Source of the DNA: an uncultured delta proteobacterium
Lineage (GTDB): Bacteria; Desulfobacterota; Binatia; UBA9968
NCBI GenBank assembly: GCA_963755715.1
Contig: CAVWLW010000054.1
Span: 96,001 to 160,000 of the forward strand
Reading direction: 5' to 3'
Length of the DNA stretch: 64,000 nt
Shown: one piece after another, positions 1-64,000 of the stretch
Numbering within the stretch: position 1 is the first letter of the stretch
Layout of the letters: each line of letters begins with the position of its first letter
The notes under the pieces: generated by a model
Database searches by the model: none
Told to the model about the DNA's origin: nothing
The model's input: the letters and a program-made list of their open reading frames with translations, nothing else
Program-made: the position numbers and the translations under genes

Positions 1-770
1 CCGCAACAAACACAACCAATCCCAAAAGTCCGAGCGCAAACACGCCTTTCCTTAGCCTGCTTTCTATCAAGCTTATGCCAAGTAGCGATATGAGACAGGC
101 GAGCCATGCGCCTCTGGAGTAAGTGAATATTAACCCGGTAAACTGCGCCGCGAGCGACGCCAGCCGTTACTCCGCGGACCCATCCCTTTTGACTTGCAAT
201 AACAGCCAGAGCCAGCGGAATACTCATAGCAAAAAGCAAACCGGCTGAGTTGGCGTGCGCCAGTGGGTAGCCGAAGCGGTTCACGAGACTAAAATTCAAA
301 ACCGATGGATTGTATAAAATGCCTCGGATGACCAGCACCCCCGGCAACAGACCAAGGAACAGGAGAAGCAGCTTCGGTCTCTCACCTTCGGCAAACAGAT
401 CCAAAACCATGACACAGTGCATAACAGCAAAGAATAGATAGCGGTAATCATCCGCCTCGTGAAAATCCGGCAAGAGAGACGCCGTGACGACTGCGAAAAA
501 CGCAAGCAGTGCGAGCGGGAAGGAGTTCTTATTTAGCCCGAGATTTCGCCGCCCGAGGCGAAACCAAATGAGAATCTTCCAGATCAACCAGAAGATAAAG
601 GTCGTCCGCGAGACGCTCCACGCGCTGAATCTAGCCCCTGACAGTGGAAATTCGAAACGTCCGACCGCGAGAAGGAGGATTGAAAAACACAGAAAAGCAA
701 AAACCCCTTTCCCCCACCATTCCACCAGCCGGGCGGATATTTTACTGCCATCCGCCTCTATCGCAGTCAT
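1..770 (-). CDS. O-antigen ligase/Wzy_C-family membrane protein (runs off window; apparent 1-nt frameshift near 165)
   Basis: Hand translation from ATG at 770 (MTAIEADGSK...) gives a very hydrophobic protein with NRFGYPLAHANSAG. After a frameshift near 165 it continues GLIFTYSRGAWLA, the ligase/polymerase SRG motif. Not in the ORF track because it is open-ended. Confidence 0.75.
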   Translation of the reverse strand, partial: MTAIEADGSKISARLVEWWGKGVFAFLCFSILLLAVGRFEFPLSGARFSAWSVSRTTFIFWLIWKILIWFRLGRRNLGLNKNSFPLALLAFFAVVTASLLPDFHEADDYRYLFFAVMHCVMVLDLFAEGERPKLLLLFLGLLPGVLVIRGILYNPSVLNFSLVNRFGYPLAHANSAGLLFAMSIPLALAVIASQKGWVRGVTAGVARGAVYRVNIHLLQRRMARLSHIATWHKLDRKQAKERRVCARTFGIGCVCC

Positions 771-773
771 TGC

Positions 774-2174
774 CTATCCAACATTTCTATGCAGGAATCC
801 GCGCATGAGGGTAAGGGCAAGAATTTTTAGATCCCGCCGCAGGGACCAATGCTCGATATAGTCGATATCGTGTTCGATGCGTCGTTCGAGGGAAGTATTC
901 CCGCGCCAGCCGTTGATCTGTGCCCAGCCGGTCATGCCCGCTTTGACTTTGTGCCTGAGCATGTATTTGGGAATCGATTTTCGGAATTGGTCGATAAGCG
1001 GCGGACGCTCGGGACGCGGCCCGACGAGACTCATCTCGCCGCGCAGAACATTGATCAGTTGTGGCAGCTCATCCAGGCTCGTCCGCCGCAACCAGTATCC
1101 CAACCAGGTTACGCGCGAATCGTTGCGGGTCGCCCACACCGGGCCGGTCGACTTTTCCGCATCGTCAACCATTGTGCGAAACTTGAGCATCTGGAATCTG
1201 TTGCCGTCCAGCCCCATGCGCTCCTGTCTATAGAGTACCGGGCCCGGCGAGGTTAATTTGATCGCCAGCGCGATCAGCGCCATAAGTGGGGAAAAGAGGA
1301 TTAGTGTAAGGAATCCAAATAGCAGGTCCACCGCTCGTTTCAGGATGGTGTTCCAGCCGTCGAGCGGCGATGCTTGCAGTGTCACGATTTGCAGATCCTC
1401 GAATTCTTCAATTCTACCGCGCAGCTTGGCAAACTCGCCCAGATCGGGAACATAGAAAAGCGTTACGGGCTCATCGCCGAGCCAATCCTGAACCTCTGCC
1501 AATCGCGCCGCCTCTTGGAGCGGAAAAGTCACAAACACCTGATCGATCTCGCCGGAACGAACCATGCCGACGAGCTCCTCTTGATTTCCAATGAGCGGAA
1601 CGCCGAGGGGTTCTGACTCGGAATCATCGTGTCCCAACAGATGCACGCCAACAACAGACAATCCAAGGTGACGGTACCAGTCGAGCTTATGAACCAATCG
1701 CCGCGCTTGGACCGCAGCACCAACGACAACGACGTGACGGAGGTTTTTCCCCCGCCTGCGCAGGAAACGCAGCCCCTCTCGCACAAGCAAATGACTAAGA
1801 TTAAGCAGCGCCGTGCTAAAAACCCAGAAACAAACCACGACGACTCGGGAAAGCACTATTTCACGGAGAAGAAAGATCACGCCGAGAAAAATCAACATCG
1901 CAAGACCGGCGCCTTTAAAAAGTTCGACGGTTTCGCGCCAGTGAGTGGAGATCCGGCGCGGGCGATAAACGTGCAGAAGCTGAAAGACTATCCCATAAAC
2001 CATCAGGATCAGAATCCAGGCGATAACGTAATGGCGGAAAACACGAGTCTCAGGCAAAAAAGGAAGATTTACATAAAAGCGCAAAAAATACGCCAGCCAC
2101 CATGACAGCGTGAGAAACATGAGGTCATTGACCAGCATGAGACTTTTGAAGAATTGGCTATAGCGCTTGAGCAT
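774..2174 (-). CDS. wcaJ: Undecaprenyl-phosphate glucose phosphotransferase (WcaJ/GumD-type initiating transferase)
   Basis: N-terminal TM segments and a CoA-binding-like domain, then KFRTM, RRTSLDELPQLINVLRGEMSLVGPRPERP and VKAGMTGWAQING motifs. Confidence 0.92.
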   Translation of the reverse strand: MLKRYSQFFKSLMLVNDLMFLTLSWWLAYFLRFYVNLPFLPETRVFRHYVIAWILILMVYGIVFQLLHVYRPRRISTHWRETVELFKGAGLAMLIFLGVIFLLREIVLSRVVVVCFWVFSTALLNLSHLLVREGLRFLRRRGKNLRHVVVVGAAVQARRLVHKLDWYRHLGLSVVGVHLLGHDDSESEPLGVPLIGNQEELVGMVRSGEIDQVFVTFPLQEAARLAEVQDWLGDEPVTLFYVPDLGEFAKLRGRIEEFEDLQIVTLQASPLDGWNTILKRAVDLLFGFLTLILFSPLMALIALAIKLTSPGPVLYRQERMGLDGNRFQMLKFRTMVDDAEKSTGPVWATRNDSRVTWLGYWLRRTSLDELPQLINVLRGEMSLVGPRPERPPLIDQFRKSIPKYMLRHKVKAGMTGWAQINGWRGNTSLERRIEHDIDYIEHWSLRRDLKILALTLMRGFLHRNVG

Positions 2175-3300
2175 CGCCTTGCTTCTCCGTCCCGCGCTCG
2201 CGCAGGCGAGCCTCTATATAATCGCTGATTTGAGCCTTGAACCGATCCCTTGAAAACCGGCAAGCCTGTTGGCGAATCCCGGTAGGCACAAATTTCTGTC
2301 GATTTTGTTCAAAGGCCCGCACAGCCGCCATCAAGCTCTCCACGGCCTGTTCTCGGAAAAAAATTCCCGTCGGCGGGCCAAGCTCGCTGCCCAACGGCAA
2401 GACGGTCTCCAGCGCGCCTCCTTTACCGTAGGCGATCACCGGCCGCCCACTAGCCTGCGCCTCCAAGGGCACGATGCCGAAATCCTCTTCCCCTGGAAAA
2501 ATCAAAGCCTGGCATCGTGAATAAAGTTCCGCGAGCGGCGCATCATCTACGAAGCCGAGAAATTCTATGTTCGAACGGGCCCGACGTTGCAGGATTCGCC
2601 GCAGTGGCCCGTCACCGGCAATCTTTAACGGCAGGTTTATCGCATTAAAGGCATCGATAGCAAGATCAATCCGTTTGTAAGGCACTAGGGCCGAGACGAT
2701 GAGATAATAAGGCTGAATCTCGTCACGGAGATGAAACTTCTCCATATCCACCGGCGGATAGATCACCGTCGCCGAGCGCCCATAGAGGCTTTTGATTTTC
2801 GCGGCAACGTTATTCGAGTTGGCAAGGAATTCATCCACCCGCAGGCTGCTCCGTAAATCCCAGCGTTGAAGATATCGGCGACTTAGAGATAGACCAGCGC
2901 GGGCAATCAAAGATGTTCCGCCGCTAAGATAGGCATCGCGCAAATCCCAAACATAGCGCATCGGCGTGTGGACGTAGGCAATGTGAAGCGCCCGATGCGG
3001 AAGTATTCCCTTGGCGACGCAATGGCTACTAGAAAGAATGAGATCGTAATCGCTCAGCTCGAAATGCTCTACGGCATGTGGAAATAACGGCAAAAGATAG
3101 CGGAAATGCCTTTGTGCTCCCGGCAAACGATCGATCCATGAAGTCTTGACATGCATCTGTCGAATCGCCGGCGAAACGCCGTCCGGATCGTAAACCAACG
3201 TGTATAAGTCGGCGTCCGGAAATAACTCGCAAAAAACCTCCAAACACTTTTCCCCGCCCCGCATACCGGTGAGCCAATCGTGAATTAAAGCGACTCGCAT
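2158..3300 (-). CDS. Glycosyltransferase family 4
   Basis: HDWLTGMRGGEK N-terminus; EEDFGIVPLEAQASGRPVIAYGKGGALE motif. Confidence 0.92.
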   Translation of the reverse strand: MRVALIHDWLTGMRGGEKCLEVFCELFPDADLYTLVYDPDGVSPAIRQMHVKTSWIDRLPGAQRHFRYLLPLFPHAVEHFELSDYDLILSSSHCVAKGILPHRALHIAYVHTPMRYVWDLRDAYLSGGTSLIARAGLSLSRRYLQRWDLRSSLRVDEFLANSNNVAAKIKSLYGRSATVIYPPVDMEKFHLRDEIQPYYLIVSALVPYKRIDLAIDAFNAINLPLKIAGDGPLRRILQRRARSNIEFLGFVDDAPLAELYSRCQALIFPGEEDFGIVPLEAQASGRPVIAYGKGGALETVLPLGSELGPPTGIFFREQAVESLMAAVRAFEQNRQKFVPTGIRQQACRFSRDRFKAQISDYIEARLRERGTEKQGDAQAL

Positions 3301-3368
3301 GTTTTCAGCTCGTAAATATTACGATTGCTAGGGTGGCAATCCTTCTGCGCGGAAAACATATCCAGTCT

Positions 3369-4358
3369 CTATCCTCTCACCAACTGAACAAATTTCTGCC
3401 GAAACATGGCCAACGAAAAAACTGACGTCAGCAGCCGGCGTATACAACTATTCGAGACTCGTCTCCGTTCCTGGATTTGTTTTCGTTTCTTCAGCATCAC
3501 AGGCAACATTCTTAGCGCATCCCTTTTTGCTCTAAAAAAGGCTCGCCACTTCAGGTGGCGCAGGCAAAGATAACAAAACGACCCCAATTCCTGAATAATC
3601 TTGTGGTGCGCAAAGCGCAGTATTAAACCGGTCGGCATATTTTTGATCCATACAAATTCGAGATTGCGTGTATGATAATACACGTGAGTATCACTGAGCC
3701 TCCCCGCCGTCGCGTTACCTTTGTGATAGACGACAGCATCAGGCACATACATACATTTCCAACCAGCGAGCTGGGCTCGAAAACTCAAGTCGACGTCTTC
3801 ATCGTAAAGAAAGAAGTCTGAGTCCAAAAAGCCAATGTCATTGATCATCTCCCGGCGATACAAAGCAGCTGCGGCACAAGCGGCAAACACCGGCTCCAAA
3901 GAGCTATAACTAGTGCGATCGTCCCGATGGCCCCGATTGAAACCTACGCCGGCAGATGTCAAGCCATCCCCTGCGCTATCGATGCGACCCGAACGTTCGA
4001 TAACGAGTTTTGAAGCGCAGAGTCCGATTGTAGGGTCGTTAAGCATTGGGGCAAGCAGCCTTTCTAGCCAATTCGTTTCCGCCCTCGTATCGTTATTGAC
4101 AAGAGCTATAAACTCTCCGCGCGCGATTTCCAGGCCCGCCAAATTACCGCCGGTAAAACCTTTATTATTTGAGAGTTGAAGAAGCTCGACCTCCGGGAAG
4201 CTTTTTTTCGTCCAAGTGACAGAATCATCCGTCGAGCCGTTGTCGACGAAAATAATCTCACGCTGTGGGTAGGTCTGGCGGGAAAGAGAGTCTAAACAAT
4301 CGTTTAGTAAGTCCCGTCCGTTCCAGTTGACGACAATAATGCTAACTTTGGGGATCAC
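3369..4358 (-). CDS. Glycosyltransferase family 2 (WbbL/rhamnosyltransferase-like)
   Basis: VSIIVVNWNG, VDNGSTD, NNDT and FFLYDEDVDLSFR motifs. Confidence 0.9.
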   Translation of the reverse strand: MIPKVSIIVVNWNGRDLLNDCLDSLSRQTYPQREIIFVDNGSTDDSVTWTKKSFPEVELLQLSNNKGFTGGNLAGLEIARGEFIALVNNDTRAETNWLERLLAPMLNDPTIGLCASKLVIERSGRIDSAGDGLTSAGVGFNRGHRDDRTSYSSLEPVFAACAAAALYRREMINDIGFLDSDFFLYDEDVDLSFRAQLAGWKCMYVPDAVVYHKGNATAGRLSDTHVYYHTRNLEFVWIKNMPTGLILRFAHHKIIQELGSFCYLCLRHLKWRAFFRAKRDALRMLPVMLKKRKQIQERRRVSNSCIRRLLTSVFSLAMFRQKFVQLVRG

Positions 4359-4589
4359 CTGTGTTCAGTACGGAGGGTGCATGATCTGTTCTTCGCGACG
4401 GTAACATTGTGATCCAAACCCGGTGCGACCACAAAACTTAAACTGTGCACGTAGTATCAACCAAATATGACCCTGTCCATACATGACATGAAAGTATTTT
4501 CGACAATGTAGTGGTTCGAATATACCCCATGAAAGGGTAAGTCGCTGATGAGCCTGTCAAAGATTCAATCTCTGACTGCACGATGCTTT

Positions 4590-5014
4590 TAATTTAGTTG
4601 CTCAAAGGTGAAAGTTTCCAACGCAAGGTCAGCGCAACTTGCTAGACCACACTTCATCTTGCCAATGCGGAACGAGTCGTTTTCGACCCCATTCACCATG
4701 CACAATTTTCTCAATGATGAGACCGTGCTTACCATAGAGGTCCCGCAGAAATCTCTCGTCGTATGCGATCGCTGCTTCGGGAATATGCGGATTGTCAACA
4801 CGACAGGTCTGTGATTTGAACTCGTACGCAAGTTTCGGAGAAGTTAAGCCAAGCCGCAATATTCTCCCGCGACACTGCGTCCAATACAAAATAGGTGGCT
4901 AAACAAACCCCACCGAGCTTCATGACGCGTGCTATTTCTGCGATGTGGTTGTCTATGTCTTCCGAAACCATGTGAGTGAAAACGGAACCGACGAAGACGA
5001 CATCAAACTCATTA
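4590..5014. repeat. ~425-bp diverged direct repeat, copy 1 (copy 2 at about 11982-12408)
   Basis: Long identical runs such as cttgctagaccacacttcatcttgccaatgcggaacgagtcgttttcgaccccattcaccatgcacaatt in both copies; similarity extends past the stop codon. Confidence 0.92.
4629..5014 (-). pseudogene. 5'-truncated duplicate of the class I SAM methyltransferase at 12022-12817
   Basis: Reads NEFDVVFVGSVFTHMVSED...WQDEVWSSKLR*. Nucleotide-level paralog of about 12022-12408, with no N-terminal half and a frameshift near 4850. Confidence 0.85.
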
Positions 5015-5052
5015 TAGTTCCATCAATAGAACCTTTGTTCTTCGGTCCGGTG

Positions 5053-6840
5053 TCAAAAGCACGGTTCGTTGTTTTCGGCATAAAAGAGATCCTGCCAGCG
5101 ATGTTGCGCCATCAGTTTCCCAAACGCCTGATCCAGCTTCACATGATCTACTACCTTCACGAGCCTCAGAACGCTTTCGGACACTACCCGGAGGCCTTGG
5201 TCTTCGGAAGCCAGGGTCAGCCACGCGGAGAAAACATCCATTTCGGTCGTGGGGTCGTTGACAACCTGTCGCGCGAGCAGGGCCTGAAGGCGATTGCTGT
5301 CCCGAACTGGATAAAATAGCAAAAAGTCACTTGATACAAATTCTTTGCGCCGAACCATGATAGGACGGATCCAGTCGTTCGGCCTTTGTAGTTGAAATGT
5401 GGGCGCCTCTGGCTTAAGCAAATTGCGATAGATCCCCTGTGCCTCGACTACGCCGGGCCGTTCATCTGTGCCGAGAACATAGATATTTAGATTTCGCGCC
5501 TGGCTCTGCGCCTCTTGGACCAGCAAATTGCCCATCTCGACTTCTTCGCGAAAGTGTCCCGACGATAGATTCACTCCAAGGATATGCTGCCACTGGATGG
5601 AAGGCGTCTCCGCAAAGAGCAATGCGATAACCACCGCTAGCGGCGCCATGCAAAGTGCCGCTAGCGGGCGCCGAGACCACTTCGGCAAATGTACGGCTGC
5701 TTTCCCTAAAATGTCGGGAAGAGCCACGACCAAAAAAATCAGCACGAAGGGGTACATGTATCGCATCTGTGGGCCGGCCAACCTTATCCACCAGACGACT
5801 CCTAGACAAAGGGTTGCCAGTACTACCAGGAAACGAAAATCTTCCCGGCGTCCGTGGCGCCGCAGCACGCGAAAAGCGATGAAACCGAGCGAAAGTAGCG
5901 TCGCAGCAACTGACATGTAAAACCAGTGCCATCCGAACGACGTATGGACCTGAGATGCGACCAGGCTCCAAAGCGGTACGTTCTTGAACATATCGATGAG
6001 AATTTTCTGCCCGTTATAACCGATCGTAAGATTCCGCTGAGAAAGATATTCTGATTTAAAGCAGACAACCGCTGTTCCGAAAAAAAAGACTGCCAAAAGA
6101 GTCGCGCTCCAGATGGAGTAATTTCTCAGCAACTTGTCCTCGCGCCATCTGGCGAATATCGGCCCGTGTACAATGAGCAGTTCGGTAATCCAGAAAAAGT
6201 AGAAGAGCGGCATAAGAAGCAGACCAACCGGCTTGACGAGCAGGGTAAGCGCCCCTGCGAGACTTCCCACCGTGGCAAGGCCGATTGAGCATCGCCGAAC
6301 ACTCACCAGTAGGAGCGCTGTCGCCGAGGCAGCTAACGCTGCGACGAAGCAATCCACATACCCCCAGTCGTAAGGTGACGTAAAAGCGGGGTTCCTCTCA
6401 AATTGATAGAACATCGGCAACGACGTAAGCATGAGCGCCCCGGTGAGATTGGCCCAACTCTGCCCCGGTTGGTATGCTCGTGACTCCGCTAGCAGCCAAA
6501 AGCCGACCACGAATAGGACGATCGGATAGTAAATGGATCGAAAAAAGAACGCACGGAAATTACGAGAGAATCCGAGCGGGCTGCTGAGCAGCATTGTCCC
6601 CGGAGGCCGGACCGGCGGTCCGACATTGAAAGGATTTACCAGCCGTCCCTTACCCCATTCCGTCCAAACCATTGCTCCTTTGGCATAGTATGCCATGGCG
6701 TCGTAGATTGGCGGCGTGATGGCGCGATTGGTCTTCCGGTGAATGCCGATGCCCAACAACAGCAAACACAACATGAGTATCGCCACCGGCGCATGCCTTG
6801 AGAATCGGCCACGAGATGTCTTGGGATTTTCTAGGTTCAT
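5053..6840 (-). CDS. Polytopic membrane protein, probable GT-C-fold (ArnT/PMT-like) glycosyltransferase
   Basis: 614-aa ORF, likely ATG at 6840. About 11-12 hydrophobic segments, an acidic first loop (PPIYDAMAY), LLVKPVG, QMRYMYPF and a soluble C-terminal domain. Confidence 0.6.
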   Translation of the reverse strand: MNLENPKTSRGRFSRHAPVAILMLCLLLLGIGIHRKTNRAITPPIYDAMAYYAKGAMVWTEWGKGRLVNPFNVGPPVRPPGTMLLSSPLGFSRNFRAFFFRSIYYPIVLFVVGFWLLAESRAYQPGQSWANLTGALMLTSLPMFYQFERNPAFTSPYDWGYVDCFVAALAASATALLLVSVRRCSIGLATVGSLAGALTLLVKPVGLLLMPLFYFFWITELLIVHGPIFARWREDKLLRNYSIWSATLLAVFFFGTAVVCFKSEYLSQRNLTIGYNGQKILIDMFKNVPLWSLVASQVHTSFGWHWFYMSVAATLLSLGFIAFRVLRRHGRREDFRFLVVLATLCLGVVWWIRLAGPQMRYMYPFVLIFLVVALPDILGKAAVHLPKWSRRPLAALCMAPLAVVIALLFAETPSIQWQHILGVNLSSGHFREEVEMGNLLVQEAQSQARNLNIYVLGTDERPGVVEAQGIYRNLLKPEAPTFQLQRPNDWIRPIMVRRKEFVSSDFLLFYPVRDSNRLQALLARQVVNDPTTEMDVFSAWLTLASEDQGLRVVSESVLRLVKVVDHVKLDQAFGKLMAQHRWQDLFYAENNEPCF

Positions 6841-7207
6841 AGAGCAAACGCGGTAGGCGAAAGAGGTTGCGGCGCCAAAAAAACCGGTACCAAGCACCCA
6901 ACTGTCGTGTCAAGCTTGAATGGGAGGGTGTGCGCCCCGTCTGAGAAGACCAGTTCGGGGCATGGTAAAGCACGCGGAGTGGATGGAAAATTTGGTGTTG
7001 GGCATCTCCCTCCCAGCCCCGACTCCCTTAAAATCCCCGAAAAAATGGGAAAATAGTGAAACATTTTCACGTCAGGCAAAGCGAGATAGCGATGCAGATG
7101 GTTCCTTTTCGTAAAACGCTCATTCAGTCCGTAGTGAGAGCGGAATTCATACGTAATAACTTTGTCGTGGGTTAATCCAAACGCCGCAGTACAGACCGAC
7201 GGTGACA

Positions 7208-9109
7208 TCAGGATTGTGGACGAGGGGCAGTGACCTGCGGGCGGGCGACGATCAACCCGGCGACAAGCGCGATGCCGAGAAGAATCGCCCCGATCAGCCT
7301 CAGACCCCGGCCGTGGCGCAGGGCCTTCTCCGTCAGCCAAGTCAACCGGCCCATGTCGGTGGGGGCGGTGATCTCCAGCGGAGCCGCGCCCGCCGCAATC
7401 TCGATCACGATCCGCGTTGGTCCCGTCCCGCGTTCGAGCGTCACCGTCTTCCAGCGGTCGGGGGACACGATCGCGCGCTCCAGCGGCAAGCGGATGCGGC
7501 CCGTCGCGTCGACCGTCTGGAGCGACGCTGCGCCGGGGCGCACTTCGCCGTGGACGCGCAGCCGGAGCAGCGGCAGGGCGGCGGCGGGGATCGGCTCGCT
7601 CACAAACCGCGCCGCCTCGGTAGCGGTGGGCGTAACGCACCACGCGGCAGCCCGGTAAATCTGTTCGGCCTCCGGCGGCACCACAAACGCTGCATAATTC
7701 CGCGATTCGGTCGCCTCGGGCTCGAACCGCAGGGGAAAACGGACCGCTGGCGGCAGGTGCGCCCGGATGCCGGCGTTGTCGAGCAGATCGGCGAGCTGGT
7801 TCGTATCCTGATGCAGGAACCGCGTCGCGGGTTCGTCCGCCAGCGTGGTGCGGTTGCCCGACATGAGGTAGGCGCGGACCGCCTTGACCTGGGCCACCTG
7901 CAGGGCGGCCCGTTGTTCGAGGAGCTGGTTGACGCGGACCTCCGTGAACCGGGCGTGCCAGCCGTGACCGACGACGACCAACCAGCCGGCCAGGACCAAA
8001 CCACCGGCGAGCATGGCGCGCGGGCCCCGCAAGGCAGCGAACAGGCGCAGCAGGCAGACGAGTCCGAGGACGAGGCCGAGGGCGAGCAGATCGTAATAAC
8101 GGGGCGGAAACGGCCAGGGCTCTCCGCCACGGGCCAGAGCGAGCGCGATGGCCTGCGCGCCATACCACGCCAGGACAGCTCCGAACATTGCGTCGCGTTT
8201 CTCCAGCCGGCGGCGGCTTCCGGCGGCGAGAACCGCGACAAACGGCAGAACGAAGGCGATGCCGAAGAGTGGATTCGTCTCGGGCCAGGCGAAGACCCGC
8301 CCGAAGCCGCGGAGAAATGTAAACAGCGAATGCGCGCGCATCGCCGCGTGCTGCGGGGCCGGTGCGACGAGGGCGAAGCCGACCAGCGCCAGCGCGAGAT
8401 TCACGCCGAACGTCAGCAGGAGAAACCGCTGCACCGACGCGGACGCATCGCGTTCGCGCACCAGACGCCAGCTGGCCAGCGCCACGCTGGCGAGGGCGGA
8501 CGCGAAGCCCGATCCCATTGTGCCCAGCGCCGCTATTCCGGCGAGCGTGCCCAGTCCCCAACGCCAGTCGCAGCGATCGGCAGCCCACGTGAGGGCGAGG
8601 TGGGCGAGCCCGAACAGCACCAGCAATTGAAACGCCGACAGGAAACCCCACTGCGCAGTCTCCCACGCGAGCGGGAGCGCCGCGCCGATCGTGGCGACCA
8701 CCAGCACGAGCGCCAGTGCCGAGCGCGGCAGACTTCGCCGGAAGAGCGCGGGCACGGTCAGCGCCGCCAGCGCGGCAAGCACCGCGTTCAGCGCCAACTG
8801 GGTGCGCGCGTTCCACTGACCGTCAAGATCAGCGAGTCCGACTGCCAGCAACCGGGTCCACACCGTGCGGTGCTCGTTGTTGGCCCTCCAGAGCCCCGGC
8901 CAGATCGAGCCACCCGACCAGTGCGGGCGGAGCACGTCGACGGCCTCGGAGTTCCACTGGTCGTGAAACGGCAGGTCGTTGCCGAAACGACCCACGACCA
9001 TCCAACGCGCACCGACAATGAGCAGGAATGCGCCTGCGAACGCGGCCGCGATCCACCACCGGAGCCGGTGCGGGGTGCAGTCGGCGGATGCTGGCGGGGC
9101 CTCGGTCAT
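7208..9109 (-). CDS. GC-rich polytopic membrane protein, probable GT-C-fold transferase
   Basis: 633 aa with many TM helices, first-loop motifs PFHDQW and NNEHR, PPRYY and a C-terminal TM. Visibly much higher GC than its neighbours. Confidence 0.65.
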   Translation of the reverse strand: MTEAPPASADCTPHRLRWWIAAAFAGAFLLIVGARWMVVGRFGNDLPFHDQWNSEAVDVLRPHWSGGSIWPGLWRANNEHRTVWTRLLAVGLADLDGQWNARTQLALNAVLAALAALTVPALFRRSLPRSALALVLVVATIGAALPLAWETAQWGFLSAFQLLVLFGLAHLALTWAADRCDWRWGLGTLAGIAALGTMGSGFASALASVALASWRLVRERDASASVQRFLLLTFGVNLALALVGFALVAPAPQHAAMRAHSLFTFLRGFGRVFAWPETNPLFGIAFVLPFVAVLAAGSRRRLEKRDAMFGAVLAWYGAQAIALALARGGEPWPFPPRYYDLLALGLVLGLVCLLRLFAALRGPRAMLAGGLVLAGWLVVVGHGWHARFTEVRVNQLLEQRAALQVAQVKAVRAYLMSGNRTTLADEPATRFLHQDTNQLADLLDNAGIRAHLPPAVRFPLRFEPEATESRNYAAFVVPPEAEQIYRAAAWCVTPTATEAARFVSEPIPAAALPLLRLRVHGEVRPGAASLQTVDATGRIRLPLERAIVSPDRWKTVTLERGTGPTRIVIEIAAGAAPLEITAPTDMGRLTWLTEKALRHGRGLRLIGAILLGIALVAGLIVARPQVTAPRPQS

Positions 9110-9136
9110 GGCGGCGGTGACGGTGCGGATTCCGCG

Positions 9137-9865
9137 TTACGCCCCTGGAAGATTTTTGCCAAACAAGATGCGAGCGTAAGTTCTCAAGGCGTGCCCAACG
9201 ACACGCCATCGTAAAGAAGAATTTGAGTGCCGGTAAACGATCGGAACTTCGGTGATGTTAAGCCCCTCGGCGTGGATGTTAGCGAGGGCTTCGAGGTGAA
9301 AATCAAAGGATCGGCTCTGCATATTACTTTCCAGGAGAAACTTGAACGCGTTGCGCGAGTACATGCGATAACCGGACGTAACATCTTTTAAGTGGCGCCA
9401 CTTCCACGGCCGTTTCTTTATGTTCAGGGCGAAATTGACGAGAACATTGCCACCCCAACTGAGTACTTTGCGGTAAAAGGGAACGTTCACCTTTTTTTCA
9501 CGATAACCGATCACCAGGTCAGCATGGGAATGCTCCTGAAAACGGGGCATGGACTCTGGATCATGGCTCATTCCAGCGTCGAGGGTGATGCAAAAGTCAT
9601 AACCTTGTTCCAATGCATAGCGCATTCCGTCAAGGATGGCTCCTGGAATGTGCGTGTTCCGCGCGTGCCGGATATAATGCACCCCAGAAATCCCAGGAAC
9701 GATCTGACCCGTTCGATCGGTGCTGGCGTCGTCGACGACACAGACGTCCGCGTGTCGTTGGCTCAGCCGAACGACCTGTTCAATCGACGCCTCTTCATTA
9801 TAGGCAGGGATTATCGCAATATATCGATGGGCCATAGCCGCCTTCACTCGAACACTATTCAGCAA
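9137..9865 (-). CDS. GT2 polyprenol-phosphate glycosyltransferase (DPM1/GtrB-like)
   Basis: IIPAYNEE, VVDDASTDRT, TLDAGMSHDP, DVTSGYRMYSR and EVPIVY motifs. Confidence 0.85.
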   Translation of the reverse strand: MLNSVRVKAAMAHRYIAIIPAYNEEASIEQVVRLSQRHADVCVVDDASTDRTGQIVPGISGVHYIRHARNTHIPGAILDGMRYALEQGYDFCITLDAGMSHDPESMPRFQEHSHADLVIGYREKKVNVPFYRKVLSWGGNVLVNFALNIKKRPWKWRHLKDVTSGYRMYSRNAFKFLLESNMQSRSFDFHLEALANIHAEGLNITEVPIVYRHSNSSLRWRVVGHALRTYARILFGKNLPGA

Positions 9866-10613
9866 CGTGGTCCTCGGCCCAGGCTAAAACCGTTTGGTAA
9901 GTGCTTTCCGCTTTTTCAATGTCCGACGGGGTGTTGATGTTGATGTAATCGCTACCAATCCTGAACGATTTAACCACATGACCATCGTCAATGGCACACT
10001 GAATCAAATCGGGGAGCTCCTTTTCGCCACGGTTCTGATTGATCGGCGTTAGGTCCAAATATTCAAAAATTCCGGCGCGGAAAAGGCAGTTACCAGTCCC
10101 GCGTATATTGTTGGGGGGATTACGTGGCTTCTCGATCAGTCGGTAAATCCGTTGTTCTTTATCATCCTGGATTATCGCGTAGGTCTTGCGGATCTCGTTG
10201 GTATCGGGCTCATGGACTACGCCACAGCTAACAAAAAGGTTCTCAGAATAGAACTGGTCGATCATCTCTTGATGGCGCGGACTACGTAAGATTTCGTCGG
10301 CCAAGAACAACATGAAATCCGAATCCCCAATCGCGTCCCGAGCACATTCGATGGCATGCACCAATCCTTTCGCGTCGTGCTGAATAACGTATTTGATTCG
10401 TACGTTTTGGAAGCGATTACCAAAGCCGTTGATAATCTCCTCGGCTCGGTAGCCCACCACCATCACGATTGCGGAGACCCCTACACGTACGGCATTTTCC
10501 AAACTATACTGCACTAAAGGCTTACCGAAGAGTTGCAGCATGCATTTATTGTGATTATTGAAACTTCCGCTCAGCCTTTTGCCGCTGCCCCCAGCAAGGA
10601 TCAAAGCCTTCAT
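9855..10613 (-). CDS. Sugar-1-phosphate nucleotidyltransferase (RmlA-like)
   Basis: MKALILAGGSGKRL, LIEKP and RGEKELPD motifs; ATG at 10613 preferred. Confidence 0.88.
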   Translation of the reverse strand: MKALILAGGSGKRLSGSFNNHNKCMLQLFGKPLVQYSLENAVRVGVSAIVMVVGYRAEEIINGFGNRFQNVRIKYVIQHDAKGLVHAIECARDAIGDSDFMLFLADEILRSPRHQEMIDQFYSENLFVSCGVVHEPDTNEIRKTYAIIQDDKEQRIYRLIEKPRNPPNNIRGTGNCLFRAGIFEYLDLTPINQNRGEKELPDLIQCAIDDGHVVKSFRIGSDYININTPSDIEKAESTYQTVLAWAEDHVAE

Positions 10614-10652
10614 ACGGTTTCTCCCAAAAGTACGATCACTGCCGTGCAAACA

Positions 10653-11681
10653 TTAAGCGTGAAAAAGCACAAGGTTGTCTCGGATCCATTGGATCAGAAG
10701 AGAGACCCCCTCCTGGGGCGGCACTTCGGCCTGCCATCCTAATCCGTCCTGCGCCTTTTTCGTGTCACAGACAAAATAATTCAAATCGCCCAACCGGGCC
10801 GCGCCGAACTTTACATCAGAGGTGATTCCCGTATTGTGTTCGATCAGCCGAATACATTCAAGCAATGAAATAGCGTGCATCGGACCGCCGCCGATGTTGT
10901 AACTGCCGGCCTCGCCTTGGCGATAGAAGGCAAAGAAGGCCCTAGCAACATCTGTTGCATAAACAATATCGCGAACCTGTTTGCCCGAGCCATAAATCAT
11001 CAACGGTCGGCGCAAGAGATTTCTTATGCTAAAATTTGCGACCCATCCATGGTCTTCCCCACCGAATTGTCGCGGTCCATAAAGCCCGCTGAGCCGAAAA
11101 CTGGCAGCTCTCAGATTATAGGTGTCCGCATAGACTTTAACGTAATTTTCTGCCGACGCTTTGGATGCATGAAGCGGCGTCAAGCGGCCCCGCATTGTGG
11201 GGGCGTTCTCATCCACCGACGGAGGATTTCGGACATACCGTGTATCGGTTTCCCGAAGAGAACTGTTAATCCAATTTCCATAGACATGAATCGTGGCGCA
11301 GCTCACAACCGGGATCGAATGCTTTCTGGCCGCCTCGAGGACATGCACCGTTCCCAAAACGTTAGTCTTTAAATCAACCAACGGCTCCTCGATGCTAATA
11401 GTAACCGCCGGCTGTGCAGCGGTATGAACGATAAAGTCGCACCCTGAGGAACAATCCAGAATCTGCTCCAGGTCACGGATGTCGCCAATCACCCTTTCCA
11501 CGCCCAGCTCGCCGAGCCAATTCCAATTGTAATCCCGCGCGGCGTCCGCACGATAACCCGTCCGGTCCAGTTCGAACTTCGTCATGTTGTCGTAGGCGAT
11601 AACGGCCCAACCTTGCCGGCAAAAAAACTCGCACGCGTGAACGCCAATAAAACCACATCCGCCCGTAACCAGAACTTTCAT
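10653..11681 (-). CDS. NAD-dependent epimerase/dehydratase, CDP-paratose 2-epimerase-like
   Basis: TGGCGFIG, HTAAQPAVTISI, YGPRQFGGEDHGWVA and GSGKQVRD. The catalytic YxxxK appears as HASK (TPLHASK). Confidence 0.8.
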   Translation of the reverse strand: MKVLVTGGCGFIGVHACEFFCRQGWAVIAYDNMTKFELDRTGYRADAARDYNWNWLGELGVERVIGDIRDLEQILDCSSGCDFIVHTAAQPAVTISIEEPLVDLKTNVLGTVHVLEAARKHSIPVVSCATIHVYGNWINSSLRETDTRYVRNPPSVDENAPTMRGRLTPLHASKASAENYVKVYADTYNLRAASFRLSGLYGPRQFGGEDHGWVANFSIRNLLRRPLMIYGSGKQVRDIVYATDVARAFFAFYRQGEAGSYNIGGGPMHAISLLECIRLIEHNTGITSDVKFGAARLGDLNYFVCDTKKAQDGLGWQAEVPPQEGVSLLIQWIRDNLVLFHA

Positions 11682-11974
11682 TCTAACCCCTCACAAGCTT
11701 CATTTTCAGCTTCTTTCACTTTCAAAATCGAATCCTTTCTTTTGAAAAACGTAAAATAACGAAAAACCCCTGTGTCGCTTAGCGGGAAACAAACGAGTTC
11801 ATAGGTGTCATGAAATCGCGGCTCAGCCCATAGCTCGTGCTCTGATTTGCGCACCAGTTTCTTCGCCATCCGTTCTTTATCTCGATTATTCGATAATTCG
11901 ATCGGCATGAATGATTCAGAGTCCTTCATAAGATTGTTTTGATTAGGTGTCAAAGATTCAAACTCTGACAGCAC
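11678..11974 (-). CDS. Small hypothetical protein
   Basis: 98-aa ORF overlapping the epimerase start by 4 nt, as in translational coupling; no recognisable motif. Confidence 0.5.
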   Translation of the reverse strand: MLSEFESLTPNQNNLMKDSESFMPIELSNNRDKERMAKKLVRKSEHELWAEPRFHDTYELVCFPLSDTGVFRYFTFFKRKDSILKVKEAENEACEGLE

Positions 11975-12021
11975 CGCGCTTTTAAGTTAGTGCTCCAAAG
12001 GTTGCAGTTCCCAACGCAAGG

Positions 12022-12817
12022 TCAGCGTAACTTGCTAGACCACACTTCATCTTGCCAATGCGGAACGAGTCGTTTTCGACCCCATTCACCATGCACAATT
12101 CTCTCAATGATGAGACCGTGCTTAGCATAGAGGTCCCGCAGAAATCTCTCGTCGTATGCGATCGCTGCTTCGGGAAGTTCCGGCATTTTCAACACGACAG
12201 GTCTGTGATTTGAACTCGTCCGCAAATTTCGGATAAGTTAAGCCGGCTGCGATATTCTCCCGCGACACTGCGTCCAATATAAAATAGGTGGCTAAGCATA
12301 TCCCACCGAGCTTCATGACGCGCGCTATTTCTGCAATGTAGTTGTCCATGTCTTCCGAAACCATGTGAGTGAAAACAGAACCGACATAGACGACATCAAA
12401 CTCATTATTCGGAAATGGAAACTCATAGTTCGACGCGTTAAAGGCGCCTTTCGGATTGTACCGTTCACTGTAGAGATCCGCAAAACAGAATCGAAAATTC
12501 GGATAGTTCTGATATCTCTCTTTGCACCAATTGATCACCTCTCTAGTAATGTCAATGCCGTCGTAACCCCCTTTGCTGTTCAGATACGTGGTCAACGGCC
12601 TTGCCAGTTTGCCGCAGCCGCATCCTACGTCCAAGACGCGATGCGACGGCAAAAGTTTTGCGTTCCCTATCAAGCTATGTTGAACTTCGTCTCCCATGGA
12701 GATAAACCGTTCTCTATCAATGCCCCCGTGCTTAATAGTTCGTCCGACGTTAGTCGCCGTGACTACCTCGGAGGTCAGGCAACTCTCCACTGTACACGAG
12801 CCAGCCCGGCTCGCCAT
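12022..12817 (-). CDS. Class I SAM-dependent methyltransferase (1-nt frameshift near 12185)
   Basis: VLDVGCGCGKLARPL and FDVVYVGSVFTHM. The C-terminus continues in ORF 12022..12225; the paralog at 4629-5014 is in frame across this position. Confidence 0.88.
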
Positions 12818-12842
12818 TAAGCTTCCTTCGCGCGACGTGAAA

Positions 12843-14082
12843 TCAGGTCACCCCTTGAACATCATTCGTATAGGCACGCGCATAGGTATAAGCTTCCTGT
12901 TCAACCCCCTGAATCATCATGCTACTAATATTGCGCTTCAGCGGATTCAGTACCGCTAGGATCATTTACAATAGCTTCGAGCACGGTTTGGAGGTGGCGC
13001 GAGTCTCCCATGTTGAAGAGAAAGCCATTAAAACCATCTTTAATTTTTTCGGCCATGCCGCCCAAGTTTGTGGCAATAACGGGGATGTTACACGCTAGCG
13101 CCTCGTGTAAAGTCATGGGATAATTTTCGTAGCAGAGTGAAGGGACAACGACAACGTCGACATTACTAAGAACTTCGCCTGTCTGACTTTCCGGAAATAC
13201 GCCGCAGAATTCAATGTTACTGTTTGTCGCTGCCATCGATGTTAAGCTTTTCACATAGGACTCGTCCGGACCAGAGCCATAGATTTTGAGCACAGCGTTA
13301 CTGCGGTTTAATCTCTTGAAAGCCTCTACAAGTACGTGTGTACCCTTATAAGAATTAAAGGAGCCGGCGTAACAAAAGACTATGCGATCACCGTTTGAAT
13401 AGGTCCTCTGATTCCTCTTCAACCTCTCAAAACTAAGACCGTGATGGACGACTTTCACCGCCAGTCCGGGGAACTCCTGCATAAATACGCCTGCCACAAA
13501 CGCCGACGGAGCAATCAGCATCCGTGCGTTGGATAAAATGTTTTTTGCAGCCGCGAGCCGTTGGTGGATGTAGTCGGATTTCAATTCAGGACAGAGTTTG
13601 CCGCAAGCTTCGCCCTGTTCGGGGCCATTACATAGAGGCTGCCGGGATGGGACGAGGTTCACTTTCGGGCAGGCCAAGAAAAAATCGGTGAGGGTTAAGA
13701 TGTAAGGTATACCCAGGGAATTCAACGCCTGGGCTAAAGCACCCACGCGCATAGTATGTCCTATATGAACAATGTCCGCTTGTTCCATACGGATCAGATC
13801 GTCGGCTATCTCAGTTATGGCTGTGTTTCCTATTGCGTGATGAATGTCATCGGGAAGCTGTTTGTGCTTGATGGCCAATACCGGTATCCCGTTATAAAGA
13901 AATTCTTTGCATAGTATTTCCCCACGCCGCTGATCATAAAAAGAGTCCTCGTAGAAACTGTAGGTGATAACTTTTACCCGGTTCCCTGCCTTTTGCATCA
14001 TAGTTGACAGATTCAAGACGAACTTCTCTGTTCCGGTATAAAATTCGGGATAGAATTGGTGGATCAGGTACAGGATCTTCAT
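12843..14082 (-). CDS. Glycosyltransferase family 4 (frameshift near 12955; likely true stop at 12843)
   Basis: GTEKFV and VVPSLCYENYPMTLHEALACNIPVIATNLGG. The shifted frame gives AVLNPLKRNISSMMIQGVEQEAYTY. Confidence 0.88.
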
Positions 14083-14083
14083 C

Positions 14084-17000
14084 TCATACACCGCGGGTCA
14101 ACTCACCATGGATCTGTTCCAGCTTCCGCCTATCCCCGTCGTCGTTCCTTAGCGAGCATTGCGCCAACATCGTCCCACATTGGTAGGCAAACGTTTTATA
14201 CAAAGACAATCTAAACTCTCCTGCGATATGGTCATCCACGAGCTCATAAGCGTTTTCCATATATGCCAAGATCATCTTAGTAAAGTTCCGCACTGCTTCG
14301 CTCAGATATCCATTACCCAGTCGCGCATCGCTGCTGGCCACGGAATAGTCCTTAACTAAACGACCGAGGAAATCCTGGAATTCAATGTCAAAGAGATGGC
14401 CATCAACCGTTTGCGTCGAAACCAGAGGCGGAGCCTCGGCTGCAGCTTGGAACTTCTCCATAATCCGATTCGAAAATTCAGTTGTCTTACACGGGAATTG
14501 GAGATCCCAGGTTTTTTCATCGACCATTGATTTTATAACTTGATGAGTAAGGAGCACATCAGGGATAGCTCGCTCAAGGTTGTTTCCTACCGTCGGGTAA
14601 TCCGAGAAGATTCGTGGTAAAAACACGTTCTCCACATATCCTCTCTTAAGATAATAATAGGCCGGCCTATTGTGAGAATGAATTATTCTCGTTGAACCCA
14701 GAAAGGCAATTTGATATCCATGTTTTATAAGCCGCAGACCAAGATCCAAGTCCTCACCATAATCCGTCCTGTAATTATATTTAGTAAAAACATCCTTCGA
14801 TATGAGGCACGCGAGATCGGATAGTTGGCCGTTTTTTCTGAGCGTCACGTGGTCTTCGCTGCCTGCATACCGCATTATTCTGTCTTCCCTGTCAACCTCC
14901 AGAAATCTGTAGTGATTCCAAGTAATGGCTCTGTAAAACAGATCAGCGCTCTCCCAAGGAAACTCGGCACACGACACTGCTACAACGTCGTTGTGTTTGA
15001 TCACGCTGAAGAGCTCATAAAGCCATAAATCCGATGGAGGAAGGGCGTCTTGCACCGTGAATAGCAGGTATTCCCCCGAAGCATAGCTGGCGCCAAGATT
15101 CCTGGCATATGAATGAGAGAATTCCTCCGGCAGAATCTTTATAATTTTCGCTCCAAATTGTTCTGCGACTTCGACTGTCTTGTCCGTACTACCGGAGTCG
15201 ACGACAATAGTTTCTACCTTTCGGAATCCTTTTTGGTTTGCAATCGTTGCGAGAGCTCGCCGAAAATCTTCACCGCCATTCTTTGTCGGGATCACAACTG
15301 AAACTGTCACTTCTTCTTTGGGGACATCGCCCTCTAGGATTGGTTTAACTATGACCGGGTCGACATTTGACGTGCTAGCGCTCTGAAGCCCATTTCCACT
15401 GGACCTAATGTCCGGTGCCTTTGAAACGTCTACCCCGTCTGTTGCGAGATCTTCTATTATGACCGGCTTCATTACGACCGGCTCGACACTTGACGTCCTA
15501 GCGCTTTCATCCACCCCGTTTTTGCCGGCAGGAAGAGAAGAAGACATTTTCCTAAGGAATTTCCAGAAAGCCTTGGCTATCTCCTTTCTCTTTGTGCCTT
15601 CCGGCAGAAGCTTGTTGCGTAGCTGGTAATATACCGTCAAAGCTTTCCAGCCGTGGGAACCGTAAATACGGCTCAGAATGACTTCGCGTTCTTGAATTAG
15701 CACTTCCAGGCTGGCAATACGGTCGTCCTTTTCGTCCAGCTCCTTTCGCCTCTCATCCAGCTCCTTTCGCCCCGCCTCTACTGCCACGTGAGCCTGAGCC
15801 GCTAGAGCAAAATAAGCCGCTCGCTCCCTCATCAAACACTGCTGGCTTTCTTCTACTAGCCGACCTATTTCTGCGGCGAGTCGTTCTTGTTCCCTCACGT
15901 GGGCTGCTATCTGGCTCTCTTTCTGGGCAGACAATTGACGTATTTCTGCGGCGAGTCGTTCTTGTTCCCTCACGTGGGCTGCTATCTGGCTCTCTTTCTG
16001 GGCAGACAATTGACCTATCTGGCGCTCTTTCTGGTTGAGCAAGGCATCAGACACATCGACTAACGCGCTGCTTCTATCTTCAATGTCGCGCGCCGCGTCC
16101 GAGGCTATAGCGATGAAGTAACGGGGAATCTTTTTGTCATTGCCGGCAAAAACGAACTCTTCCGGATTTTTGTCAACGACGTACTCGACAACTTTGGTAT
16201 CTTCCCCGGCAAAGACCGGCCATATATTGGAGTTACAGTAGATACGCTGACCGAGAAATTTAACGTTCTTAAAATACTTCTCTAACAGTTCTCTGAACTC
16301 ATCGAAATAAAGCTCGTGCACGTGAAACGGGTTATTGAATTGAGGCTCGTCACTGTACACCGTCTTGTTCGGCGTCGAAACAATAAAAACTCCTTCGGGA
16401 GTGAGGAGTCTCTTCACCTCACTTAGAAGCTTTTGATGATCCTCAATGTGCTCTAACGCCTCAAAACAGACAGCGACGTCAAAAAGACTTTCACCGCCAA
16501 TAGGAACTTCTGTGATGGATCCGACTCTAAATTCAAGGTTTTGTTTGATGTATTTATTTCGAGCGTGCTTGATTGTATTGTTGTCGATATCGATCCCCAC
16601 TACGGATTTTGCGGTCTTGGCCAACAGATAACTCCCGTACCCCTCTCCGCAAGCAAGGTCTAATACTCTCTTGTTCTGCACAAATTGCGTCGCATAGGCA
16701 TAACGGTGGACATGTTCATAACCGATCGATGCTTCTTCCAACCAGGGAAGATACCGCTCGCCGGTCGGCTCCAATAACGGAGACGGTCCCTTATCGTTCA
16801 CTGTTACCTCTCCTCCAGCCTTGCGGGATCGAAAAACCACGGCTACGTCCAAATCAGACTCAGGGCTCAGATAGAAGACCTCTGTTTTTAGCCCTATGTC
16901 ATTCAACTTTTCCAGCACATCCATACCAAAATCCGTATACACGAACACATCTTCCCTACCCCAAGGGCTGTGATATGCAGGCTCTAAGAGATCCTCACGC

Positions 17001-17617
17001 ATTCCACCAACAATCCGCGCCCGCTGTCTTGTCTTGCGCTGCCAAGGAACAACTGGGATCGTAAAAATATGGTAACCCCCACCCTTCAAGGTACGGTAGA
17101 TTTCTTGCCAGGCTTTATCCGGGTCAGACACGTGTTCAAGTGTCTCAGAGGTCAGTATAAAATCGAAGTAGTTCTCAGGGTATGTCAAATGTTGTAAGTC
17201 CTCGCATCGGACGCCGTCATGTACTTCGCCCGGCTTGGCATAAGGGAGCCACTCCGAATAGAAAAGATTTGGACGCTCTTTGAGGTACTCGTGCAGGATT
17301 CCACAAGCATTAATTTCTGCAATCCTTAAACGCCGGAACTCCTCATTCCGGAGTAGTTCTACAAACGACCGGGAGGATATACCGCTCATCTGTGCGCAAG
17401 TCTGCATCAAGACCGCGGCGAGACGTCTGATCCTCAGACTCGCGCCGCAGTAAGTACAGAACATGCTTTCTTTGCGGTTAAATGCCTCAACGACGTTGTC
17501 CGATATACCCCATGCCTTCTGAAGTTGGAGAGTGATTATGGTTGGGTCGAAACGAAATGAGGAGCGGCTCCCACAGACAACGCAATAACCATTCTCATGT
17601 TCCGGGTTGTCGTTCAT
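14084..17617 (-). CDS. Multidomain protein: two SAM methyltransferases + coiled coil + GT2
   Basis: CVVCG/CTYCG Zn motif with MTase 1 (SETLEHV), MTase 2 (TGERY, HVHRY, VLDLACGEGYG), repeat-containing coiled coil, SHGWK helix, then GT2 (VSVVIPTKNGG, VDSGSTD). Likely ATG at 17617. Confidence 0.88.
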   Translation of the reverse strand: MNDNPEHENGYCVVCGSRSSFRFDPTIITLQLQKAWGISDNVVEAFNRKESMFCTYCGASLRIRRLAAVLMQTCAQMSGISSRSFVELLRNEEFRRLRIAEINACGILHEYLKERPNLFYSEWLPYAKPGEVHDGVRCEDLQHLTYPENYFDFILTSETLEHVSDPDKAWQEIYRTLKGGGYHIFTIPVVPWQRKTRQRARIVGGMREDLLEPAYHSPWGREDVFVYTDFGMDVLEKLNDIGLKTEVFYLSPESDLDVAVVFRSRKAGGEVTVNDKGPSPLLEPTGERYLPWLEEASIGYEHVHRYAYATQFVQNKRVLDLACGEGYGSYLLAKTAKSVVGIDIDNNTIKHARNKYIKQNLEFRVGSITEVPIGGESLFDVAVCFEALEHIEDHQKLLSEVKRLLTPEGVFIVSTPNKTVYSDEPQFNNPFHVHELYFDEFRELLEKYFKNVKFLGQRIYCNSNIWPVFAGEDTKVVEYVVDKNPEEFVFAGNDKKIPRYFIAIASDAARDIEDRSSALVDVSDALLNQKERQIGQLSAQKESQIAAHVREQERLAAEIRQLSAQKESQIAAHVREQERLAAEIGRLVEESQQCLMRERAAYFALAAQAHVAVEAGRKELDERRKELDEKDDRIASLEVLIQEREVILSRIYGSHGWKALTVYYQLRNKLLPEGTKRKEIAKAFWKFLRKMSSSLPAGKNGVDESARTSSVEPVVMKPVIIEDLATDGVDVSKAPDIRSSGNGLQSASTSNVDPVIVKPILEGDVPKEEVTVSVVIPTKNGGEDFRRALATIANQKGFRKVETIVVDSGSTDKTVEVAEQFGAKIIKILPEEFSHSYARNLGASYASGEYLLFTVQDALPPSDLWLYELFSVIKHNDVVAVSCAEFPWESADLFYRAITWNHYRFLEVDREDRIMRYAGSEDHVTLRKNGQLSDLACLISKDVFTKYNYRTDYGEDLDLGLRLIKHGYQIAFLGSTRIIHSHNRPAYYYLKRGYVENVFLPRIFSDYPTVGNNLERAIPDVLLTHQVIKSMVDEKTWDLQFPCKTTEFSNRIMEKFQAAAEAPPLVSTQTVDGHLFDIEFQDFLGRLVKDYSVASSDARLGNGYLSEAVRNFTKMILAYMENAYELVDDHIAGEFRLSLYKTFAYQCGTMLAQCSLRNDDGDRRKLEQIHGELTRGV
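15866..16014. repeat. 75-bp tandem repeat x2 (25-aa coiled-coil unit)
   Basis: QLSAQKESQIAAHVREQERLAAEI occurs twice; units start at 15866 and 15941 with essentially identical DNA. Confidence 0.95.
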
Positions 17618-17951
17618 CTTCGTCGCCTTGACGCCAATCGAAGCAACGTCACCGGTACCTCCTCGAAAGTGAAATTCCAGATTTAACCAGAGTGTGACAA
17701 ACAGCTGCAAATAATTTGGCTTTCATTTTTTTATCAATTTTGTTTTGCCTTCGCCACTGCCATCTCGAACAGTTGCCGATTTTCTGCCATTACCGCTATG
17801 GCAGCCTTCCCCAGGTCTGAATTTTGTCAGGGCCGAGTTGCTCCGACCGCTTCCGAGGGCTGTCTGTCGCTAACTCGATTGGTCAAGCTTTTTCACAGAC
17901 ATTATTTTGGCGCCACGCCAAGAAATTCTGATAATGTCGACTTCGACCGAT

Positions 17952-18941
17952 TCACGAGTACCTTGATGAATTTCGTGTCAAAGATTCGATCTCAGAGTTC
18001 ACCATCATTTTGATGAGATGCTCAAAGGTTACACTAGGCTGCCAGTCCAATTTATTCTTCGCTTTGGCAGGATTCCCCTTAAGTTCGTATATCTCCGTTG
18101 GCCGATACAACCTCTCGTCAATCGAGATATACTTTTCCCAATCAAGCTCAACACAACGAAAAGCAGTCTCTATCAGTTCCGTGACTGAATGACTCTCACC
18201 CGTCGCTATAACATAGTCATCCGGCTCCTTCTGTTGCAGCATGAGCCACATCGCCTTCACATAATCACCCGCGTAACCCCAGTCCCTCTTGGCGTCTAAG
18301 TTGCCGAGAACCAATTCTTTCGCGAGACCTAGCTTAATCTTCGCCACGGAATTGGTGATTTTCCTTGATACGAATTCGAAGCCTCTTCTGGGCGATTCGT
18401 GATTAAAACAAATGCCGCTTACAGCATATAAGTCATAAGCCTGCCGATAGTTTGTAGTCAAATGAAAGCCCGCCACCTTTGAAATGCCATAAGCCGACCG
18501 GGGATGAAAGCTGGTATTTTCGTTTTGCGGTGATTCTGTCGCGTTGCCGAACATCTCACTGGATGCAGCGAAATAGAATCTGCAGTTAGGCACTCTTTCC
18601 TTCATCGCAGCGAGCATATAATGAGTGCCGTTGACGTTTGTACCTATTGTTGAAAATTCATCCTCAAACGAGTAACTCACGAAGCTTTGTGCAGCAAGAT
18701 GATAGATCTCATCCGGCTGCACTGTGTTCACCACGTTGAATACGCTCGCGAAACTTTCCAGAGATCCAGCATGGAGGATTAGTTTGTCAAGAATGTGCCT
18801 GATGCGCCATAACCTATGCTCTGGATCTTCAATGGCCACTCGCCGAACAATGCCGTGGACCTCATAGCCTCGCTCCAAAAGAAGCTCGGCAAGATAAGAA
18901 CCATCTTGCCCCGTGATACCCGTTATCAACGCTCTTTTCAT
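17952..18941 (-). CDS. gmd: GDP-mannose 4,6-dehydratase
   Basis: ALITGITGQDGSYLAELLL, HLAAQSFV, FNHESPRRG and LGNLDAKRDWGYAGDY. Confidence 0.95.
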   Translation of the reverse strand: MKRALITGITGQDGSYLAELLLERGYEVHGIVRRVAIEDPEHRLWRIRHILDKLILHAGSLESFASVFNVVNTVQPDEIYHLAAQSFVSYSFEDEFSTIGTNVNGTHYMLAAMKERVPNCRFYFAASSEMFGNATESPQNENTSFHPRSAYGISKVAGFHLTTNYRQAYDLYAVSGICFNHESPRRGFEFVSRKITNSVAKIKLGLAKELVLGNLDAKRDWGYAGDYVKAMWLMLQQKEPDDYVIATGESHSVTELIETAFRCVELDWEKYISIDERLYRPTEIYELKGNPAKAKNKLDWQPSVTFEHLIKMMVNSEIESLTRNSSRYS

Positions 18942-19660
18942 GTTCAATTCCTTTCCTCATTCGTTATCCTGTCAGGGCGATTCCTTTGTGCAATGCTCTC
19001 CCGAGCTTCAATCCCTTTTTTTTGTATGTCAGCACATATAATCTATCCTCAACCTCCGATGCAGTTGCCCACTGCGGATCCTTGATTTCGCGAAGCTGGA
19101 TGGAACCCAGACTCTTCTAAGTTTACAAGCAGCCCCGAATTCCGTAATTTCTTGATTCGATCCTGTCTTTGGAGCTTTCAATCAACGATCTCAGAATGTA
19201 TATTACGATCCAGCATGGAAAGCAGGGAGTTTTCTCGATCCAACGCATCTGTCGTTCGTTAAAATGTTGATCCATGGCGAGCTTGCAGCACATAGAACCG
19301 GATACTGTCAGCTGCGCGGGCAGAATTCAACATTCCGCTTTGACTCAGCGATGAGCTGAGAAAAGTTTGGCAACTCTCAGACGATTTAGTCGGGACTTTT
19401 AAGCGCAAGGAAAGCATGGTCGTCTAGACAGACTTCGGCATGCGTCGACTAACTAACAAAATGGAAATTAAAATACACACGTTTTTCTCCTCGGTTCTGA
19501 AGTGGTTCTAGACGTATCCGTCGTCTTTCGCTCCGAGACGGTACAAATACCTGTTGCTGACCAAAGAGAGGTGTTTCCCATGCTCAAATATACAGGGGAA
19601 AGCTCCCAATCGAGCTTGCGCCGCACAGGCTAACTCCCCCGAACAGGGTATAGGTTTCAC

Positions 19661-22600
19661 ATGGATCCAGAGATGCTTTGCTGTCCCCACTGTCGCGGGT
19701 CGCTCAGGGCTGCATCCGCTGGCTACAGCTGTTGCCAGTGCCAGGCCACCTATCCGGTTCGCCATGGCGTGCCTATCCTGATTCCAGGGATAACGGTGGA
19801 GCGGTCGAACTTCTCAGTAGCCGACGACCTAATCACGCGGATTTGCGCTGCCGAAAAGATCCCCGACCAGCCGGAGAACCGCGCTACATTACGGGAGATC
19901 TTTGCCTGGAATTATCGTCTCGCCGACATCTGGTTGACGGCCGAAAACAACTATTACCTTAAGCGGGTTGGTCTGAATGCCGATGGCTACCGCCCAAAGG
20001 CGCCTCGTATGGACCGGGAATCGGTCAACGGCAACATCTGCTACGAGATTCCGTTTCACTACATCCCCGCAACCTTGCCTCCGGGAGAGACGCGCAGCTG
20101 GAACGTGCGACTCGTAAACAAGGGGGCGGGGGTTCTTTCGCCTGAAGGATCGCAGCCCGTCTTCCTCTGTTATCGCTGGAGAGATCCTACGGGAACAATC
20201 ACGCAGAGCGAGGAAGTGCGGACGACGCTGCCAGTCGAAATGGCGCCGGGACGCGGGGTGACAATTCCGCTCTGGGTCGCGACGCCGGGGCGTCCTGGCC
20301 AATACACACTCGAAGTGCTGCTCGGGCAGGACGGGCCGATCTGGCATGAGGGTGGCGCACGCAGGATCGATGTGCAGGTGTCAGCCTCTTGGAATTCAGC
20401 GGTTCTAGCCGACTGGCTGACGCTGCATCGTTTGCCCGAGACCTATGATTACAGGATCGATCACGAAGTCGGGCGCGTGTTCGTGAAGGAAGAGCTAGCC
20501 CGCAGGCGCCAGCCGCTGCGGCACGTCCTCGAAGTTGGCGGCTGCTGCAACCCGATGACCTGGGATCTGCCCGGTGAGTTGGTTAGCACTGACATCGACG
20601 TTCAGACGCTCCAGGTGGGTGCACTCCATTTTGCGACCACCAAGCCGAACATTAAGTTCGTGGCGGCCGATGCATTGAAGCAGCCGTTTGCAGATGGTGT
20701 ATTCGATTGTGCCGTGCTGTTCTCCACCCTGCACCACTTGCTGGATCCAGTGGGTTGTCTGCGGGAGATGCGGCGTGTCGTTCGGCCAGGCGGGTTTCTC
20801 GCTATTCTTTGTGAGCCGATTGGATCTTACCGGGCCGAGACGCTCAGTGCGGAATTTCGGCGAGACCTCGAGGAGGGGATCAACGAGCAGATCTTCACCG
20901 ATGAGGAATACGCGCAGATGTTCGATGCCGCCGGGCTGGTGGCAACGCGGGCAGTGATTGACGGCGGTTCGTTCAAGGCGATCCTATCCCGCGATGGTGC
21001 CGTCTGCTCAATTGACACAACGTCGAGCGCTCCGACCAGGCGTCCCCACATGCGCACCCAGCTATCGCATGCTGGTCAAGAACCGCTCAACATTCGCTTC
21101 GCGCGCCGCTTGACCTCGCCCTCCGCTGTGCCGGGTCAGTCGGCACAACCTAACCGGGGGACGGAAATGACTGACACGACTTCGGAACTCCAGAAGAAGA
21201 TCAACGAAATGATCTGGTTTCACACCATTGACTTCGGCAATGGCGTCATATCGCCAGGTACCAAGTCGATGTTGCAGCTAAGGCGAGAGGCCGATGCATT
21301 CTTTGGCTGCATTGATCTGAGGGGCCGAACTTTTCTCGACATCGGTGCGTGGAACGGTTACTTCTCTTTCGAAGCCAAGAGTCGTGGGGCGGGTCGTGTC
21401 TTAGCTACTGACAAGTTCACATGGACCCATCCGCACCTAAAGGGGCGGGAAGGTTTCGAACTTGCGAGGAAGCATCTCGGCTATAGCATAGAGGCCGAAG
21501 AAATCGATGTTGCCGAACTCACCGTTGAGCGCGTGGGCACGTTCGAGGTGGTCCTCTTCGCGGGCGTCTTCTGCCACCTCTTTGAAGCACCCCAACTGAT
21601 GCAGCAGGCGGCGCATACGGCAACAAAGCTCTTCATCGTTGAAACCCACCAAGAGCTCATAGATTTGGAACGCCCTGCGATGGTTTACTATCCGGGCGCA
21701 ACCCTCGCCAACGACGAAACCAATTTTTGGGGCCCCAATCCCCCGCTCATGCGACAATTGCTTACAGAGTCGGGTTTCAATGAAATCCATTACCGACCGC
21801 ACCCAGATACCGAGCACGATCACATTCGTGGCATTTACCTAGCGTTTCGCGATGTTGAAAGCATGACTTCACTAAGTTTCGATCGCGCGGGACGGTGGCG
21901 CGACCTGAACCGGCAACCTTCTACTATTTCATACGGAGAACACGTGGCTACGAGCTTGCCAACGATACCCATCTGCGAGGCGGAGGGGCACTATTGTTAT
22001 GGCGACGGCGTTTCCGGTTGGCTTACGGTGCTGGCGTTCGAAACCGACCTGCGCGTATCGGGTTGTGCGCCGTTCTCCATCTCGGTGACCAATGATGGCA
22101 TCCGAGTCTGGCCGTCTGTACGGCTTGTACTCCGCTGGACGGTGAAGGAACCGGATGGCGGCGAGCTCATTCTGAGCGACCAGATTGCAGCGGAGCTGTC
22201 GCTCCTTGCGCCGGGGAAAAGCCAGGTGCTTGAGACTTCGGTGCCGGTGCCGGTGAACAGCGTGCGCGATTTGGATATTGCCTTTCACCTCATGGCCGCC
22301 GATGGCACTTACTGGCTGCCCAAGGATCTGCCGGCTCTCCTGCGTCGACACATTTCCGGGCAGAGTGCTGAAAATGTGCCCGCGGATTTCGACTACGAAG
22401 CGATGTATCGGACCGTTGATCTGCGACAGGATTGGTGGACCCCGGTAGGTCCTGCGACACGAGCCGAATACGAAAGCCTAGGCCGCGCCCAGTGCGAGTC
22501 CTTGGTCGCGTTGGGGCTGGGCCCCAACGCGCGAGTGCTTGATATTGGTTGCGGGACCGGGAGGTTAACCGAGGCGCTGGCGCCGATCCTTTCACCGGAG

Positions 22601-23020
22601 GGGCTGTATTACGGAACAGATGTGGCCGAAGAGGCAGTGCAGTTCTGCCGAGCGAAATTCCCGCAATCGCGGTTCCATTTCGTTAAGAATGAGCATACGA
22701 GCATCCCGATCTACGGTATCGACTTCGACTTCATATGTCTGAGCAGTGTATTCACCCACATGTTCCCCGCTGATATCGCTGTTATGCTCGTCGATATTCG
22801 GCGGTTAATGGCTGACTCTGGCTGCGTGGTGGCCGATGCCTTTGTCTCTCCGGCAATCGCCGATTTCGTTGGAAACCGCGCGATGATCCAACTGAACGAA
22901 GGCAATCTGCTCGCAGAGTTTCGCAAGCATGGCTTTCGGGTTCGTGAGCTTTCCAGCACGACATGGAACGAACAATGCCGGCGGGTTATATATCACCTCA
23001 CCGCGCAAGAGTCGCGTTGA
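19661..23020 (+). CDS. Triple SAM methyltransferase fusion with N-terminal Trm112-like Zn motif and two Ig-like domains
   Basis: LCCPHCRG..CCQCQATYPVRHGVPIL, then VLEVGGC/FSTLHH, LDIGAWNGYFSFEA (CmoB/DUF1698-like) and VLDIGCGTGRL/SVFTHM. Confidence 0.85.
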   Translation: MDPEMLCCPHCRGSLRAASAGYSCCQCQATYPVRHGVPILIPGITVERSNFSVADDLITRICAAEKIPDQPENRATLREIFAWNYRLADIWLTAENNYYLKRVGLNADGYRPKAPRMDRESVNGNICYEIPFHYIPATLPPGETRSWNVRLVNKGAGVLSPEGSQPVFLCYRWRDPTGTITQSEEVRTTLPVEMAPGRGVTIPLWVATPGRPGQYTLEVLLGQDGPIWHEGGARRIDVQVSASWNSAVLADWLTLHRLPETYDYRIDHEVGRVFVKEELARRRQPLRHVLEVGGCCNPMTWDLPGELVSTDIDVQTLQVGALHFATTKPNIKFVAADALKQPFADGVFDCAVLFSTLHHLLDPVGCLREMRRVVRPGGFLAILCEPIGSYRAETLSAEFRRDLEEGINEQIFTDEEYAQMFDAAGLVATRAVIDGGSFKAILSRDGAVCSIDTTSSAPTRRPHMRTQLSHAGQEPLNIRFARRLTSPSAVPGQSAQPNRGTEMTDTTSELQKKINEMIWFHTIDFGNGVISPGTKSMLQLRREADAFFGCIDLRGRTFLDIGAWNGYFSFEAKSRGAGRVLATDKFTWTHPHLKGREGFELARKHLGYSIEAEEIDVAELTVERVGTFEVVLFAGVFCHLFEAPQLMQQAAHTATKLFIVETHQELIDLERPAMVYYPGATLANDETNFWGPNPPLMRQLLTESGFNEIHYRPHPDTEHDHIRGIYLAFRDVESMTSLSFDRAGRWRDLNRQPSTISYGEHVATSLPTIPICEAEGHYCYGDGVSGWLTVLAFETDLRVSGCAPFSISVTNDGIRVWPSVRLVLRWTVKEPDGGELILSDQIAAELSLLAPGKSQVLETSVPVPVNSVRDLDIAFHLMAADGTYWLPKDLPALLRRHISGQSAENVPADFDYEAMYRTVDLRQDWWTPVGPATRAEYESLGRAQCESLVALGLGPNARVLDIGCGTGRLTEALAPILSPEGLYYGTDVAEEAVQFCRAKFPQSRFHFVKNEHTSIPIYGIDFDFICLSSVFTHMFPADIAVMLVDIRRLMADSGCVVADAFVSPAIADFVGNRAMIQLNEGNLLAEFRKHGFRVRELSSTTWNEQCRRVIYHLTAQESR

Positions 23021-23125
23021 TGATTGTGGTTCCGAGAGGACCTTCAAATGACATCACTCGGATGTAGTAGACGTCGATTTGGTCCGGAGACCTGTCGGAA
23101 CAGCAGCAGCCAACTCGTGATGTAT

Positions 23126-24601
23126 CTACAAGACCCCCAAATTCTGCAACAACTCTTGCACGCGGGCACCAACGACCGCAGGGGCAAACAACTCACGAAG
23201 CAACGCTTGACCGCGTAGCCCCTTTGCGCGGGCTCCGGAACGATCCGCATAGACAGACCGGAGCGCTGCGACCGTCGCATCCAGTCTAGGCTCAGCCCAG
23301 ACTTGACCCTCCCAGCCCGGATAATCGCCTCTTTTCAAAGGGACAAGATCATAAGCCACAGGATATCCTGTCTCGGGGGTAACGAAGTCGGTTGTTCCCC
23401 CGTAGTCCGTCGCCACCACCGCCTTACCGGCCGCGAGGGCTTCTGCAGGGCCAAGACCAAAACCCTCGGACCGATGCAGCGAGATGAACACGTCGCAGCT
23501 TTGCATCATTGCATCCATTTGATCGCGGTTGAGTGTCCGGTCGATGACCTCGATGCGCGGATCGGTCGAAGCTGTTGCGGCAAGCCATTCGCGCACCCCC
23601 GAATCCTGCTCGCCGCGTGCTTTAACCACCAATTGGACATCGCGCTGACCGACCGGAAACGCGGCCTGGAAGGCGCATACCGCCGCGGTGAGATTCTTGC
23701 GGGCCCTGTAGGAATCGAAGTCGAGGTAGGTATACAGCCGCAAGATCTCGGGCGGGCCAGCTTTGTTGGCCAGCATCGCTGACATCCACATCGGCGGCCG
23801 CACCAGTCGGATTGGCCGGTCGAAATCCGGTGGAAAGGCATGTGCCACGAAGCTCGTCGGGGCCCAGATTTCGTCAAAGCGACGCGCCACGTCCAGCCAC
23901 GCCCGTGGAATCTGGCTGAGCTCCCAGAACGGGTAGAGGATGTTGACCCGCCCCGGGCCAATCTCGTGTGTCAGGTCGCAGATAGAAGGCAAGCCCACGA
24001 CGAGTAGATTTGCCTTGCGATCCGGAACCGTGATGCATTTGGTCATGAACTCGGCGACGCCTTCCCGACCGGGCAAAGGCAAATGACGAAATGACATTGG
24101 CAGGCGCCTAGCGTCGCACGCATAGGCCAAATTGCGCGCCGCTTGACCCAGGCCGATTTCCGAGCGCAGATACCCGATTAGGCACAACCCATCGTGCAAG
24201 CGGAGCGACGCCGGTTGCTCCATGCGGGCCGGGCGCGCAGTATCGTCCAGCCAGCGACATACTGCCGGGTTGCCAAGCCCCACCTGCAGCAAGTGGACAA
24301 TCGGGTTGCACTCGTGCGGATTAAATCCCTGTTCCAGTTGCGCGTAGTCCTCCGCGCTGAACCCTGGGGCCGGCTTGCGGCCTTCGCGCCAGCCAGATTG
24401 CATGTAATGCGCGAATGGATCAGCGCCGCAGGCCGCGACGTCCGGATACTCGGCGCAATACCAGTCCGCATTGAATAGGCCGAGCCGCTCGGCCAAGGCG
24501 CGGTCATTTCGGGTAACGGGCGGAGTGGCGAAATCGGATATCCCCTCGAGGTCCGACACCAGGCGCTGCCCGCGATCATTGGTCTGCATTAATTGAGACA
24601 C
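23126..24601 (-). CDS. Glycosyltransferase family 4 with N-terminal FxxxWY-DPxxHY repeat domain
   Basis: FNADWYCAEYPDVAACGADPFAHYMQSGWREGRKP; SLHRSEGFGLGPAEA. Confidence 0.88.
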   Translation of the reverse strand: MSQLMQTNDRGQRLVSDLEGISDFATPPVTRNDRALAERLGLFNADWYCAEYPDVAACGADPFAHYMQSGWREGRKPAPGFSAEDYAQLEQGFNPHECNPIVHLLQVGLGNPAVCRWLDDTARPARMEQPASLRLHDGLCLIGYLRSEIGLGQAARNLAYACDARRLPMSFRHLPLPGREGVAEFMTKCITVPDRKANLLVVGLPSICDLTHEIGPGRVNILYPFWELSQIPRAWLDVARRFDEIWAPTSFVAHAFPPDFDRPIRLVRPPMWMSAMLANKAGPPEILRLYTYLDFDSYRARKNLTAAVCAFQAAFPVGQRDVQLVVKARGEQDSGVREWLAATASTDPRIEVIDRTLNRDQMDAMMQSCDVFISLHRSEGFGLGPAEALAAGKAVVATDYGGTTDFVTPETGYPVAYDLVPLKRGDYPGWEGQVWAEPRLDATVAALRSVYADRSGARAKGLRGQALLRELFAPAVVGARVQELLQNLGVL

Positions 24602-26301
24602 TGCAAATTTCTGTCGATATCGGCTCGATCCTCGGAACGCGATGCATGATCGGGCGTAGCAGATCCAGGATCATCATACACTTCCCGACCGTCAGACCAC
24701 GGAAAGCGGGCCTGCGCGACGTTGCCCAGCTCAACCCAGGGGTTGCGATACGGATCATGGCGGAATTGTTCGAGCCACCGCGCCGCCATGCATACCATCG
24801 CAGCCTGCCGCATCCGCGCAACTTCGGGCGAAAGCTCCGTGCCTCGTGTCGATGACTCAAAATGAAAAATTCCGTCCAGGGGGAGGCAAAGCACGCGGTA
24901 GCCAGCCTTGCGAACTCGAAGACAGTAGTCGACGTCGTTGAATTCAATGGGCAGATGCACTTCGTCGAACCCGCCGACCTGTACAAACACTTCACGCCGG
25001 CTGGCCATCAAGGCGCCTGTCACCGCTTGGTAATTGCGCACCGAGGAAAGAGCGTTCAAATATCCGGCGTCACCACGCCTTGCTCCGCGCAGCACATGAA
25101 GTGCGAGCATCGTCTTCACGCCAGCATGACCCTCACGCAATAACATACCCCCATGCTGAACCGAGCCGTCGGCATTGAGGAGTTTCGTGCCCACCACCCC
25201 CACTTCGGGCCGAAGCGCATGGGCCAGCATCTGCTCCACCAAGCCTGGCGACGTGATCTGTACATCATTGTTCAAGAGTAAGAACATCGGCGATGTGGAA
25301 ACCGCCACGCCTATATTGACCATGCGGGCGAAATTAAACTTCTGATTCATCGAAACGATCTTGGCTCCGTGGCGCTCGCGCAGCTGCGCGTACATCGCCG
25401 GGACAGCGGGATCATCGCTGTCATTGTCCACGATCACCAATTCCGTGCGGAACCGGTTCTGGAATTCCATAAACCTGAGGCATTGTGCCAGCAGGTCCGG
25501 CCGGTTGCGATTGGGGATGATCACCGCAAGATCCGGCATCGCGCACGGAGGCGAGAATGCCACTACAACGGGTGGAGGGACTGACTCAACGGGTTGAGGG
25601 ATATGCACCAGGGTCTCCGTCACGTGGCGCGCCGCAAGATGAGGTTCTTCTTGGGCGACGATACGCAGCCAGTCATGAAGATTGGCGCATGAGGTTGCTT
25701 GCGCTCGGCGGCGCTGGATCAGCCCACGCGATGCCACAAACGCCGTCTCAATATAATCCTGCGACTGGATCAGATCGGGGTCCCAGCCCGGGCTGAAGGT
25801 GGGGTGGGAGAATTCATGCGCGCCCGTGACGCGATCATGGTCGCAGAGCATCAAATCCGGAACGCGAGCGCCAGGCGCCGTGTTAAGCGCCGCGTTCAGC
25901 ATCATGAAGGTATCCGCATCAAACATCGTACCGGCCACAACGAACATCAAATGATCACCGCGCCACAGTCTGTCAGCGTGCAAATCGCGCAGAATATCAA
26001 GATGTGAGAGTCCTGGTTCGAAAAACAGACCCCGGTAACTGGCAAAATCCTCGGCTTGGTGGACATTGCCAATGGCCCCTCCCACGACCAGCACTTCGAT
26101 GTTTCGATATGTCTGTTGGAGCAAGGAGCGTAGCGTTGCGTCCAGCCTCGCGCTCGCCTTACCTGCGTCGATGGCATAGACGATGAGGGAAATCAGGTTG
26201 TTGCGCAGCCCTACCAGTCGTGCGCTTTCGTCGAGCCGGTCCGTTAACCGAGACTGTCGCCAGGAGGGGTAATCGCGGGCGGGCAAATTTATGTCACGCA
26301 A
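24589..26301 (-). CDS. Glycosyltransferase family 2 (tandem GT2), probably the C-terminal part of a fusion with the upstream FkbM protein
   Basis: IIPNRNRPDLL, FNFARMVN, LLNND and AVTGA..FNDVDYCLR. The frame is open upstream to the A10 tract at 26436-26445. Confidence 0.88.
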   Translation of the reverse strand: MRDINLPARDYPSWRQSRLTDRLDESARLVGLRNNLISLIVYAIDAGKASARLDATLRSLLQQTYRNIEVLVVGGAIGNVHQAEDFASYRGLFFEPGLSHLDILRDLHADRLWRGDHLMFVVAGTMFDADTFMMLNAALNTAPGARVPDLMLCDHDRVTGAHEFSHPTFSPGWDPDLIQSQDYIETAFVASRGLIQRRRAQATSCANLHDWLRIVAQEEPHLAARHVTETLVHIPQPVESVPPPVVVAFSPPCAMPDLAVIIPNRNRPDLLAQCLRFMEFQNRFRTELVIVDNDSDDPAVPAMYAQLRERHGAKIVSMNQKFNFARMVNIGVAVSTSPMFLLLNNDVQITSPGLVEQMLAHALRPEVGVVGTKLLNADGSVQHGGMLLREGHAGVKTMLALHVLRGARRGDAGYLNALSSVRNYQAVTGALMASRREVFVQVGGFDEVHLPIEFNDVDYCLRVRKAGYRVLCLPLDGIFHFESSTRGTELSPEVARMRQAAMVCMAARWLEQFRHDPYRNPWVELGNVAQARFPWSDGREVYDDPGSATPDHASRSEDRADIDRNLQCLN

Positions 26302-26432
26302 TCGCTTTTCAGTTTCGAGGACGAATTCAGGACTTTCAGCACCGGGGCTTTCAATGATTGATGGCTGAGAGCAGTCAGAGGACGGGATTTCGTTCGGAAA
26401 GGTTAAGCTAGTAACTTCATAGGAGATGTTAT

Positions 26433-27984
26433 TTATTTTTTTTTTGAACCGCGCTTTACCGGTTCCGTGAAGAGAAAGTGAAGATATCTAAAAACCGCGG
26501 ACTTCTCTCTTGTTTCGCGATACTTGTTCAGCGCTTTCCAACCAATAGTATTCTTAATCGTTGCGAGTTCCTGCTCCTGCGCCTTTGCGGCTGCTTGGAG
26601 CTGGGCCAGCTTCTGCGCCTGAAGCTGGGCAGCCTCCTGCTCCACACGGTCCCGCTCTGCTTGGAGCTGGACCCACTCCTGCCCCTTTGCATCTAACGCC
26701 TTTTGTTGACTTTGGACCAATGCCTGAAGCTGGGTAGCCTCCTGCTCCACACGGTCCCGCTCTGCTTGGAGCTGGACCCACTCCCGCCCCTTTGCATCCA
26801 ACGCCTTTTGTTGACTTTGGACCAATGCCTGAAGCTGGGCAGCCTCCTGCTCCACACGATCCCGCTCTGCACTGGAGCTGGAGCCACTCCTGCCCCTTTG
26901 CATCTAACGCCTTTTGTTGACTTTGGACCAATGCCTGAAGCTGGGTCAGCTGCTGCTCTGTGTGCGTTATTGTCTGTTGCTGCGCTGCCTGAAAAGCCTT
27001 TGCATCGCTTCGAAATTGCTGAACTTCAGTTTCATTAGCCCAAAACTCAATGCCCAGCACCCTAGCTGCCTCAGTTTTCGACATTACCTCGTACTTGTAT
27101 TGAGGTTTCTTGATGAGCGCTAGCGCCAGGTCATCAAGGGTAGTAACTGGAATGAGGGGTGGCAGTCGATGTAGCTGATCTAGCTGATCCTGAACGCCGG
27201 AAAGGCGTTCTACCGGAATGAAGATCAGACCAGCCTCGCCACCGTCGGCGAAGAAATTATCTACGACTTGGCTAAAATTGTTAGTGTTATAAGCTGGTAC
27301 AATGAGAAGGTACGTGCCGTATCCTTCTTCTTTCATCAATTGCACCACCGGCCACCCGTAATGGAGAGAGTTGCATTCTGCAAAAACCACCGGTCGCTTA
27401 GCACGTAGCGTTTGTCGGGCTCCTCTCAGGACATTTAACTCCATATTCTCTGCATCGATTTTGATCAAATCACATCTGTCGATGGCGAGTTGATCAACAG
27501 TCATTACATCGATGGTGTAGTGTTTATGGTCGTCACTGGTGGTACAAACGGCATCCAAAATTGAGGTGCCCGCGAAGTTACTGGCATCTCGGATGTCTAG
27601 CTCCGGTATCTGTGCCTGTGAAACCCCCTCCGATACGGCAGAGTTAAACAATTTCACGTTAGCCATTCCATTTTGAGCCACGTTCTTCTTCAGGACTTCG
27701 AAGAACAAGGGCTGTGGCTCAAACGCGTAGACTTCGCCGCCACCGTTTACTCGCTTAGCAAACGCCAAAGTATGAGTCCCAATAAATGCACCAATATCGA
27801 GAACTGTGTCCCGTGAACCTATTAACGCGAGAAGAAATTCAATTTCAGCTTGAGCCCATTCTCCATAATCTCTGAGCGATCGAGAGATGACAGTATCGTT
27901 TTTGAAGAACGAGATGAGCCCATATCGGCAGGGTCTCGTTTCGATATCATTTTCTTCCAAGATCACCATAACATTGTTATTCAC
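26433..27984 (-). CDS. FkbM-family methyltransferase with repeat-built coiled coil (frameshift near 26871)
   Basis: VLDIGAFIGTHT, FEPQ and IKIDAENME. Continues into ORF 26433..26903 once one extra base in a repeat unit is removed. Confidence 0.88.
26621..26945. repeat. 105-bp tandem repeat x3 (35 aa = five heptads)
   Basis: Units start at 26621, 26726 and 26831 (the third is 106 bp); encodes QALVQSQQKALDAKGxEWVQLQAERDRVEQEAxQL. Confidence 0.95.
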
Positions 27985-28460
27985 TCTCTGCAGAAAGGAT
28001 GCGGGGTGCCAGAACCGCGTTTATCAACACTCAGACTAGGAGCCATTCCTCGTCTACATATAAAGCGCGGCGCCTTTGCGGAAAGGGGACACACCTTCGC
28101 TCACATTCCGATCTCAGCCTTAGTTCTTGGTTGCTGAATTTTCCCTGCGAAACCCTCTGGTTCGCAGGCCAGCGCCAGTTAAAAACCGAGCCGCGCAAAC
28201 TCTCTCCCGTGAGATATAGTTGTGTAAGGTTCCGCTGTCAATTGCAAGATGTGACCGTCTTCCGAATTAGGCATATGGGATGGAGGAAGCATCGCCTTTT
28301 TTATTTGAATACTTTAACCCATGGAAATTTGTGGGTATCGTGTTCAGCCTGCAATGGCGCACAAATATCTTCCATTTTTGAACCTACTAAATAGACTAAA
28401 ATTTTTCTCATTAAACCAAAGCGCTGCTAAAAGCATGAATACACATTCTTTCACAACAGG

Positions 28461-29330
28461 TTACGCGAGGCTATTCGGGCAAGGAGGGGGAGGCATGGCT
28501 AGTATTCGGGTACCCGCGCCAATCAGTAATGGGTAGAGGCTTGGAACGCGATCACGATGACGATTGGCGTTGAAAGCCACCACGTTATATCCCCTAATAT
28601 ATTGGGATGGAAATGGACTGGCCTGCGATGGCGTATACGCCACCAAGCCTTCGGGGCATGCAAATAGAAACTCATACCCATATCCCATCAGGAATGTGAA
28701 GACTTCCCATGGGCCATAACCGAACGCCCGCTCCCAGGGTGAGAAAACCTCAATCAGCATGAGCGGACGATACCGTTTCAGCAACTCAGTAGCTCCCCGG
28801 AGTACGTACAATTCGGCTCCTTCTACGTCGATCTTGATGAAGTCAGGGGGGACTTGTTTCTTCTGCGAGATAAGGGAATCGAGCGGAATGAATCGACAGT
28901 CGTAACTATCTATTTGATGGGTCTCTTGGACTCTGCTCCAATTCTCTCTAGGTGCCATCGAGCCCATCCCGAATAGTCCTTTCGGTACATTGATCTCCGC
29001 TTGTTTTTCTGATTCAGCCAGACCGTAAGGATGAGTAATTATCGGCGCTTTCAAGTGGGAATCTCGTTCAACTGCAACGCGAAGCGTCTCGTATATGGCC
29101 AAGACGGGTTCGAACGCGATTACCTTGCCACTCGGGCCGGCTAGCCGTGCAAGAAATAGCGAGACATCTCCCACATTTGCGCCGACGTCATAACAGTAAT
29201 CACCAGGTCGGATAATAGCCTCATAGATTTGCTCCTCGAAGTTCGCCGGAGTTACTGACGGGTTCCGGGGCCAGTGCTCCAATCCCAGAAATTCCTCGGC
29301 TACACGTTTGATTCTCTTAACAAGTTTCAT
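28461..29330 (-). CDS. FkbM-family methyltransferase
   Basis: YDVGANVG, AFEP and FIKIDVEGAE. Confidence 0.9.
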   Translation of the reverse strand: MKLVKRIKRVAEEFLGLEHWPRNPSVTPANFEEQIYEAIIRPGDYCYDVGANVGDVSLFLARLAGPSGKVIAFEPVLAIYETLRVAVERDSHLKAPIITHPYGLAESEKQAEINVPKGLFGMGSMAPRENWSRVQETHQIDSYDCRFIPLDSLISQKKQVPPDFIKIDVEGAELYVLRGATELLKRYRPLMLIEVFSPWERAFGYGPWEVFTFLMGYGYEFLFACPEGLVAYTPSQASPFPSQYIRGYNVVAFNANRHRDRVPSLYPLLIGAGTRILAMPPPPCPNSLA

Positions 29331-29587
29331 GCATATGCCTTAACTTGTAGGACATGAGTTGATAGGTCCGATTGCGTTGGACAAGAATCGCTTAAGCCGC
29401 AGCCTTCTGGGGTTTAGAGGGCAGATTGCTCAAGTGTATTGACAGTTGCAATCAATTCTTGGTGCGTTTTTTCATAATAAGACATCTCTTCCTTCTTTGG
29501 AGAGAAACTTTCAAAGCATAGATCCGAGACGAGTCGTCGCAGCTGCAAAGATCTCGGCAATAGATTTTTTCACAAGTTTTAAATATC

Positions 29588-29800
29588 TCAGTTCAGCGGC
29601 TTATCCGAGGGCAATCCGCCCCAGCCGATTGTGGTGTGGCCCCCGGCTGAGGAGCGCAACACAACTATACGCGACGCCGGTACACCGCTACATCCGCTCT
29701 CCCGTCACCATCATAGTCCGCGGGCCAGCAGCGATATGTCCTGAGATAATCCTCCCCATCTCACTGCCGTCTGCATGCCGTCTGAAGAACACCTGATGAA
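29588..29800 (-). pseudogene. Remnant of an FG-GAP/VCBS-repeat protein C-terminus
   Basis: Hand translation across frames gives VRWGGLSQDI / PADYDGDGRADVAVYR / VLRSSAGGHTTIGWGGLPSDKPLN*. Confidence 0.75.
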
Positions 29801-30482
29801 CCACCGAGAACGTCACATTTTTTGGCACCCAAAACCTAACCCGTCGCTAACGGCTAGAAAAACTTCTGTTCAAGATAATACAGTAACCATAACAGGCAGG
29901 GTGGTCGAGACCAAGAATCTCTTCGGTCAATCGCGAATCACGATGGCATCATAGTCTCAGCTCCCCGTTCACATCGAATTAAAAATGCTCCGCAGCGTGT
30001 ATCGAAAAAGTCTATTGCGTTAAGATAATCCAGATGCGAACTGTTTTAAACCATCAGGGTTTCCCCTATTTTCGAATCTAAATTCCTTAGTAGGAATGCG
30101 CCGTGGCGTCACTTCTTCATCACGATCACGTTTGAGGGAATATCCTAAAAGCCGTAGGCCCTAGGAATGCATGCCTCGCCGCAGTAGTAAGGACATCTCG
30201 CCGTAAATAGGTGCGGTCTTCCCTCAAAAGCGATGCTGTCGTAGTCGGCGAGGCCGCTCAGTGTCGACGAAAATAGCCGCCAGGTGAGCGGTCCAAAAAT
30301 CACTGCTTTGTTCGCTCCTCGAGTCGCGACATTGCACGATGAAATCCCGCGGCCTTGTCGTGGCAATGAGAACTCCACCAGGGCCTTTATAACCGTTAAG
30401 AAATATCCGCTCAGTTAGTCCGGAGTCGTCACCCCTACCAGTGGTGAACAGGAAGGCAGGAGTGCGTAGGTTGTGAGTCTTG

Positions 30483-30970
30483 CTACTTAGGTCGTTTCTT
30501 AATGAATACAATGGAAGGCGTAATGGTGAGATTTTCGAATTTGGACCCACGAGTAGCCGTTCCGGTTACACGTGCGCGTGTCAGATCTTTTGCTCCTTGT
30601 TCGTCAACGAGTTCCTTTATGAACCCAACCATTCCGTAGCGGTGGCTGTTAGAGGATATGCGGAAAGCACGCCGAGTTTCCTTGGCAAGGATAACAAGCC
30701 AGAATAGAGTTTGGAACGGGGGCGGTAAGTTTTTCCGTCCGTCCAATCACTCCAATATCCAGTTCCCCAGTCTTCAATTACATAAAGTCCGGATGGCTTT
30801 AGGTGGTTGTCAAACAAATGCCAGAACGCGATCTTGGTCAAATCTCCAAAATGAGAAGCGTCATCAATGATGATATCGAATCCTTCGGGGGCAGTTTTGC
30901 GAGCGACCACGCTTAAAAGCGGTGTCTTCTTGCGCACCCTGAAACACGTGGACACGCTCTTCATTAGAGA
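30483..30970 (-). pseudogene. 5'-truncated, frameshifted class I methyltransferase
   Basis: RVHVFQGAQEDTAF / FDIIIDDASH...GLYVIEDWGTGYW / HRYGMVGFIKELVDE spread over three frames; the SAM-binding N-terminus is missing. Confidence 0.75.
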
Positions 30971-31153
30971 TCGGCGGTCAGTATGGTGACGGTGCGAGCG
31001 GCAAGGGTACGCACCTGCCATTCAACTTTCAGCTGCTTCGACTGCCATGAAATGCGCGAGGGATCGCCGCCGCCGTGGAGCGCTACGAGGCATTGCTGCC
31101 TGCTTACTCTTGGCCGAACTGGGTGCTCGGGCCCGCAGGGCCATGAGACTTTC

Positions 31154-32578
31154 CTATCCGCTGATCGCGGGATCGAGGCCTAATTCGCGCATTCGATCGC
31201 GTCGGAAGTCGCAGGTGGCACAAAGTCCCGACCATCGTCCAACAGCCAATGACTTTCGGAGATGGCGCCAATCCGGTCCCGTCCATGCCTCGTCGAGGTT
31301 CGGTCGCTCAAGGTTTAACTGCCCAAGACGTATTCCCTCACAACAGGTGCCAAGCTCACCGTTAGACAGAACGGAGACTGTCTCGAAGGGGAAGTGACAT
31401 ACCCAGCTGGCCGAGTTAGCTCTTTGCGGGCGAAGTTCGGCACCGCTACCCGCAGAAATGCTTTCTTCATCGCAGCGTCGTTCTGGCTCGTCGCTTTTAG
31501 CGGAAAGACCTGTTTTGACCTCAATCGTCTCAAGAAGTGTTTTCCCGGCTTCGGAATCATCACGCGCCGTACCGGTTGAGGCGCACCTCCTGAACCGCCT
31601 CCAGCGCCCCACGATCGAGCGTGCGCCTGGAACGGCCCGGCCGATAGCCATAAGCCGTCGGTTCCAGGTCCGCCTCGAAGATCGCCTGCTGTGTCCGGTC
31701 TCACGAGGTACCGAGACCCCAACTGAACCAGATTTGCTCCGCCAAGTCGTTGCGTTTAGGGGTATCACTTCAACGAGGGCCGTTCTCGTTTCATCGAGAT
31801 TCGGCGGCAGCTGGACATGGATCCCGCGACGTGCCGCCTCGCCGCGGATCTGGTCGAAAACTCGATTCGCCGCAGCCGCGTGATGTACAAGCGACTGACT
31901 CGTTTGTTCGCCCGTCACTGGGTTGAACAGCCGGTATTGAACGCGGTCGACGCCTTTATCTACGAGATCCAGAATAGCCAGAAGGTCGTCGAGATTGTCA
32001 TAGAAACAGGTCACCAGTGAAAAAATCTTCAGCTTTGACCCCCCGGCAAGACGACGCCGGGCAGCAACGAGCATTTCTAAGTGTCGTTCTACCTTGTTCC
32101 ACGGAAAGTGACGAATCCGTTCGAATGCAGCTCCGATACCTTCCAACGAAAAGACGAACTCGTTACATGCCAGCGCGATGAGCTCCGCTCGCTCCTCGTC
32201 CATCAAAGTTAGATTTGAAATCACCTCGAGATGGATCGACCCGAGTTCGTGAACTCGGCGGAGAAAACGATTGAAGTGCGGTGATGTCAGTTGTTCCCCC
32301 TGATCAGTTCCACCCAACCGCACGCATCGGACGTGGGGCAGCAGATGCTCCATCACATAATCAATGAGCTGTACTGGTGACTGTTGGGCGAGTAGGTCGT
32401 ACACTCCGCGAGCGCAGTGGTCACAACGCAAATTGCATTTTCCATTGAGCGAAAACATCAACTTCTTCGGTGGAACCCGCCCGCTGAAATCCTGCAAGTC
32501 CGTATCAGCGTCGGCATACCAAAACCCTCTTGTGTCTGGCCGAACTGTGTGCGATTCAACGCCATCCCGGAGAGTCAT
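31154..32578 (-). CDS. Radical SAM protein with SPASM/twitch-like C-terminal domain
   Basis: CNLRCDHC (CxxxCxxC); C-terminal CHFPF...GELGTCC...CATC. Confidence 0.85.
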   Translation of the reverse strand: MTLRDGVESHTVRPDTRGFWYADADTDLQDFSGRVPPKKLMFSLNGKCNLRCDHCARGVYDLLAQQSPVQLIDYVMEHLLPHVRCVRLGGTDQGEQLTSPHFNRFLRRVHELGSIHLEVISNLTLMDEERAELIALACNEFVFSLEGIGAAFERIRHFPWNKVERHLEMLVAARRRLAGGSKLKIFSLVTCFYDNLDDLLAILDLVDKGVDRVQYRLFNPVTGEQTSQSLVHHAAAANRVFDQIRGEAARRGIHVQLPPNLDETRTALVEVIPLNATTWRSKSGSVGVSVPRETGHSRRSSRRTWNRRLMAIGRAVPGARSIVGRWRRFRRCASTGTARDDSEAGKTLLETIEVKTGLSAKSDEPERRCDEESISAGSGAELRPQRANSASWVCHFPFETVSVLSNGELGTCCEGIRLGQLNLERPNLDEAWTGPDWRHLRKSLAVGRWSGLCATCDFRRDRMRELGLDPAISG

Positions 32579-32653
32579 ACGGAACTCCTTTGTGCAAGGT
32601 GAGTAAATTAGTGATGTGTCAAATGGACATGCAGAGCGGGGCGGTATTCTGCC

Positions 32654-32854
32654 TGTTCAGGTTGAGTAATCCTCCGACACCCAACCCCCCTGCCATGCAC
32701 TATGCCGCGGGTTCCACTTCCTCTCGTTCAGGACAGACCAGCGGCGGCAGTTCGGCGACCGCGAGGGCGTCGCGGAGCGCCTGCGTCGGCATGCGGCCAC
32801 TCAGCGATAGCCCTGGTGGCTGAGGTTGTAGTACTCCAAGAAGCGATCGAGGTC
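32654..32854 (-). mobile_element. IS481-family remnant (transposase C-terminus plus right end)
   Basis: DLDRFLEYYNLSHQGYR/SGRMPTQAL...EPAA*, followed by a terminus that reads TGTTCAGGTTGAGT from 32654 on the + strand (TGT end typical of IS481). Confidence 0.7.
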
Positions 32855-33130
32855 AAGTTGGATCTCCGCTGGTGTTTTCCTTTTCTGCTTGATGAAAAAC
32901 CCATTGTTGTACTGGTCGGCTCGGCCGGAGAGCGGCCCGGAGGGGCGCGAAGTGTTCAAGATCGTACCGCTTGCTCGAACTCAGAGCGAGCGGGCGCCGT
33001 CGGCTTGCGTTGGCAAGCGGTTTTCGGCTCCTCAGCCAACGGAAAAGCCAGCCACCCAGAAATCCGCGATAGTATGAGTCGAAGTCGCCGTGTTCATCTG
33101 CTGCAGAATCGATCTCATCTGGTTCCATTC

Positions 33131-33838
33131 TCATCGCGCCCGGGCGCCGCTTACGAGATCCAAAAATAACCGCCAGAAAAACAAGTAAGCCTTGCGGTAC
33201 GTCGGAAGCTTCGACTCGCCCCATTTGCGGCAGTATTCGTGGCTCCGGACTTCCGTCACGCGGTATCCACACTTGAGGAATTGCACGATCATGTGCTGCT
33301 CAACGTCGAAATCCACGGCGTGCAGCGGGACCTTCACGGCAGCGCTTCTTCGAGCGGCGCGGAAGCCATTGAGCACGTCCGTCAGATTCGATTTCCAGCG
33401 CGCATTGATCACAACGCTCAGAAACCCGCTTCCCATAGCGCGCAACCACGTGGTAAGATCACCTTGCCACTCGTCGCTGCCGCCACGGTGCCGGGAGCCG
33501 ATTACGAGATCGGCGAGATCTTGTTCGATGGGACGTATGATGTCGGGGATCTCTGCGGGATCATGCGAACCGTCGGCATCCATGAACACCTGGATCTCAC
33601 CGGTGGTTTCCCGGATTCCCACTTGATACGCATCACCCTTGCCGCGGCCGTTGTCCAGGACAACACGAGCTCCAGCTTGCTCCGCCAGTGCTGCGGTTTC
33701 ATCCTTGGAATGACCGTCGACGACAACAATCTCTTCGTAGTATGGTTTGAGGGACGCGATGAGACGGCCGATCCCGCCGGCCTCGTTGCGGGCGCAGATG
33801 ATCACGCTGATCACGCCTGGCAATACACCACTACGCAT
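33131..33838 (-). CDS. GT2 polyprenol-phosphate glycosyltransferase (DPM1-like)
   Basis: ISVIICARNE, VVDGHSKD, GKGDA, FMDADGSHDP and TDVLNGFRA. Confidence 0.88.
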   Translation of the reverse strand: MRSGVLPGVISVIICARNEAGGIGRLIASLKPYYEEIVVVDGHSKDETAALAEQAGARVVLDNGRGKGDAYQVGIRETTGEIQVFMDADGSHDPAEIPDIIRPIEQDLADLVIGSRHRGGSDEWQGDLTTWLRAMGSGFLSVVINARWKSNLTDVLNGFRAARRSAAVKVPLHAVDFDVEQHMIVQFLKCGYRVTEVRSHEYCRKWGESKLPTYRKAYLFFWRLFLDLVSGARAR

Positions 33839-34361
33839 GTATCGCTGTCAAGAGACTCGAGCCTTTGCCGGACCCACGTACGGCAAAGAATTCCGCTTGG
33901 CCTCGCGGGCGTGGTCGTGATCTACGCTGTTCAGTGCTCACCCATATTGGTGATCTGATCGATAGCTGGTTGCTCGAACTGAGAAAAGTCGAGCCTAACG
34001 GATAGCTCCATGTAACCCTTCACGACAACACCAGCATTTCAAGAGTTAGAATGAACTCCGTCAGTATTCTCGGGGCCGCTTTCGTGAGAGAAACCAAGAG
34101 CGCGCCCTCGTCGAGCAACGAGGAGGTATGCTGTTGTCAGGCCACCGTTCTCTTATGTGTGCGCCCCTTCGGGGTTGGTGCCAAACGGCTCACCAGACCA
34201 TCAGCACATTCCCTCCATACCCCTCTAAAATTCGGAGTCAATTCAAGATATCATCAACAGGGCATGATTTGCGTCGTGTGTGCTGGGCAGAAGGGGTCGG
34301 ACTTCGCTGTCGGTTCGTATTGTTAGTTTCGTCTAAACTCATCCAATCGGTATCCGTACGC

Positions 34362-35411
34362 ATGGGCCAATCACGAACTAAATCTATGAAGAGTGTATTC
34401 ACGCGAAAAATTAAATCAAGTCTGCAGAGACTACTTGGAGATCTTCCGGCCTTCACAGAGCCCCGACAGCAATTCGTTGAGCTCCGACAGCAAGTCGGTG
34501 ACCTTCAGCTTCAGCTCGTCCACCTACAAGAGGGCCTTCTTACAAATCAATTTGATCACAGCAGCCGGCGCAGGATACTGAACGAGACGGCCGCGATAAC
34601 TCAGTCCGTCCAGCTCCTTTTGCGCCAGAAGTATAGAGACCTGCTCGACAACCACCTCGCTCTGCCAGAGCTGACGGATACGGAGTTCAGGTGCTTCTCC
34701 CAGAACGGTGAGGATGGGATACTCCTCTACATTTTCAGTATCCTGGGAACCACAAACAAACGTGTTGTAGAGATTGGTGCCGGAGATGGGATTGAATGTA
34801 ATTCAGCAAACCTTATCATAAATCATGGCTGGCAGGGGCTTCTGTTAGACTGCGACGAGCAGAACACCTCCCGAGGCAGGGAGTTCTACGCTAAGTGTCA
34901 AGATACCTTTGCTGATCCTCCGACTCAGGTAGCCTGTTGGGTCACTGCCGAAAATGTCAATTCGCTGATAGCGGATACCGGGTTCGCCGGTGACGTCGAC
35001 CTGTTGTCTCTGGACATCGATGGCATGGACTATTGGATTTGGCAGGCAATTCGGTGTATCTCTCCACGGGTGATAATCTTAGAGTTCAACCCCGTATGGG
35101 GTGCCGACCGCGCGGTTTCAATACCCTATCAGGCAGATTATCGGATTGATTACGGGCGGCGCCCTTATTACGCAGGTGCGTCCTTGTCCGCCTTCGTAAA
35201 ATTGGGAAGAGAGAAAGGATACAGGTTAGTAGGCGCTCAGCGGCTTGGATTTAACTCGCTATTTGTCCGTTCGGGCGTGGGCGAGGATCTCCTTCGGGAA
35301 ATATCCCCACGGCAGTGCTTCGAGAGCAATTCAGTCCTGAGAAATTGGGAGCCGAACTGGATTCCGGATGCTTCAGAACGGCCTGAGTGGAAGAATATCG
35401 TTGAGGTATGA
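34362..35411 (+). CDS. FkbM-like methyltransferase with short N-terminal coiled coil
   Basis: FSQNGEDGIL, VEIGAGDGIECNS and LLSLDIDGMDYWIW; ATG at 34362 or 34386 preferred over 34128. Confidence 0.8.
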   Translation: MGQSRTKSMKSVFTRKIKSSLQRLLGDLPAFTEPRQQFVELRQQVGDLQLQLVHLQEGLLTNQFDHSSRRRILNETAAITQSVQLLLRQKYRDLLDNHLALPELTDTEFRCFSQNGEDGILLYIFSILGTTNKRVVEIGAGDGIECNSANLIINHGWQGLLLDCDEQNTSRGREFYAKCQDTFADPPTQVACWVTAENVNSLIADTGFAGDVDLLSLDIDGMDYWIWQAIRCISPRVIILEFNPVWGADRAVSIPYQADYRIDYGRRPYYAGASLSAFVKLGREKGYRLVGAQRLGFNSLFVRSGVGEDLLREISPRQCFESNSVLRNWEPNWIPDASERPEWKNIVEV

Positions 35412-35590
35412 CTCGACTTCGTTAACAATCCAAGCAGACCTTATCTTCGATCGCAATGTCACTTTGGCCGCTTACTGCCTTAATCGGGCCTACCGTGCAC
35501 CGATACGTTTCTCGACTAACTGTTAGTCTCCTTAGCTACTATAAAGCTACTTCAGACCAAAGACCCGTTTAGAAGTGGATTTCCTTGCAG

Positions 35591-36511
35591 TCAGCCCAGC
35601 TTCCACCACGACTTCAGCCACGCCTCGAAGCGATTACCCATACCGACACTTTGGGTTTTTTCGTTTCCAGATTTAGGTAAAACCTCCTGAACATCTAGTT
35701 TACTGCTTTGAAAACTCTTGAGAGTATACAGTAGTGACAGTTGTTTAATTAAAACCGCTTCTTTCATGAAATCTCTATTCTCAATAACGTTGTTGGGTCG
35801 CGCCCAAATTGAATTTTTGGGAGTGAACACAGAAAAGCAATCAATAAGAAGCTCATCAGTTCCCCAGTTAACTAGCTCTTGGCTAACACAGTGTAAACCG
35901 GACCGATCACAATACTCTGCAAACAACTCCGCTGTCATGCTCTCAGCACGCCAATGAGTCGAGGCCAAAAAAATCCTATTTATTACTAACTCTCTAAATT
36001 CAGTGGGTATTTTATCGATGAGCGAGAAAGCCTGTTGGTATTTCCCTAGGTTCGAGTGATGAATAAACCCAATACCATTTTGGCTGAGTTTCATTGCAAG
36101 TTGATTCAGGTAAGCCTCTATGACCTCAGCTTCCGCATGCACCAAGGAGTCAAAGCTAAAGACAAAATCAATTGACTTGTCTTGAATCATTGCTAATGAC
36201 TTCCCATCGTTGACGTAATAGTTAATGTGTGAATCGGAGGCAAACCTTTGCTGACAGGCTTTGATGCAATCTTCAGTTAAATCGACTACAGCTAGGTTTT
36301 CACAATACTTTTTGAGATAGGTTGTCCATCGCCCGAATCCCGGTGCAATCTCGAGAATTGTGCCGGTTGGAACAAAAGCATGAATGCGCGGTAATATCGC
36401 GCCGAACCATTGAGCTTCGGACCCGCCCCAAACTGCTGACCACTCTTCTCCTTGTTTTGTCCACTCATAATCTTGGTTCCAGTATTCCCTATTTTGTTCA
36501 ACTGTAGGCAT
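35591..36511 (-). CDS. Class I SAM-dependent methyltransferase
   Basis: ILEIAPGFGRWT and DFVFSFDSLVH. Confidence 0.88.
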   Translation of the reverse strand: MPTVEQNREYWNQDYEWTKQGEEWSAVWGGSEAQWFGAILPRIHAFVPTGTILEIAPGFGRWTTYLKKYCENLAVVDLTEDCIKACQQRFASDSHINYYVNDGKSLAMIQDKSIDFVFSFDSLVHAEAEVIEAYLNQLAMKLSQNGIGFIHHSNLGKYQQAFSLIDKIPTEFRELVINRIFLASTHWRAESMTAELFAEYCDRSGLHCVSQELVNWGTDELLIDCFSVFTPKNSIWARPNNVIENRDFMKEAVLIKQLSLLYTLKSFQSSKLDVQEVLPKSGNEKTQSVGMGNRFEAWLKSWWKLG

Positions 36512-36766
36512 TGATAACCTCTGCCATAAAAAAGTTGTCTAACTCAGAGGAGGTCGGGGCGTAGCTGGGGCGGAAGACAGCACCATTGTCGGTTTCCTCG
36601 CGACGAGTTTACCGGCATCCAGTGACGACCGTGATTGGGACTTACCCTGACCGAAGATGGAATCCCTTATATATTTGCCCGCAAAGAAGTGGAAGTTTCG
36701 TTTTCCTCCACTAGTCGCGCTGTTAAGAGACCACCGACTCTTGAGTCAACGTTTTACGATCTATTG

Positions 36767-37825
36767 CTATCTTTCAACTACAGACGGCTGGTCCGTCCAT
36801 TCCTTAGCGGAGGCATCGATGGCGAGGCCTGAATTCCTATTGTTTTCAGTCTTTAATGCGTCTGAACGCCGATTGTAAATTCCCTTAAGCTTGCAGGCCC
36901 TGAAAGCGTTACGGTATGCTCGATGGAGAAAGTCTGTGGTGATGTCGTCGAGGTCTAATCCCAGCTCGAGCTTGAGGTTAGCAATCCGGTCCAGTTCACG
37001 CGCTGAGCGTATAACAGCGTCGTAAACCGTTTCGATTCTTCGCCACTCTTCTTCGGCACCAATCATTTCGGTCCACTTCTGAACTTCCGTGTCCGGATGG
37101 AGTTGACTGAAAACATACTGCGACTCACCCTGCCGTATAAGACGCGTGCAAAATGCATCAAAAGAAATGTCACGGACCATCGTGCTCGCTGCGTGCGCAT
37201 TATACACCACCTTTAAATTGCTCTTGGAAAGGCGGTAAGCGAGCTCAATATCTTCGCAGCCAAAGCGAAACACCGGATTGAAGACCCCGTACTCGATTAG
37301 AAACTTTCGCTTGCAAGAAGAACATCCGCCCCAAAAATAGCTGTAATCGAGCACATCACCATGTTTCAGGTTAGGATAGGAAAATAGATAGCAGCCAACC
37401 TCCGTTACATAATGCAACATCGGTTTCTGCGCTAGGTTGGGATCTAAAGCGACGTAGCCAAGCACCGCGAAATGATTGTCTGGATATTGACGATGTGTTT
37501 TCACGTGTTCTTCGAACAGCTTCGGACTGCAAAGATCATCGTCATCGAGAAACAGAAGAAGCGGCGCCTGGGAACGGTAAATGCCGTGATTCCTCGCGGA
37601 GGCAAGCCCAGCGTTGGCCTGATATGCATAACGGAGAGGGAGACGTCGCTCAAAAGACTCTACGACTTTCCTTGTATTGTCTACTGAGCCATCATCAATA
37701 ACGATTAGTTCAAATTTAGACCGGTCCAGGGTCTGCCCGAGAACACTTTCCAGAGTTTGCGACAACAATTCGGCGCGATTGAAGGTACATAAGATAGCGC
37801 TGAGCAATGGTGAAGACATAGCCAC
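36767..37825 (-). CDS. Glycosyltransferase family 2
   Basis: CTFNR, IDDGSVD, FLDDDD and GCEDIELAYRL. Confidence 0.9.
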   Translation of the reverse strand: MAMSSPLLSAILCTFNRAELLSQTLESVLGQTLDRSKFELIVIDDGSVDNTRKVVESFERRLPLRYAYQANAGLASARNHGIYRSQAPLLLFLDDDDLCSPKLFEEHVKTHRQYPDNHFAVLGYVALDPNLAQKPMLHYVTEVGCYLFSYPNLKHGDVLDYSYFWGGCSSCKRKFLIEYGVFNPVFRFGCEDIELAYRLSKSNLKVVYNAHAASTMVRDISFDAFCTRLIRQGESQYVFSQLHPDTEVQKWTEMIGAEEEWRRIETVYDAVIRSARELDRIANLKLELGLDLDDITTDFLHRAYRNAFRACKLKGIYNRRSDALKTENNRNSGLAIDASAKEWTDQPSVVER

Positions 37826-37834
37826 GTGAGACCC

Positions 37835-38575
37835 TCAAGATGTGTAGGACTCTACAATGAAAAAAGCCTCGTCGGGCGACAGGTGCGGTCGAAGCGCAAG
37901 AAATTCTTTCATTTCCGTGCGGGTTTTATCATGTTGATAATAGAACCCAGACTTCCGCAGAGAGTGCGCGATCGGCACCGCATCGATAATGCCCATCTTC
38001 AAGCCGGCGTTTGCAATGATCTGCGGCCAGACAAAGTCGTAGCCCCAGCCCATAGGAGACGCTTCGTCAAAGGGGAAAATTAACTCAAAGGCTCTCTGGT
38101 GAACAGAAAAGATCGGGCCAATTTCAACAAACCGTGTCTGACGCGCTAACAAGCCGTCCAACTGCTCAACGAAAGGGTGACCGCTAAATCCGTCTACGAT
38201 CATGTGAGGACTAAAGCTGTCATGAGTCCTAGCAGGTTGTGCCAGCGCAAAGTCATATCGAGTTACCGAATCAAGATAGCGATCGAGAAAGTGCTCTGGA
38301 AGAACTATATCGTCGTCGCAAGCAACCACAAATTCAAAGCCATCGAGCTTGGCTTCTGCCAACAACTGGTTCAAAAGCGGGAATTTCATGGCCGGCGGGA
38401 TTACTTTTTGGACAGTGACGTCGGCTATTTCCTCGGGAACAGGGCCTGTTCCCAACCCAACCCATCGTTGCTCTACTTCCCATTTGCTGCTTCTGCCGAG
38501 ATCGCTTTTGATTTGACCGATGTAGCTAGGCTTATCCAGCAAATATACCCCAACGATCAGTACGGAATTATTCAT
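37835..38575 (-). CDS. DUF707-like putative glycosyltransferase
   Basis: CDDDI, LAQPA, FVEIGP, GWGYDFVW and GIIDA motifs. Confidence 0.65.
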   Translation of the reverse strand: MNNSVLIVGVYLLDKPSYIGQIKSDLGRSSKWEVEQRWVGLGTGPVPEEIADVTVQKVIPPAMKFPLLNQLLAEAKLDGFEFVVACDDDIVLPEHFLDRYLDSVTRYDFALAQPARTHDSFSPHMIVDGFSGHPFVEQLDGLLARQTRFVEIGPIFSVHQRAFELIFPFDEASPMGWGYDFVWPQIIANAGLKMGIIDAVPIAHSLRKSGFYYQHDKTRTEMKEFLALRPHLSPDEAFFIVESYTS

Positions 38576-40809
38576 CCTATCTCAGCGATCGGCGAACTTA
38601 CCCCATCAACCTCGGGGGCGAAAATTCGTGCTAGGTTCGTTTGGACTACAGCTCTCGAAAAATTCAATTTTATGTGCAACAAAGCATTTTGTGACATTTC
38701 TTCCCAAAGTAGATCATCCGTGTAGAGGCGGACGACGGCGCTGGCAAACGCAACAGGAGAATCCGCTATTAGTACATGTTCTCCGTCGATGAGATTCATC
38801 CCCTCGGCCCCTATCGACGTGGTTACAACGGGCAAGCCAACGCCCATACTTTGCGCTATCTTCCCCTTTATCCCTGCACCGTAACGCAACGGCGCCACAA
38901 AAACTCGACAACCGTCAAGATAAGGCATCAGATCCGGCACATAACCTACGGCAACAACATCTCGGCTCGCTAGAGATTGCACTGCCTCTGTTATCTGGCT
39001 ACCTACTATATAAAAGACCACACCGGGTATGTCTTGACGGATCAAGGGAAAAATCTCTTTGACAAAGTAGCTGACGGCGTCCTCATTGGGGCTGTGAGAA
39101 TAATGACCAACGAATAAGAGGTTTTTCCGACCGGCTAAGGGTTTCACCTTGTCAACACAGGCATGAATAGTCGGAATCACCTCCACTTTTGCATTCTTTA
39201 TCTCTTCAAGTATTTGTGACCTCTCCTGATGTGTAACGGCAAAAACAATATCCGCCGCCGCAGCGTTGAACCCCTCCATCTTTCTATAATTCTCAGATTG
39301 TTGGCGCAGAACGTCGTCGTCCTTGATTCCTGATTCGCGTTTCATCCGCAGCCAGTGCAGGTCGACAGGATCGTAAATTACTTTGGCGTTGATCGCATAA
39401 GCACGAACGTAGGAAAAATAACGGTACGCTACTTCTGGATACGACAAGACCACAAAGCGATACTCATAGCCCTTCTCATAAAGGTGACGCAAAACAGCTT
39501 TAGATCCGTAAAGAACCTCAATGTTAAGTCGTTCGAACATTGCTTCAGTTCGATTTAATTCCTGGTTGGAGCCAAAAAGCCAAACATGCTCTGACTTCTC
39601 ACGATCCGCGCCAAAGACTACGATGTAACCTTCTTCACGCAGAATCTGCAGGATAGTAAATGCGCGCAATCCGCCGGCGGATTGATCCATGGCAGGCAGC
39701 CAGTGACCTAGGACCAGCACCGACCGCTCCCCAGTGGAGGGACATTGAAGGCGAGCGTCTGGGGCTAAATCAATTGGAGATGTCCGAATGTCAATTTGTT
39801 CTGTAAGAACGCCCTTAACAGGTTTCGTGAAAAGGAAGTGGAGACGTCTAAGAACCGCTGACTTCTGCCTTGTTTCACGATACTTGTTCAGCACTTTCCA
39901 TCCAATAGTATTCTTAATTGATTCGAGTTCTTGTTCGTGCACCCGCGTCGAGAACTGGAGGCTGTCTCTTAAGCTGTCTCGTTCGGCCGTGAGTTGGACT
40001 AGCTCACGCCCCTTTGCATCTAACGCCTGCTGTTGACGTTTTACCGTTACCTGAAATTGTTTAATCTCCTGGTTCAACCGATCCAGCTCCGGCGCAAGTT
40101 GACCTTGCTCCGCCTTTAGTGTGAGCCGCAATCCGAGTTGAAAGAAGAAATTTCTGATTGCTAAGACCTCTTGCCGTGAAGCCTGCAAGAGTGCTTGAAA
40201 AGCTTCCGGCTGTTCTGGGCCCACTGCAAGCACACCCAGACCGTGGCCATGAGTAAACTCAAAGTAAGGGTATCGCTCTTTCACTTCTTCCCATAGTCTC
40301 CGAACACCAAAATCGGCCGCATTTACATCATGAAAGAGAATGACACCGCGGGAGCTGGTTTTGGGAAGCCACGATTCAAAATCGTGTCTGACGACTTCAT
40401 ATGTGTGATCGCCGTCGATATGTAGAAGATCGATCGAACCGTCGGAGAAGTGTTTCAAACTTTCATCGAAACTGCTCTTGACTAGACTGGAGAAGTGTCC
40501 GTAAAGAGGGTCGTGATGTGCACGAAGATCAGCCAAGACTCCGGGACCGTAAAAACCAGCAGGAGAATCTCCATCCGAGTTATCAATCGCGCAGCAGCGT
40601 GTGCTTAGATCGAGCTCCTGAATAGCTTGACAAAAAGCACAATAGAAATCTCCATAATGCGTCCCCAATTCTACAAAGAGATTTGGCCTCAACAGATCTA
40701 CCAACAACATGGCAACCGGGATATGCTCCTGCCAGGCGGAGAAAGGCGTGAGGCGTCTTGGATTTGAGAAAACAATAGGATGGTCTAGTGGATTGAAAGA
40801 AGCGGGCAC
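38572..40809 (-). CDS. Methyltransferase (Methyltransf_24-like) + coiled coil + GT4 fusion
   Basis: VELGTHYG, LLHIDGDHTYE, a coiled coil, TIGWK helix and VAPLRYGAGIKGK. Confidence 0.88.
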   Translation of the reverse strand: MPASFNPLDHPIVFSNPRRLTPFSAWQEHIPVAMLLVDLLRPNLFVELGTHYGDFYCAFCQAIQELDLSTRCCAIDNSDGDSPAGFYGPGVLADLRAHHDPLYGHFSSLVKSSFDESLKHFSDGSIDLLHIDGDHTYEVVRHDFESWLPKTSSRGVILFHDVNAADFGVRRLWEEVKERYPYFEFTHGHGLGVLAVGPEQPEAFQALLQASRQEVLAIRNFFFQLGLRLTLKAEQGQLAPELDRLNQEIKQFQVTVKRQQQALDAKGRELVQLTAERDSLRDSLQFSTRVHEQELESIKNTIGWKVLNKYRETRQKSAVLRRLHFLFTKPVKGVLTEQIDIRTSPIDLAPDARLQCPSTGERSVLVLGHWLPAMDQSAGGLRAFTILQILREEGYIVVFGADREKSEHVWLFGSNQELNRTEAMFERLNIEVLYGSKAVLRHLYEKGYEYRFVVLSYPEVAYRYFSYVRAYAINAKVIYDPVDLHWLRMKRESGIKDDDVLRQQSENYRKMEGFNAAAADIVFAVTHQERSQILEEIKNAKVEVIPTIHACVDKVKPLAGRKNLLFVGHYSHSPNEDAVSYFVKEIFPLIRQDIPGVVFYIVGSQITEAVQSLASRDVVAVGYVPDLMPYLDGCRVFVAPLRYGAGIKGKIAQSMGVGLPVVTTSIGAEGMNLIDGEHVLIADSPVAFASAVVRLYTDDLLWEEMSQNALLHIKLNFSRAVVQTNLARIFAPEVDGVSSPIAEIG

Positions 40810-41348
40810 GGACCTAGTTTCCCCCTACTTACTATTAGAGCTGAGACTTGGGACAACGGAAAATCTTACTTTTCCTTGCGGCTAGACCTCTCTTCCACGG
40901 AGCGTCCAACTTTGGGGGGTTGTTTGATTTTCGCTTTCTAAATTCCTCACTGGCGTCATTATTTCGTCATCGCCATCACATCTGATTGGATAATTACTTT
41001 AATTTGGTCATTTATTTGGACATTAACATTGAAACTGCGTATCCTCAAGCAATCCCTCCTTCTGGATTAGTTGACATAATCGTTCGCAATGAATATTTGG
41101 AGGTGAAATAGGTGTAGCCATGCCAGTATGATTCCGGTGGGTCATTCGTGATGTGAAGTGCGGTTCCGTTCGGCGGATCTATTTTCTCGTCTATTACCAC
41201 AACTGGGACTACTTAACGGAGCGTTCGAGCGCGTTCAGGGGCCGCCCGTAACTTGAGCGATCGAAATCGAGCAGCGATCGACGCCGTCATGAATGGTTAG
41301 TTCGATTATTCCAGCGCAATCTTCCGTGTCCGAATCTCATCTCTGATT

Positions 41349-42987
41349 ATGGTACACACATCGCGAATCAACGCTCTTCGGACTCGTTATGGCGAGCCTT
41401 TCTTCATCCTGTGCGTGTGCGTCGTCTTCACCACGGCGTATGCTCTGTGGGTAGGCCAAGACGCGAGTTGGGACCAGAAAAACTATTACTTCTACTCTGT
41501 TTACGCTTGGCTCAGGGGGCGAACGTTCCGCGATGTGGCACCTGGCCAAATAACGACTTGGCTGAATCCGCTGCCATATCTTTTACAGTATCTCCTGATA
41601 CAAAGTGCACCTCCTGTCGTAGCGGGACTTCTCATGGGCGCACTCGCTGGGCTAAACGGGCTCATGCTCTGGCTTCTGGCACGGCGGCTCCAGCGCGGTG
41701 ATCCCACCTGGCAAGGCCGCGGATGCGCTTACGTTATCATCTTGGTCGGTTTGACCGGTTCCATCTTCTTGTCGGAGGTTGGCACTACGTTCTTTGACTA
41801 TCTCAGCAGCGTGTTGGTGCTGGGAGGCCTCATTTCGATCACGCCACCCTCGTCGGAGATGGCCGGCAAGCCCAACGCACGGGACTTCCTTTTGGCTGGG
41901 CTTTGGATGGGCACCGCATGTGGTCTCAAATTGACGAACTTTATATACGCGATCGGACTTGGCGTATCTTTACTTGCACTATGGCCGGTGCTCCTGCTGC
42001 GCGGCCGTATGTTCTTGTCTTATACGATAGGAGCGGATTTGCGGCTTTCTCGTAACAGGCGGGTATTGGGCCGTGCATGTTTGGCTGGCCTTTGGCAATC
42101 CTATGGCTCCGTACTTTAACGATGTTTTCGCGTCTCCCATGTTCGTGCGCACCAGCTTCGCCGATAGAAGATTCATGCAGGGATCGCTGTTTCCCGCGGC
42201 AATCACATATCCGTTCAGGTGGCTTCTCGGCATGCATCCCACCAGCGAAGTACCGTTTCGCGATGCCAGGTTCGCCCTAGTGGCCGTATTCCTACCAGTG
42301 GCCTTGGTCGTCAGTGTGCTTCGACCCGGTCGTGGTCCGTCAGGCGCGGCAAAGACCGGTAGCATTGTTGAATTACGACAGTTCTGGCTCCACGGCCTGT
42401 TCTTCATAGCGTCATACGCAATCTGGCTGAAACAGTTTGGATACCAGCGATACGCTCTTCCGCTTGAATTATTGACCGGTCTGATGTTGTTCCTGAGTCT
42501 GGATCGGCTGCTTCGAAATCGGAAGGAGGTCACCTGCGTGTTCAGCGTGCTCGCCGTGTTTATCGTGATCTGGACTCGGCCCGCCAACTGGGGGCGAATC
42601 CCGTACGGCAACGACTGGTTCGGCATCGAGATACCACGAGACCAGGAACCCCAAACGCTATACGTGATGATGGGCCATGATGAGCCGTTCGCTTACGTGA
42701 TTCCTTTTATGCCAGACACATCCCAATTCATACGCCTCACCGGTAATATGCCTCTCGACCCTAACATGCCGCTCGGACGCAAAGCTCTGTCGATGATACG
42801 CGCACACACAGGGACCATTCGAAGCCTCGCTGTCGTGGAACTCGATGAAGAAAACCGCGCAAGATTGGCGCGCTTCGGTCTAGCCCTCACCCCAGGGAGT
42901 CAATGCGAACGGTTCCGGTCACGGCTCGATACATTTACCACGTGTGCTCTGACAAAGAATCACCAGGAGGGACATCTCGAACGATGA
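41349..42987 (+). CDS. Polytopic membrane protein, GT-C/GT87-like (frameshift near 42035)
   Basis: GQDASWDQKNY, GLKLTN, FGNPMAPYFN, FRDAR and YQRY. The two ORFs join when one G is removed. Confidence 0.75.
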
Positions 42988-43279
42988 ATTTACTGCGCCA
43001 TGGCGACTCACCGACGTTTCAATGTGAGCCGGCGTTTCCTCACGACCTGACTCTGCATTATTTCGACGCACAGCGCCATAACACTCTAGGAGCCTCGCCG
43101 ACCTGCAGACCAGGGAAGGGCTTTAGTATAATCGTGGTTGGAATCAAGACCTGATCTTGGAGTTAGATCGGAGGGCTAGATTTCAGGTTCAGTTTAACTG
43201 TTTTGGGAACCTTCCCTAACTGCCGCAAGCTTGGGTTTCTTGAAAACTGCGGCGGCTGCCAAGGTGCAAACTACGGCCT

Positions 43280-46200
43280 CTAGGCCTTCATCCATTCAGC
43301 ACAGCGCGTAGCAAAATTCGCTAACAGTTCCTCTCTTTCCGCCGCCGGCACCCGAAGCTCTTCGGCCAAGTAGTTTATGATTTGGCTACCCTCGTTCAAT
43401 TCTAGAACACCGGGAAGTTGAGTGCGCGCATTCGATGAGCGTTGTCTCCAGTAATTCAGCTTCTCAGCCACATAGCCGACATTTGATCGAAGAAGTATTT
43501 TAATCCAGAGAAGCCAATCACCGCATAGCGTGTAGCCCGCGTCCAGTCCATCGATTGATCTTAGGACGCTCGCTCGAAGGAGAACCGCACTAGCATTTGG
43601 AATGGTGTTCTTTTTGGATAAGTAATCCTTGATCTCCACCCGCCCATTATTGATAAAGTTCTTTTTCCAACGCCAAGGATCTAGATCGTCTGTCCACTGA
43701 ACGGCGTCTCCAACGACTCTACTGCTCGGATCAATAAGATAAGATTGACAATAAACGAGACCGAGCGACTTATCGCTTTCAAGAATCGGCAACAATTTGC
43801 TCAAGAAATGGGGAGAAGCGCAATCATCCGACTCGGCAAACCATACGTATTCTCCGCGAGCGTTTTCTAAGCCTATCTGCCATTGTTTGAAGGCAGATCT
43901 GTTACCGGTTTCATTAAACAAGAACCGAAACATGGGATAGTGCGCATAGGTTTGGATGATTTCTCTACTGTTGTCTGTCGAAGCGTCATCCAATACGACT
44001 ACCTCAAGATCACGAAACGTCTGGTTTATGATTGAATCCAATCGCTGCCGAAGATACGGCGCATGATTATAGTTCGGGACTATAACTGAAACCTTTGGCG
44101 CAGACAGACCGCCGACCGATGAAATCGTGCGGCCGGGGCTTGATATTTGCTCGCTTCGGCGCTGCGCAAACTGATCGATGACACTAAAGATCTCCTCACC
44201 GCCGATCGCTACGTCATGATCAGCTCGGACTCTCTGCTGGGCCGTCGCCCCTCGTTGTATTAGTTCCTCCTGATGAGCACACAAGAAAACCACTTTTTCC
44301 GCCATTCCTCTGGTGTCTTCGAACGGAATAACATAGCCAGCATCGTTCTGGACAAAGTCCGGCATTCCGCCAACCTTATCAAAACAGACAATAGGCAAAC
44401 CGCAATCAGCCGCTTCCAAGCAGACGAGCGGAAAGGGATCTTCTCGTGAGGTCAAGAGAAATAGGTCACCGGCAGCAAAATAGCTCCGAGCATCTTGAAC
44501 TTCTCCAAGAAAAACCACCCGGTCTTGAAGACCGAGTTTTCGGACTTTGGTTTGAAGTTGCTCAAGTTCCCCCGTGTCGGTTCCGATCCAAAAGAAATAA
44601 GCGTCTTTCAGACCTAATCTGTTTGCCTGATCTGCCACCTCGATAAAGAGATCAGGGCCCTTTCGCCAATCGGTGGTGCCACATCCAAAGATGTTGAATC
44701 CCTCTTCCGGCAATTGTTTCTGTCTTCTGATAGCGATTCGAGTGAGAGGATTACGATTTTCTTCCCGGCACTTTATAAACTCATACACCGTTGTGATTCT
44801 TTCACGGGAAACACGGTGCACAATTTCTAGATTTCTCGCCACCGGCGGGGAAGCTGCAATAAAATGATCCGTTAGCCCAATCAGATGCTCAAGCTCCTCT
44901 TTTGAACACCACCTCTTTAGCGCATTTTCCAATTCATGCGCGTGGGTGATGACCGGGATTTGCAACTTGGAAAGGTGCGTGGCGATATCACCGGACACAA
45001 GCGTATTGATGTAGACAAGAGAGTTTGAGCTACCGCAGAAGCGAAGCAGCTTTTCCCTGATTCGTTCTCCGTTGAACGAAAACAACGAATCTAACTCCAA
45101 GACGGGACCGAGTTGATAAAAATTCGGCACCAGGGGTCCACCGTGCCTTAAGATGATCTTGGGGCGAATCCCCTTTTTGTCACGAAGCCATTCAATCAGA
45201 GTAATCAAGAGCCGCTGGGCTCCTGCGTTGGCCGCATCATGAGACACAAAAACGATTTCCAGCCCTGGGTTGTCGGACTTTGTGAATTCCTTTAAAGCAT
45301 TTGACGTTGCTTGAAGGTACGCATATCCGTATCTTCTGTCGGGCTCCAAGTAAGCGCCTTCACTCCATTCATTCCAAGCATTAATAAACACCAACCGCTT
45401 ATCCGGATCGGATTCCTTAGCGGCAAACCTGCAAGCTTGAGCTAGCCATTCCTGATACAGTGTAGGGGTTGAATTCTGGTAGGTCATACCCTTTCCGGGC
45501 TTCCTGGCCTCGTTATCCCACGAAGGGCAAACGCCTCTGAACAAAGTAAAGTCCGCGCGCGAGATCTTCTTCGCGGACTCAATCAAATAGGAGTAGTCAC
45601 AAATCACCCCTTGATAATTAGGGTTGACGATCTTCATCTGACCATTCAACACAGGCGCGCCCACTGCTAGCTCATGCGGAGGAAATTCGACAGTGGCATC
45701 GAATCCCAGCGGTCTTGGGTCTTCGGTTTCGGAGGCTTGGACGGCAACCAGATATAAACCCCCCAAACTGTTTCTTGCACAGTAGTCGCGCCACCTTTGG
45801 GCGCTCGCCTCTGGGTCAGGAAGCAAAGACGGCTTGTATATGACGAGCAATGGTCGGCCGTTGACTCTAATATATCGTCTATCACGAAACGCTGGTTCAA
45901 GACTCTGAATGAACGCGAGATCGTCTTCGGGCGAGTGGGCTTGAGCGATCAACACTTCGTGGTCCAAACCATCCCAGCGCCTTGTCCAGTGCTCGTTGGC
46001 CCAGCAGAGACAAAACCGAAAATCCAATTGAGGATTGTTGAGGAACTGCTTTAAAGGCAGATCAAGCAGGCGCTTGCCACCGAACCAGTAATAATGGAAG
46101 CAAAATCCAAAAAGGCCGTATTTCCGGGCAAGTCTTATCTGGCGCTCTTGAATCTCGGGAATACGGAGGTCATAGAAGCCAAGCTCGCCCGGCAAACGAG

Positions 46201-47161
46201 GTTGATAATGTCCGACGAACTGGGGAGTAGCCCTAGAGACATGCGTCCATTCGGTGAAACCCCGTCCCCACCACTCGTCGTTCTCGGGAATGGGATGAAA
46301 TTGGGGTAAATAAAATGCAATTAACTTAATGTCCGATTCGTCAATTTCACAGCCTTCTTTGCAGATGGAGACGTACTCGGGGCTTGGGCCCGCAGATCGC
46401 GCAAAGACTTCTGTAAGATACTGATCGACAACTGTTGTCGTGACACTCGAATCTGGAGACAACGACTCGGATTGAAACTGTCGGGTTGAGGCAGAAAGTT
46501 TCTTCGTTGTCGCTTGGTGACGAATTATCGGGGATGTCCTGGAAGCAATCTTCTTCACAAGCGCTAGGACTCCATGGGCCCTAAGGGCTTTCTTCCCGAC
46601 AGTAATAAGATTGGCAAGGGAGATACGAAACGAAACGGTCGGATCTCCCCAGATTGCCGCAGCGTGTTCAAGAGCTGTTCCGTCCGGAACATACGTAGAG
46701 AGAATAATGTTCGCCTGTCGGTTCGCGAGGCGACCTAGTCCTAGACGGAATTTGATCCACTTTGGATCGCGATTGAAGCGACTCGGACTGATAAACTTTT
46801 GGCGCGTGATCTTGATACCATCTCCGTCCTCAATCACCTCAACTTGGAATGCAATACGTTGATCGTATTTTCGTCGCGCATTAGGCATGAGCGCGATGTA
46901 GCTGATAAACTTTGCCCTGGCCGGGATATAGAGACGATATGCGGCTGAAGAAGGCTGGCTCATGCAGAGAACGTCTCTGGCCCTGCCCCGGACTGCTACC
47001 TCGGATATCCACCAGTTTTTTTGCTCAGTGCCAAGCTGCGTCTGAGAGACCGCACTTAAACCACTGAGAGGAATTGAGTGATATGCCTTCTGACGCCATG
47101 TTTTCCCAATTTTCGAAAGAGAAAAGATTTTCCGTCGCTTGACTTTCTCCCTGGCCCGCAT
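43280..47161 (-). CDS. Beta-sandwich domain + WbsX/GH99-like + GT4 + GT2 fusion
   Basis: IAFYLPQFHPIPENDEWWGRGFTEW and FINAWNEWSEGAYLEPD (WbsX-like), SREDPFPLVCLEA (GT4) and VPNYNHAPYL (GT2); ATG at 47161 preferred. Confidence 0.9.
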   Translation of the reverse strand: MRAREKVKRRKIFSLSKIGKTWRQKAYHSIPLSGLSAVSQTQLGTEQKNWWISEVAVRGRARDVLCMSQPSSAAYRLYIPARAKFISYIALMPNARRKYDQRIAFQVEVIEDGDGIKITRQKFISPSRFNRDPKWIKFRLGLGRLANRQANIILSTYVPDGTALEHAAAIWGDPTVSFRISLANLITVGKKALRAHGVLALVKKIASRTSPIIRHQATTKKLSASTRQFQSESLSPDSSVTTTVVDQYLTEVFARSAGPSPEYVSICKEGCEIDESDIKLIAFYLPQFHPIPENDEWWGRGFTEWTHVSRATPQFVGHYQPRLPGELGFYDLRIPEIQERQIRLARKYGLFGFCFHYYWFGGKRLLDLPLKQFLNNPQLDFRFCLCWANEHWTRRWDGLDHEVLIAQAHSPEDDLAFIQSLEPAFRDRRYIRVNGRPLLVIYKPSLLPDPEASAQRWRDYCARNSLGGLYLVAVQASETEDPRPLGFDATVEFPPHELAVGAPVLNGQMKIVNPNYQGVICDYSYLIESAKKISRADFTLFRGVCPSWDNEARKPGKGMTYQNSTPTLYQEWLAQACRFAAKESDPDKRLVFINAWNEWSEGAYLEPDRRYGYAYLQATSNALKEFTKSDNPGLEIVFVSHDAANAGAQRLLITLIEWLRDKKGIRPKIILRHGGPLVPNFYQLGPVLELDSLFSFNGERIREKLLRFCGSSNSLVYINTLVSGDIATHLSKLQIPVITHAHELENALKRWCSKEELEHLIGLTDHFIAASPPVARNLEIVHRVSRERITTVYEFIKCREENRNPLTRIAIRRQKQLPEEGFNIFGCGTTDWRKGPDLFIEVADQANRLGLKDAYFFWIGTDTGELEQLQTKVRKLGLQDRVVFLGEVQDARSYFAAGDLFLLTSREDPFPLVCLEAADCGLPIVCFDKVGGMPDFVQNDAGYVIPFEDTRGMAEKVVFLCAHQEELIQRGATAQQRVRADHDVAIGGEEIFSVIDQFAQRRSEQISSPGRTISSVGGLSAPKVSVIVPNYNHAPYLRQRLDSIINQTFRDLEVVVLDDASTDNSREIIQTYAHYPMFRFLFNETGNRSAFKQWQIGLENARGEYVWFAESDDCASPHFLSKLLPILESDKSLGLVYCQSYLIDPSSRVVGDAVQWTDDLDPWRWKKNFINNGRVEIKDYLSKKNTIPNASAVLLRASVLRSIDGLDAGYTLCGDWLLWIKILLRSNVGYVAEKLNYWRQRSSNARTQLPGVLELNEGSQIINYLAEELRVPAAEREELLANFATRCAEWMKA

Positions 47162-47213
47162 AGATTTAAAAAATTTAAGAAAAGCCTTCACAGGACCACA
47201 ACGCCTGCGTCTA

Positions 47214-47960
47214 TTAGTGAAGGAGTTTGTGGTACTCGTCGAGAGCGACGCCGGGTTTGCCGACAAACTTCTGCTTGCCATGATCGAGAACGCAGACGCG
47301 GTCACATAACTTAGCGACTTGGCCTGCATCATGGGATACAAAGACGATCGTTTTACCTTGTGCCTTGAAGCGGTTCATTGTGTCCTGGCATTTTCTCTGG
47401 AATTCTTCGTCTCCAACCGCTAATACTTCGTCGACGATGAGGATACTAGGATTCAGGTTAATGGCGAGTGCAAAGCCCAGACGAGCATGCATACCGGAGG
47501 AGTAATTCTTCATGGTGGTATCCATGAAATCATCTAATTCCGAAAACTCGACGATGGCAGGATAAAGGGCCTCGATTTCCTTACGGCAAAGACCATGGAT
47601 CGAAGCGCCTAAAAAGATGTTTTCTCTTCCTGTTAGCTCTGGATGAAAGCCCACTCCAAGCTCGATCATGGCGCCAACGCGACTATTTTTCGGCATGCGG
47701 ACTTCGCCCGACGAGGGCGGATAAATCCCCGCGATTATTCTTAGCAGGGTACTCTTGCCGGAGCCATTCCTGCCGATGACGCCAAACGACTCGCCGGCCT
47801 GAATAGCTAACGTAATGTCCCGCAACGCCCAGAATGTTTCGACGTCCTCCCGGTAGCGTTTGTGAAACAATCCGATGAATTTCGACTTCAATGAATTGGA
47901 TCGGTTATGGCGAATGGTGAACGCCTTGGACAGATTGACGATATCGATGCTGTCCGACAT
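47214..47960 (-). CDS. wzt: Polysaccharide ABC exporter ATP-binding subunit without C-terminal carbohydrate-binding domain
   Basis: GRNGSGKST, YSSGM and VDEVLAVGD; about 250 aa. Confidence 0.92.
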   Translation of the reverse strand: MSDSIDIVNLSKAFTIRHNRSNSLKSKFIGLFHKRYREDVETFWALRDITLAIQAGESFGVIGRNGSGKSTLLRIIAGIYPPSSGEVRMPKNSRVGAMIELGVGFHPELTGRENIFLGASIHGLCRKEIEALYPAIVEFSELDDFMDTTMKNYSSGMHARLGFALAINLNPSILIVDEVLAVGDEEFQRKCQDTMNRFKAQGKTIVFVSHDAGQVAKLCDRVCVLDHGKQKFVGKPGVALDEYHKLLH

Positions 47961-47964
47961 TCGC

Positions 47965-48732
47965 CTAGACCTCCTCGGCAAATCTAGCCTTATAGGAGCG
48001 GTGCACTTTGTAACCGATCAGCAACGAGAATGCAGTGAGCAACATCAGGATCGTGAATCGAGAAAAGTCAGGTACAGCTTGACGATAAAGAATATCTTGG
48101 TAACTGAGAATAAAAAAAGACTGAGGGTTTAGGTAAATAGCCGATTGTAATGACTCCGGAATGTTTTTAACATCGTAGATGATCGGTGTAAGCCAAAAGA
48201 GCAACAACAGCGCGATCTCAATAAAATGACGCACGTCGCGATAAAAGACGGTTGCCGTCGAAATCACAAAGCTCAAACCAAGTGTAAAGAGCATGTGCAA
48301 AATAAGCAGTGGAAAAAACCACAGAGTTACCAAAGACATTGGCACCTGGAAAAAGAGTACAGTCATCGGCACGAATACGATTAATGCAAAACCGAACTGG
48401 GCCAGGTTAAAAAGGACCGTCGCAACTGGAAAAACCTCCATAGGTACGGCGACCTTTCTAATCAGGTTGCCATTTTCGAGGATCGATCCTGTGGACATCA
48501 TCATCGACTGGGCAAAAAAATTCCAAGGCAAAATACCGATCAGCAAAAAATAAGAAAAATTTACTATCGTCGTCTTGAGAATATGGCTAAAAACAAAGCT
48601 ATAGACCAGAATAAGCAGCAAGGGATTCGCGAGAGACCACAGAAACCCCAGTACAGAGTCTCGGTATTTAAGCTTTAAGTCCTTTACAACAAGATTTCTG
48701 ATCAGTTCTCGATATGCAAGGAGAGTACGCAT
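47965..48732 (-). CDS. wzm: Polysaccharide ABC exporter permease
   Basis: DLKLKYRDSVLGFLWSLANPL, FYRDV, TPIIY and LNP. Confidence 0.92.
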   Translation of the reverse strand: MRTLLAYRELIRNLVVKDLKLKYRDSVLGFLWSLANPLLLILVYSFVFSHILKTTIVNFSYFLLIGILPWNFFAQSMMMSTGSILENGNLIRKVAVPMEVFPVATVLFNLAQFGFALIVFVPMTVLFFQVPMSLVTLWFFPLLILHMLFTLGLSFVISTATVFYRDVRHFIEIALLLLFWLTPIIYDVKNIPESLQSAIYLNPQSFFILSYQDILYRQAVPDFSRFTILMLLTAFSLLIGYKVHRSYKARFAEEV

Positions 48733-48979
48733 AGAGGAAATGTTTACCAGAGACTTTTATAAAAGTCACAACAGTAACGAAAATGGGGCTTCCGCCCGGC
48801 AATAAACTGTAGATGTAAGATTTAATCGCTTTTATGATCACTCAACAGTTGGACTGTCTGAAGGGAGAGAAAATACCAGCACAGTCGCAGACTAGCCACT
48901 AGCCAGATGATTATCTTTTTTCAGCATGCTTGGCAACCTGTCCTGCAGCTTCGGTGACTCCTTTACGCCAATCGGCACG

Positions 48980-49620
48980 TTAGACCCGGGCTTCATATTC
49001 AAAAGAGTTCAGAAATCCCTCAATCACTGATGTACGCGGCACACCGGAGTTGAGCGCTCCAACCCACGCAGAAAACCCGCCAGGGTCGGGGTCGCGACGC
49101 AGCAGGTCGAAGTACAACAGGGACACATCCAGTCGGTTCTGACTCACACTTAGGCTCTGAAACTCCGCCGAGTCCAGAAAGCTTAAAGCCACCTGCGCAC
49201 GCGTCATCTGTCCGCTATTCAACGCGCCCACCCAAGCGTTGAGTCCCCCCGTGTCCGCCGAGCGCAGCAATACGTTCGCGTACATCTTGTCGACAAACTC
49301 CGCGTCGGTCAGATTGCTGCCGAACTTCGCCTTAAATTCACCCGAGTCTAAAAAAAACTGCACGATCTGTTCCCGCGACATCCCGTCCAATAACACCTCC
49401 AACCAAGCCCGAAAGCCGGCATGGTCGGGATCCCGAGTTAGAATCCCCAGATAGGTTCGCGCAATGAATTTCCCTCTAAAATAGAATTCCTCGGAACCCA
49501 TAAACCCCTCAATCAGGCTCGACCTCGGAAGCCCGTTGTTCAGCGCATTGACCCAGGCCGAGGTTTCTACAGACGCAGGCTCTCGATCCAGAAAATCCAA
49601 ATACTGCTGACGAACGAAGA
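48980..49620. repeat. DUF4214-coding cassette, copy A (copies B ~51059-51697, C ~53455-54090)
   Basis: About 640 bp encoding FVRQQYLDFLDREP...YFDLLRRDPDPGGFSAWV, with long identical nucleotide runs in all three genes. Confidence 0.95.
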
Positions 49621-50873
49621 TCGCGTTCTCGGTCGCGGAGTCACTGGACAAAACGAATACCTTGCCCAATCCGAAAGAGAGGATGTACAACAAGCCGTCG
49701 GGTCCAACTTTGAGATCCGTGATGCCGCCAAAGCCAATCCCTAAAATAATTTCTTGAAGCTCTGCGCTGCTGTCGGCCACCCGATCCGCGAGCCCCATAG
49801 TCGTAAAGTCAAGTCCATCACGCGTCGAATTGACTTTGAAATGATAGAGGTTGCCGTTATTGATGTCGCCGGCTAAGACGTCGTTCTGGTAATCGGCGCC
49901 CAAAAGCGGCGATCTCATGAAGACGATCGCCGTCAACCCTACCGGATTGAACCATGAAAATTTGGGGTCGGCATAGTGCGAGCCGGGAAATTGAACCAGA
50001 TCGCCGGTTCCTTCCGCGTCACGGCCAACAGGGCCCATAATCCGCTCCCAGCCGCTATTAAATCCGGGCAGGACTAGATTGATCTCATCGTACCTATCCG
50101 GACCGTTTTCGGTATCCCAAAGTTCTGCCGTGAGCGGATCGAAAGCCAGGCCAAAGCTATTGCGGACTCCGTACGCATAGTACTTTGCCAGCTGGCCTCC
50201 CTGAGAAAAGAACGGATTATCCATCGGAATACTACCGTCGTCGTTGATGCGGAAGAATTACCCCGGTGTCGTCCGGGCCGGCGCCGGCGGGAAAGTTTTG
50301 TAGCTGGCCGTCGCGGTTGAGATCGCCGATGACAATATAGAGCTTGCCGTCGGGACCGAAGGTCATCGCGCCGCCATTGTGATTCGGTCCCGGTGTAACC
50401 GGCAAACTGATAATCAGCGTTGGGTTGATTAAATTGCTGCCGTTCCAGGTGTAACGAACGACACGGTTGTCTAACGGTGAACCGTTATCACTGGCACTGC
50501 TGCTTTGCGTGTAATAAAGGTAGACAAAAAAGTTTGAAGCAAAGTTGGGGTGAAGTGCGACGCCCAGCAGCCCACGTTCTGAAGCGGTGTCTACAGCAAC
50601 ATCCAGTACTTCCCCGGCTTGCAATACGCCGTTGATAACACGTCTAACCCGCCCATCTCCCTTTTGCAGAATAAGAAGATCGCCCGGTCCGATAAACACC
50701 ATGGCTGTAGGCTGACTCAATCCACCCACAACCTCGTTTACCCGAAGCGATGGATCCGTTAGCGTTTGTGCATTGGAGACAGATATAAGAAGAAAACTAA
50801 AGACCCAAAGAATTGCGAGCTCGCATAATTTGAGCTCAACCCGCCCTCTTGAGTGAAACGACAGGAGTGCCAT
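48980..50873 (-). CDS. Secreted PQQ-dependent glucose/sorbosone dehydrogenase-family protein with DUF4214 tail (frameshift near 50250)
   Basis: ERGLLGVALHPNF, NHNGG, FGPDGKLY, YGVRNSFG and DEIN; ORFs 50232..50873 and 48980..50224 join. Confidence 0.88.
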
Positions 50874-50883
50874 GGGATAGCAA

Positions 50884-50913
50884 TTTATAGAACGTCACGT
50901 GCGTAAGAATCAA
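50884..50913 (-). promoter_or_regulatory. sigma70-type promoter, copy 1
   Basis: TTGATT-N18-TATAAA; a homologous element lies at 53184-53213. Confidence 0.55.
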
Positions 50914-51058
50914 CGTCGGTACTTCAGCGTCTTGACTGCGACCCCACGACCCTCACCGCGGGGTGGCTTATAACTTATTAAGAGGGAACCACTCCACGTC
51001 GCTCCATAGTGGCCAGCAGCGGAATCCCTTTCATCGTCCCACTCTCGGCGCGGAGCGT

Positions 51059-52681
51059 TTAGAATCGAGCCTGATATTCACTAGACATCAGAAATCCGTC
51101 AATCACCGATGCGAACGGCACACCGGAGTTGAGCGCTCCAACCCACGCAGAAAACCCGCCAGGGTCGGGGTCGCGACGCAGCAGGTCGAAGTACAACAGG
51201 GACACATCCAATCGGTTCTGGCTCACACTTAGGCTCTGAAACTCCACCGAGTCCAGAAAGCTTAAAGCCACCTGCGCGCGCGTTATCTGTCCGCTATTCA
51301 ACGCGCCCACCCAAGCGTTGAGTCCCCCCGTGTCCGCCGAGCGCAGCAATACGTTCGTGTACATCTTGTCGACAAACTGCGAGTTCGTCAAATTGCTGCC
51401 GAAGTTCGACTTAAATTCACCCGAGTCTAAAAAAAACTGCACGATCTGTTCACGGGACAACCCGTCCAGCAATACCTCCAACCAAGCCCGAAAGCCGGCA
51501 TACTCAGCATCGCGAGTTAGAATCCCCAGATAGGTTCGAGCAATGAATTTGCCTTTAAAGTAGAATTCCCCGGAATCCATAAACGCCTCAACCAAGCTCG
51601 AGCTCGGAAGCCCGTTGTTCAGCGCATTGACCCAGGCCGAGGTTTCTGCAGATCCAGGCTCCCGATCCAGAAAATCCAAATACTGCTGACGAACAAAAAG
51701 ACTGTTATTAGAGAGTGGTAAGTTCTGCCACCCCAAATCCGCGAACACCTCTAACGCCAACCCTACGTCCTGGGTTGCACCTGTGTAAAATGGCTCCATG
51801 AGCTCATTTGGTGCAACGGCCGTATCAAAATGTGAAACAGAAGAGCCCGGTTGCTGAGGACTCGGCGCATACATTTGCACGTGGCCGCTTGCATCAACTC
51901 CAGCTGTCAAGTGACCGCTTGCCGCCAGTACATTCGAGCCGACCCAGTGGAGATTTCCGCTATTTCGGCTCGCACTGACCCTTTCCGCGTCGGTCATCTG
52001 AGGATACAGTTTACCGGTACTATGGTTTTCCAAATGGAGCGAAAAAACATCATTCAAACCTGCCAGTTTTGTCCCAGATGCAAGATCGACAAAAGATTGG
52101 AAACCGAGTCCGTGCCCAAGTTCGTGTAAAACGACGCTCACGAAGTCCAAGCTTCCCGCAGGCGGAGCGCCGTCGAGTCCGTAATACCAAACTAACGGGA
52201 ACGAACAGGTGGTGCCTATTGCGCTGTTGAAAGTTGCCCGAATATCGCTAGTCGCGGGATCGCTGTCTATGCCGGTCAGACTATTCGCTAGCGCCTGCGG
52301 GTACCATGTGTTTGGCAACGGTGCACCGGTAAAATCCCTGTGAACCGTCCTAGTGCCCGCCGCACCAAGAGTTGCAGATGTCGCTGAACACGTTAACGGA
52401 TCGAGATTCGCGTCGATTTTAATTTCAATAGGACTCGACAAAAGACTTGCCCAAATATTAGCTGCATATTGAAATGCAATGAGCCGTTGAGCGCCTAGTG
52501 TGGCTCCGCTATTACCGCCGGAAGTGGAAGCTGCATTTGGCGGATTTGGGTCGTTGAAACCTTCGTTCGGCCCATCAACATTGACGACCGTGATAACCGC
52601 TGAATGCGCAGTTTCCGCCGTTAGCAAATCTTGGACGTAAAAACTCGAGCTTATGAGCAAGCATACGAGAACTTGCCGCAT
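51059..52681 (-). CDS. Secreted zinc metallopeptidase with DUF4214 tail
   Basis: Signal peptide, EGFNDP, HELGHGLGF (HExxH), SVSHFD and LMEP. Confidence 0.85.
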   Translation of the reverse strand: MRQVLVCLLISSSFYVQDLLTAETAHSAVITVVNVDGPNEGFNDPNPPNAASTSGGNSGATLGAQRLIAFQYAANIWASLLSSPIEIKIDANLDPLTCSATSATLGAAGTRTVHRDFTGAPLPNTWYPQALANSLTGIDSDPATSDIRATFNSAIGTTCSFPLVWYYGLDGAPPAGSLDFVSVVLHELGHGLGFQSFVDLASGTKLAGLNDVFSLHLENHSTGKLYPQMTDAERVSASRNSGNLHWVGSNVLAASGHLTAGVDASGHVQMYAPSPQQPGSSVSHFDTAVAPNELMEPFYTGATQDVGLALEVFADLGWQNLPLSNNSLFVRQQYLDFLDREPGSAETSAWVNALNNGLPSSSLVEAFMDSGEFYFKGKFIARTYLGILTRDAEYAGFRAWLEVLLDGLSREQIVQFFLDSGEFKSNFGSNLTNSQFVDKMYTNVLLRSADTGGLNAWVGALNSGQITRAQVALSFLDSVEFQSLSVSQNRLDVSLLYFDLLRRDPDPGGFSAWVGALNSGVPFASVIDGFLMSSEYQARF

Positions 52682-52689
52682 TATTTGAG

Positions 52690-53115
52690 CTACTTTTTGC
52701 CGCTCGAATCTGCTGTCGGAAGGTCGTGTCCAATCCGCACTTTACCGTCTGCATCGATGGTGGCCATCAATGGAGTAAGAAAGCGCTCGTCGAGATGGAT
52801 CATAACTCCGCCGCCGGGAACCGGACTTACTGTTTCTCGTAAGGGCGGCATCGCCAGAGTGTTGATCTGCGGTTGTTGGGTTTGACCAGTTGGCGCAGCC
52901 ATGGGAGGAACCGTAATTTGACCAGTCTGAGGATCGATATGCACGATCGTGGCTTGTCCGTCTGCTGACGGTTCAGTTGCTTGGATAGTTTCAATCCTCA
53001 AATTCCTTGTCTGTGACTCGGCATCAACCGGTCTTCCAATCCAACCAATACAGCCACTTAGAGAGGGTGCAAATAGCACCAGTACAAATCCAATTTGGAT
53101 TGATGTTTGTCGCAT
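52690..53115 (-). CDS. Small exported/lipoprotein, post-PEP-CTERM-1-like domain
   Basis: LSGC lipobox; HIDPQTGQ, GGGVMIHLDERF and IDADGKV motifs. Confidence 0.6.
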   Translation of the reverse strand: MRQTSIQIGFVLVLFAPSLSGCIGWIGRPVDAESQTRNLRIETIQATEPSADGQATIVHIDPQTGQITVPPMAAPTGQTQQPQINTLAMPPLRETVSPVPGGGVMIHLDERFLTPLMATIDADGKVRIGHDLPTADSSGKK

Positions 53116-53183
53116 CGAGGCTCCAATGCGGAAATTTATGATTCCACGATCAAATTTTTCCGTGGCACATCAAGCACACCCAA

Positions 53184-53213
53184 CTTATAGAACGTCACAT
53201 TCGCACGAATCAA
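53184..53213 (-). promoter_or_regulatory. sigma70-type promoter, copy 2
   Basis: TTGATT-N18-TATAAG, sharing the TGACGTTC spacer with copy 1. Confidence 0.55.
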
Positions 53214-53447
53214 GTCATTCCGGAAGACATCTGACGATCGAATCGCTTGATTCGTTTGCTGTTGTGGATCGGACTTGGTGAGGAAACGGCAGGAGGAAAT
53301 CGTAAAAAATTTGCGCGATGTCGTTGCTCCGTGAGTTGGTTGACTAATACTAGATCGCTGAATTTATCCGTTCACGGCTTTAATTTAGAAAACTCACGTC
53401 ATGCCGGCGCCGTGGCAGCCAGATGCTCCACAGGCGGCAACCGCCTA

Positions 53448-54641
53448 TTACCGTTTGGCTCGATATTCGCCAGACATCAGAAAAGCATCAATTGCCATTG
53501 TGAATGGCAGGCCTGAGTTGAGAGCCTCGACCCAAGCGGAAAACCCGCCAGGGTCGGGGTCGCGTTGCAGCAGATCGAAGTACAATAGGGACACATCCAG
53601 TCGGTTCTGGCTCACACTTAGGCTCTGAAACTCCAGCGAGTCCAGAAAGCTTAAAGCCACCTGCGCGCGCGTCATCTGCCCGCTATTCAAAACTCCCACC
53701 CAAGCGTTGAGTCCCCCCATGTCCGCCGAACGCAGCAATACGTTCGCGTACATCCTGTCGACAAACTGCGAGTTCGTTAAATTGCTGCCGAACTTCGCCT
53801 TAAATTCACCCGAGTCTAAAAAAAACTGCACGATCTGTTCCCGCGACATCCCGTCCAGCAATACCTCCAACCAAGCCCGAAAGCCGGCATAGTCAGCATC
53901 CCGAGTTAGAATCCCCAGATAGGTTCGTGCAATGAATTTCCCTTGAAAGTAGAATTCCTCGGAATCCATAAACGTCTCAATCAGGTTCGCTCTCGTAAGC
54001 CCGCCGTTCAGTGCATCGACCCAGCCCGAAAAGCCTCCAGCATCCGGCTCCCGATCGAGAAAATCCAAATACTGCTGACGAACAAAAAAACTATTTGTTG
54101 TGGCTGCACTTAATGCGAAATTCGCGGTGACACTCTTTTGCGAATTCATCGTCAAAGTGCATGAACCAGTCCCGGAGCACGCGCCGGACCAACCCGCAAA
54201 GACGGAACCGGCGGCAGCCGTCGCCGTTAACGTGACATTGGAGTTGCCGGCGAGCTGAACGTTACAATTCACGGTACAGTTAATTCCCGTGGGAGAACTT
54301 GTTATCTGGCCGGCGCCTGCGCCTGCTTTGACCAAACTAAGTGTCGCTTTCGTGAAACCACAGGTTACGCTCGTATAGGGTGAAGCTCCGGCGGAGCTGA
54401 ACGCGTTCACACGGTAGCAAAAGTTTGTCGCCTCCGGTAAATTTGAGTCTACGTAGCTCGTCACATTCTCCCCAACCGCGGCGATTTGGTTAAACGGGCC
54501 CGCGGCGGAAGTTGCTCGCTCGACGTTGAAGCCGGCTTCATTCGTTGAGTTGTCCTGCCATGTAACAGTCAACGAGCTCACCGCATCGGCGGTAGATCCC
54601 CATAGCAAGACAAATAACAGTTGAAGAAAAATACGATTCAT
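53448..54641 (-). CDS. Secreted fibronectin-III + InlB B-repeat-like + DUF4214 surface protein
   Basis: WQDNSTNEAGFNVER..YRVNA (FN3), VTLTATAAAGSVFAGWSGACSGTGSC and a DUF4214 tail. Confidence 0.88.
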   Translation of the reverse strand: MNRIFLQLLFVLLWGSTADAVSSLTVTWQDNSTNEAGFNVERATSAAGPFNQIAAVGENVTSYVDSNLPEATNFCYRVNAFSSAGASPYTSVTCGFTKATLSLVKAGAGAGQITSSPTGINCTVNCNVQLAGNSNVTLTATAAAGSVFAGWSGACSGTGSCTLTMNSQKSVTANFALSAATTNSFFVRQQYLDFLDREPDAGGFSGWVDALNGGLTRANLIETFMDSEEFYFQGKFIARTYLGILTRDADYAGFRAWLEVLLDGMSREQIVQFFLDSGEFKAKFGSNLTNSQFVDRMYANVLLRSADMGGLNAWVGVLNSGQMTRAQVALSFLDSLEFQSLSVSQNRLDVSLLYFDLLQRDPDPGGFSAWVEALNSGLPFTMAIDAFLMSGEYRAKR

Positions 54642-54919
54642 TAAAGTTCCCGCCCTCTGACCCGGCGGTTCATTTCTATCCAAGCTCTAGAGAGTCATTC
54701 AAAATACCTCGATGGCAACAAGAAATTCGAATTCCTATATTTGAATCGAATCGGCGCACACGAATGTTAAAAACAAACTGGGCTATTCGCCCATATAGCG
54801 ACATAATCTAGAAAGGCATGCCTCGAAATGAGGCCAGAGAAAAACGCTAATGCAATCCAAAAAATCAGTGGCAGACGCTGCTAAAACCGTGACTCTGCCC
54901 GAGAAAAGAAGCCTTTGGC

Positions 54920-54952
54920 ATAGGATCTCCAACGCTCCCATTGAGACCCTAT
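54920..54952 (-). terminator. Leader hairpin downstream of the riboswitch candidate (possible expression platform)
   Basis: ATAGGGTCTCAATG-GGAG-CGTTGGAGATCCTAT stem, conserved in both repeat copies; no immediate U-tract. Confidence 0.3.
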
Positions 54953-54968
54953 ACCGCATCCAGATTAT

Positions 54969-55055
54969 AACCTCTCTGGAACCGGCTATCAGGCTGTCGG
55001 CCTGACCCGTCGCTTTCGTCCAGCCTCATGACTAGTTTGCTTACCGAGAGAGGTT
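54969..55055 (-). ncRNA. Cyclic-dinucleotide riboswitch candidate (GEMM-I / c-di-GMP-I-like), copy 1
   Basis: AACCTCTCT-CGGTAA-GCAAA-CTAGTC-ATGA-GGCTGG-ACGAAAGC-GA-CGGGTC-AGGC(CGACA)GCCT-GATAGCCG-GTTCC-AGAGAGGTT follows the GEMM-I P1/P2/P3 layout, with deviations. Confidence 0.6.
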
Positions 55056-55078
55056 GAGTACTAAGTGCCGTCGTTTTA

Positions 55079-55095
55079 AGCATCACATATGCCAA
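55079..55095 (-). promoter_or_regulatory. sigma54 -24/-12 promoter
   Basis: TTGGCATATGTGATGCT with exact GG-N10-GC spacing; the second copy (55651-55667) has GC changed to AC at -12. Confidence 0.7.
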
Positions 55096-55209
55096 AGCAA
55101 TAGAAGCGATTTTTTGATCCAGCATGGTATTACATTAGCATGCAGTGACATTATTTCGACTTGTATTTACACAATTGATCCCATCCGGAATAGACATTTT
55201 TGTGGAGCA

Positions 55210-55233
55210 ACCTGTCCCAAATTCCGGACAGGT
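55210..55233. promoter_or_regulatory. Candidate enhancer (bEBP) binding palindrome
   Basis: Perfect ACCTGTCC-N8-GGACAGGT about 120-140 bp upstream of the sigma54 site; copy 2 at 55779-55803 has a 1-nt insertion. Confidence 0.6.
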
Positions 55234-55542
55234 GTCGTGCCTAAAGAATGGTTTTTCCTTCGCCCGTCAGAATCGAACAGAGTTTTAAGCTCATCAAAAA
55301 AACGAAGAACGGTCGAATCGGCGCACACGAGTGTTAAAGACAAACTGAGCCTATTGGCCCATATCACGCGACATAATCTAGCAAGGCATGCCTCGAAATG
55401 AGGCGAGAGAAAAACGCTAATGCAATCCAAAAAATCAGTGGCAGATCAGAGCTGCTAAAACCGTGACTCTGCCCGAGAAAAGATACCTTTGGCATAGGAT
55501 CTCCAACGCTCCCGTTGAGACCCTATACCGCATCCACATTAC

Positions 55543-55628
55543 AACCTCTCTGGAGGTATCAGGTTGTCGGCCTGATCGGTCGCTTTGCGTCCAGCCTCAT
55601 GGCTAGTTTGCTTTTACCAAGAGAGGTT
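55543..55628 (-). ncRNA. GEMM-I-like riboswitch candidate, copy 2 (P3 3' strand eroded)
   Basis: GGTAAAAGCAAA-CTAGCC-ATGA-GGCTGG-ACGCAAAGC core, closed by AACCTCTC/GAGAGGTT. Confidence 0.5.
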
Positions 55629-56180
55629 GAGTTCTAAGTGCGTCGTTTTAAGTATCACATATGCCAAAGCAATAGAAGCGATTTTTTGATCCAGCATGGT
55701 ATTAAATTAGCATGCAGTGACTTATTTCGACTTGTATTTATACAATTGATCCCATCCTGAATAGAATTTTTGTAAGCAACCTGTCCCAAATTCTGGAACA
55801 GGTGTCGTGCCTAAAGAATGGTTTTTCCTTCGCACGTCAGAATCGAAACAGGGTTATGCCCGCGCTTAATCATCGCAAAACGGCTGTTATCTTGTCCGTG
55901 ACAAACCACGGGATTTGATTTTTGGTAAATCGCACCAAAGACCAGTTTCTTCTTCGAGTTCGCGCAAAGCTGCACTCTCCCCTCCTTAACAAAATCGCGT
56001 GGAATCCCCAGGAGTAGCCTTGGATGGCGTGCCGATATGCCAAAATTAAACCGATTTTTTTATCTCAGAGGGGAAGCCCACCGCGACACCTGTCACAAGA
56101 TTGAACCTGACTTACTTGGGAGCCACCACAAGGCAATCTGAAACAGAGACTGGTCTTTCGATTTAAAAACGAGGAACCGA

Positions 56181-57752
56181 CTATTTTCGCAAGCAAGCGA
56201 CGTTACGCAGAGGAATCAATAACCAGCGATACCGAAGGGCCGAGCCGGTAGCGTACTTCCTCTCAAGCCGATGGGACACCATTTCCTTCATTTCCCGTGC
56301 TGTCTGAACTCCAAACTTCAGAGCGCTCATTTCCAGATATCCGGGATTATTAAAATAAACCTGAAACGCATGATCTCGGAAGCGAAGCACTTCCACCCCC
56401 GGCAGGTGTTTCGTTGGTAGAGGTAAAGTATCAACAGCATGTTGGGAGTAGCCGGACCATTTTTCCGGCAGCGGCCAGCCCTCTTTTAGCGCAAGACTAT
56501 AAAGGTGCGAACCCGGATAGGCCATGGCAGAATAGAAGTTCGCAAACTCGCAGTTCAAATCCAGGGCGAGATCCAGCGTTGCCTGCATGCTTTCCAGATT
56601 GTCCTCAGGCAATCCGAAAATATAATTGGCGATAACGTTGATTCCGGCGGCCCGAACCTTCTCAAGGGTTCGGAAAATCTCTTCTTGTCCAAACCCCTTG
56701 TCGACATCATCGCGCACGCGCTCACTGGCGGCCTCGATACCGAAGGCAAGCCAATTAAAGCCCGCGCGTTTGAGCTTGTCCAACATTTCTTCTTTCACCG
56801 TGTCCACTCGGGCGTAAGCCCAGATATTTAAGTCATAGCCGCGGTCAATGATGGCGTCGCAGATGCCGAGCACATGGCGCGGATTCAAGACAAACATCTC
56901 GTCGGCGATCTTGATGTTTCGCACGCCATACTCTTCGACCAGTTTATCTATTTGCCCAATGACAGCCTGTGGACTCCAGAATCGATAGCTGTTTACGCTT
57001 TCCTTCCAGCCCGCTACTTTTTCGCCACTTTTAAAGGGCGCTTGAATGCAGCAAAAACTGCAGTGATAGGGGCACCCAAAGGTTGTATAGAGCGACGCGT
57101 AAGGTTGGCGCTCAAGATCGCCGAAACAGTGCCAGTTATGCGCGCGATATTTTTTCATCGGCAAAAGATCCCACGCCATCTCCGGCATTTCATGATCCAG
57201 ATCCTTAACCAGTGGTGCCGCCGGGCTCGATCGAACCGCGCCGTCTTCTGTGTAGCAAAGGCCCCGGACTTTAGAATAATCAGCTCGACCAGATTTAAGA
57301 GCTTCCAAAAGCTCAAGAACAGTATATGGGCCCTCGCCGGAGCAGACAAAATCGGCAGCCTCTTCTTGCAACGTGCGCTCCGGCAGCGCTGCGACATGCC
57401 CGCCGACCATAAGCACCTTTCGCTCAGGGTTCATTTGCTTGAGCGCCGCGCAAATCGCACCTGCGGCGGTCATGTTTTGTGTTGAAGCTGACGGCTGATG
57501 GCCGTAAACGACGACTGCAGCCAGAAGCGGATTCATCTCAGCCACTCGCGTCGCTGTTGCTTCCGGGCTCAAGTCATCACCTTCCGCATCCAGCACAGCA
57601 ACGGAAAACCCGCGCCGGCGCACAAAGGTAGCCATCAAACTCGCCCAAACGGGAGGTTCAATGGCCGAGAGCGACGAACCCAACGACTGATAAATCTGCG
57701 TTCGGCTTCCGGGATGGATCAGCACCAAGTCTAGGTCGCGCTTAGAGTCCAT
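56181..57752 (-). CDS. Cobalamin-dependent radical SAM enzyme
   Basis: N-terminal B12-binding domain (PPVW, GGHV, GEG), GCPYHCSFC, ADEMF, YARVD and FGLPED. Confidence 0.9.
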   Translation of the reverse strand: MDSKRDLDLVLIHPGSRTQIYQSLGSSLSAIEPPVWASLMATFVRRRGFSVAVLDAEGDDLSPEATATRVAEMNPLLAAVVVYGHQPSASTQNMTAAGAICAALKQMNPERKVLMVGGHVAALPERTLQEEAADFVCSGEGPYTVLELLEALKSGRADYSKVRGLCYTEDGAVRSSPAAPLVKDLDHEMPEMAWDLLPMKKYRAHNWHCFGDLERQPYASLYTTFGCPYHCSFCCIQAPFKSGEKVAGWKESVNSYRFWSPQAVIGQIDKLVEEYGVRNIKIADEMFVLNPRHVLGICDAIIDRGYDLNIWAYARVDTVKEEMLDKLKRAGFNWLAFGIEAASERVRDDVDKGFGQEEIFRTLEKVRAAGINVIANYIFGLPEDNLESMQATLDLALDLNCEFANFYSAMAYPGSHLYSLALKEGWPLPEKWSGYSQHAVDTLPLPTKHLPGVEVLRFRDHAFQVYFNNPGYLEMSALKFGVQTAREMKEMVSHRLERKYATGSALRYRWLLIPLRNVACLRK

Positions 57753-58956
57753 GAGATCTTTCGTTGCCGGAAAGATTATTTAAGATGCTACAAAGCCGCA
57801 AAATTTTTTCGCGTTCCAGCCCCGGATAGTTGCCAATATAAAAGCCGTAAAAATGAATATGGTTCACAGCCGGATATTTCTCAAATTCTGTCTCACCCAT
57901 GATTTTTTTTAGATACGGCTGTCGGAGCTGGTTGCCTCCCCCGGACGTACCGCGGCGAAATTCAACTCCATGTTGACTCAGAGTCTGCATTACGTTATCG
58001 CACAAGACTGGATCAGCACACTTGAGCACCAACGTAAAGGCGTAGTTGCAGCTTCCCTCAACGGCAAAGTCAGTCTGGTATTTTTCCGAGTCCAAATTTT
58101 TGAGAAACAGACGGAGATTTTCCGTCCTTAATTCATTGTTTTCGTCTAGTCGCTTTAATTGCGAGCGTCCGATCACTGCGCTGATTTCGGTGCTTCGCAT
58201 ATTGTAGCCGGGAAACGCAAAGATAAAATACGGATTGAGGTCCGGGTGCTTCTCTGAGTAGGTTTGGCGGAGTTCTGGTGATTTGGACTCGCGCACCATG
58301 CCGTGAGACCGCAGCATGCGCAGTGTTTCATAGAGTATTTGGTCATTGGTGCATATCATTCCGCCTTCGACCGTGCTCATGTGATGGGCATAATAGAAGG
58401 AAAAATTTGACATCAGTCCGAAAGTCCCGAGCTTTCGTCCCTCAAAAGTAGCGCCGTGCGACTCGCAAGCATCTTCGATCAGGGGCACCTGGCGAGCTTG
58501 GAGTTCCGCTATCAAGTGCGCGTCCAACGCATTATATCCAAGGATATGCGTAAGGAAGACCGCTTTCGTTCGTGGCGTGATTTTATTGAGCACCTGAAGA
58601 GGGTCCATCCCGAGGGTCCGTGGATTGATATCGACGAAGACGGGCTTGAAGCCGCACTGAATTACAGATGCAATGTCGGACACCCAGGTGAGCGTGGGAA
58701 CAATCACTTCGCCCAAACCATAAACTTCTCGAAGTGCTGTGATCGTTAATAGGTTCGCTGATGATCCTGAATTCACGAGGACACTGAAATCGACCCCAAG
58801 CCAACGGGACCATTCCTGCTCAAATGCTTCAACTTGACTCGACTGAGTTAGAATTGGCACCTCGGTTTGGAGGAAATCGATTACCGCCTGAGCGTCGCAT
58901 GGCAGGATGTTATTGCGCATCAGAGGCCAATCTAAATTTTCTTTTGCGCACTTCAT
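57742..58956 (-). CDS. DegT-fold PMP enzyme, ColD-like 3-dehydratase
   Basis: VNSGSSANLL, EDACESHGA and SFYYAHHMSTVEGG, with His in place of the usual Lys; no obvious Fe-S cysteine cluster. Confidence 0.8.
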   Translation of the reverse strand: MKCAKENLDWPLMRNNILPCDAQAVIDFLQTEVPILTQSSQVEAFEQEWSRWLGVDFSVLVNSGSSANLLTITALREVYGLGEVIVPTLTWVSDIASVIQCGFKPVFVDINPRTLGMDPLQVLNKITPRTKAVFLTHILGYNALDAHLIAELQARQVPLIEDACESHGATFEGRKLGTFGLMSNFSFYYAHHMSTVEGGMICTNDQILYETLRMLRSHGMVRESKSPELRQTYSEKHPDLNPYFIFAFPGYNMRSTEISAVIGRSQLKRLDENNELRTENLRLFLKNLDSEKYQTDFAVEGSCNYAFTLVLKCADPVLCDNVMQTLSQHGVEFRRGTSGGGNQLRQPYLKKIMGETEFEKYPAVNHIHFYGFYIGNYPGLEREKILRLCSILNNLSGNERSHGL

Positions 58957-58960
58957 GGGA

Positions 58961-60007
58961 TTAAAAAGGACCCCTAAACTGAATCTCTTGCAATTCCAAC
59001 TTTTCTTCCGGGAGCCAACCCTTCTCGTCGCCCGTGACAAGATCATAAACAGCCGCGGCAATCGTCCTCGAGTTGGGATAATAGAGATTCTCCAATGGTG
59101 GGGTCGGTGGACAAGTCACCGGTGCAAACCCCATTCGTCGAACGAGCACCGGCCTGATTCCTTGGAGCCGTTCGACGACGAGTGCGATGATTTCCGCACT
59201 GGCTCCGCAAGTAACCCAGTCATTATCGACGACGCATAATCGGCCAGTTTTTCGTACTGATTCGACTATCGTGTCAATATCCAGCGGACTTAACCAGATC
59301 GGATCAATCACCTCGGCTTGAATGTCGGCGGACTCCAGATAACTGCGCGCGCGCAGGCATTCAAGCTGCATGTGAGAAATCCCGACCAGCGTTACATCCG
59401 ATCCCGGCGCAGTGATGCGCGCTTTGCCGGGAGCAACGGTGTAGAGAGACTCCGGCACGGGGCCTTTTTGAAAATGTAAAATACGGTGTTCGACGTACAT
59501 CACGGGGTCGTTGTCGCGAATAGCTTGAACGAGACACCCTTTGGCATCGTACGGCGTCGTCGGCGCAACTACTTTTAATCCCGGCACATGCATAAAAAAA
59601 GAGTAAAGCCCCTGGGAATGCTGCGCGCCCTGGCCCCAACTTTTGCCGATCATCGAGCGAACCACCATCGGCACCTGCACCTGACCGCCGTACATATAGC
59701 GACTCTTGGCCGCGATGTTGATCAACTGGTTCATCGCCAGCATGAGAAAATCCATACGGATATGCACGTGGACCGGACGCAATCCGGCCAGAGCCGCGCC
59801 GATGGCCACACCCGTCATCGCATCCTCGGATAGCGGCGTACCGAAGACGCGCTCCGACCCGTATTTTTCCAACAGTCCGCGCGTCGTACCTTGAATCGCC
59901 TTGGGATCGTCCACGTCGAGACCAAATACGATGACCGACGGATCTCGGGCCATTTCCTGGTCGGTCGCTTCCCGGACCGCTTCGACGTAGGAGAGCTCGC
60001 GCTTCAT
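58961..60007 (-). CDS. TPP-dependent dehydrogenase E1 beta-like subunit
   Basis: TPLSED, GLRPVHVH, GQGAQHSQ and PGLKVVAP. Confidence 0.9.
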   Translation of the reverse strand: MKRELSYVEAVREATDQEMARDPSVIVFGLDVDDPKAIQGTTRGLLEKYGSERVFGTPLSEDAMTGVAIGAALAGLRPVHVHIRMDFLMLAMNQLINIAAKSRYMYGGQVQVPMVVRSMIGKSWGQGAQHSQGLYSFFMHVPGLKVVAPTTPYDAKGCLVQAIRDNDPVMYVEHRILHFQKGPVPESLYTVAPGKARITAPGSDVTLVGISHMQLECLRARSYLESADIQAEVIDPIWLSPLDIDTIVESVRKTGRLCVVDNDWVTCGASAEIIALVVERLQGIRPVLVRRMGFAPVTCPPTPPLENLYYPNSRTIAAAVYDLVTGDEKGWLPEEKLELQEIQFRGPF

Positions 60008-60013
60008 ATACTC

Positions 60014-60954
60014 TCAGGCTTCAAAAACATCCGTATAGAGCTCGGCGGCTTGCGGAAACGGGCTGCGCTCGGCGAAAGCAAACGCGTCGCGTATCTCGGT
60101 TTCAACGGCCGCCTCAATTTCGCGCCGCCGTTGCGGGTCAAGGCGATCACCGAGCTGCTTAATCGGATCGGCTTTGATCCACGGTTCGGCCTCTTCGCGG
60201 CTGCGGTATCCGAGTTGGAAATCGTCGTTAGGGTCCGACGTGCTCCTTCAATCGGTAGGTTAGGCACTCAAAAAAGAATGGCCCGGGCTGCCCCGAACGA
60301 AGCCTGCCCAACCGCTTCATTCACTCTTTCATAGATGCGCACCACGTCGTTGTCCGGGATCTGTTCCGCAGGCATGCCATGGATGCGCGCTCGTTCGCAT
60401 ATATTATTGAGCTTTTGTCGCTGCAGTTGGTGGGTATGAATGGCGTATAAATTGTTCTCGCAAACAAAAATAATAGGAAGAGACTTGAGTGCAGCAAAGT
60501 TCAGACTTTCATGAAAGACGCCCTCATCGACGGCGCCGTCGCCAAAAACACTCACCACAACGGAATCTTTGCGTTGCAATTTTAGCGCATAAGCAAAGCC
60601 GACCGCCTGAGGGATGGTCGTGCCTACAACTGCGGATGCGCCCATCACTCGAGCCGCCACGTCGATCAAATGCATCGATCCGCCCTTGCCCTTGGCGCAA
60701 CCATCGAGCTTGCCGTAAAGCTCGGCGATCATTTTTTGGAGGTCACCGCCCTTGGCCAAATACAAAGCGTGACTTCTGTAAGTTCCAAAAACGACATCGT
60801 CGCGACCAAGCGCCTCGCAGACACCGACCGACACAGCCTCCTGCCCTATGGACAGATGAACGGGACTCTTGATCTTGTCCGTCGGATAAACCGCGGCGAT
60901 TTCCTCTTCGACCCGCCGGATCCGATACAGAGCTCTATAAAATCGCTCGATCAT
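60014..60954 (-). CDS. TPP-dependent dehydrogenase E1 alpha-like subunit (frameshifts near 60308 and 60230)
   Basis: HLSIGQEA, GGSMH and GDGA..ENN; shifted frames give ECLTYRLKEHVGP and SPFPQAAELYTDVF. Confidence 0.88.
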
Positions 60955-61897
60955 CCGCTTTCCCTTTAGCATCGCCGCAGTGTTTTAGAAACCAATCATA
61001 CGTCAGCATCAGTGCTGTGCGAATAGAGGTACGCGGTTTCCAACCCATCTGCGCCAAACAGCTGGAATCCAGAAGCTTTGCCGGCATGCCGTCCGGTTTG
61101 CTTTGATCGAAGGTCAATTCGCCGGTGTAGCCTACGACGTCGCGGATCATCTCGGCGATCTCTTTAATGGACCAATCGCATCCCACACCAATGTTGATCG
61201 GCTCTTCGCCGTCGTAAACATCCATCAGAAATAAACATGCACGAGCGAGATCTTGAGAGAAGATAAATTCGCGCCGCGGCAGCCCGCTACCCCAAATTTC
61301 CACATGGGCATCGCCGCGGGTCTTTGCCTCGTGCATTCGGCGCATCAGAGCTCCGATCACGTGCGAGTCCTCAGGACTGAAATCGTCGCCCGGGCCAAAG
61401 ACGTTGGCAGGAATCGCGGTAATCATCTGCTTACCGAATTGCTGGCGGTAGGCTCGGCACAGAAAAAGGCCGGCGAGTTTGGCGACCGCGTAGGGTTCAT
61501 TCGTCGGCTCCAATTTACCGGTAGTCAGATACTCGACTTTCATCGGTTGCTCGGAAAACTTCGGGTAAATGCAGGAGCTGGCAAGATAGAGCAACTTTTG
61601 AACACCGTGGCGGTGAGCGCTGTCAAGCACGTGACAATTCACCAACAAATTGTCACGCATTAAATCCGCCGGATAGCGCCGATTGGCCGCGATGCCACCC
61701 GTCCTCCCTCCGATGAGAAACACATAACCGGGGAGGTTACGAGCAAAATACTCATCGACTTCGGCAGCATCGGCAATTTTTGGGCTGTCTTGCTCACCGA
61801 AAAGGTACTCGTAACCCGCTCGTTTGAGCTCGGCAAAAATTTCTCGTCCTACGAGGCCATCGTTGTCAGCCACGTAGATTCTTGCGCTCTTATCCAT
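60935..61897 (-). CDS. fcl: GDP-L-fucose synthase / ColC-like epimerase-reductase
   Basis: GGIAAN, SSCIYPK, LEPTNEPYAVAK, SHVI and DQSKPDG. Confidence 0.88.
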   Translation of the reverse strand: MDKSARIYVADNDGLVGREIFAELKRAGYEYLFGEQDSPKIADAAEVDEYFARNLPGYVFLIGGRTGGIAANRRYPADLMRDNLLVNCHVLDSAHRHGVQKLLYLASSCIYPKFSEQPMKVEYLTTGKLEPTNEPYAVAKLAGLFLCRAYRQQFGKQMITAIPANVFGPGDDFSPEDSHVIGALMRRMHEAKTRGDAHVEIWGSGLPRREFIFSQDLARACLFLMDVYDGEEPINIGVGCDWSIKEIAEMIRDVVGYTGELTFDQSKPDGMPAKLLDSSCLAQMGWKPRTSIRTALMLTYDWFLKHCGDAKGKADDRAIL

Positions 61898-61939
61898 GCT
61901 ATGGAGCGAACAAACGGAAACCCAACCGCGATTATTTTT

Positions 61940-63034
61940 TCAACTGCCGAAGTGCGATTTGTCTCGGCGGGTCGCGTCGCTAGCCGAACCTTCATCTAAA
62001 CAGTCAAATTCCTCTGAAGCGCGTGCCATTTCCTCGGTGAAATACTCTTCCGCCGGATCAAAAAAGATAATCTGACTACCGGCAAATTCAAAACGGAACG
62101 GCACGTAGATCAGCTTCTTAAGACTTTCTCTCACTACCATTTGCTTCTCCGGGGGCACAAAAAGAAGCATAAACCCTCCGCCGCCGGCGCCCAGCAACTT
62201 ACCTCCTAAAGCGCCTTTCGCAATTGCCACTGCATAAATTTCATCAACATACGTATTGGAGACCTTGGCGCTCAAGCCGCGCTTGGCGTGCCAAGCTTCG
62301 TGCAGCAACGTGCCAAACGCGGAAATATCTTGACCGCCATTCAAAATCGCAATGCTCTCGTCAACCAAGTCTTTCATGATACGCAACTGGCTCTTCTTTC
62401 CATTCAAGTCGGTAATATAACTTTCGGCAATATCGGACGCTGTACGCTCGATCCCCGAGTAAAAAAGCATAAGATGCGAATTGAGTTCTTTCAGCCGGTC
62501 GGCCGAGACGGTAACGGGTCGCACAGAGATTTCTCCATTCTGGGCAAAGACGACATGATTAAATCCGCCGAATGCCGCCAGCACCTGATCCTGCGACCCC
62601 ACGGTTTCTTTGATCAACTCTTGTTCAATGCGGATGCTCTCCAAAGCCAGTTGCCGCTTGCTGGGCATCTGGCCTTGCAAGGCGTAGAGGGCATGAAGCA
62701 ATCCCACTGTGAATGAAGAGCTGGATCCCATTCCGCTGCGCGCCGGAAGATCGCCGTCATGATGAATCTCCATGCCGCGTTCGATGCCCGAAAAACGCAG
62801 GACCTCGCGAACCGCGGGATGAACGATGTCATCGACACTTCGACAATTTTCAATACGAGAATAAACAAGGCGAATTCGATGCTTGAAAAAGGGCGGCAGA
62901 TATCGACAGGTAAGATAACAATATTTGTCGATGGTCGTACCGAGCACCGTACCGCCATGATCGCGGTACCATATGGGATAATCGGTGCCGCCGCCAAAGA
63001 ACGATATACGAAAGGGCGTTCGACTAATGACCAT
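61940..63034 (-). CDS. hddA: D-glycero-alpha-D-manno-heptose 7-phosphate kinase (GHMP)
   Basis: RTPFRISFFGGGTD, PARSGMGSSS, GSQDQ and LGAGGGG. Confidence 0.88.
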   Translation of the reverse strand: MVISRTPFRISFFGGGTDYPIWYRDHGGTVLGTTIDKYCYLTCRYLPPFFKHRIRLVYSRIENCRSVDDIVHPAVREVLRFSGIERGMEIHHDGDLPARSGMGSSSSFTVGLLHALYALQGQMPSKRQLALESIRIEQELIKETVGSQDQVLAAFGGFNHVVFAQNGEISVRPVTVSADRLKELNSHLMLFYSGIERTASDIAESYITDLNGKKSQLRIMKDLVDESIAILNGGQDISAFGTLLHEAWHAKRGLSAKVSNTYVDEIYAVAIAKGALGGKLLGAGGGGFMLLFVPPEKQMVVRESLKKLIYVPFRFEFAGSQIIFFDPAEEYFTEEMARASEEFDCLDEGSASDATRRDKSHFGS

Positions 63035-63630
63035 GGATGATCGTCCTTTCTGCTCCCATTAGGCACCCAATGGAAGCAGTCGCTGCAGCCAAATCATCGA
63101 CGACAAAATCAGCCGCCACGGCGTTTTCAAATTGCGCGCCATAGCCTGTGCGCACGAGAAAGGTCATAGCACCCGCTCTTCGGCCCATGTCGATGTCACA
63201 ATCCTTATCGCCAATCACAATGCTGCCCTCTAGATCAAAGTCCAGTTCTTTGGCCGCTTTTTCCATTAGACCCGTCCCGGGCTTGCGACAGGCGCAAACG
63301 TCGTCGGGCGTGTGAGGGCAAACGTAGATTCCATCAAGCTTAACATTCTCTTGCTGTAACAACTGGGCAAGACGCTCATGAACGAGACCTAGTTGGGCCT
63401 GATCAAAGTACCCACGCCCGATCCCCGATTGGTTCGTAATCATCACCAGACCGAAGCCCATTTGGTGCAGCTTACGAAGCGCAGCTCCAGCTCCTGGAAT
63501 CAATGCAACCTGCTCGGGCTGTGAGAGATATTCGCGTTCCTCAATAATGGTCCCGTCCCGATCAAGAACGACAAATCGGCGTCGCGCTGAGCCATTGAGT
63601 CCAGCAAAAAAACTTTCCGCCAGCGGCAAA
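63024..63630 (-). CDS. gmhB: Heptose 1,7-bisphosphate phosphatase (HAD IIIA), probably fused to the upstream nucleotidyltransferase
   Basis: LDRDGT, TNQSGIGRG, CPH..CACRKP and GDK. Confidence 0.9.
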
Positions 63631-64000
63631 GTCATCGGGCGTTCCGATATCGAGAAAAGGGCCGGCACTTACGTAACCGTAAAGACCGCGACCCATCCAG
63701 CGCGGGAAAACCTCGCGTTCCAGGGAGACGTTCACACCATCCGGAATAGATCGAAGCACCTCTTGGCTCAAGAAATATATTCCTGCATTGATCCAAGCCG
63801 CCCCCGAACCCTGTTGCTTTTCAACGAATTCAATAACGCGCGCGTCGGAATCAAGCTTGACGCGACCAAATCTTTCGCTGCGCGCGACCCGTGTCAATGC
63901 CATACTTGCCGTTGCTTGGCGCTGGCGATGCCAATCCCAATAAGCTTTGATGTCGATCGCGCAGAATGAATCGCCGTTCATCACCAGCACAGGATCGGAC
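63631..64000 (-). CDS. hddC: Heptose-1-phosphate guanylyltransferase-like nucleotidyltransferase (partial, runs off window)
   Basis: NGDSF, FVEK, INAGIY, SLEREVFP and FLDIGTP. Confidence 0.8.

What the first reader, a model, noticed from the sequence alone, without database searches (positions are those of the whole stretch)
54746..55852. Tandemly duplicated enhancer + sigma54 promoter + variant cyclic-dinucleotide riboswitch ahead of a surface-protein/glycan-export block
Seen: each ~540-bp unit holds, in transcription order, an ACCTGTCC-N8-GGACAGGT palindrome, a GG-N10-GC box, an ~87-nt element with GEMM-I architecture (GCAAA-stem-ACGCAAAGC-CGGGTC...GATAGCCG, long closing stem) and a further hairpin. 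Both copies have A just before GCAAA and an ATGA loop rather than GNRA. Established: G at that position (Vc2 G20) favours c-di-GMP, while A is associated with 3',3'-cGAMP sensing in deltaproteobacterial GEMM-Ib riboswitches. Inference: dual control by sigma54 enhancer activation and a possibly cGAMP-type or altered-ligand riboswitch over DUF4214 surface proteins, and perhaps the downstream wzm/wzt glycan locus. Each copy is missing a different conserved part.
Basis: partly seen in the sequence, partly recalled or inferred. Interest (0 to 1): 0.78.

Follow-up and report, generated by a model that had tools for sequence, protein, structure and literature searches.

The report
Decayed c-di-GMP riboswitch behind sigma-54 promoter
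A soil bacterium carries two tandem copies of a control region in which a sigma-54 promoter is followed by the worn-down remains of a c-di-GMP-sensing RNA switch, so this is most likely a switch caught in decay and not a new kind of sensor.

Summary
Two head-to-tail units lie on the minus strand (proximal 54746-55312, distal 55313-55855). Each holds a palindrome, a -24/-12 box, a GEMM-I-like element and further hairpins, upstream of a secreted Flg_new_2/DUF4214 gene and a wzm/wzt glycan block.

The RNA element descends from c-di-GMP-I riboswitches but is no longer a member. It scores 26.9 and 21.9 bits against a cut-off of 35, whereas its closest intact relatives score 63-80.

Three metagenome orthologues carry a single unit, so the duplication is specific to this lineage. 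All five copies share A20, an AUGA loop and lost G residues, and each has a further lesion of its own. No base pair shows a compensatory change, against nine in seven intact relatives of similar divergence. A same-genus orthologue lacks the aptamer altogether.

The sigma-54 box and the palindrome core are conserved in every gene-proximal unit. Only the distal copy has lesions in the palindrome, the -12 GC and the aptamer.

Best reading: a working sigma-54/enhancer promoter with a relic riboswitch leader, plus a decaying duplicate. A cGAMP or altered-ligand switch is not excluded (about 0.15).

In this family (record titles: Candidatus Binatia), 27 of 31 distinct GEMM-I aptamers follow a sigma-54 box. 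This scan had already noted that cassette in other genomes.

The parts
54746..55312 (-). Proximal (gene-side) repeat unit: junction, palindrome, sigma-54 box, aptamer relic and leader hairpins
55313..55855 (-). Distal repeat unit, 91% identical to the proximal one, with a lesion in the palindrome, in the -12 element and in the aptamer
55210..55233 (.). Palindrome ACCTGTCC-N8-GGACAGGT, a candidate enhancer (bEBP) site about 130 nt upstream of the -24 GG. The core TGTCC-N8-GGACA is kept in L085, L086, L087 and the G049 orthologue.
55079..55094 (-). Sigma-54 -24/-12 box TGGCATATGTGATGCT (GG 55092-55093, GC 55080-55081). By inference the TSS lies near 55068.
   Evidence: In the 20-column block around the box, 19 columns are invariant in the 4 gene-proximal units.
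54969..55055 (-). Proximal GEMM-I-derived aptamer relic including a 9-bp P1. It has A20 (55041), an AUGA loop, no C46, GGAC in place of GGGAC, and AGCG in place of AGCC.
54907..54961 (-). Hairpin 1 (13-bp core stem with a 6-bp extension), followed by UUUUCUC (54901-54907), which can also pair with the P1 3' strand GAGAGG. This is the best conserved RNA structure of the leader.
   Evidence: one compensatory pair, in L087
54859..54900 (-). T1-like hairpin GGCAGA...UCUGCC followed by a run of six U. It has a large loop, is disrupted in L085 by a 7-nt deletion, and was not called by the terminator scan.
54820..54834 (-). Small hairpin GCCUC-AUUUC-GAGGC, with all five stem pairs unchanged in the 5 sequences
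54769..54793 (-). Terminator-like hairpin UGGGCGAAUAGCCCA followed by GUUUGUUUUU. The stem is not kept in L085 or L087.
55779..55803 (.). Distal palindrome with a 1-nt insertion (ACCTGTTCC-N8-GGACAGGT)
55651..55666 (-). Distal -24/-12-like box TGGCATATGTGATACT, with the -12 GC changed to AC
55543..55628 (-). Distal aptamer relic. It keeps G21-C46 but lacks the 3' strand of P2 (GAUAGCCGGUU reduced to GAUACCU).
55856..56180 (-). 325-nt spacer between the upstream radical-SAM gene and the distal unit. It is present in L087, absent in L085 and L086, and unique in the genome.
53448..54641 (-). First downstream gene: a signal-peptide-like N-terminus (by eye), a Flg_new_2 domain and four DUF4214 repeats (397 aa from the ATG at 54641)
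47214..53115 (-). Further genes on the same strand: a 141-aa ORF with no Pfam match, a DUF4214 protein, a GSDH+DUF4214 gene split in two, then an ABC-2 permease and an ABC ATPase (wzm/wzt-like)

Best explanation
This is the regulatory region of a secreted Flg_new_2/DUF4214 protein gene in a soil bacterium whose nearest relatives are labelled Candidatus Binatia. It has been tandemly duplicated in this lineage only.

Each unit is a module that is standard in this bacterial family: an upstream activator site, a sigma-54 -24/-12 promoter, and about 40 nt further on a c-di-GMP-I (GEMM-I) riboswitch. At this locus the aptamer has decayed. The common ancestor of the five known copies had already changed G20 to A and GUGA to AUGA, and had lost G residues in the junction and in P2. 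Each copy has since picked up its own further deletions.

The gene-proximal unit keeps an intact palindrome and GG/GC box, so it is probably the working, enhancer-dependent promoter. Its leader starts with a riboswitch relic that probably no longer senses a dinucleotide. The conserved hairpins after the relic may still affect attenuation or RNA stability. The distal unit has a lesion in the palindrome, the -12 GC and the aptamer, and is a decaying duplicate.

Shown: the sequence anatomy, the homology, the conservation pattern and the failure of the family tests.

Inferred: sigma-54 use, binding of a bEBP at the palindrome, the TSS, and loss of ligand binding.
For: (1) Ancestry. The aptamer part matches intact GEMM-I aptamers of related genomes at 79-85%. 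Those score 59-75 bits on RF03167 and 63-80 on RF01051. Alignment A1 shows shared flanks, including the CCUCUC/GAGAGG outer stem.

(2) Failure of membership. There are 0 hits at gathering thresholds in the window. The two copies score 26.9 and 21.9 bits against a cut-off of 35. Of the orthologous copies, L086 scores 21.4 bits, and L085 and L087 give no hit at E<=1.

(3) Three metagenome contigs with the orthologous gene (96, 95 and 78% aa identity) each hold one unit.

(4) Lesions. All 5 copies share A20, ACU, GGAC and AGCG, and the 4 that keep the loop have AUGA. Private lesions differ between copies:
- L087 lacks 7 nt of the P1b hairpin and has G21U.
- L086 has GC-AAC.
- L085 has A43C.
- The distal copy lacks the P2 3' strand.
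- The proximal copy lacks C46.

(5) Base pairing. In the locus group 87.9% of cells pair, 0 of 30 pairs show a change on both sides, and 421 of 500 shuffles reach the observed pairing. The pocket-closing helix is 50% paired. In seven intact relatives of similar divergence (84% against 86% mean column identity), 98.1% of cells pair, 9 pairs are compensatory and 0 of 500 shuffles reach the observed value.

(6) Conservation. The aptamer has 65% invariant columns, against 75% in the rest of the unit (Fisher p 0.049). For proximal against distal, p is 0.016. The 20-column sigma-54 block has 19 invariant columns.

(7) The same-genus orthologue in G049 keeps the palindrome core and the promoter region but has no aptamer or hairpins.

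(8) The same genome keeps an intact GEMM-I (74.8 bits) behind a consensus sigma-54 box, in front of a paralogue of this gene.

(9) Sigma-54 boxes precede 27 of 31 distinct family aptamers, against 26 of 959 control windows. The genome has rpoN and 33 matches to the Sigma54_activat (bEBP ATPase) family.
Against: - A20, the AAA after position 46, GCAAA and ACG are kept in all or nearly all copies.
- P1 and P1b still pair in 96% and 100% of cells.
- The MFE fold of the proximal copy keeps the P1, P1b and P2 hairpins.
- The leader just downstream is well conserved: 83% invariant columns and one compensatory pair. That would fit a still-used expression platform.
- One GGDEF protein carries the Hypr serine, so cGAMP signalling cannot be excluded.
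- Only five sequences are available, two of them paralogues, and the conservation statistics are weak (p about 0.02-0.05).
- The assembly has frameshifted genes, rpoN included, so single-base indels in the two window copies are uncertain.
- The sigma-54 motif alone is not significant in the window.
- No TSS, binding or expression data exist.
Confidence: 0.65

Rival explanations
1. The proximal element is a working variant riboswitch. With A at position 20 it would sense 3',3'-cGAMP, or both cGAMP and c-di-GMP, or another ligand. Together with sigma-54 it would form a two-input gate on the surface-protein genes.
For: - A20 is present in 5 of 5 copies.
- G20A makes Vc2 bispecific, and natural cGAMP riboswitches carry A there (passages of PMC6140456).
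- One PAS-GAF-GGDEF protein (C56:105514-107007) has Ser at the GacA Ser348 position together with a GGDEF motif. This is the Hypr signature described in passages of PMC6456294.
- An intact A20 GEMM-I (79.6 bits) precedes a paralogue in G089.
- P1, P1b and the downstream hairpin are conserved.
Against: - Scores are 21-27 bits or no hit at all.
- The G21-C46 pair forms in 1 of 4 scorable cells.
- L087 lacks half of P1b, L086 lacks one A of the AAA bulge, and the proximal copy lacks C46.
- No pair shows a compensatory change.
- The G049 orthologue lacks the element.
- The candidate cyclase is not a Rec-GGDEF like GacA (recalled), and its activity is untested.
Confidence: 0.15
2. Each unit is a sigma-54-dependent small-RNA gene. 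It would make a riboswitch-derived RNA of 200-300 nt ending at the T1 or T2 hairpin, and this RNA would act in trans or as a dinucleotide sponge. The duplication would then give two sRNA copies.
For: - Each unit has its own promoter-like box and U-tailed hairpins.
- The post-aptamer hairpins are the best conserved RNA parts.
- This scan has noted an orphan GEMM-I small RNA elsewhere (e1-2733978, unchecked).
Against: - The distal box has lost its -12 GC.
- T1 is disrupted in L085, and the T2 stem is not kept in L085 or L087.
- Orthologues have one unit placed directly before the gene.
- In X17, contigs from an RNA library run from the aptamer's 3' side to the start codon across T1 and T2. This is only a weak hint, because DNA may be present in such libraries.
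Confidence: 0.08
3. The lesions, or the duplication itself, are assembly artefacts of an indel-prone assembly, and the real sequence holds one intact riboswitch.
For: - rpoN, a GSDH gene and an E1 gene are split by frameshifts in this assembly.
- Several aptamer lesions are single-base deletions in G or A runs.
Against: - Three metagenome contigs with different record names (L085, L086, L087) share A20, GGAC, AGCG and CCGG-UU, and two of them also share AUGA. They score no better.
- Run X1 holds contigs over all 30 bins. At 55013 about 15 of 40 depth units carry the reference form.
- The two units differ at many substituted positions.
Confidence: 0.05

Closest known systems
c-di-GMP-I (GEMM-I) riboswitch, Rfam RF01051; type example Vc2 of Vibrio cholerae
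   Same: Clear common descent. It shares the GCAAA...ACG(C)AAAGC core, a P1b hairpin, a P2 hairpin and an outer P1. It sits in a 5' leader before a secreted-protein gene.
   Different: - It scores below the gathering cut-off (26.9 and 21.9 against 35).
- G20 is A.
- The G21-C46 pair is mostly unformed.
- The loop is AUGA, where the closest intact relatives have GUGA.
- G residues are lost in the junction and in P2.
- There is no covariation.
GEMM-Ib 3',3'-cGAMP riboswitches of Geobacter (e.g. Gs1761)
   Same: A at the position equivalent to Vc2 G20 (passages of PMC6140456). The lineage is related to the Deltaproteobacteria (record titles). The genome holds a candidate Hypr-type GGDEF.
   Different: Known GEMM-Ib RNAs keep the full GEMM-I scaffold, as does the intact A20 example in G089 at 79.6 bits. 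The elements here do not. No ligand data exist.
Variant classes c-di-GMP-I-GGC and c-di-GMP-I-UAU (Rfam RF03167, RF03168)
   Same: The distal copy and L086 hit these models best. The intact relatives pass RF03167.
   Different: The scores of 20.9 and 21.4 bits are far below their cut-offs of 65.9 and 59. Variant classes keep a conserved scaffold with changed pocket bases (recalled). Here the scaffold itself varies.
Sigma-54 promoter with an upstream bEBP site (e.g. glnAp2; the Qrr sRNA genes of Vibrio, recalled)
   Same: GG-N10-GC box, a palindrome about 130 nt upstream, and rpoN and many bEBP genes in the genome.
   Different: The activator is unknown and no bEBP gene lies on this contig. The palindrome core is not enriched in the genome (7 matches against 8.4 expected). 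The function is untested.
Sigma-54 promoter plus c-di-GMP riboswitch cassettes noted earlier by this scan in other genomes (e1-2779079, e1-1224382)
   Same: The same promoter-then-aptamer order. In this family 27 of 31 distinct aptamers have it.
   Different: Those notes describe intact riboswitches before small cysteine-rich proteins. Here the aptamer is degenerate and the cargo is a secreted DUF4214 protein.

Membership tests
c-di-GMP-I riboswitch (RF01051) | Covariance-model score at or above the gathering cut-off (35 bits) | tested here: not met
   The proximal copy scores 26.9 bits and the distal 21.9. L086 scores 21.4 on RF03167. L085 and L087 give no hit at E<=1. The window has 0 hits at gathering thresholds.
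c-di-GMP-I riboswitch (RF01051) | Three-helix secondary structure (P1, P1b, P2) supported by covariation | tested here: not met
   87.9% of cells pair, 0 of 30 pairs are compensatory, and 421 of 500 shuffles do as well. Intact relatives give 98.1%, 9 pairs and 0 of 500. The proximal copy alone can still fold P1, P1b and P2.
c-di-GMP-I riboswitch (RF01051) | Junction pairs G21-C46 and C22-G45 under the ligand pocket | tested here: not met
   This helix is 50% paired. G-C at 21-46 forms in 1 of 4 cells with letters.
c-di-GMP-I riboswitch (RF01051) | G at position 20 contacting G-alpha (passages of PMC6140456) | tested here: not met
   A in 5 of 5 copies. G in all 7 intact members of the nearest subclade.
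c-di-GMP-I riboswitch (RF01051) | GNRA tetraloop on P1b docking into P2 (type-1 GEMM-I; recalled) | tested here: not met
   AUGA in the 4 copies that keep the loop, and the loop is deleted in L087. The 7 intact relatives have GUGA.
c-di-GMP-I riboswitch (RF01051) | Binding of c-di-GMP | not testable with these tools
   Needs in-line probing or ITC.
GEMM-Ib cGAMP riboswitch | A at position 20 | tested here: met
GEMM-Ib cGAMP riboswitch | An otherwise intact GEMM-I scaffold | tested here: not met
   Compare the intact A20 aptamer of G089 at 79.6 bits.
GEMM-Ib cGAMP riboswitch | A cGAMP synthase in the genome (a Hypr GGDEF with Ser at the GacA 348 position and a GGDE[F/Y] motif; passages of PMC6456294) | tested here: inconclusive
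   1 of 9 GGDEF matches (C56) has Ser with GGDEF. Its paralogues have Ala with GGDEF and Pro with GGEEF. The architecture by eye looks like PAS-GAF-GGDEF (no domain scan was run), not Rec-GGDEF. CD-NTases were not searched.
Sigma-54-dependent promoter | -24 GG and -12 GC ten bases apart within TGGCAY-N6-TGCW | tested here: met
   Met in the proximal unit at 55079-55094 and kept in L085, L086 and L087. The distal copy has AC. The motif alone is expected 0.62 times in the window.
Sigma-54-dependent promoter | rpoN and bEBPs encoded in the genome | tested here: met
   One rpoN, which reads as two overlapping frames in this assembly, and 33 Sigma54_activat matches.
Sigma-54-dependent promoter | Upstream activator site bound by a bEBP | not testable with these tools
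   A palindrome lies about 130 nt upstream, and its core is conserved in orthologues. Binding is untested and no bEBP gene lies on this contig.

The most novel reading that the evidence does not exclude
The five-member group is not junk. It would be a new A20/AUGA derivative of GEMM-I with a reduced junction that still binds a dinucleotide, for example 3',3'-cGAMP made by the PAS-GAF-GGDEF enzyme that carries the Hypr serine. With the sigma-54 enhancer it would form a two-signal gate on a surface-protein and glycan-export block in Candidatus Binatia.
Probability: 0.1. Interest if true: 0.7.

Novelty: new variant of a known kind. Interest (0 to 1): 0.36.

Why it matters
Decaying riboswitches with their evolutionary intermediates still visible are, as far as I recall, rarely described. 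Here one locus offers four states side by side:
- intact relatives;
- five differently damaged copies;
- an orthologue with the element deleted;
- an intact riboswitch on a paralogue in the same genome.

This is a natural series for asking which aptamer parts fail first and what keeps a leader once sensing is lost.

The work also shows that in this soil lineage GEMM-I riboswitches are nearly always transcribed from sigma-54 promoters. That implies a combined enhancer and second-messenger control of secreted proteins, which could be tested.

For annotation, the case warns that GEMM-like leaders with A20 should not be called cGAMP riboswitches on that base alone.

Tried and rejected
- Shared variant class: sub-threshold RF01051 hits in same-genus genomes (L045-L051) are unrelated in sequence to this element, so they do not form a shared variant class.
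- Metagenome DNA scan: a scan for the exact core GCAAACTAGYCATGAGGCTGGACG gave 0 matches. The orthologues were found through the protein instead.
- Palindrome as a regulon motif: TGTCC-N8-GGACA occurs 7 times in the genome against 8.4 expected.
- Mobile or repeated element: the unit and the spacer are unique in the genome.
- Hidden ORF: no stop-free stretch is shared in place and frame among the 5 leaders.
- Relic gene start: I tested whether hairpin 1 is the start of the riboswitch's former gene (an 18-codon ORF beginning MPK). Its similarity to the platforms of intact relatives is not significant; the best alignment is reached by 43 of 500 shuffles. The ATG is lost in L085 and the frame is shifted in L086.
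- GGDEF in G089, which holds the intact A20 aptamer: no match at E<=1e-20.
- GGDEF in G049: the 3 of 5 domains that my pattern parsed have D, E and Q at the Hypr position.
- Literature: searches for sigma-54 together with GEMM or a c-di-GMP riboswitch returned no paper on the association among the listed titles. The two apparent hits were the words 'Gemmatimonas' and 'Gemma'. No supplementary files were read.
- Sequencing runs: no run held more than 0.27 of the sampled words. Parts without cover in X5, X17 and X18 say nothing.
Full report
OBSERVATION

All genes around the finding lie on the minus strand, so the region is read from 55855 down to 54641. The repeat finder reports 11 co-linear direct-repeat blocks, spaced 567-574 nt start to start, each 90-100% identical. 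A search of the whole 7.4-Mb assembly with the 567-nt proximal unit finds only that unit and the distal copy. The distal copy aligns to positions 29-567 at 91%. A lower-stringency BLAST in a script also finds no other copy of the unit or of the 325-nt spacer upstream.

The proximal unit runs from 54746 to 55312 and the distal from 55313 to 55855. In transcription order each unit holds:
- a palindrome (proximal ACCTGTCC-N8-GGACAGGT at 55210-55233; the distal copy has a T insertion);
- a -24/-12 box (proximal TGGCATATGTGATGCT at 55079-55094; distal TGGCATATGTGATACT);
- a GEMM-I-like element with a long outer stem;
- several hairpins.

There is an A before GCAAA and an AUGA loop in both copies. 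ACGCAAAGC occurs only in the distal copy, and CGGGTC...GATAGCCGG only in the proximal one.

IS IT A GEMM-I RIBOSWITCH?

At Rfam's gathering thresholds the 64-kb window has no hit. With permissive filters on 54600-56200, the proximal element scores 26.9 bits against RF01051 (cut-off 35, E 0.0095). The distal element scores 20.9 against RF03168, and 21.9 against RF01051 in the genome search.

The ancestry is nevertheless clear. A DNA search of the 90 genomes of the same family finds the aptamer part at 79-85% identity (E 1e-10 to 1e-11) in G018 and in the unpublished G019. There the elements are bona fide riboswitches, scoring 70-75 bits on RF03167 and 68-80 on RF01051.

An alignment with seven intact members of this subclade (G018 twice, G004, G052, G010, G020, G047; none unpublished) shows shared flanks down to the CCUCUC/GAGAGG outer stem. 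G052 and G047 belong to the window's own genus.

The window's genome itself holds two intact GEMM-I elements, at 74.8 and 58.6 bits.

ORTHOLOGUES

The N-terminal 192 residues of the downstream protein retrieve three metagenome contigs with the orthologous gene: L085 at 96% aa identity, L087 at 95% and L086 at 78%. BLAST of their upstream DNA against the window shows one unit in each. L085 and L086 also lack the 325-nt spacer, and L087 has it. The tandem duplication is therefore specific to this lineage.

In the five-way alignment, and in A1, all five copies share changes relative to the intact subclade:
- G20 to A;
- ACC to ACU;
- the loop GUGA to AUGA (in the four copies that keep the loop);
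- GGGAC to GGAC or GGCC;
- AGCC to AGCG;
- CCGGGUU shortened.

Each copy also has private damage:
- L087 lacks 7 nt of the P1b hairpin and has U at G21.
- L086 has lost one A of GCAAAC.
- L085 has A43C.
- Position 46 is A in L085, L086 and L087, C in the distal copy, and absent in the proximal copy.
- The distal copy lacks the 3' strand of P2.

Rfam gives 21.4 bits for L086 and no hit at E<=1 for L085 or L087.

The same-genus genome G049 has the orthologous gene (79% aa identity), a homologous palindrome core (TTGTCC-N8-GGACAA) and the promoter region. It runs from there almost directly into the last part of the leader, with no aptamer and no hairpins.

TESTS OF CONSTRAINT

With the GEMM-I consensus pairing written onto the five-sequence alignment, 87.9% of cells pair and 0 of 30 pairs have a change on both sides. 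421 of 500 shuffles do as well. The two pocket-closing pairs are 50% formed and P2 is 81% formed.

The seven intact relatives have about the same divergence (mean column identity 84% against 86%). They give 98.1% pairing, 9 compensatory pairs and 0 of 500 shuffles.

Across the four gene-proximal units, the aptamer has 65% invariant columns. The 20-column sigma-54 block has 95%, the linker and hairpin 1 have 83%, and the rest of the unit has 75% overall (Fisher p 0.049). Between the two window copies the aptamer holds 15 of the 46 variable columns (p 0.016). These statistics are weak, but they point the same way.

By MFE the proximal copy still forms P1, P1b and P2. The other copies depart further from the consensus fold.

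PROMOTER AND ENHANCER

The GG and GC dinucleotides are kept in all four gene-proximal units. Only one spacer base varies. The distal duplicate alone has GC changed to AC and an insertion in the palindrome. The duplicate therefore carries a lesion in each of the three elements.

The genome encodes rpoN and has 33 matches to the Sigma54_activat (bEBP ATPase) family, none on this contig. The motif alone is not significant in the window: 1 match against 0.62 expected. The palindrome core is not a genome-wide motif: 7 matches against 8.4 expected.

The context is stronger evidence. Five intact aptamers that I read by eye all follow consensus sigma-54 boxes (own C44, G018 twice, G052, G047). In a scripted count, 27 of 31 distinct family aptamers have GG/GC plus at least 5 of 7 further consensus bases within 155 nt upstream, against 26 of 959 control windows. 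Two of the 27 come from unpublished genomes (L026 of G019 and L037 of G041); without them the count is 25 of 29. Related genomes are not independent, but the spacers differ.

At this locus the -12 GC lies 39 nt before A20. That is within the 25-62 nt range of one group of intact modules.

CARGO

The first gene (53448-54641) has a signal-peptide-like N-terminus (by eye), a Flg_new_2 domain and four DUF4214 repeats. It is followed by:
- a 141-aa ORF with no Pfam match;
- a DUF4214 protein;
- a GSDH+DUF4214 gene split in two;
- an ABC-2 permease and an ABC ATPase;
- a 1353-aa protein with several glycosyltransferase domains.

Homologues of the first gene's N-terminal part are a main cargo of GEMM-I in this family. 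Comparing by eye the coordinates listed, I count 34 places where an over-threshold aptamer lies within about 250 nt upstream of a homologue. Two of these are in unpublished genomes, and one is the window genome's own paralogue at C44:106402. This count was not checked by script.

THE cGAMP QUESTION

According to passages of PMC6140456:
- cGAMP riboswitches have A at position 20.
- The Vc2 G20A mutant binds both ligands.

A20 is present in all five copies. Of the 9 GGDEF matches in the genome, one (C56:105514-107007, apparently PAS-GAF-GGDEF by eye; no domain scan was run) has Ser nine residues after the conserved Asn, together with a GGDEF motif. Passages of PMC6456294 give exactly this as the Hypr signature. 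Its paralogues have Ala with GGDEF and Pro with GGEEF.

One intact family aptamer has A20 and precedes a paralogue of this gene (L029 of G089, 79.6 bits). cGAMP signalling in this family is therefore possible, and the ancestor of the locus group may have been an A20 type. The present elements, however, do not keep the scaffold that known GEMM-Ib RNAs keep.

THE REST OF THE LEADER

RNAalifold on the five post-aptamer leaders predicts the following:
- A conserved hairpin at 54907-54961, with one G-C to C-G compensatory change in L087.
- UUUUCUC directly after it, which could pair with the P1 3' strand GAGAGG. Both partners are invariant, so this pairing is untested.
- A T1-like hairpin with a run of six U, which is disrupted in L085.
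- A small invariant hairpin.

The consensus scan calls one terminator-like site per unit (54779-54793 in the proximal unit). In total it finds 3 sites against 1.9 expected.

Contigs from two RNA libraries cover parts of the leader:
- X17 covers 54657-54948, and its loose ends reach on one side to the start codon and on the other into the aptamer's 3' side.
- X18 covers 54664-54817 and 55579-55748.

These are contigs of relatives and may derive from DNA, so they are only a weak hint of read-through transcription.

DATA QUALITY

In this assembly rpoN reads as two overlapping frames. The GSDH gene and an E1 dehydrogenase gene are also frameshifted. Single-base indels in the window copies are therefore uncertain.

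The shared lesions are seen in three metagenome contigs with different record names.

In run X1 the reference form at 55013 takes about 15 of 40 depth units. The rest carry an extra base that gives ACGAAAAGC, as in the orthologues.

No run held more than 0.27 of the sampled words.

TAXON

The nearest RpoN relatives (81-95% identity) carry record titles such as Candidatus Binatia bacterium or uncultured delta proteobacterium MAG.

MECHANISM AND VERDICT

Most likely (about 0.65), the proximal unit is the working enhancer-dependent sigma-54 promoter of the DUF4214 operon. Its leader begins with a riboswitch relic that no longer senses a ligand, and the distal unit is a decaying duplicate.

The rivals are:
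- a functional A20 variant riboswitch (0.15);
- sigma-54-driven riboswitch-derived small RNAs (0.08);
- an assembly artefact (0.05).

PRIOR KNOWLEDGE

The sigma-54-plus-GEMM-I cassette was already noted by this scan on other DNA (e1-2779079 and e1-1224382; both are AI notes). Here it is confirmed for another lineage. I found no paper on the association in the searches named under Tried and rejected.

Noticed in passing
Family genomes; loci L001, L009, L014, L016-L044 (aptamer at about position 1500 of each locus): Sigma-54 -24/-12 boxes (TGGCAY-N5-TTGCW) precede 27 of 31 distinct GEMM-I aptamers within 155 nt, against 26 of 959 control windows. The GC-to-G20 distances fall into two groups, 25-72 nt and 105-138 nt. 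Two of the 27 are from unpublished genomes (G019, G041).
   Followed up: yes
Coordinates listed (e.g. G000:C44:106235-106965): Secreted proteins with the same N-terminal domain as the window gene lie directly downstream of over-threshold GEMM-I aptamers at 34 places by my eye count. This protein family is a main riboswitch cargo in the lineage.
   Followed up: partly
G000:C56:105514-107007 (outside the window): A GGDEF protein (by eye PAS-GAF-GGDEF) with Ser at the GacA Ser348 (PleD Asp344) position and a GGDEF motif, which is the Hypr signature. Its paralogues at C14 and C60 have Ala and Pro there. Its C-terminus diverges from the paralogues after AAKQAG, possibly through a frameshift.
   Followed up: partly
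L029 (G089:C181:1702-1792, minus strand): An intact GEMM-I aptamer (79.6 bits) with A at position 20. It is a candidate cGAMP-type riboswitch before a paralogue of the window gene. No GGDEF match at E<=1e-20 was found in that genome (95% complete).
   Followed up: partly
L054 (G000:C34:24210-27686), ORFs 2333-2962 and 1483-2484, minus strand: rpoN reads as two overlapping frames (209 aa and 333 aa). This is either a frameshift or an assembly indel. With 33 Sigma54_activat matches in the genome, an assembly error seems more likely.
   Followed up: partly
window 48980-50873 and 60004-60972: A GSDH+DUF4214 gene is split by a one-base frameshift at CTTCCGC. The E1 dehydrogenase gene changes frame twice within about 100 nt.
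   Followed up: partly
window 41349-42987: Two overlapping plus-strand ORFs (256 aa and 304 aa) of membrane-protein character look like one gene split by a frameshift.
   Followed up: no
window 56084-56102 and 55937-56158: The spacer upstream of the distal unit holds a third copy of the half-site GACAGGTGTCG and a 19-nt inverted repeat with arms 184 nt apart. The spacer is present in L087 and absent in L085 and L086.
   Followed up: partly
L011 / L056 (G049:C63): The G049 orthologue has TTGACAT where the window has TGGCAT, so the -24 GG is GA. This creates a TTGACA hexamer. The gene itself is split into 220-aa and 173-aa parts.
   Followed up: no
L009 positions 880-1310: Upstream of the G018 riboswitch lie several copies of a GC-rich repeat, CCGCAGAGGCGCGGAGAACGCGGAGGAAAA.
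   Followed up: no
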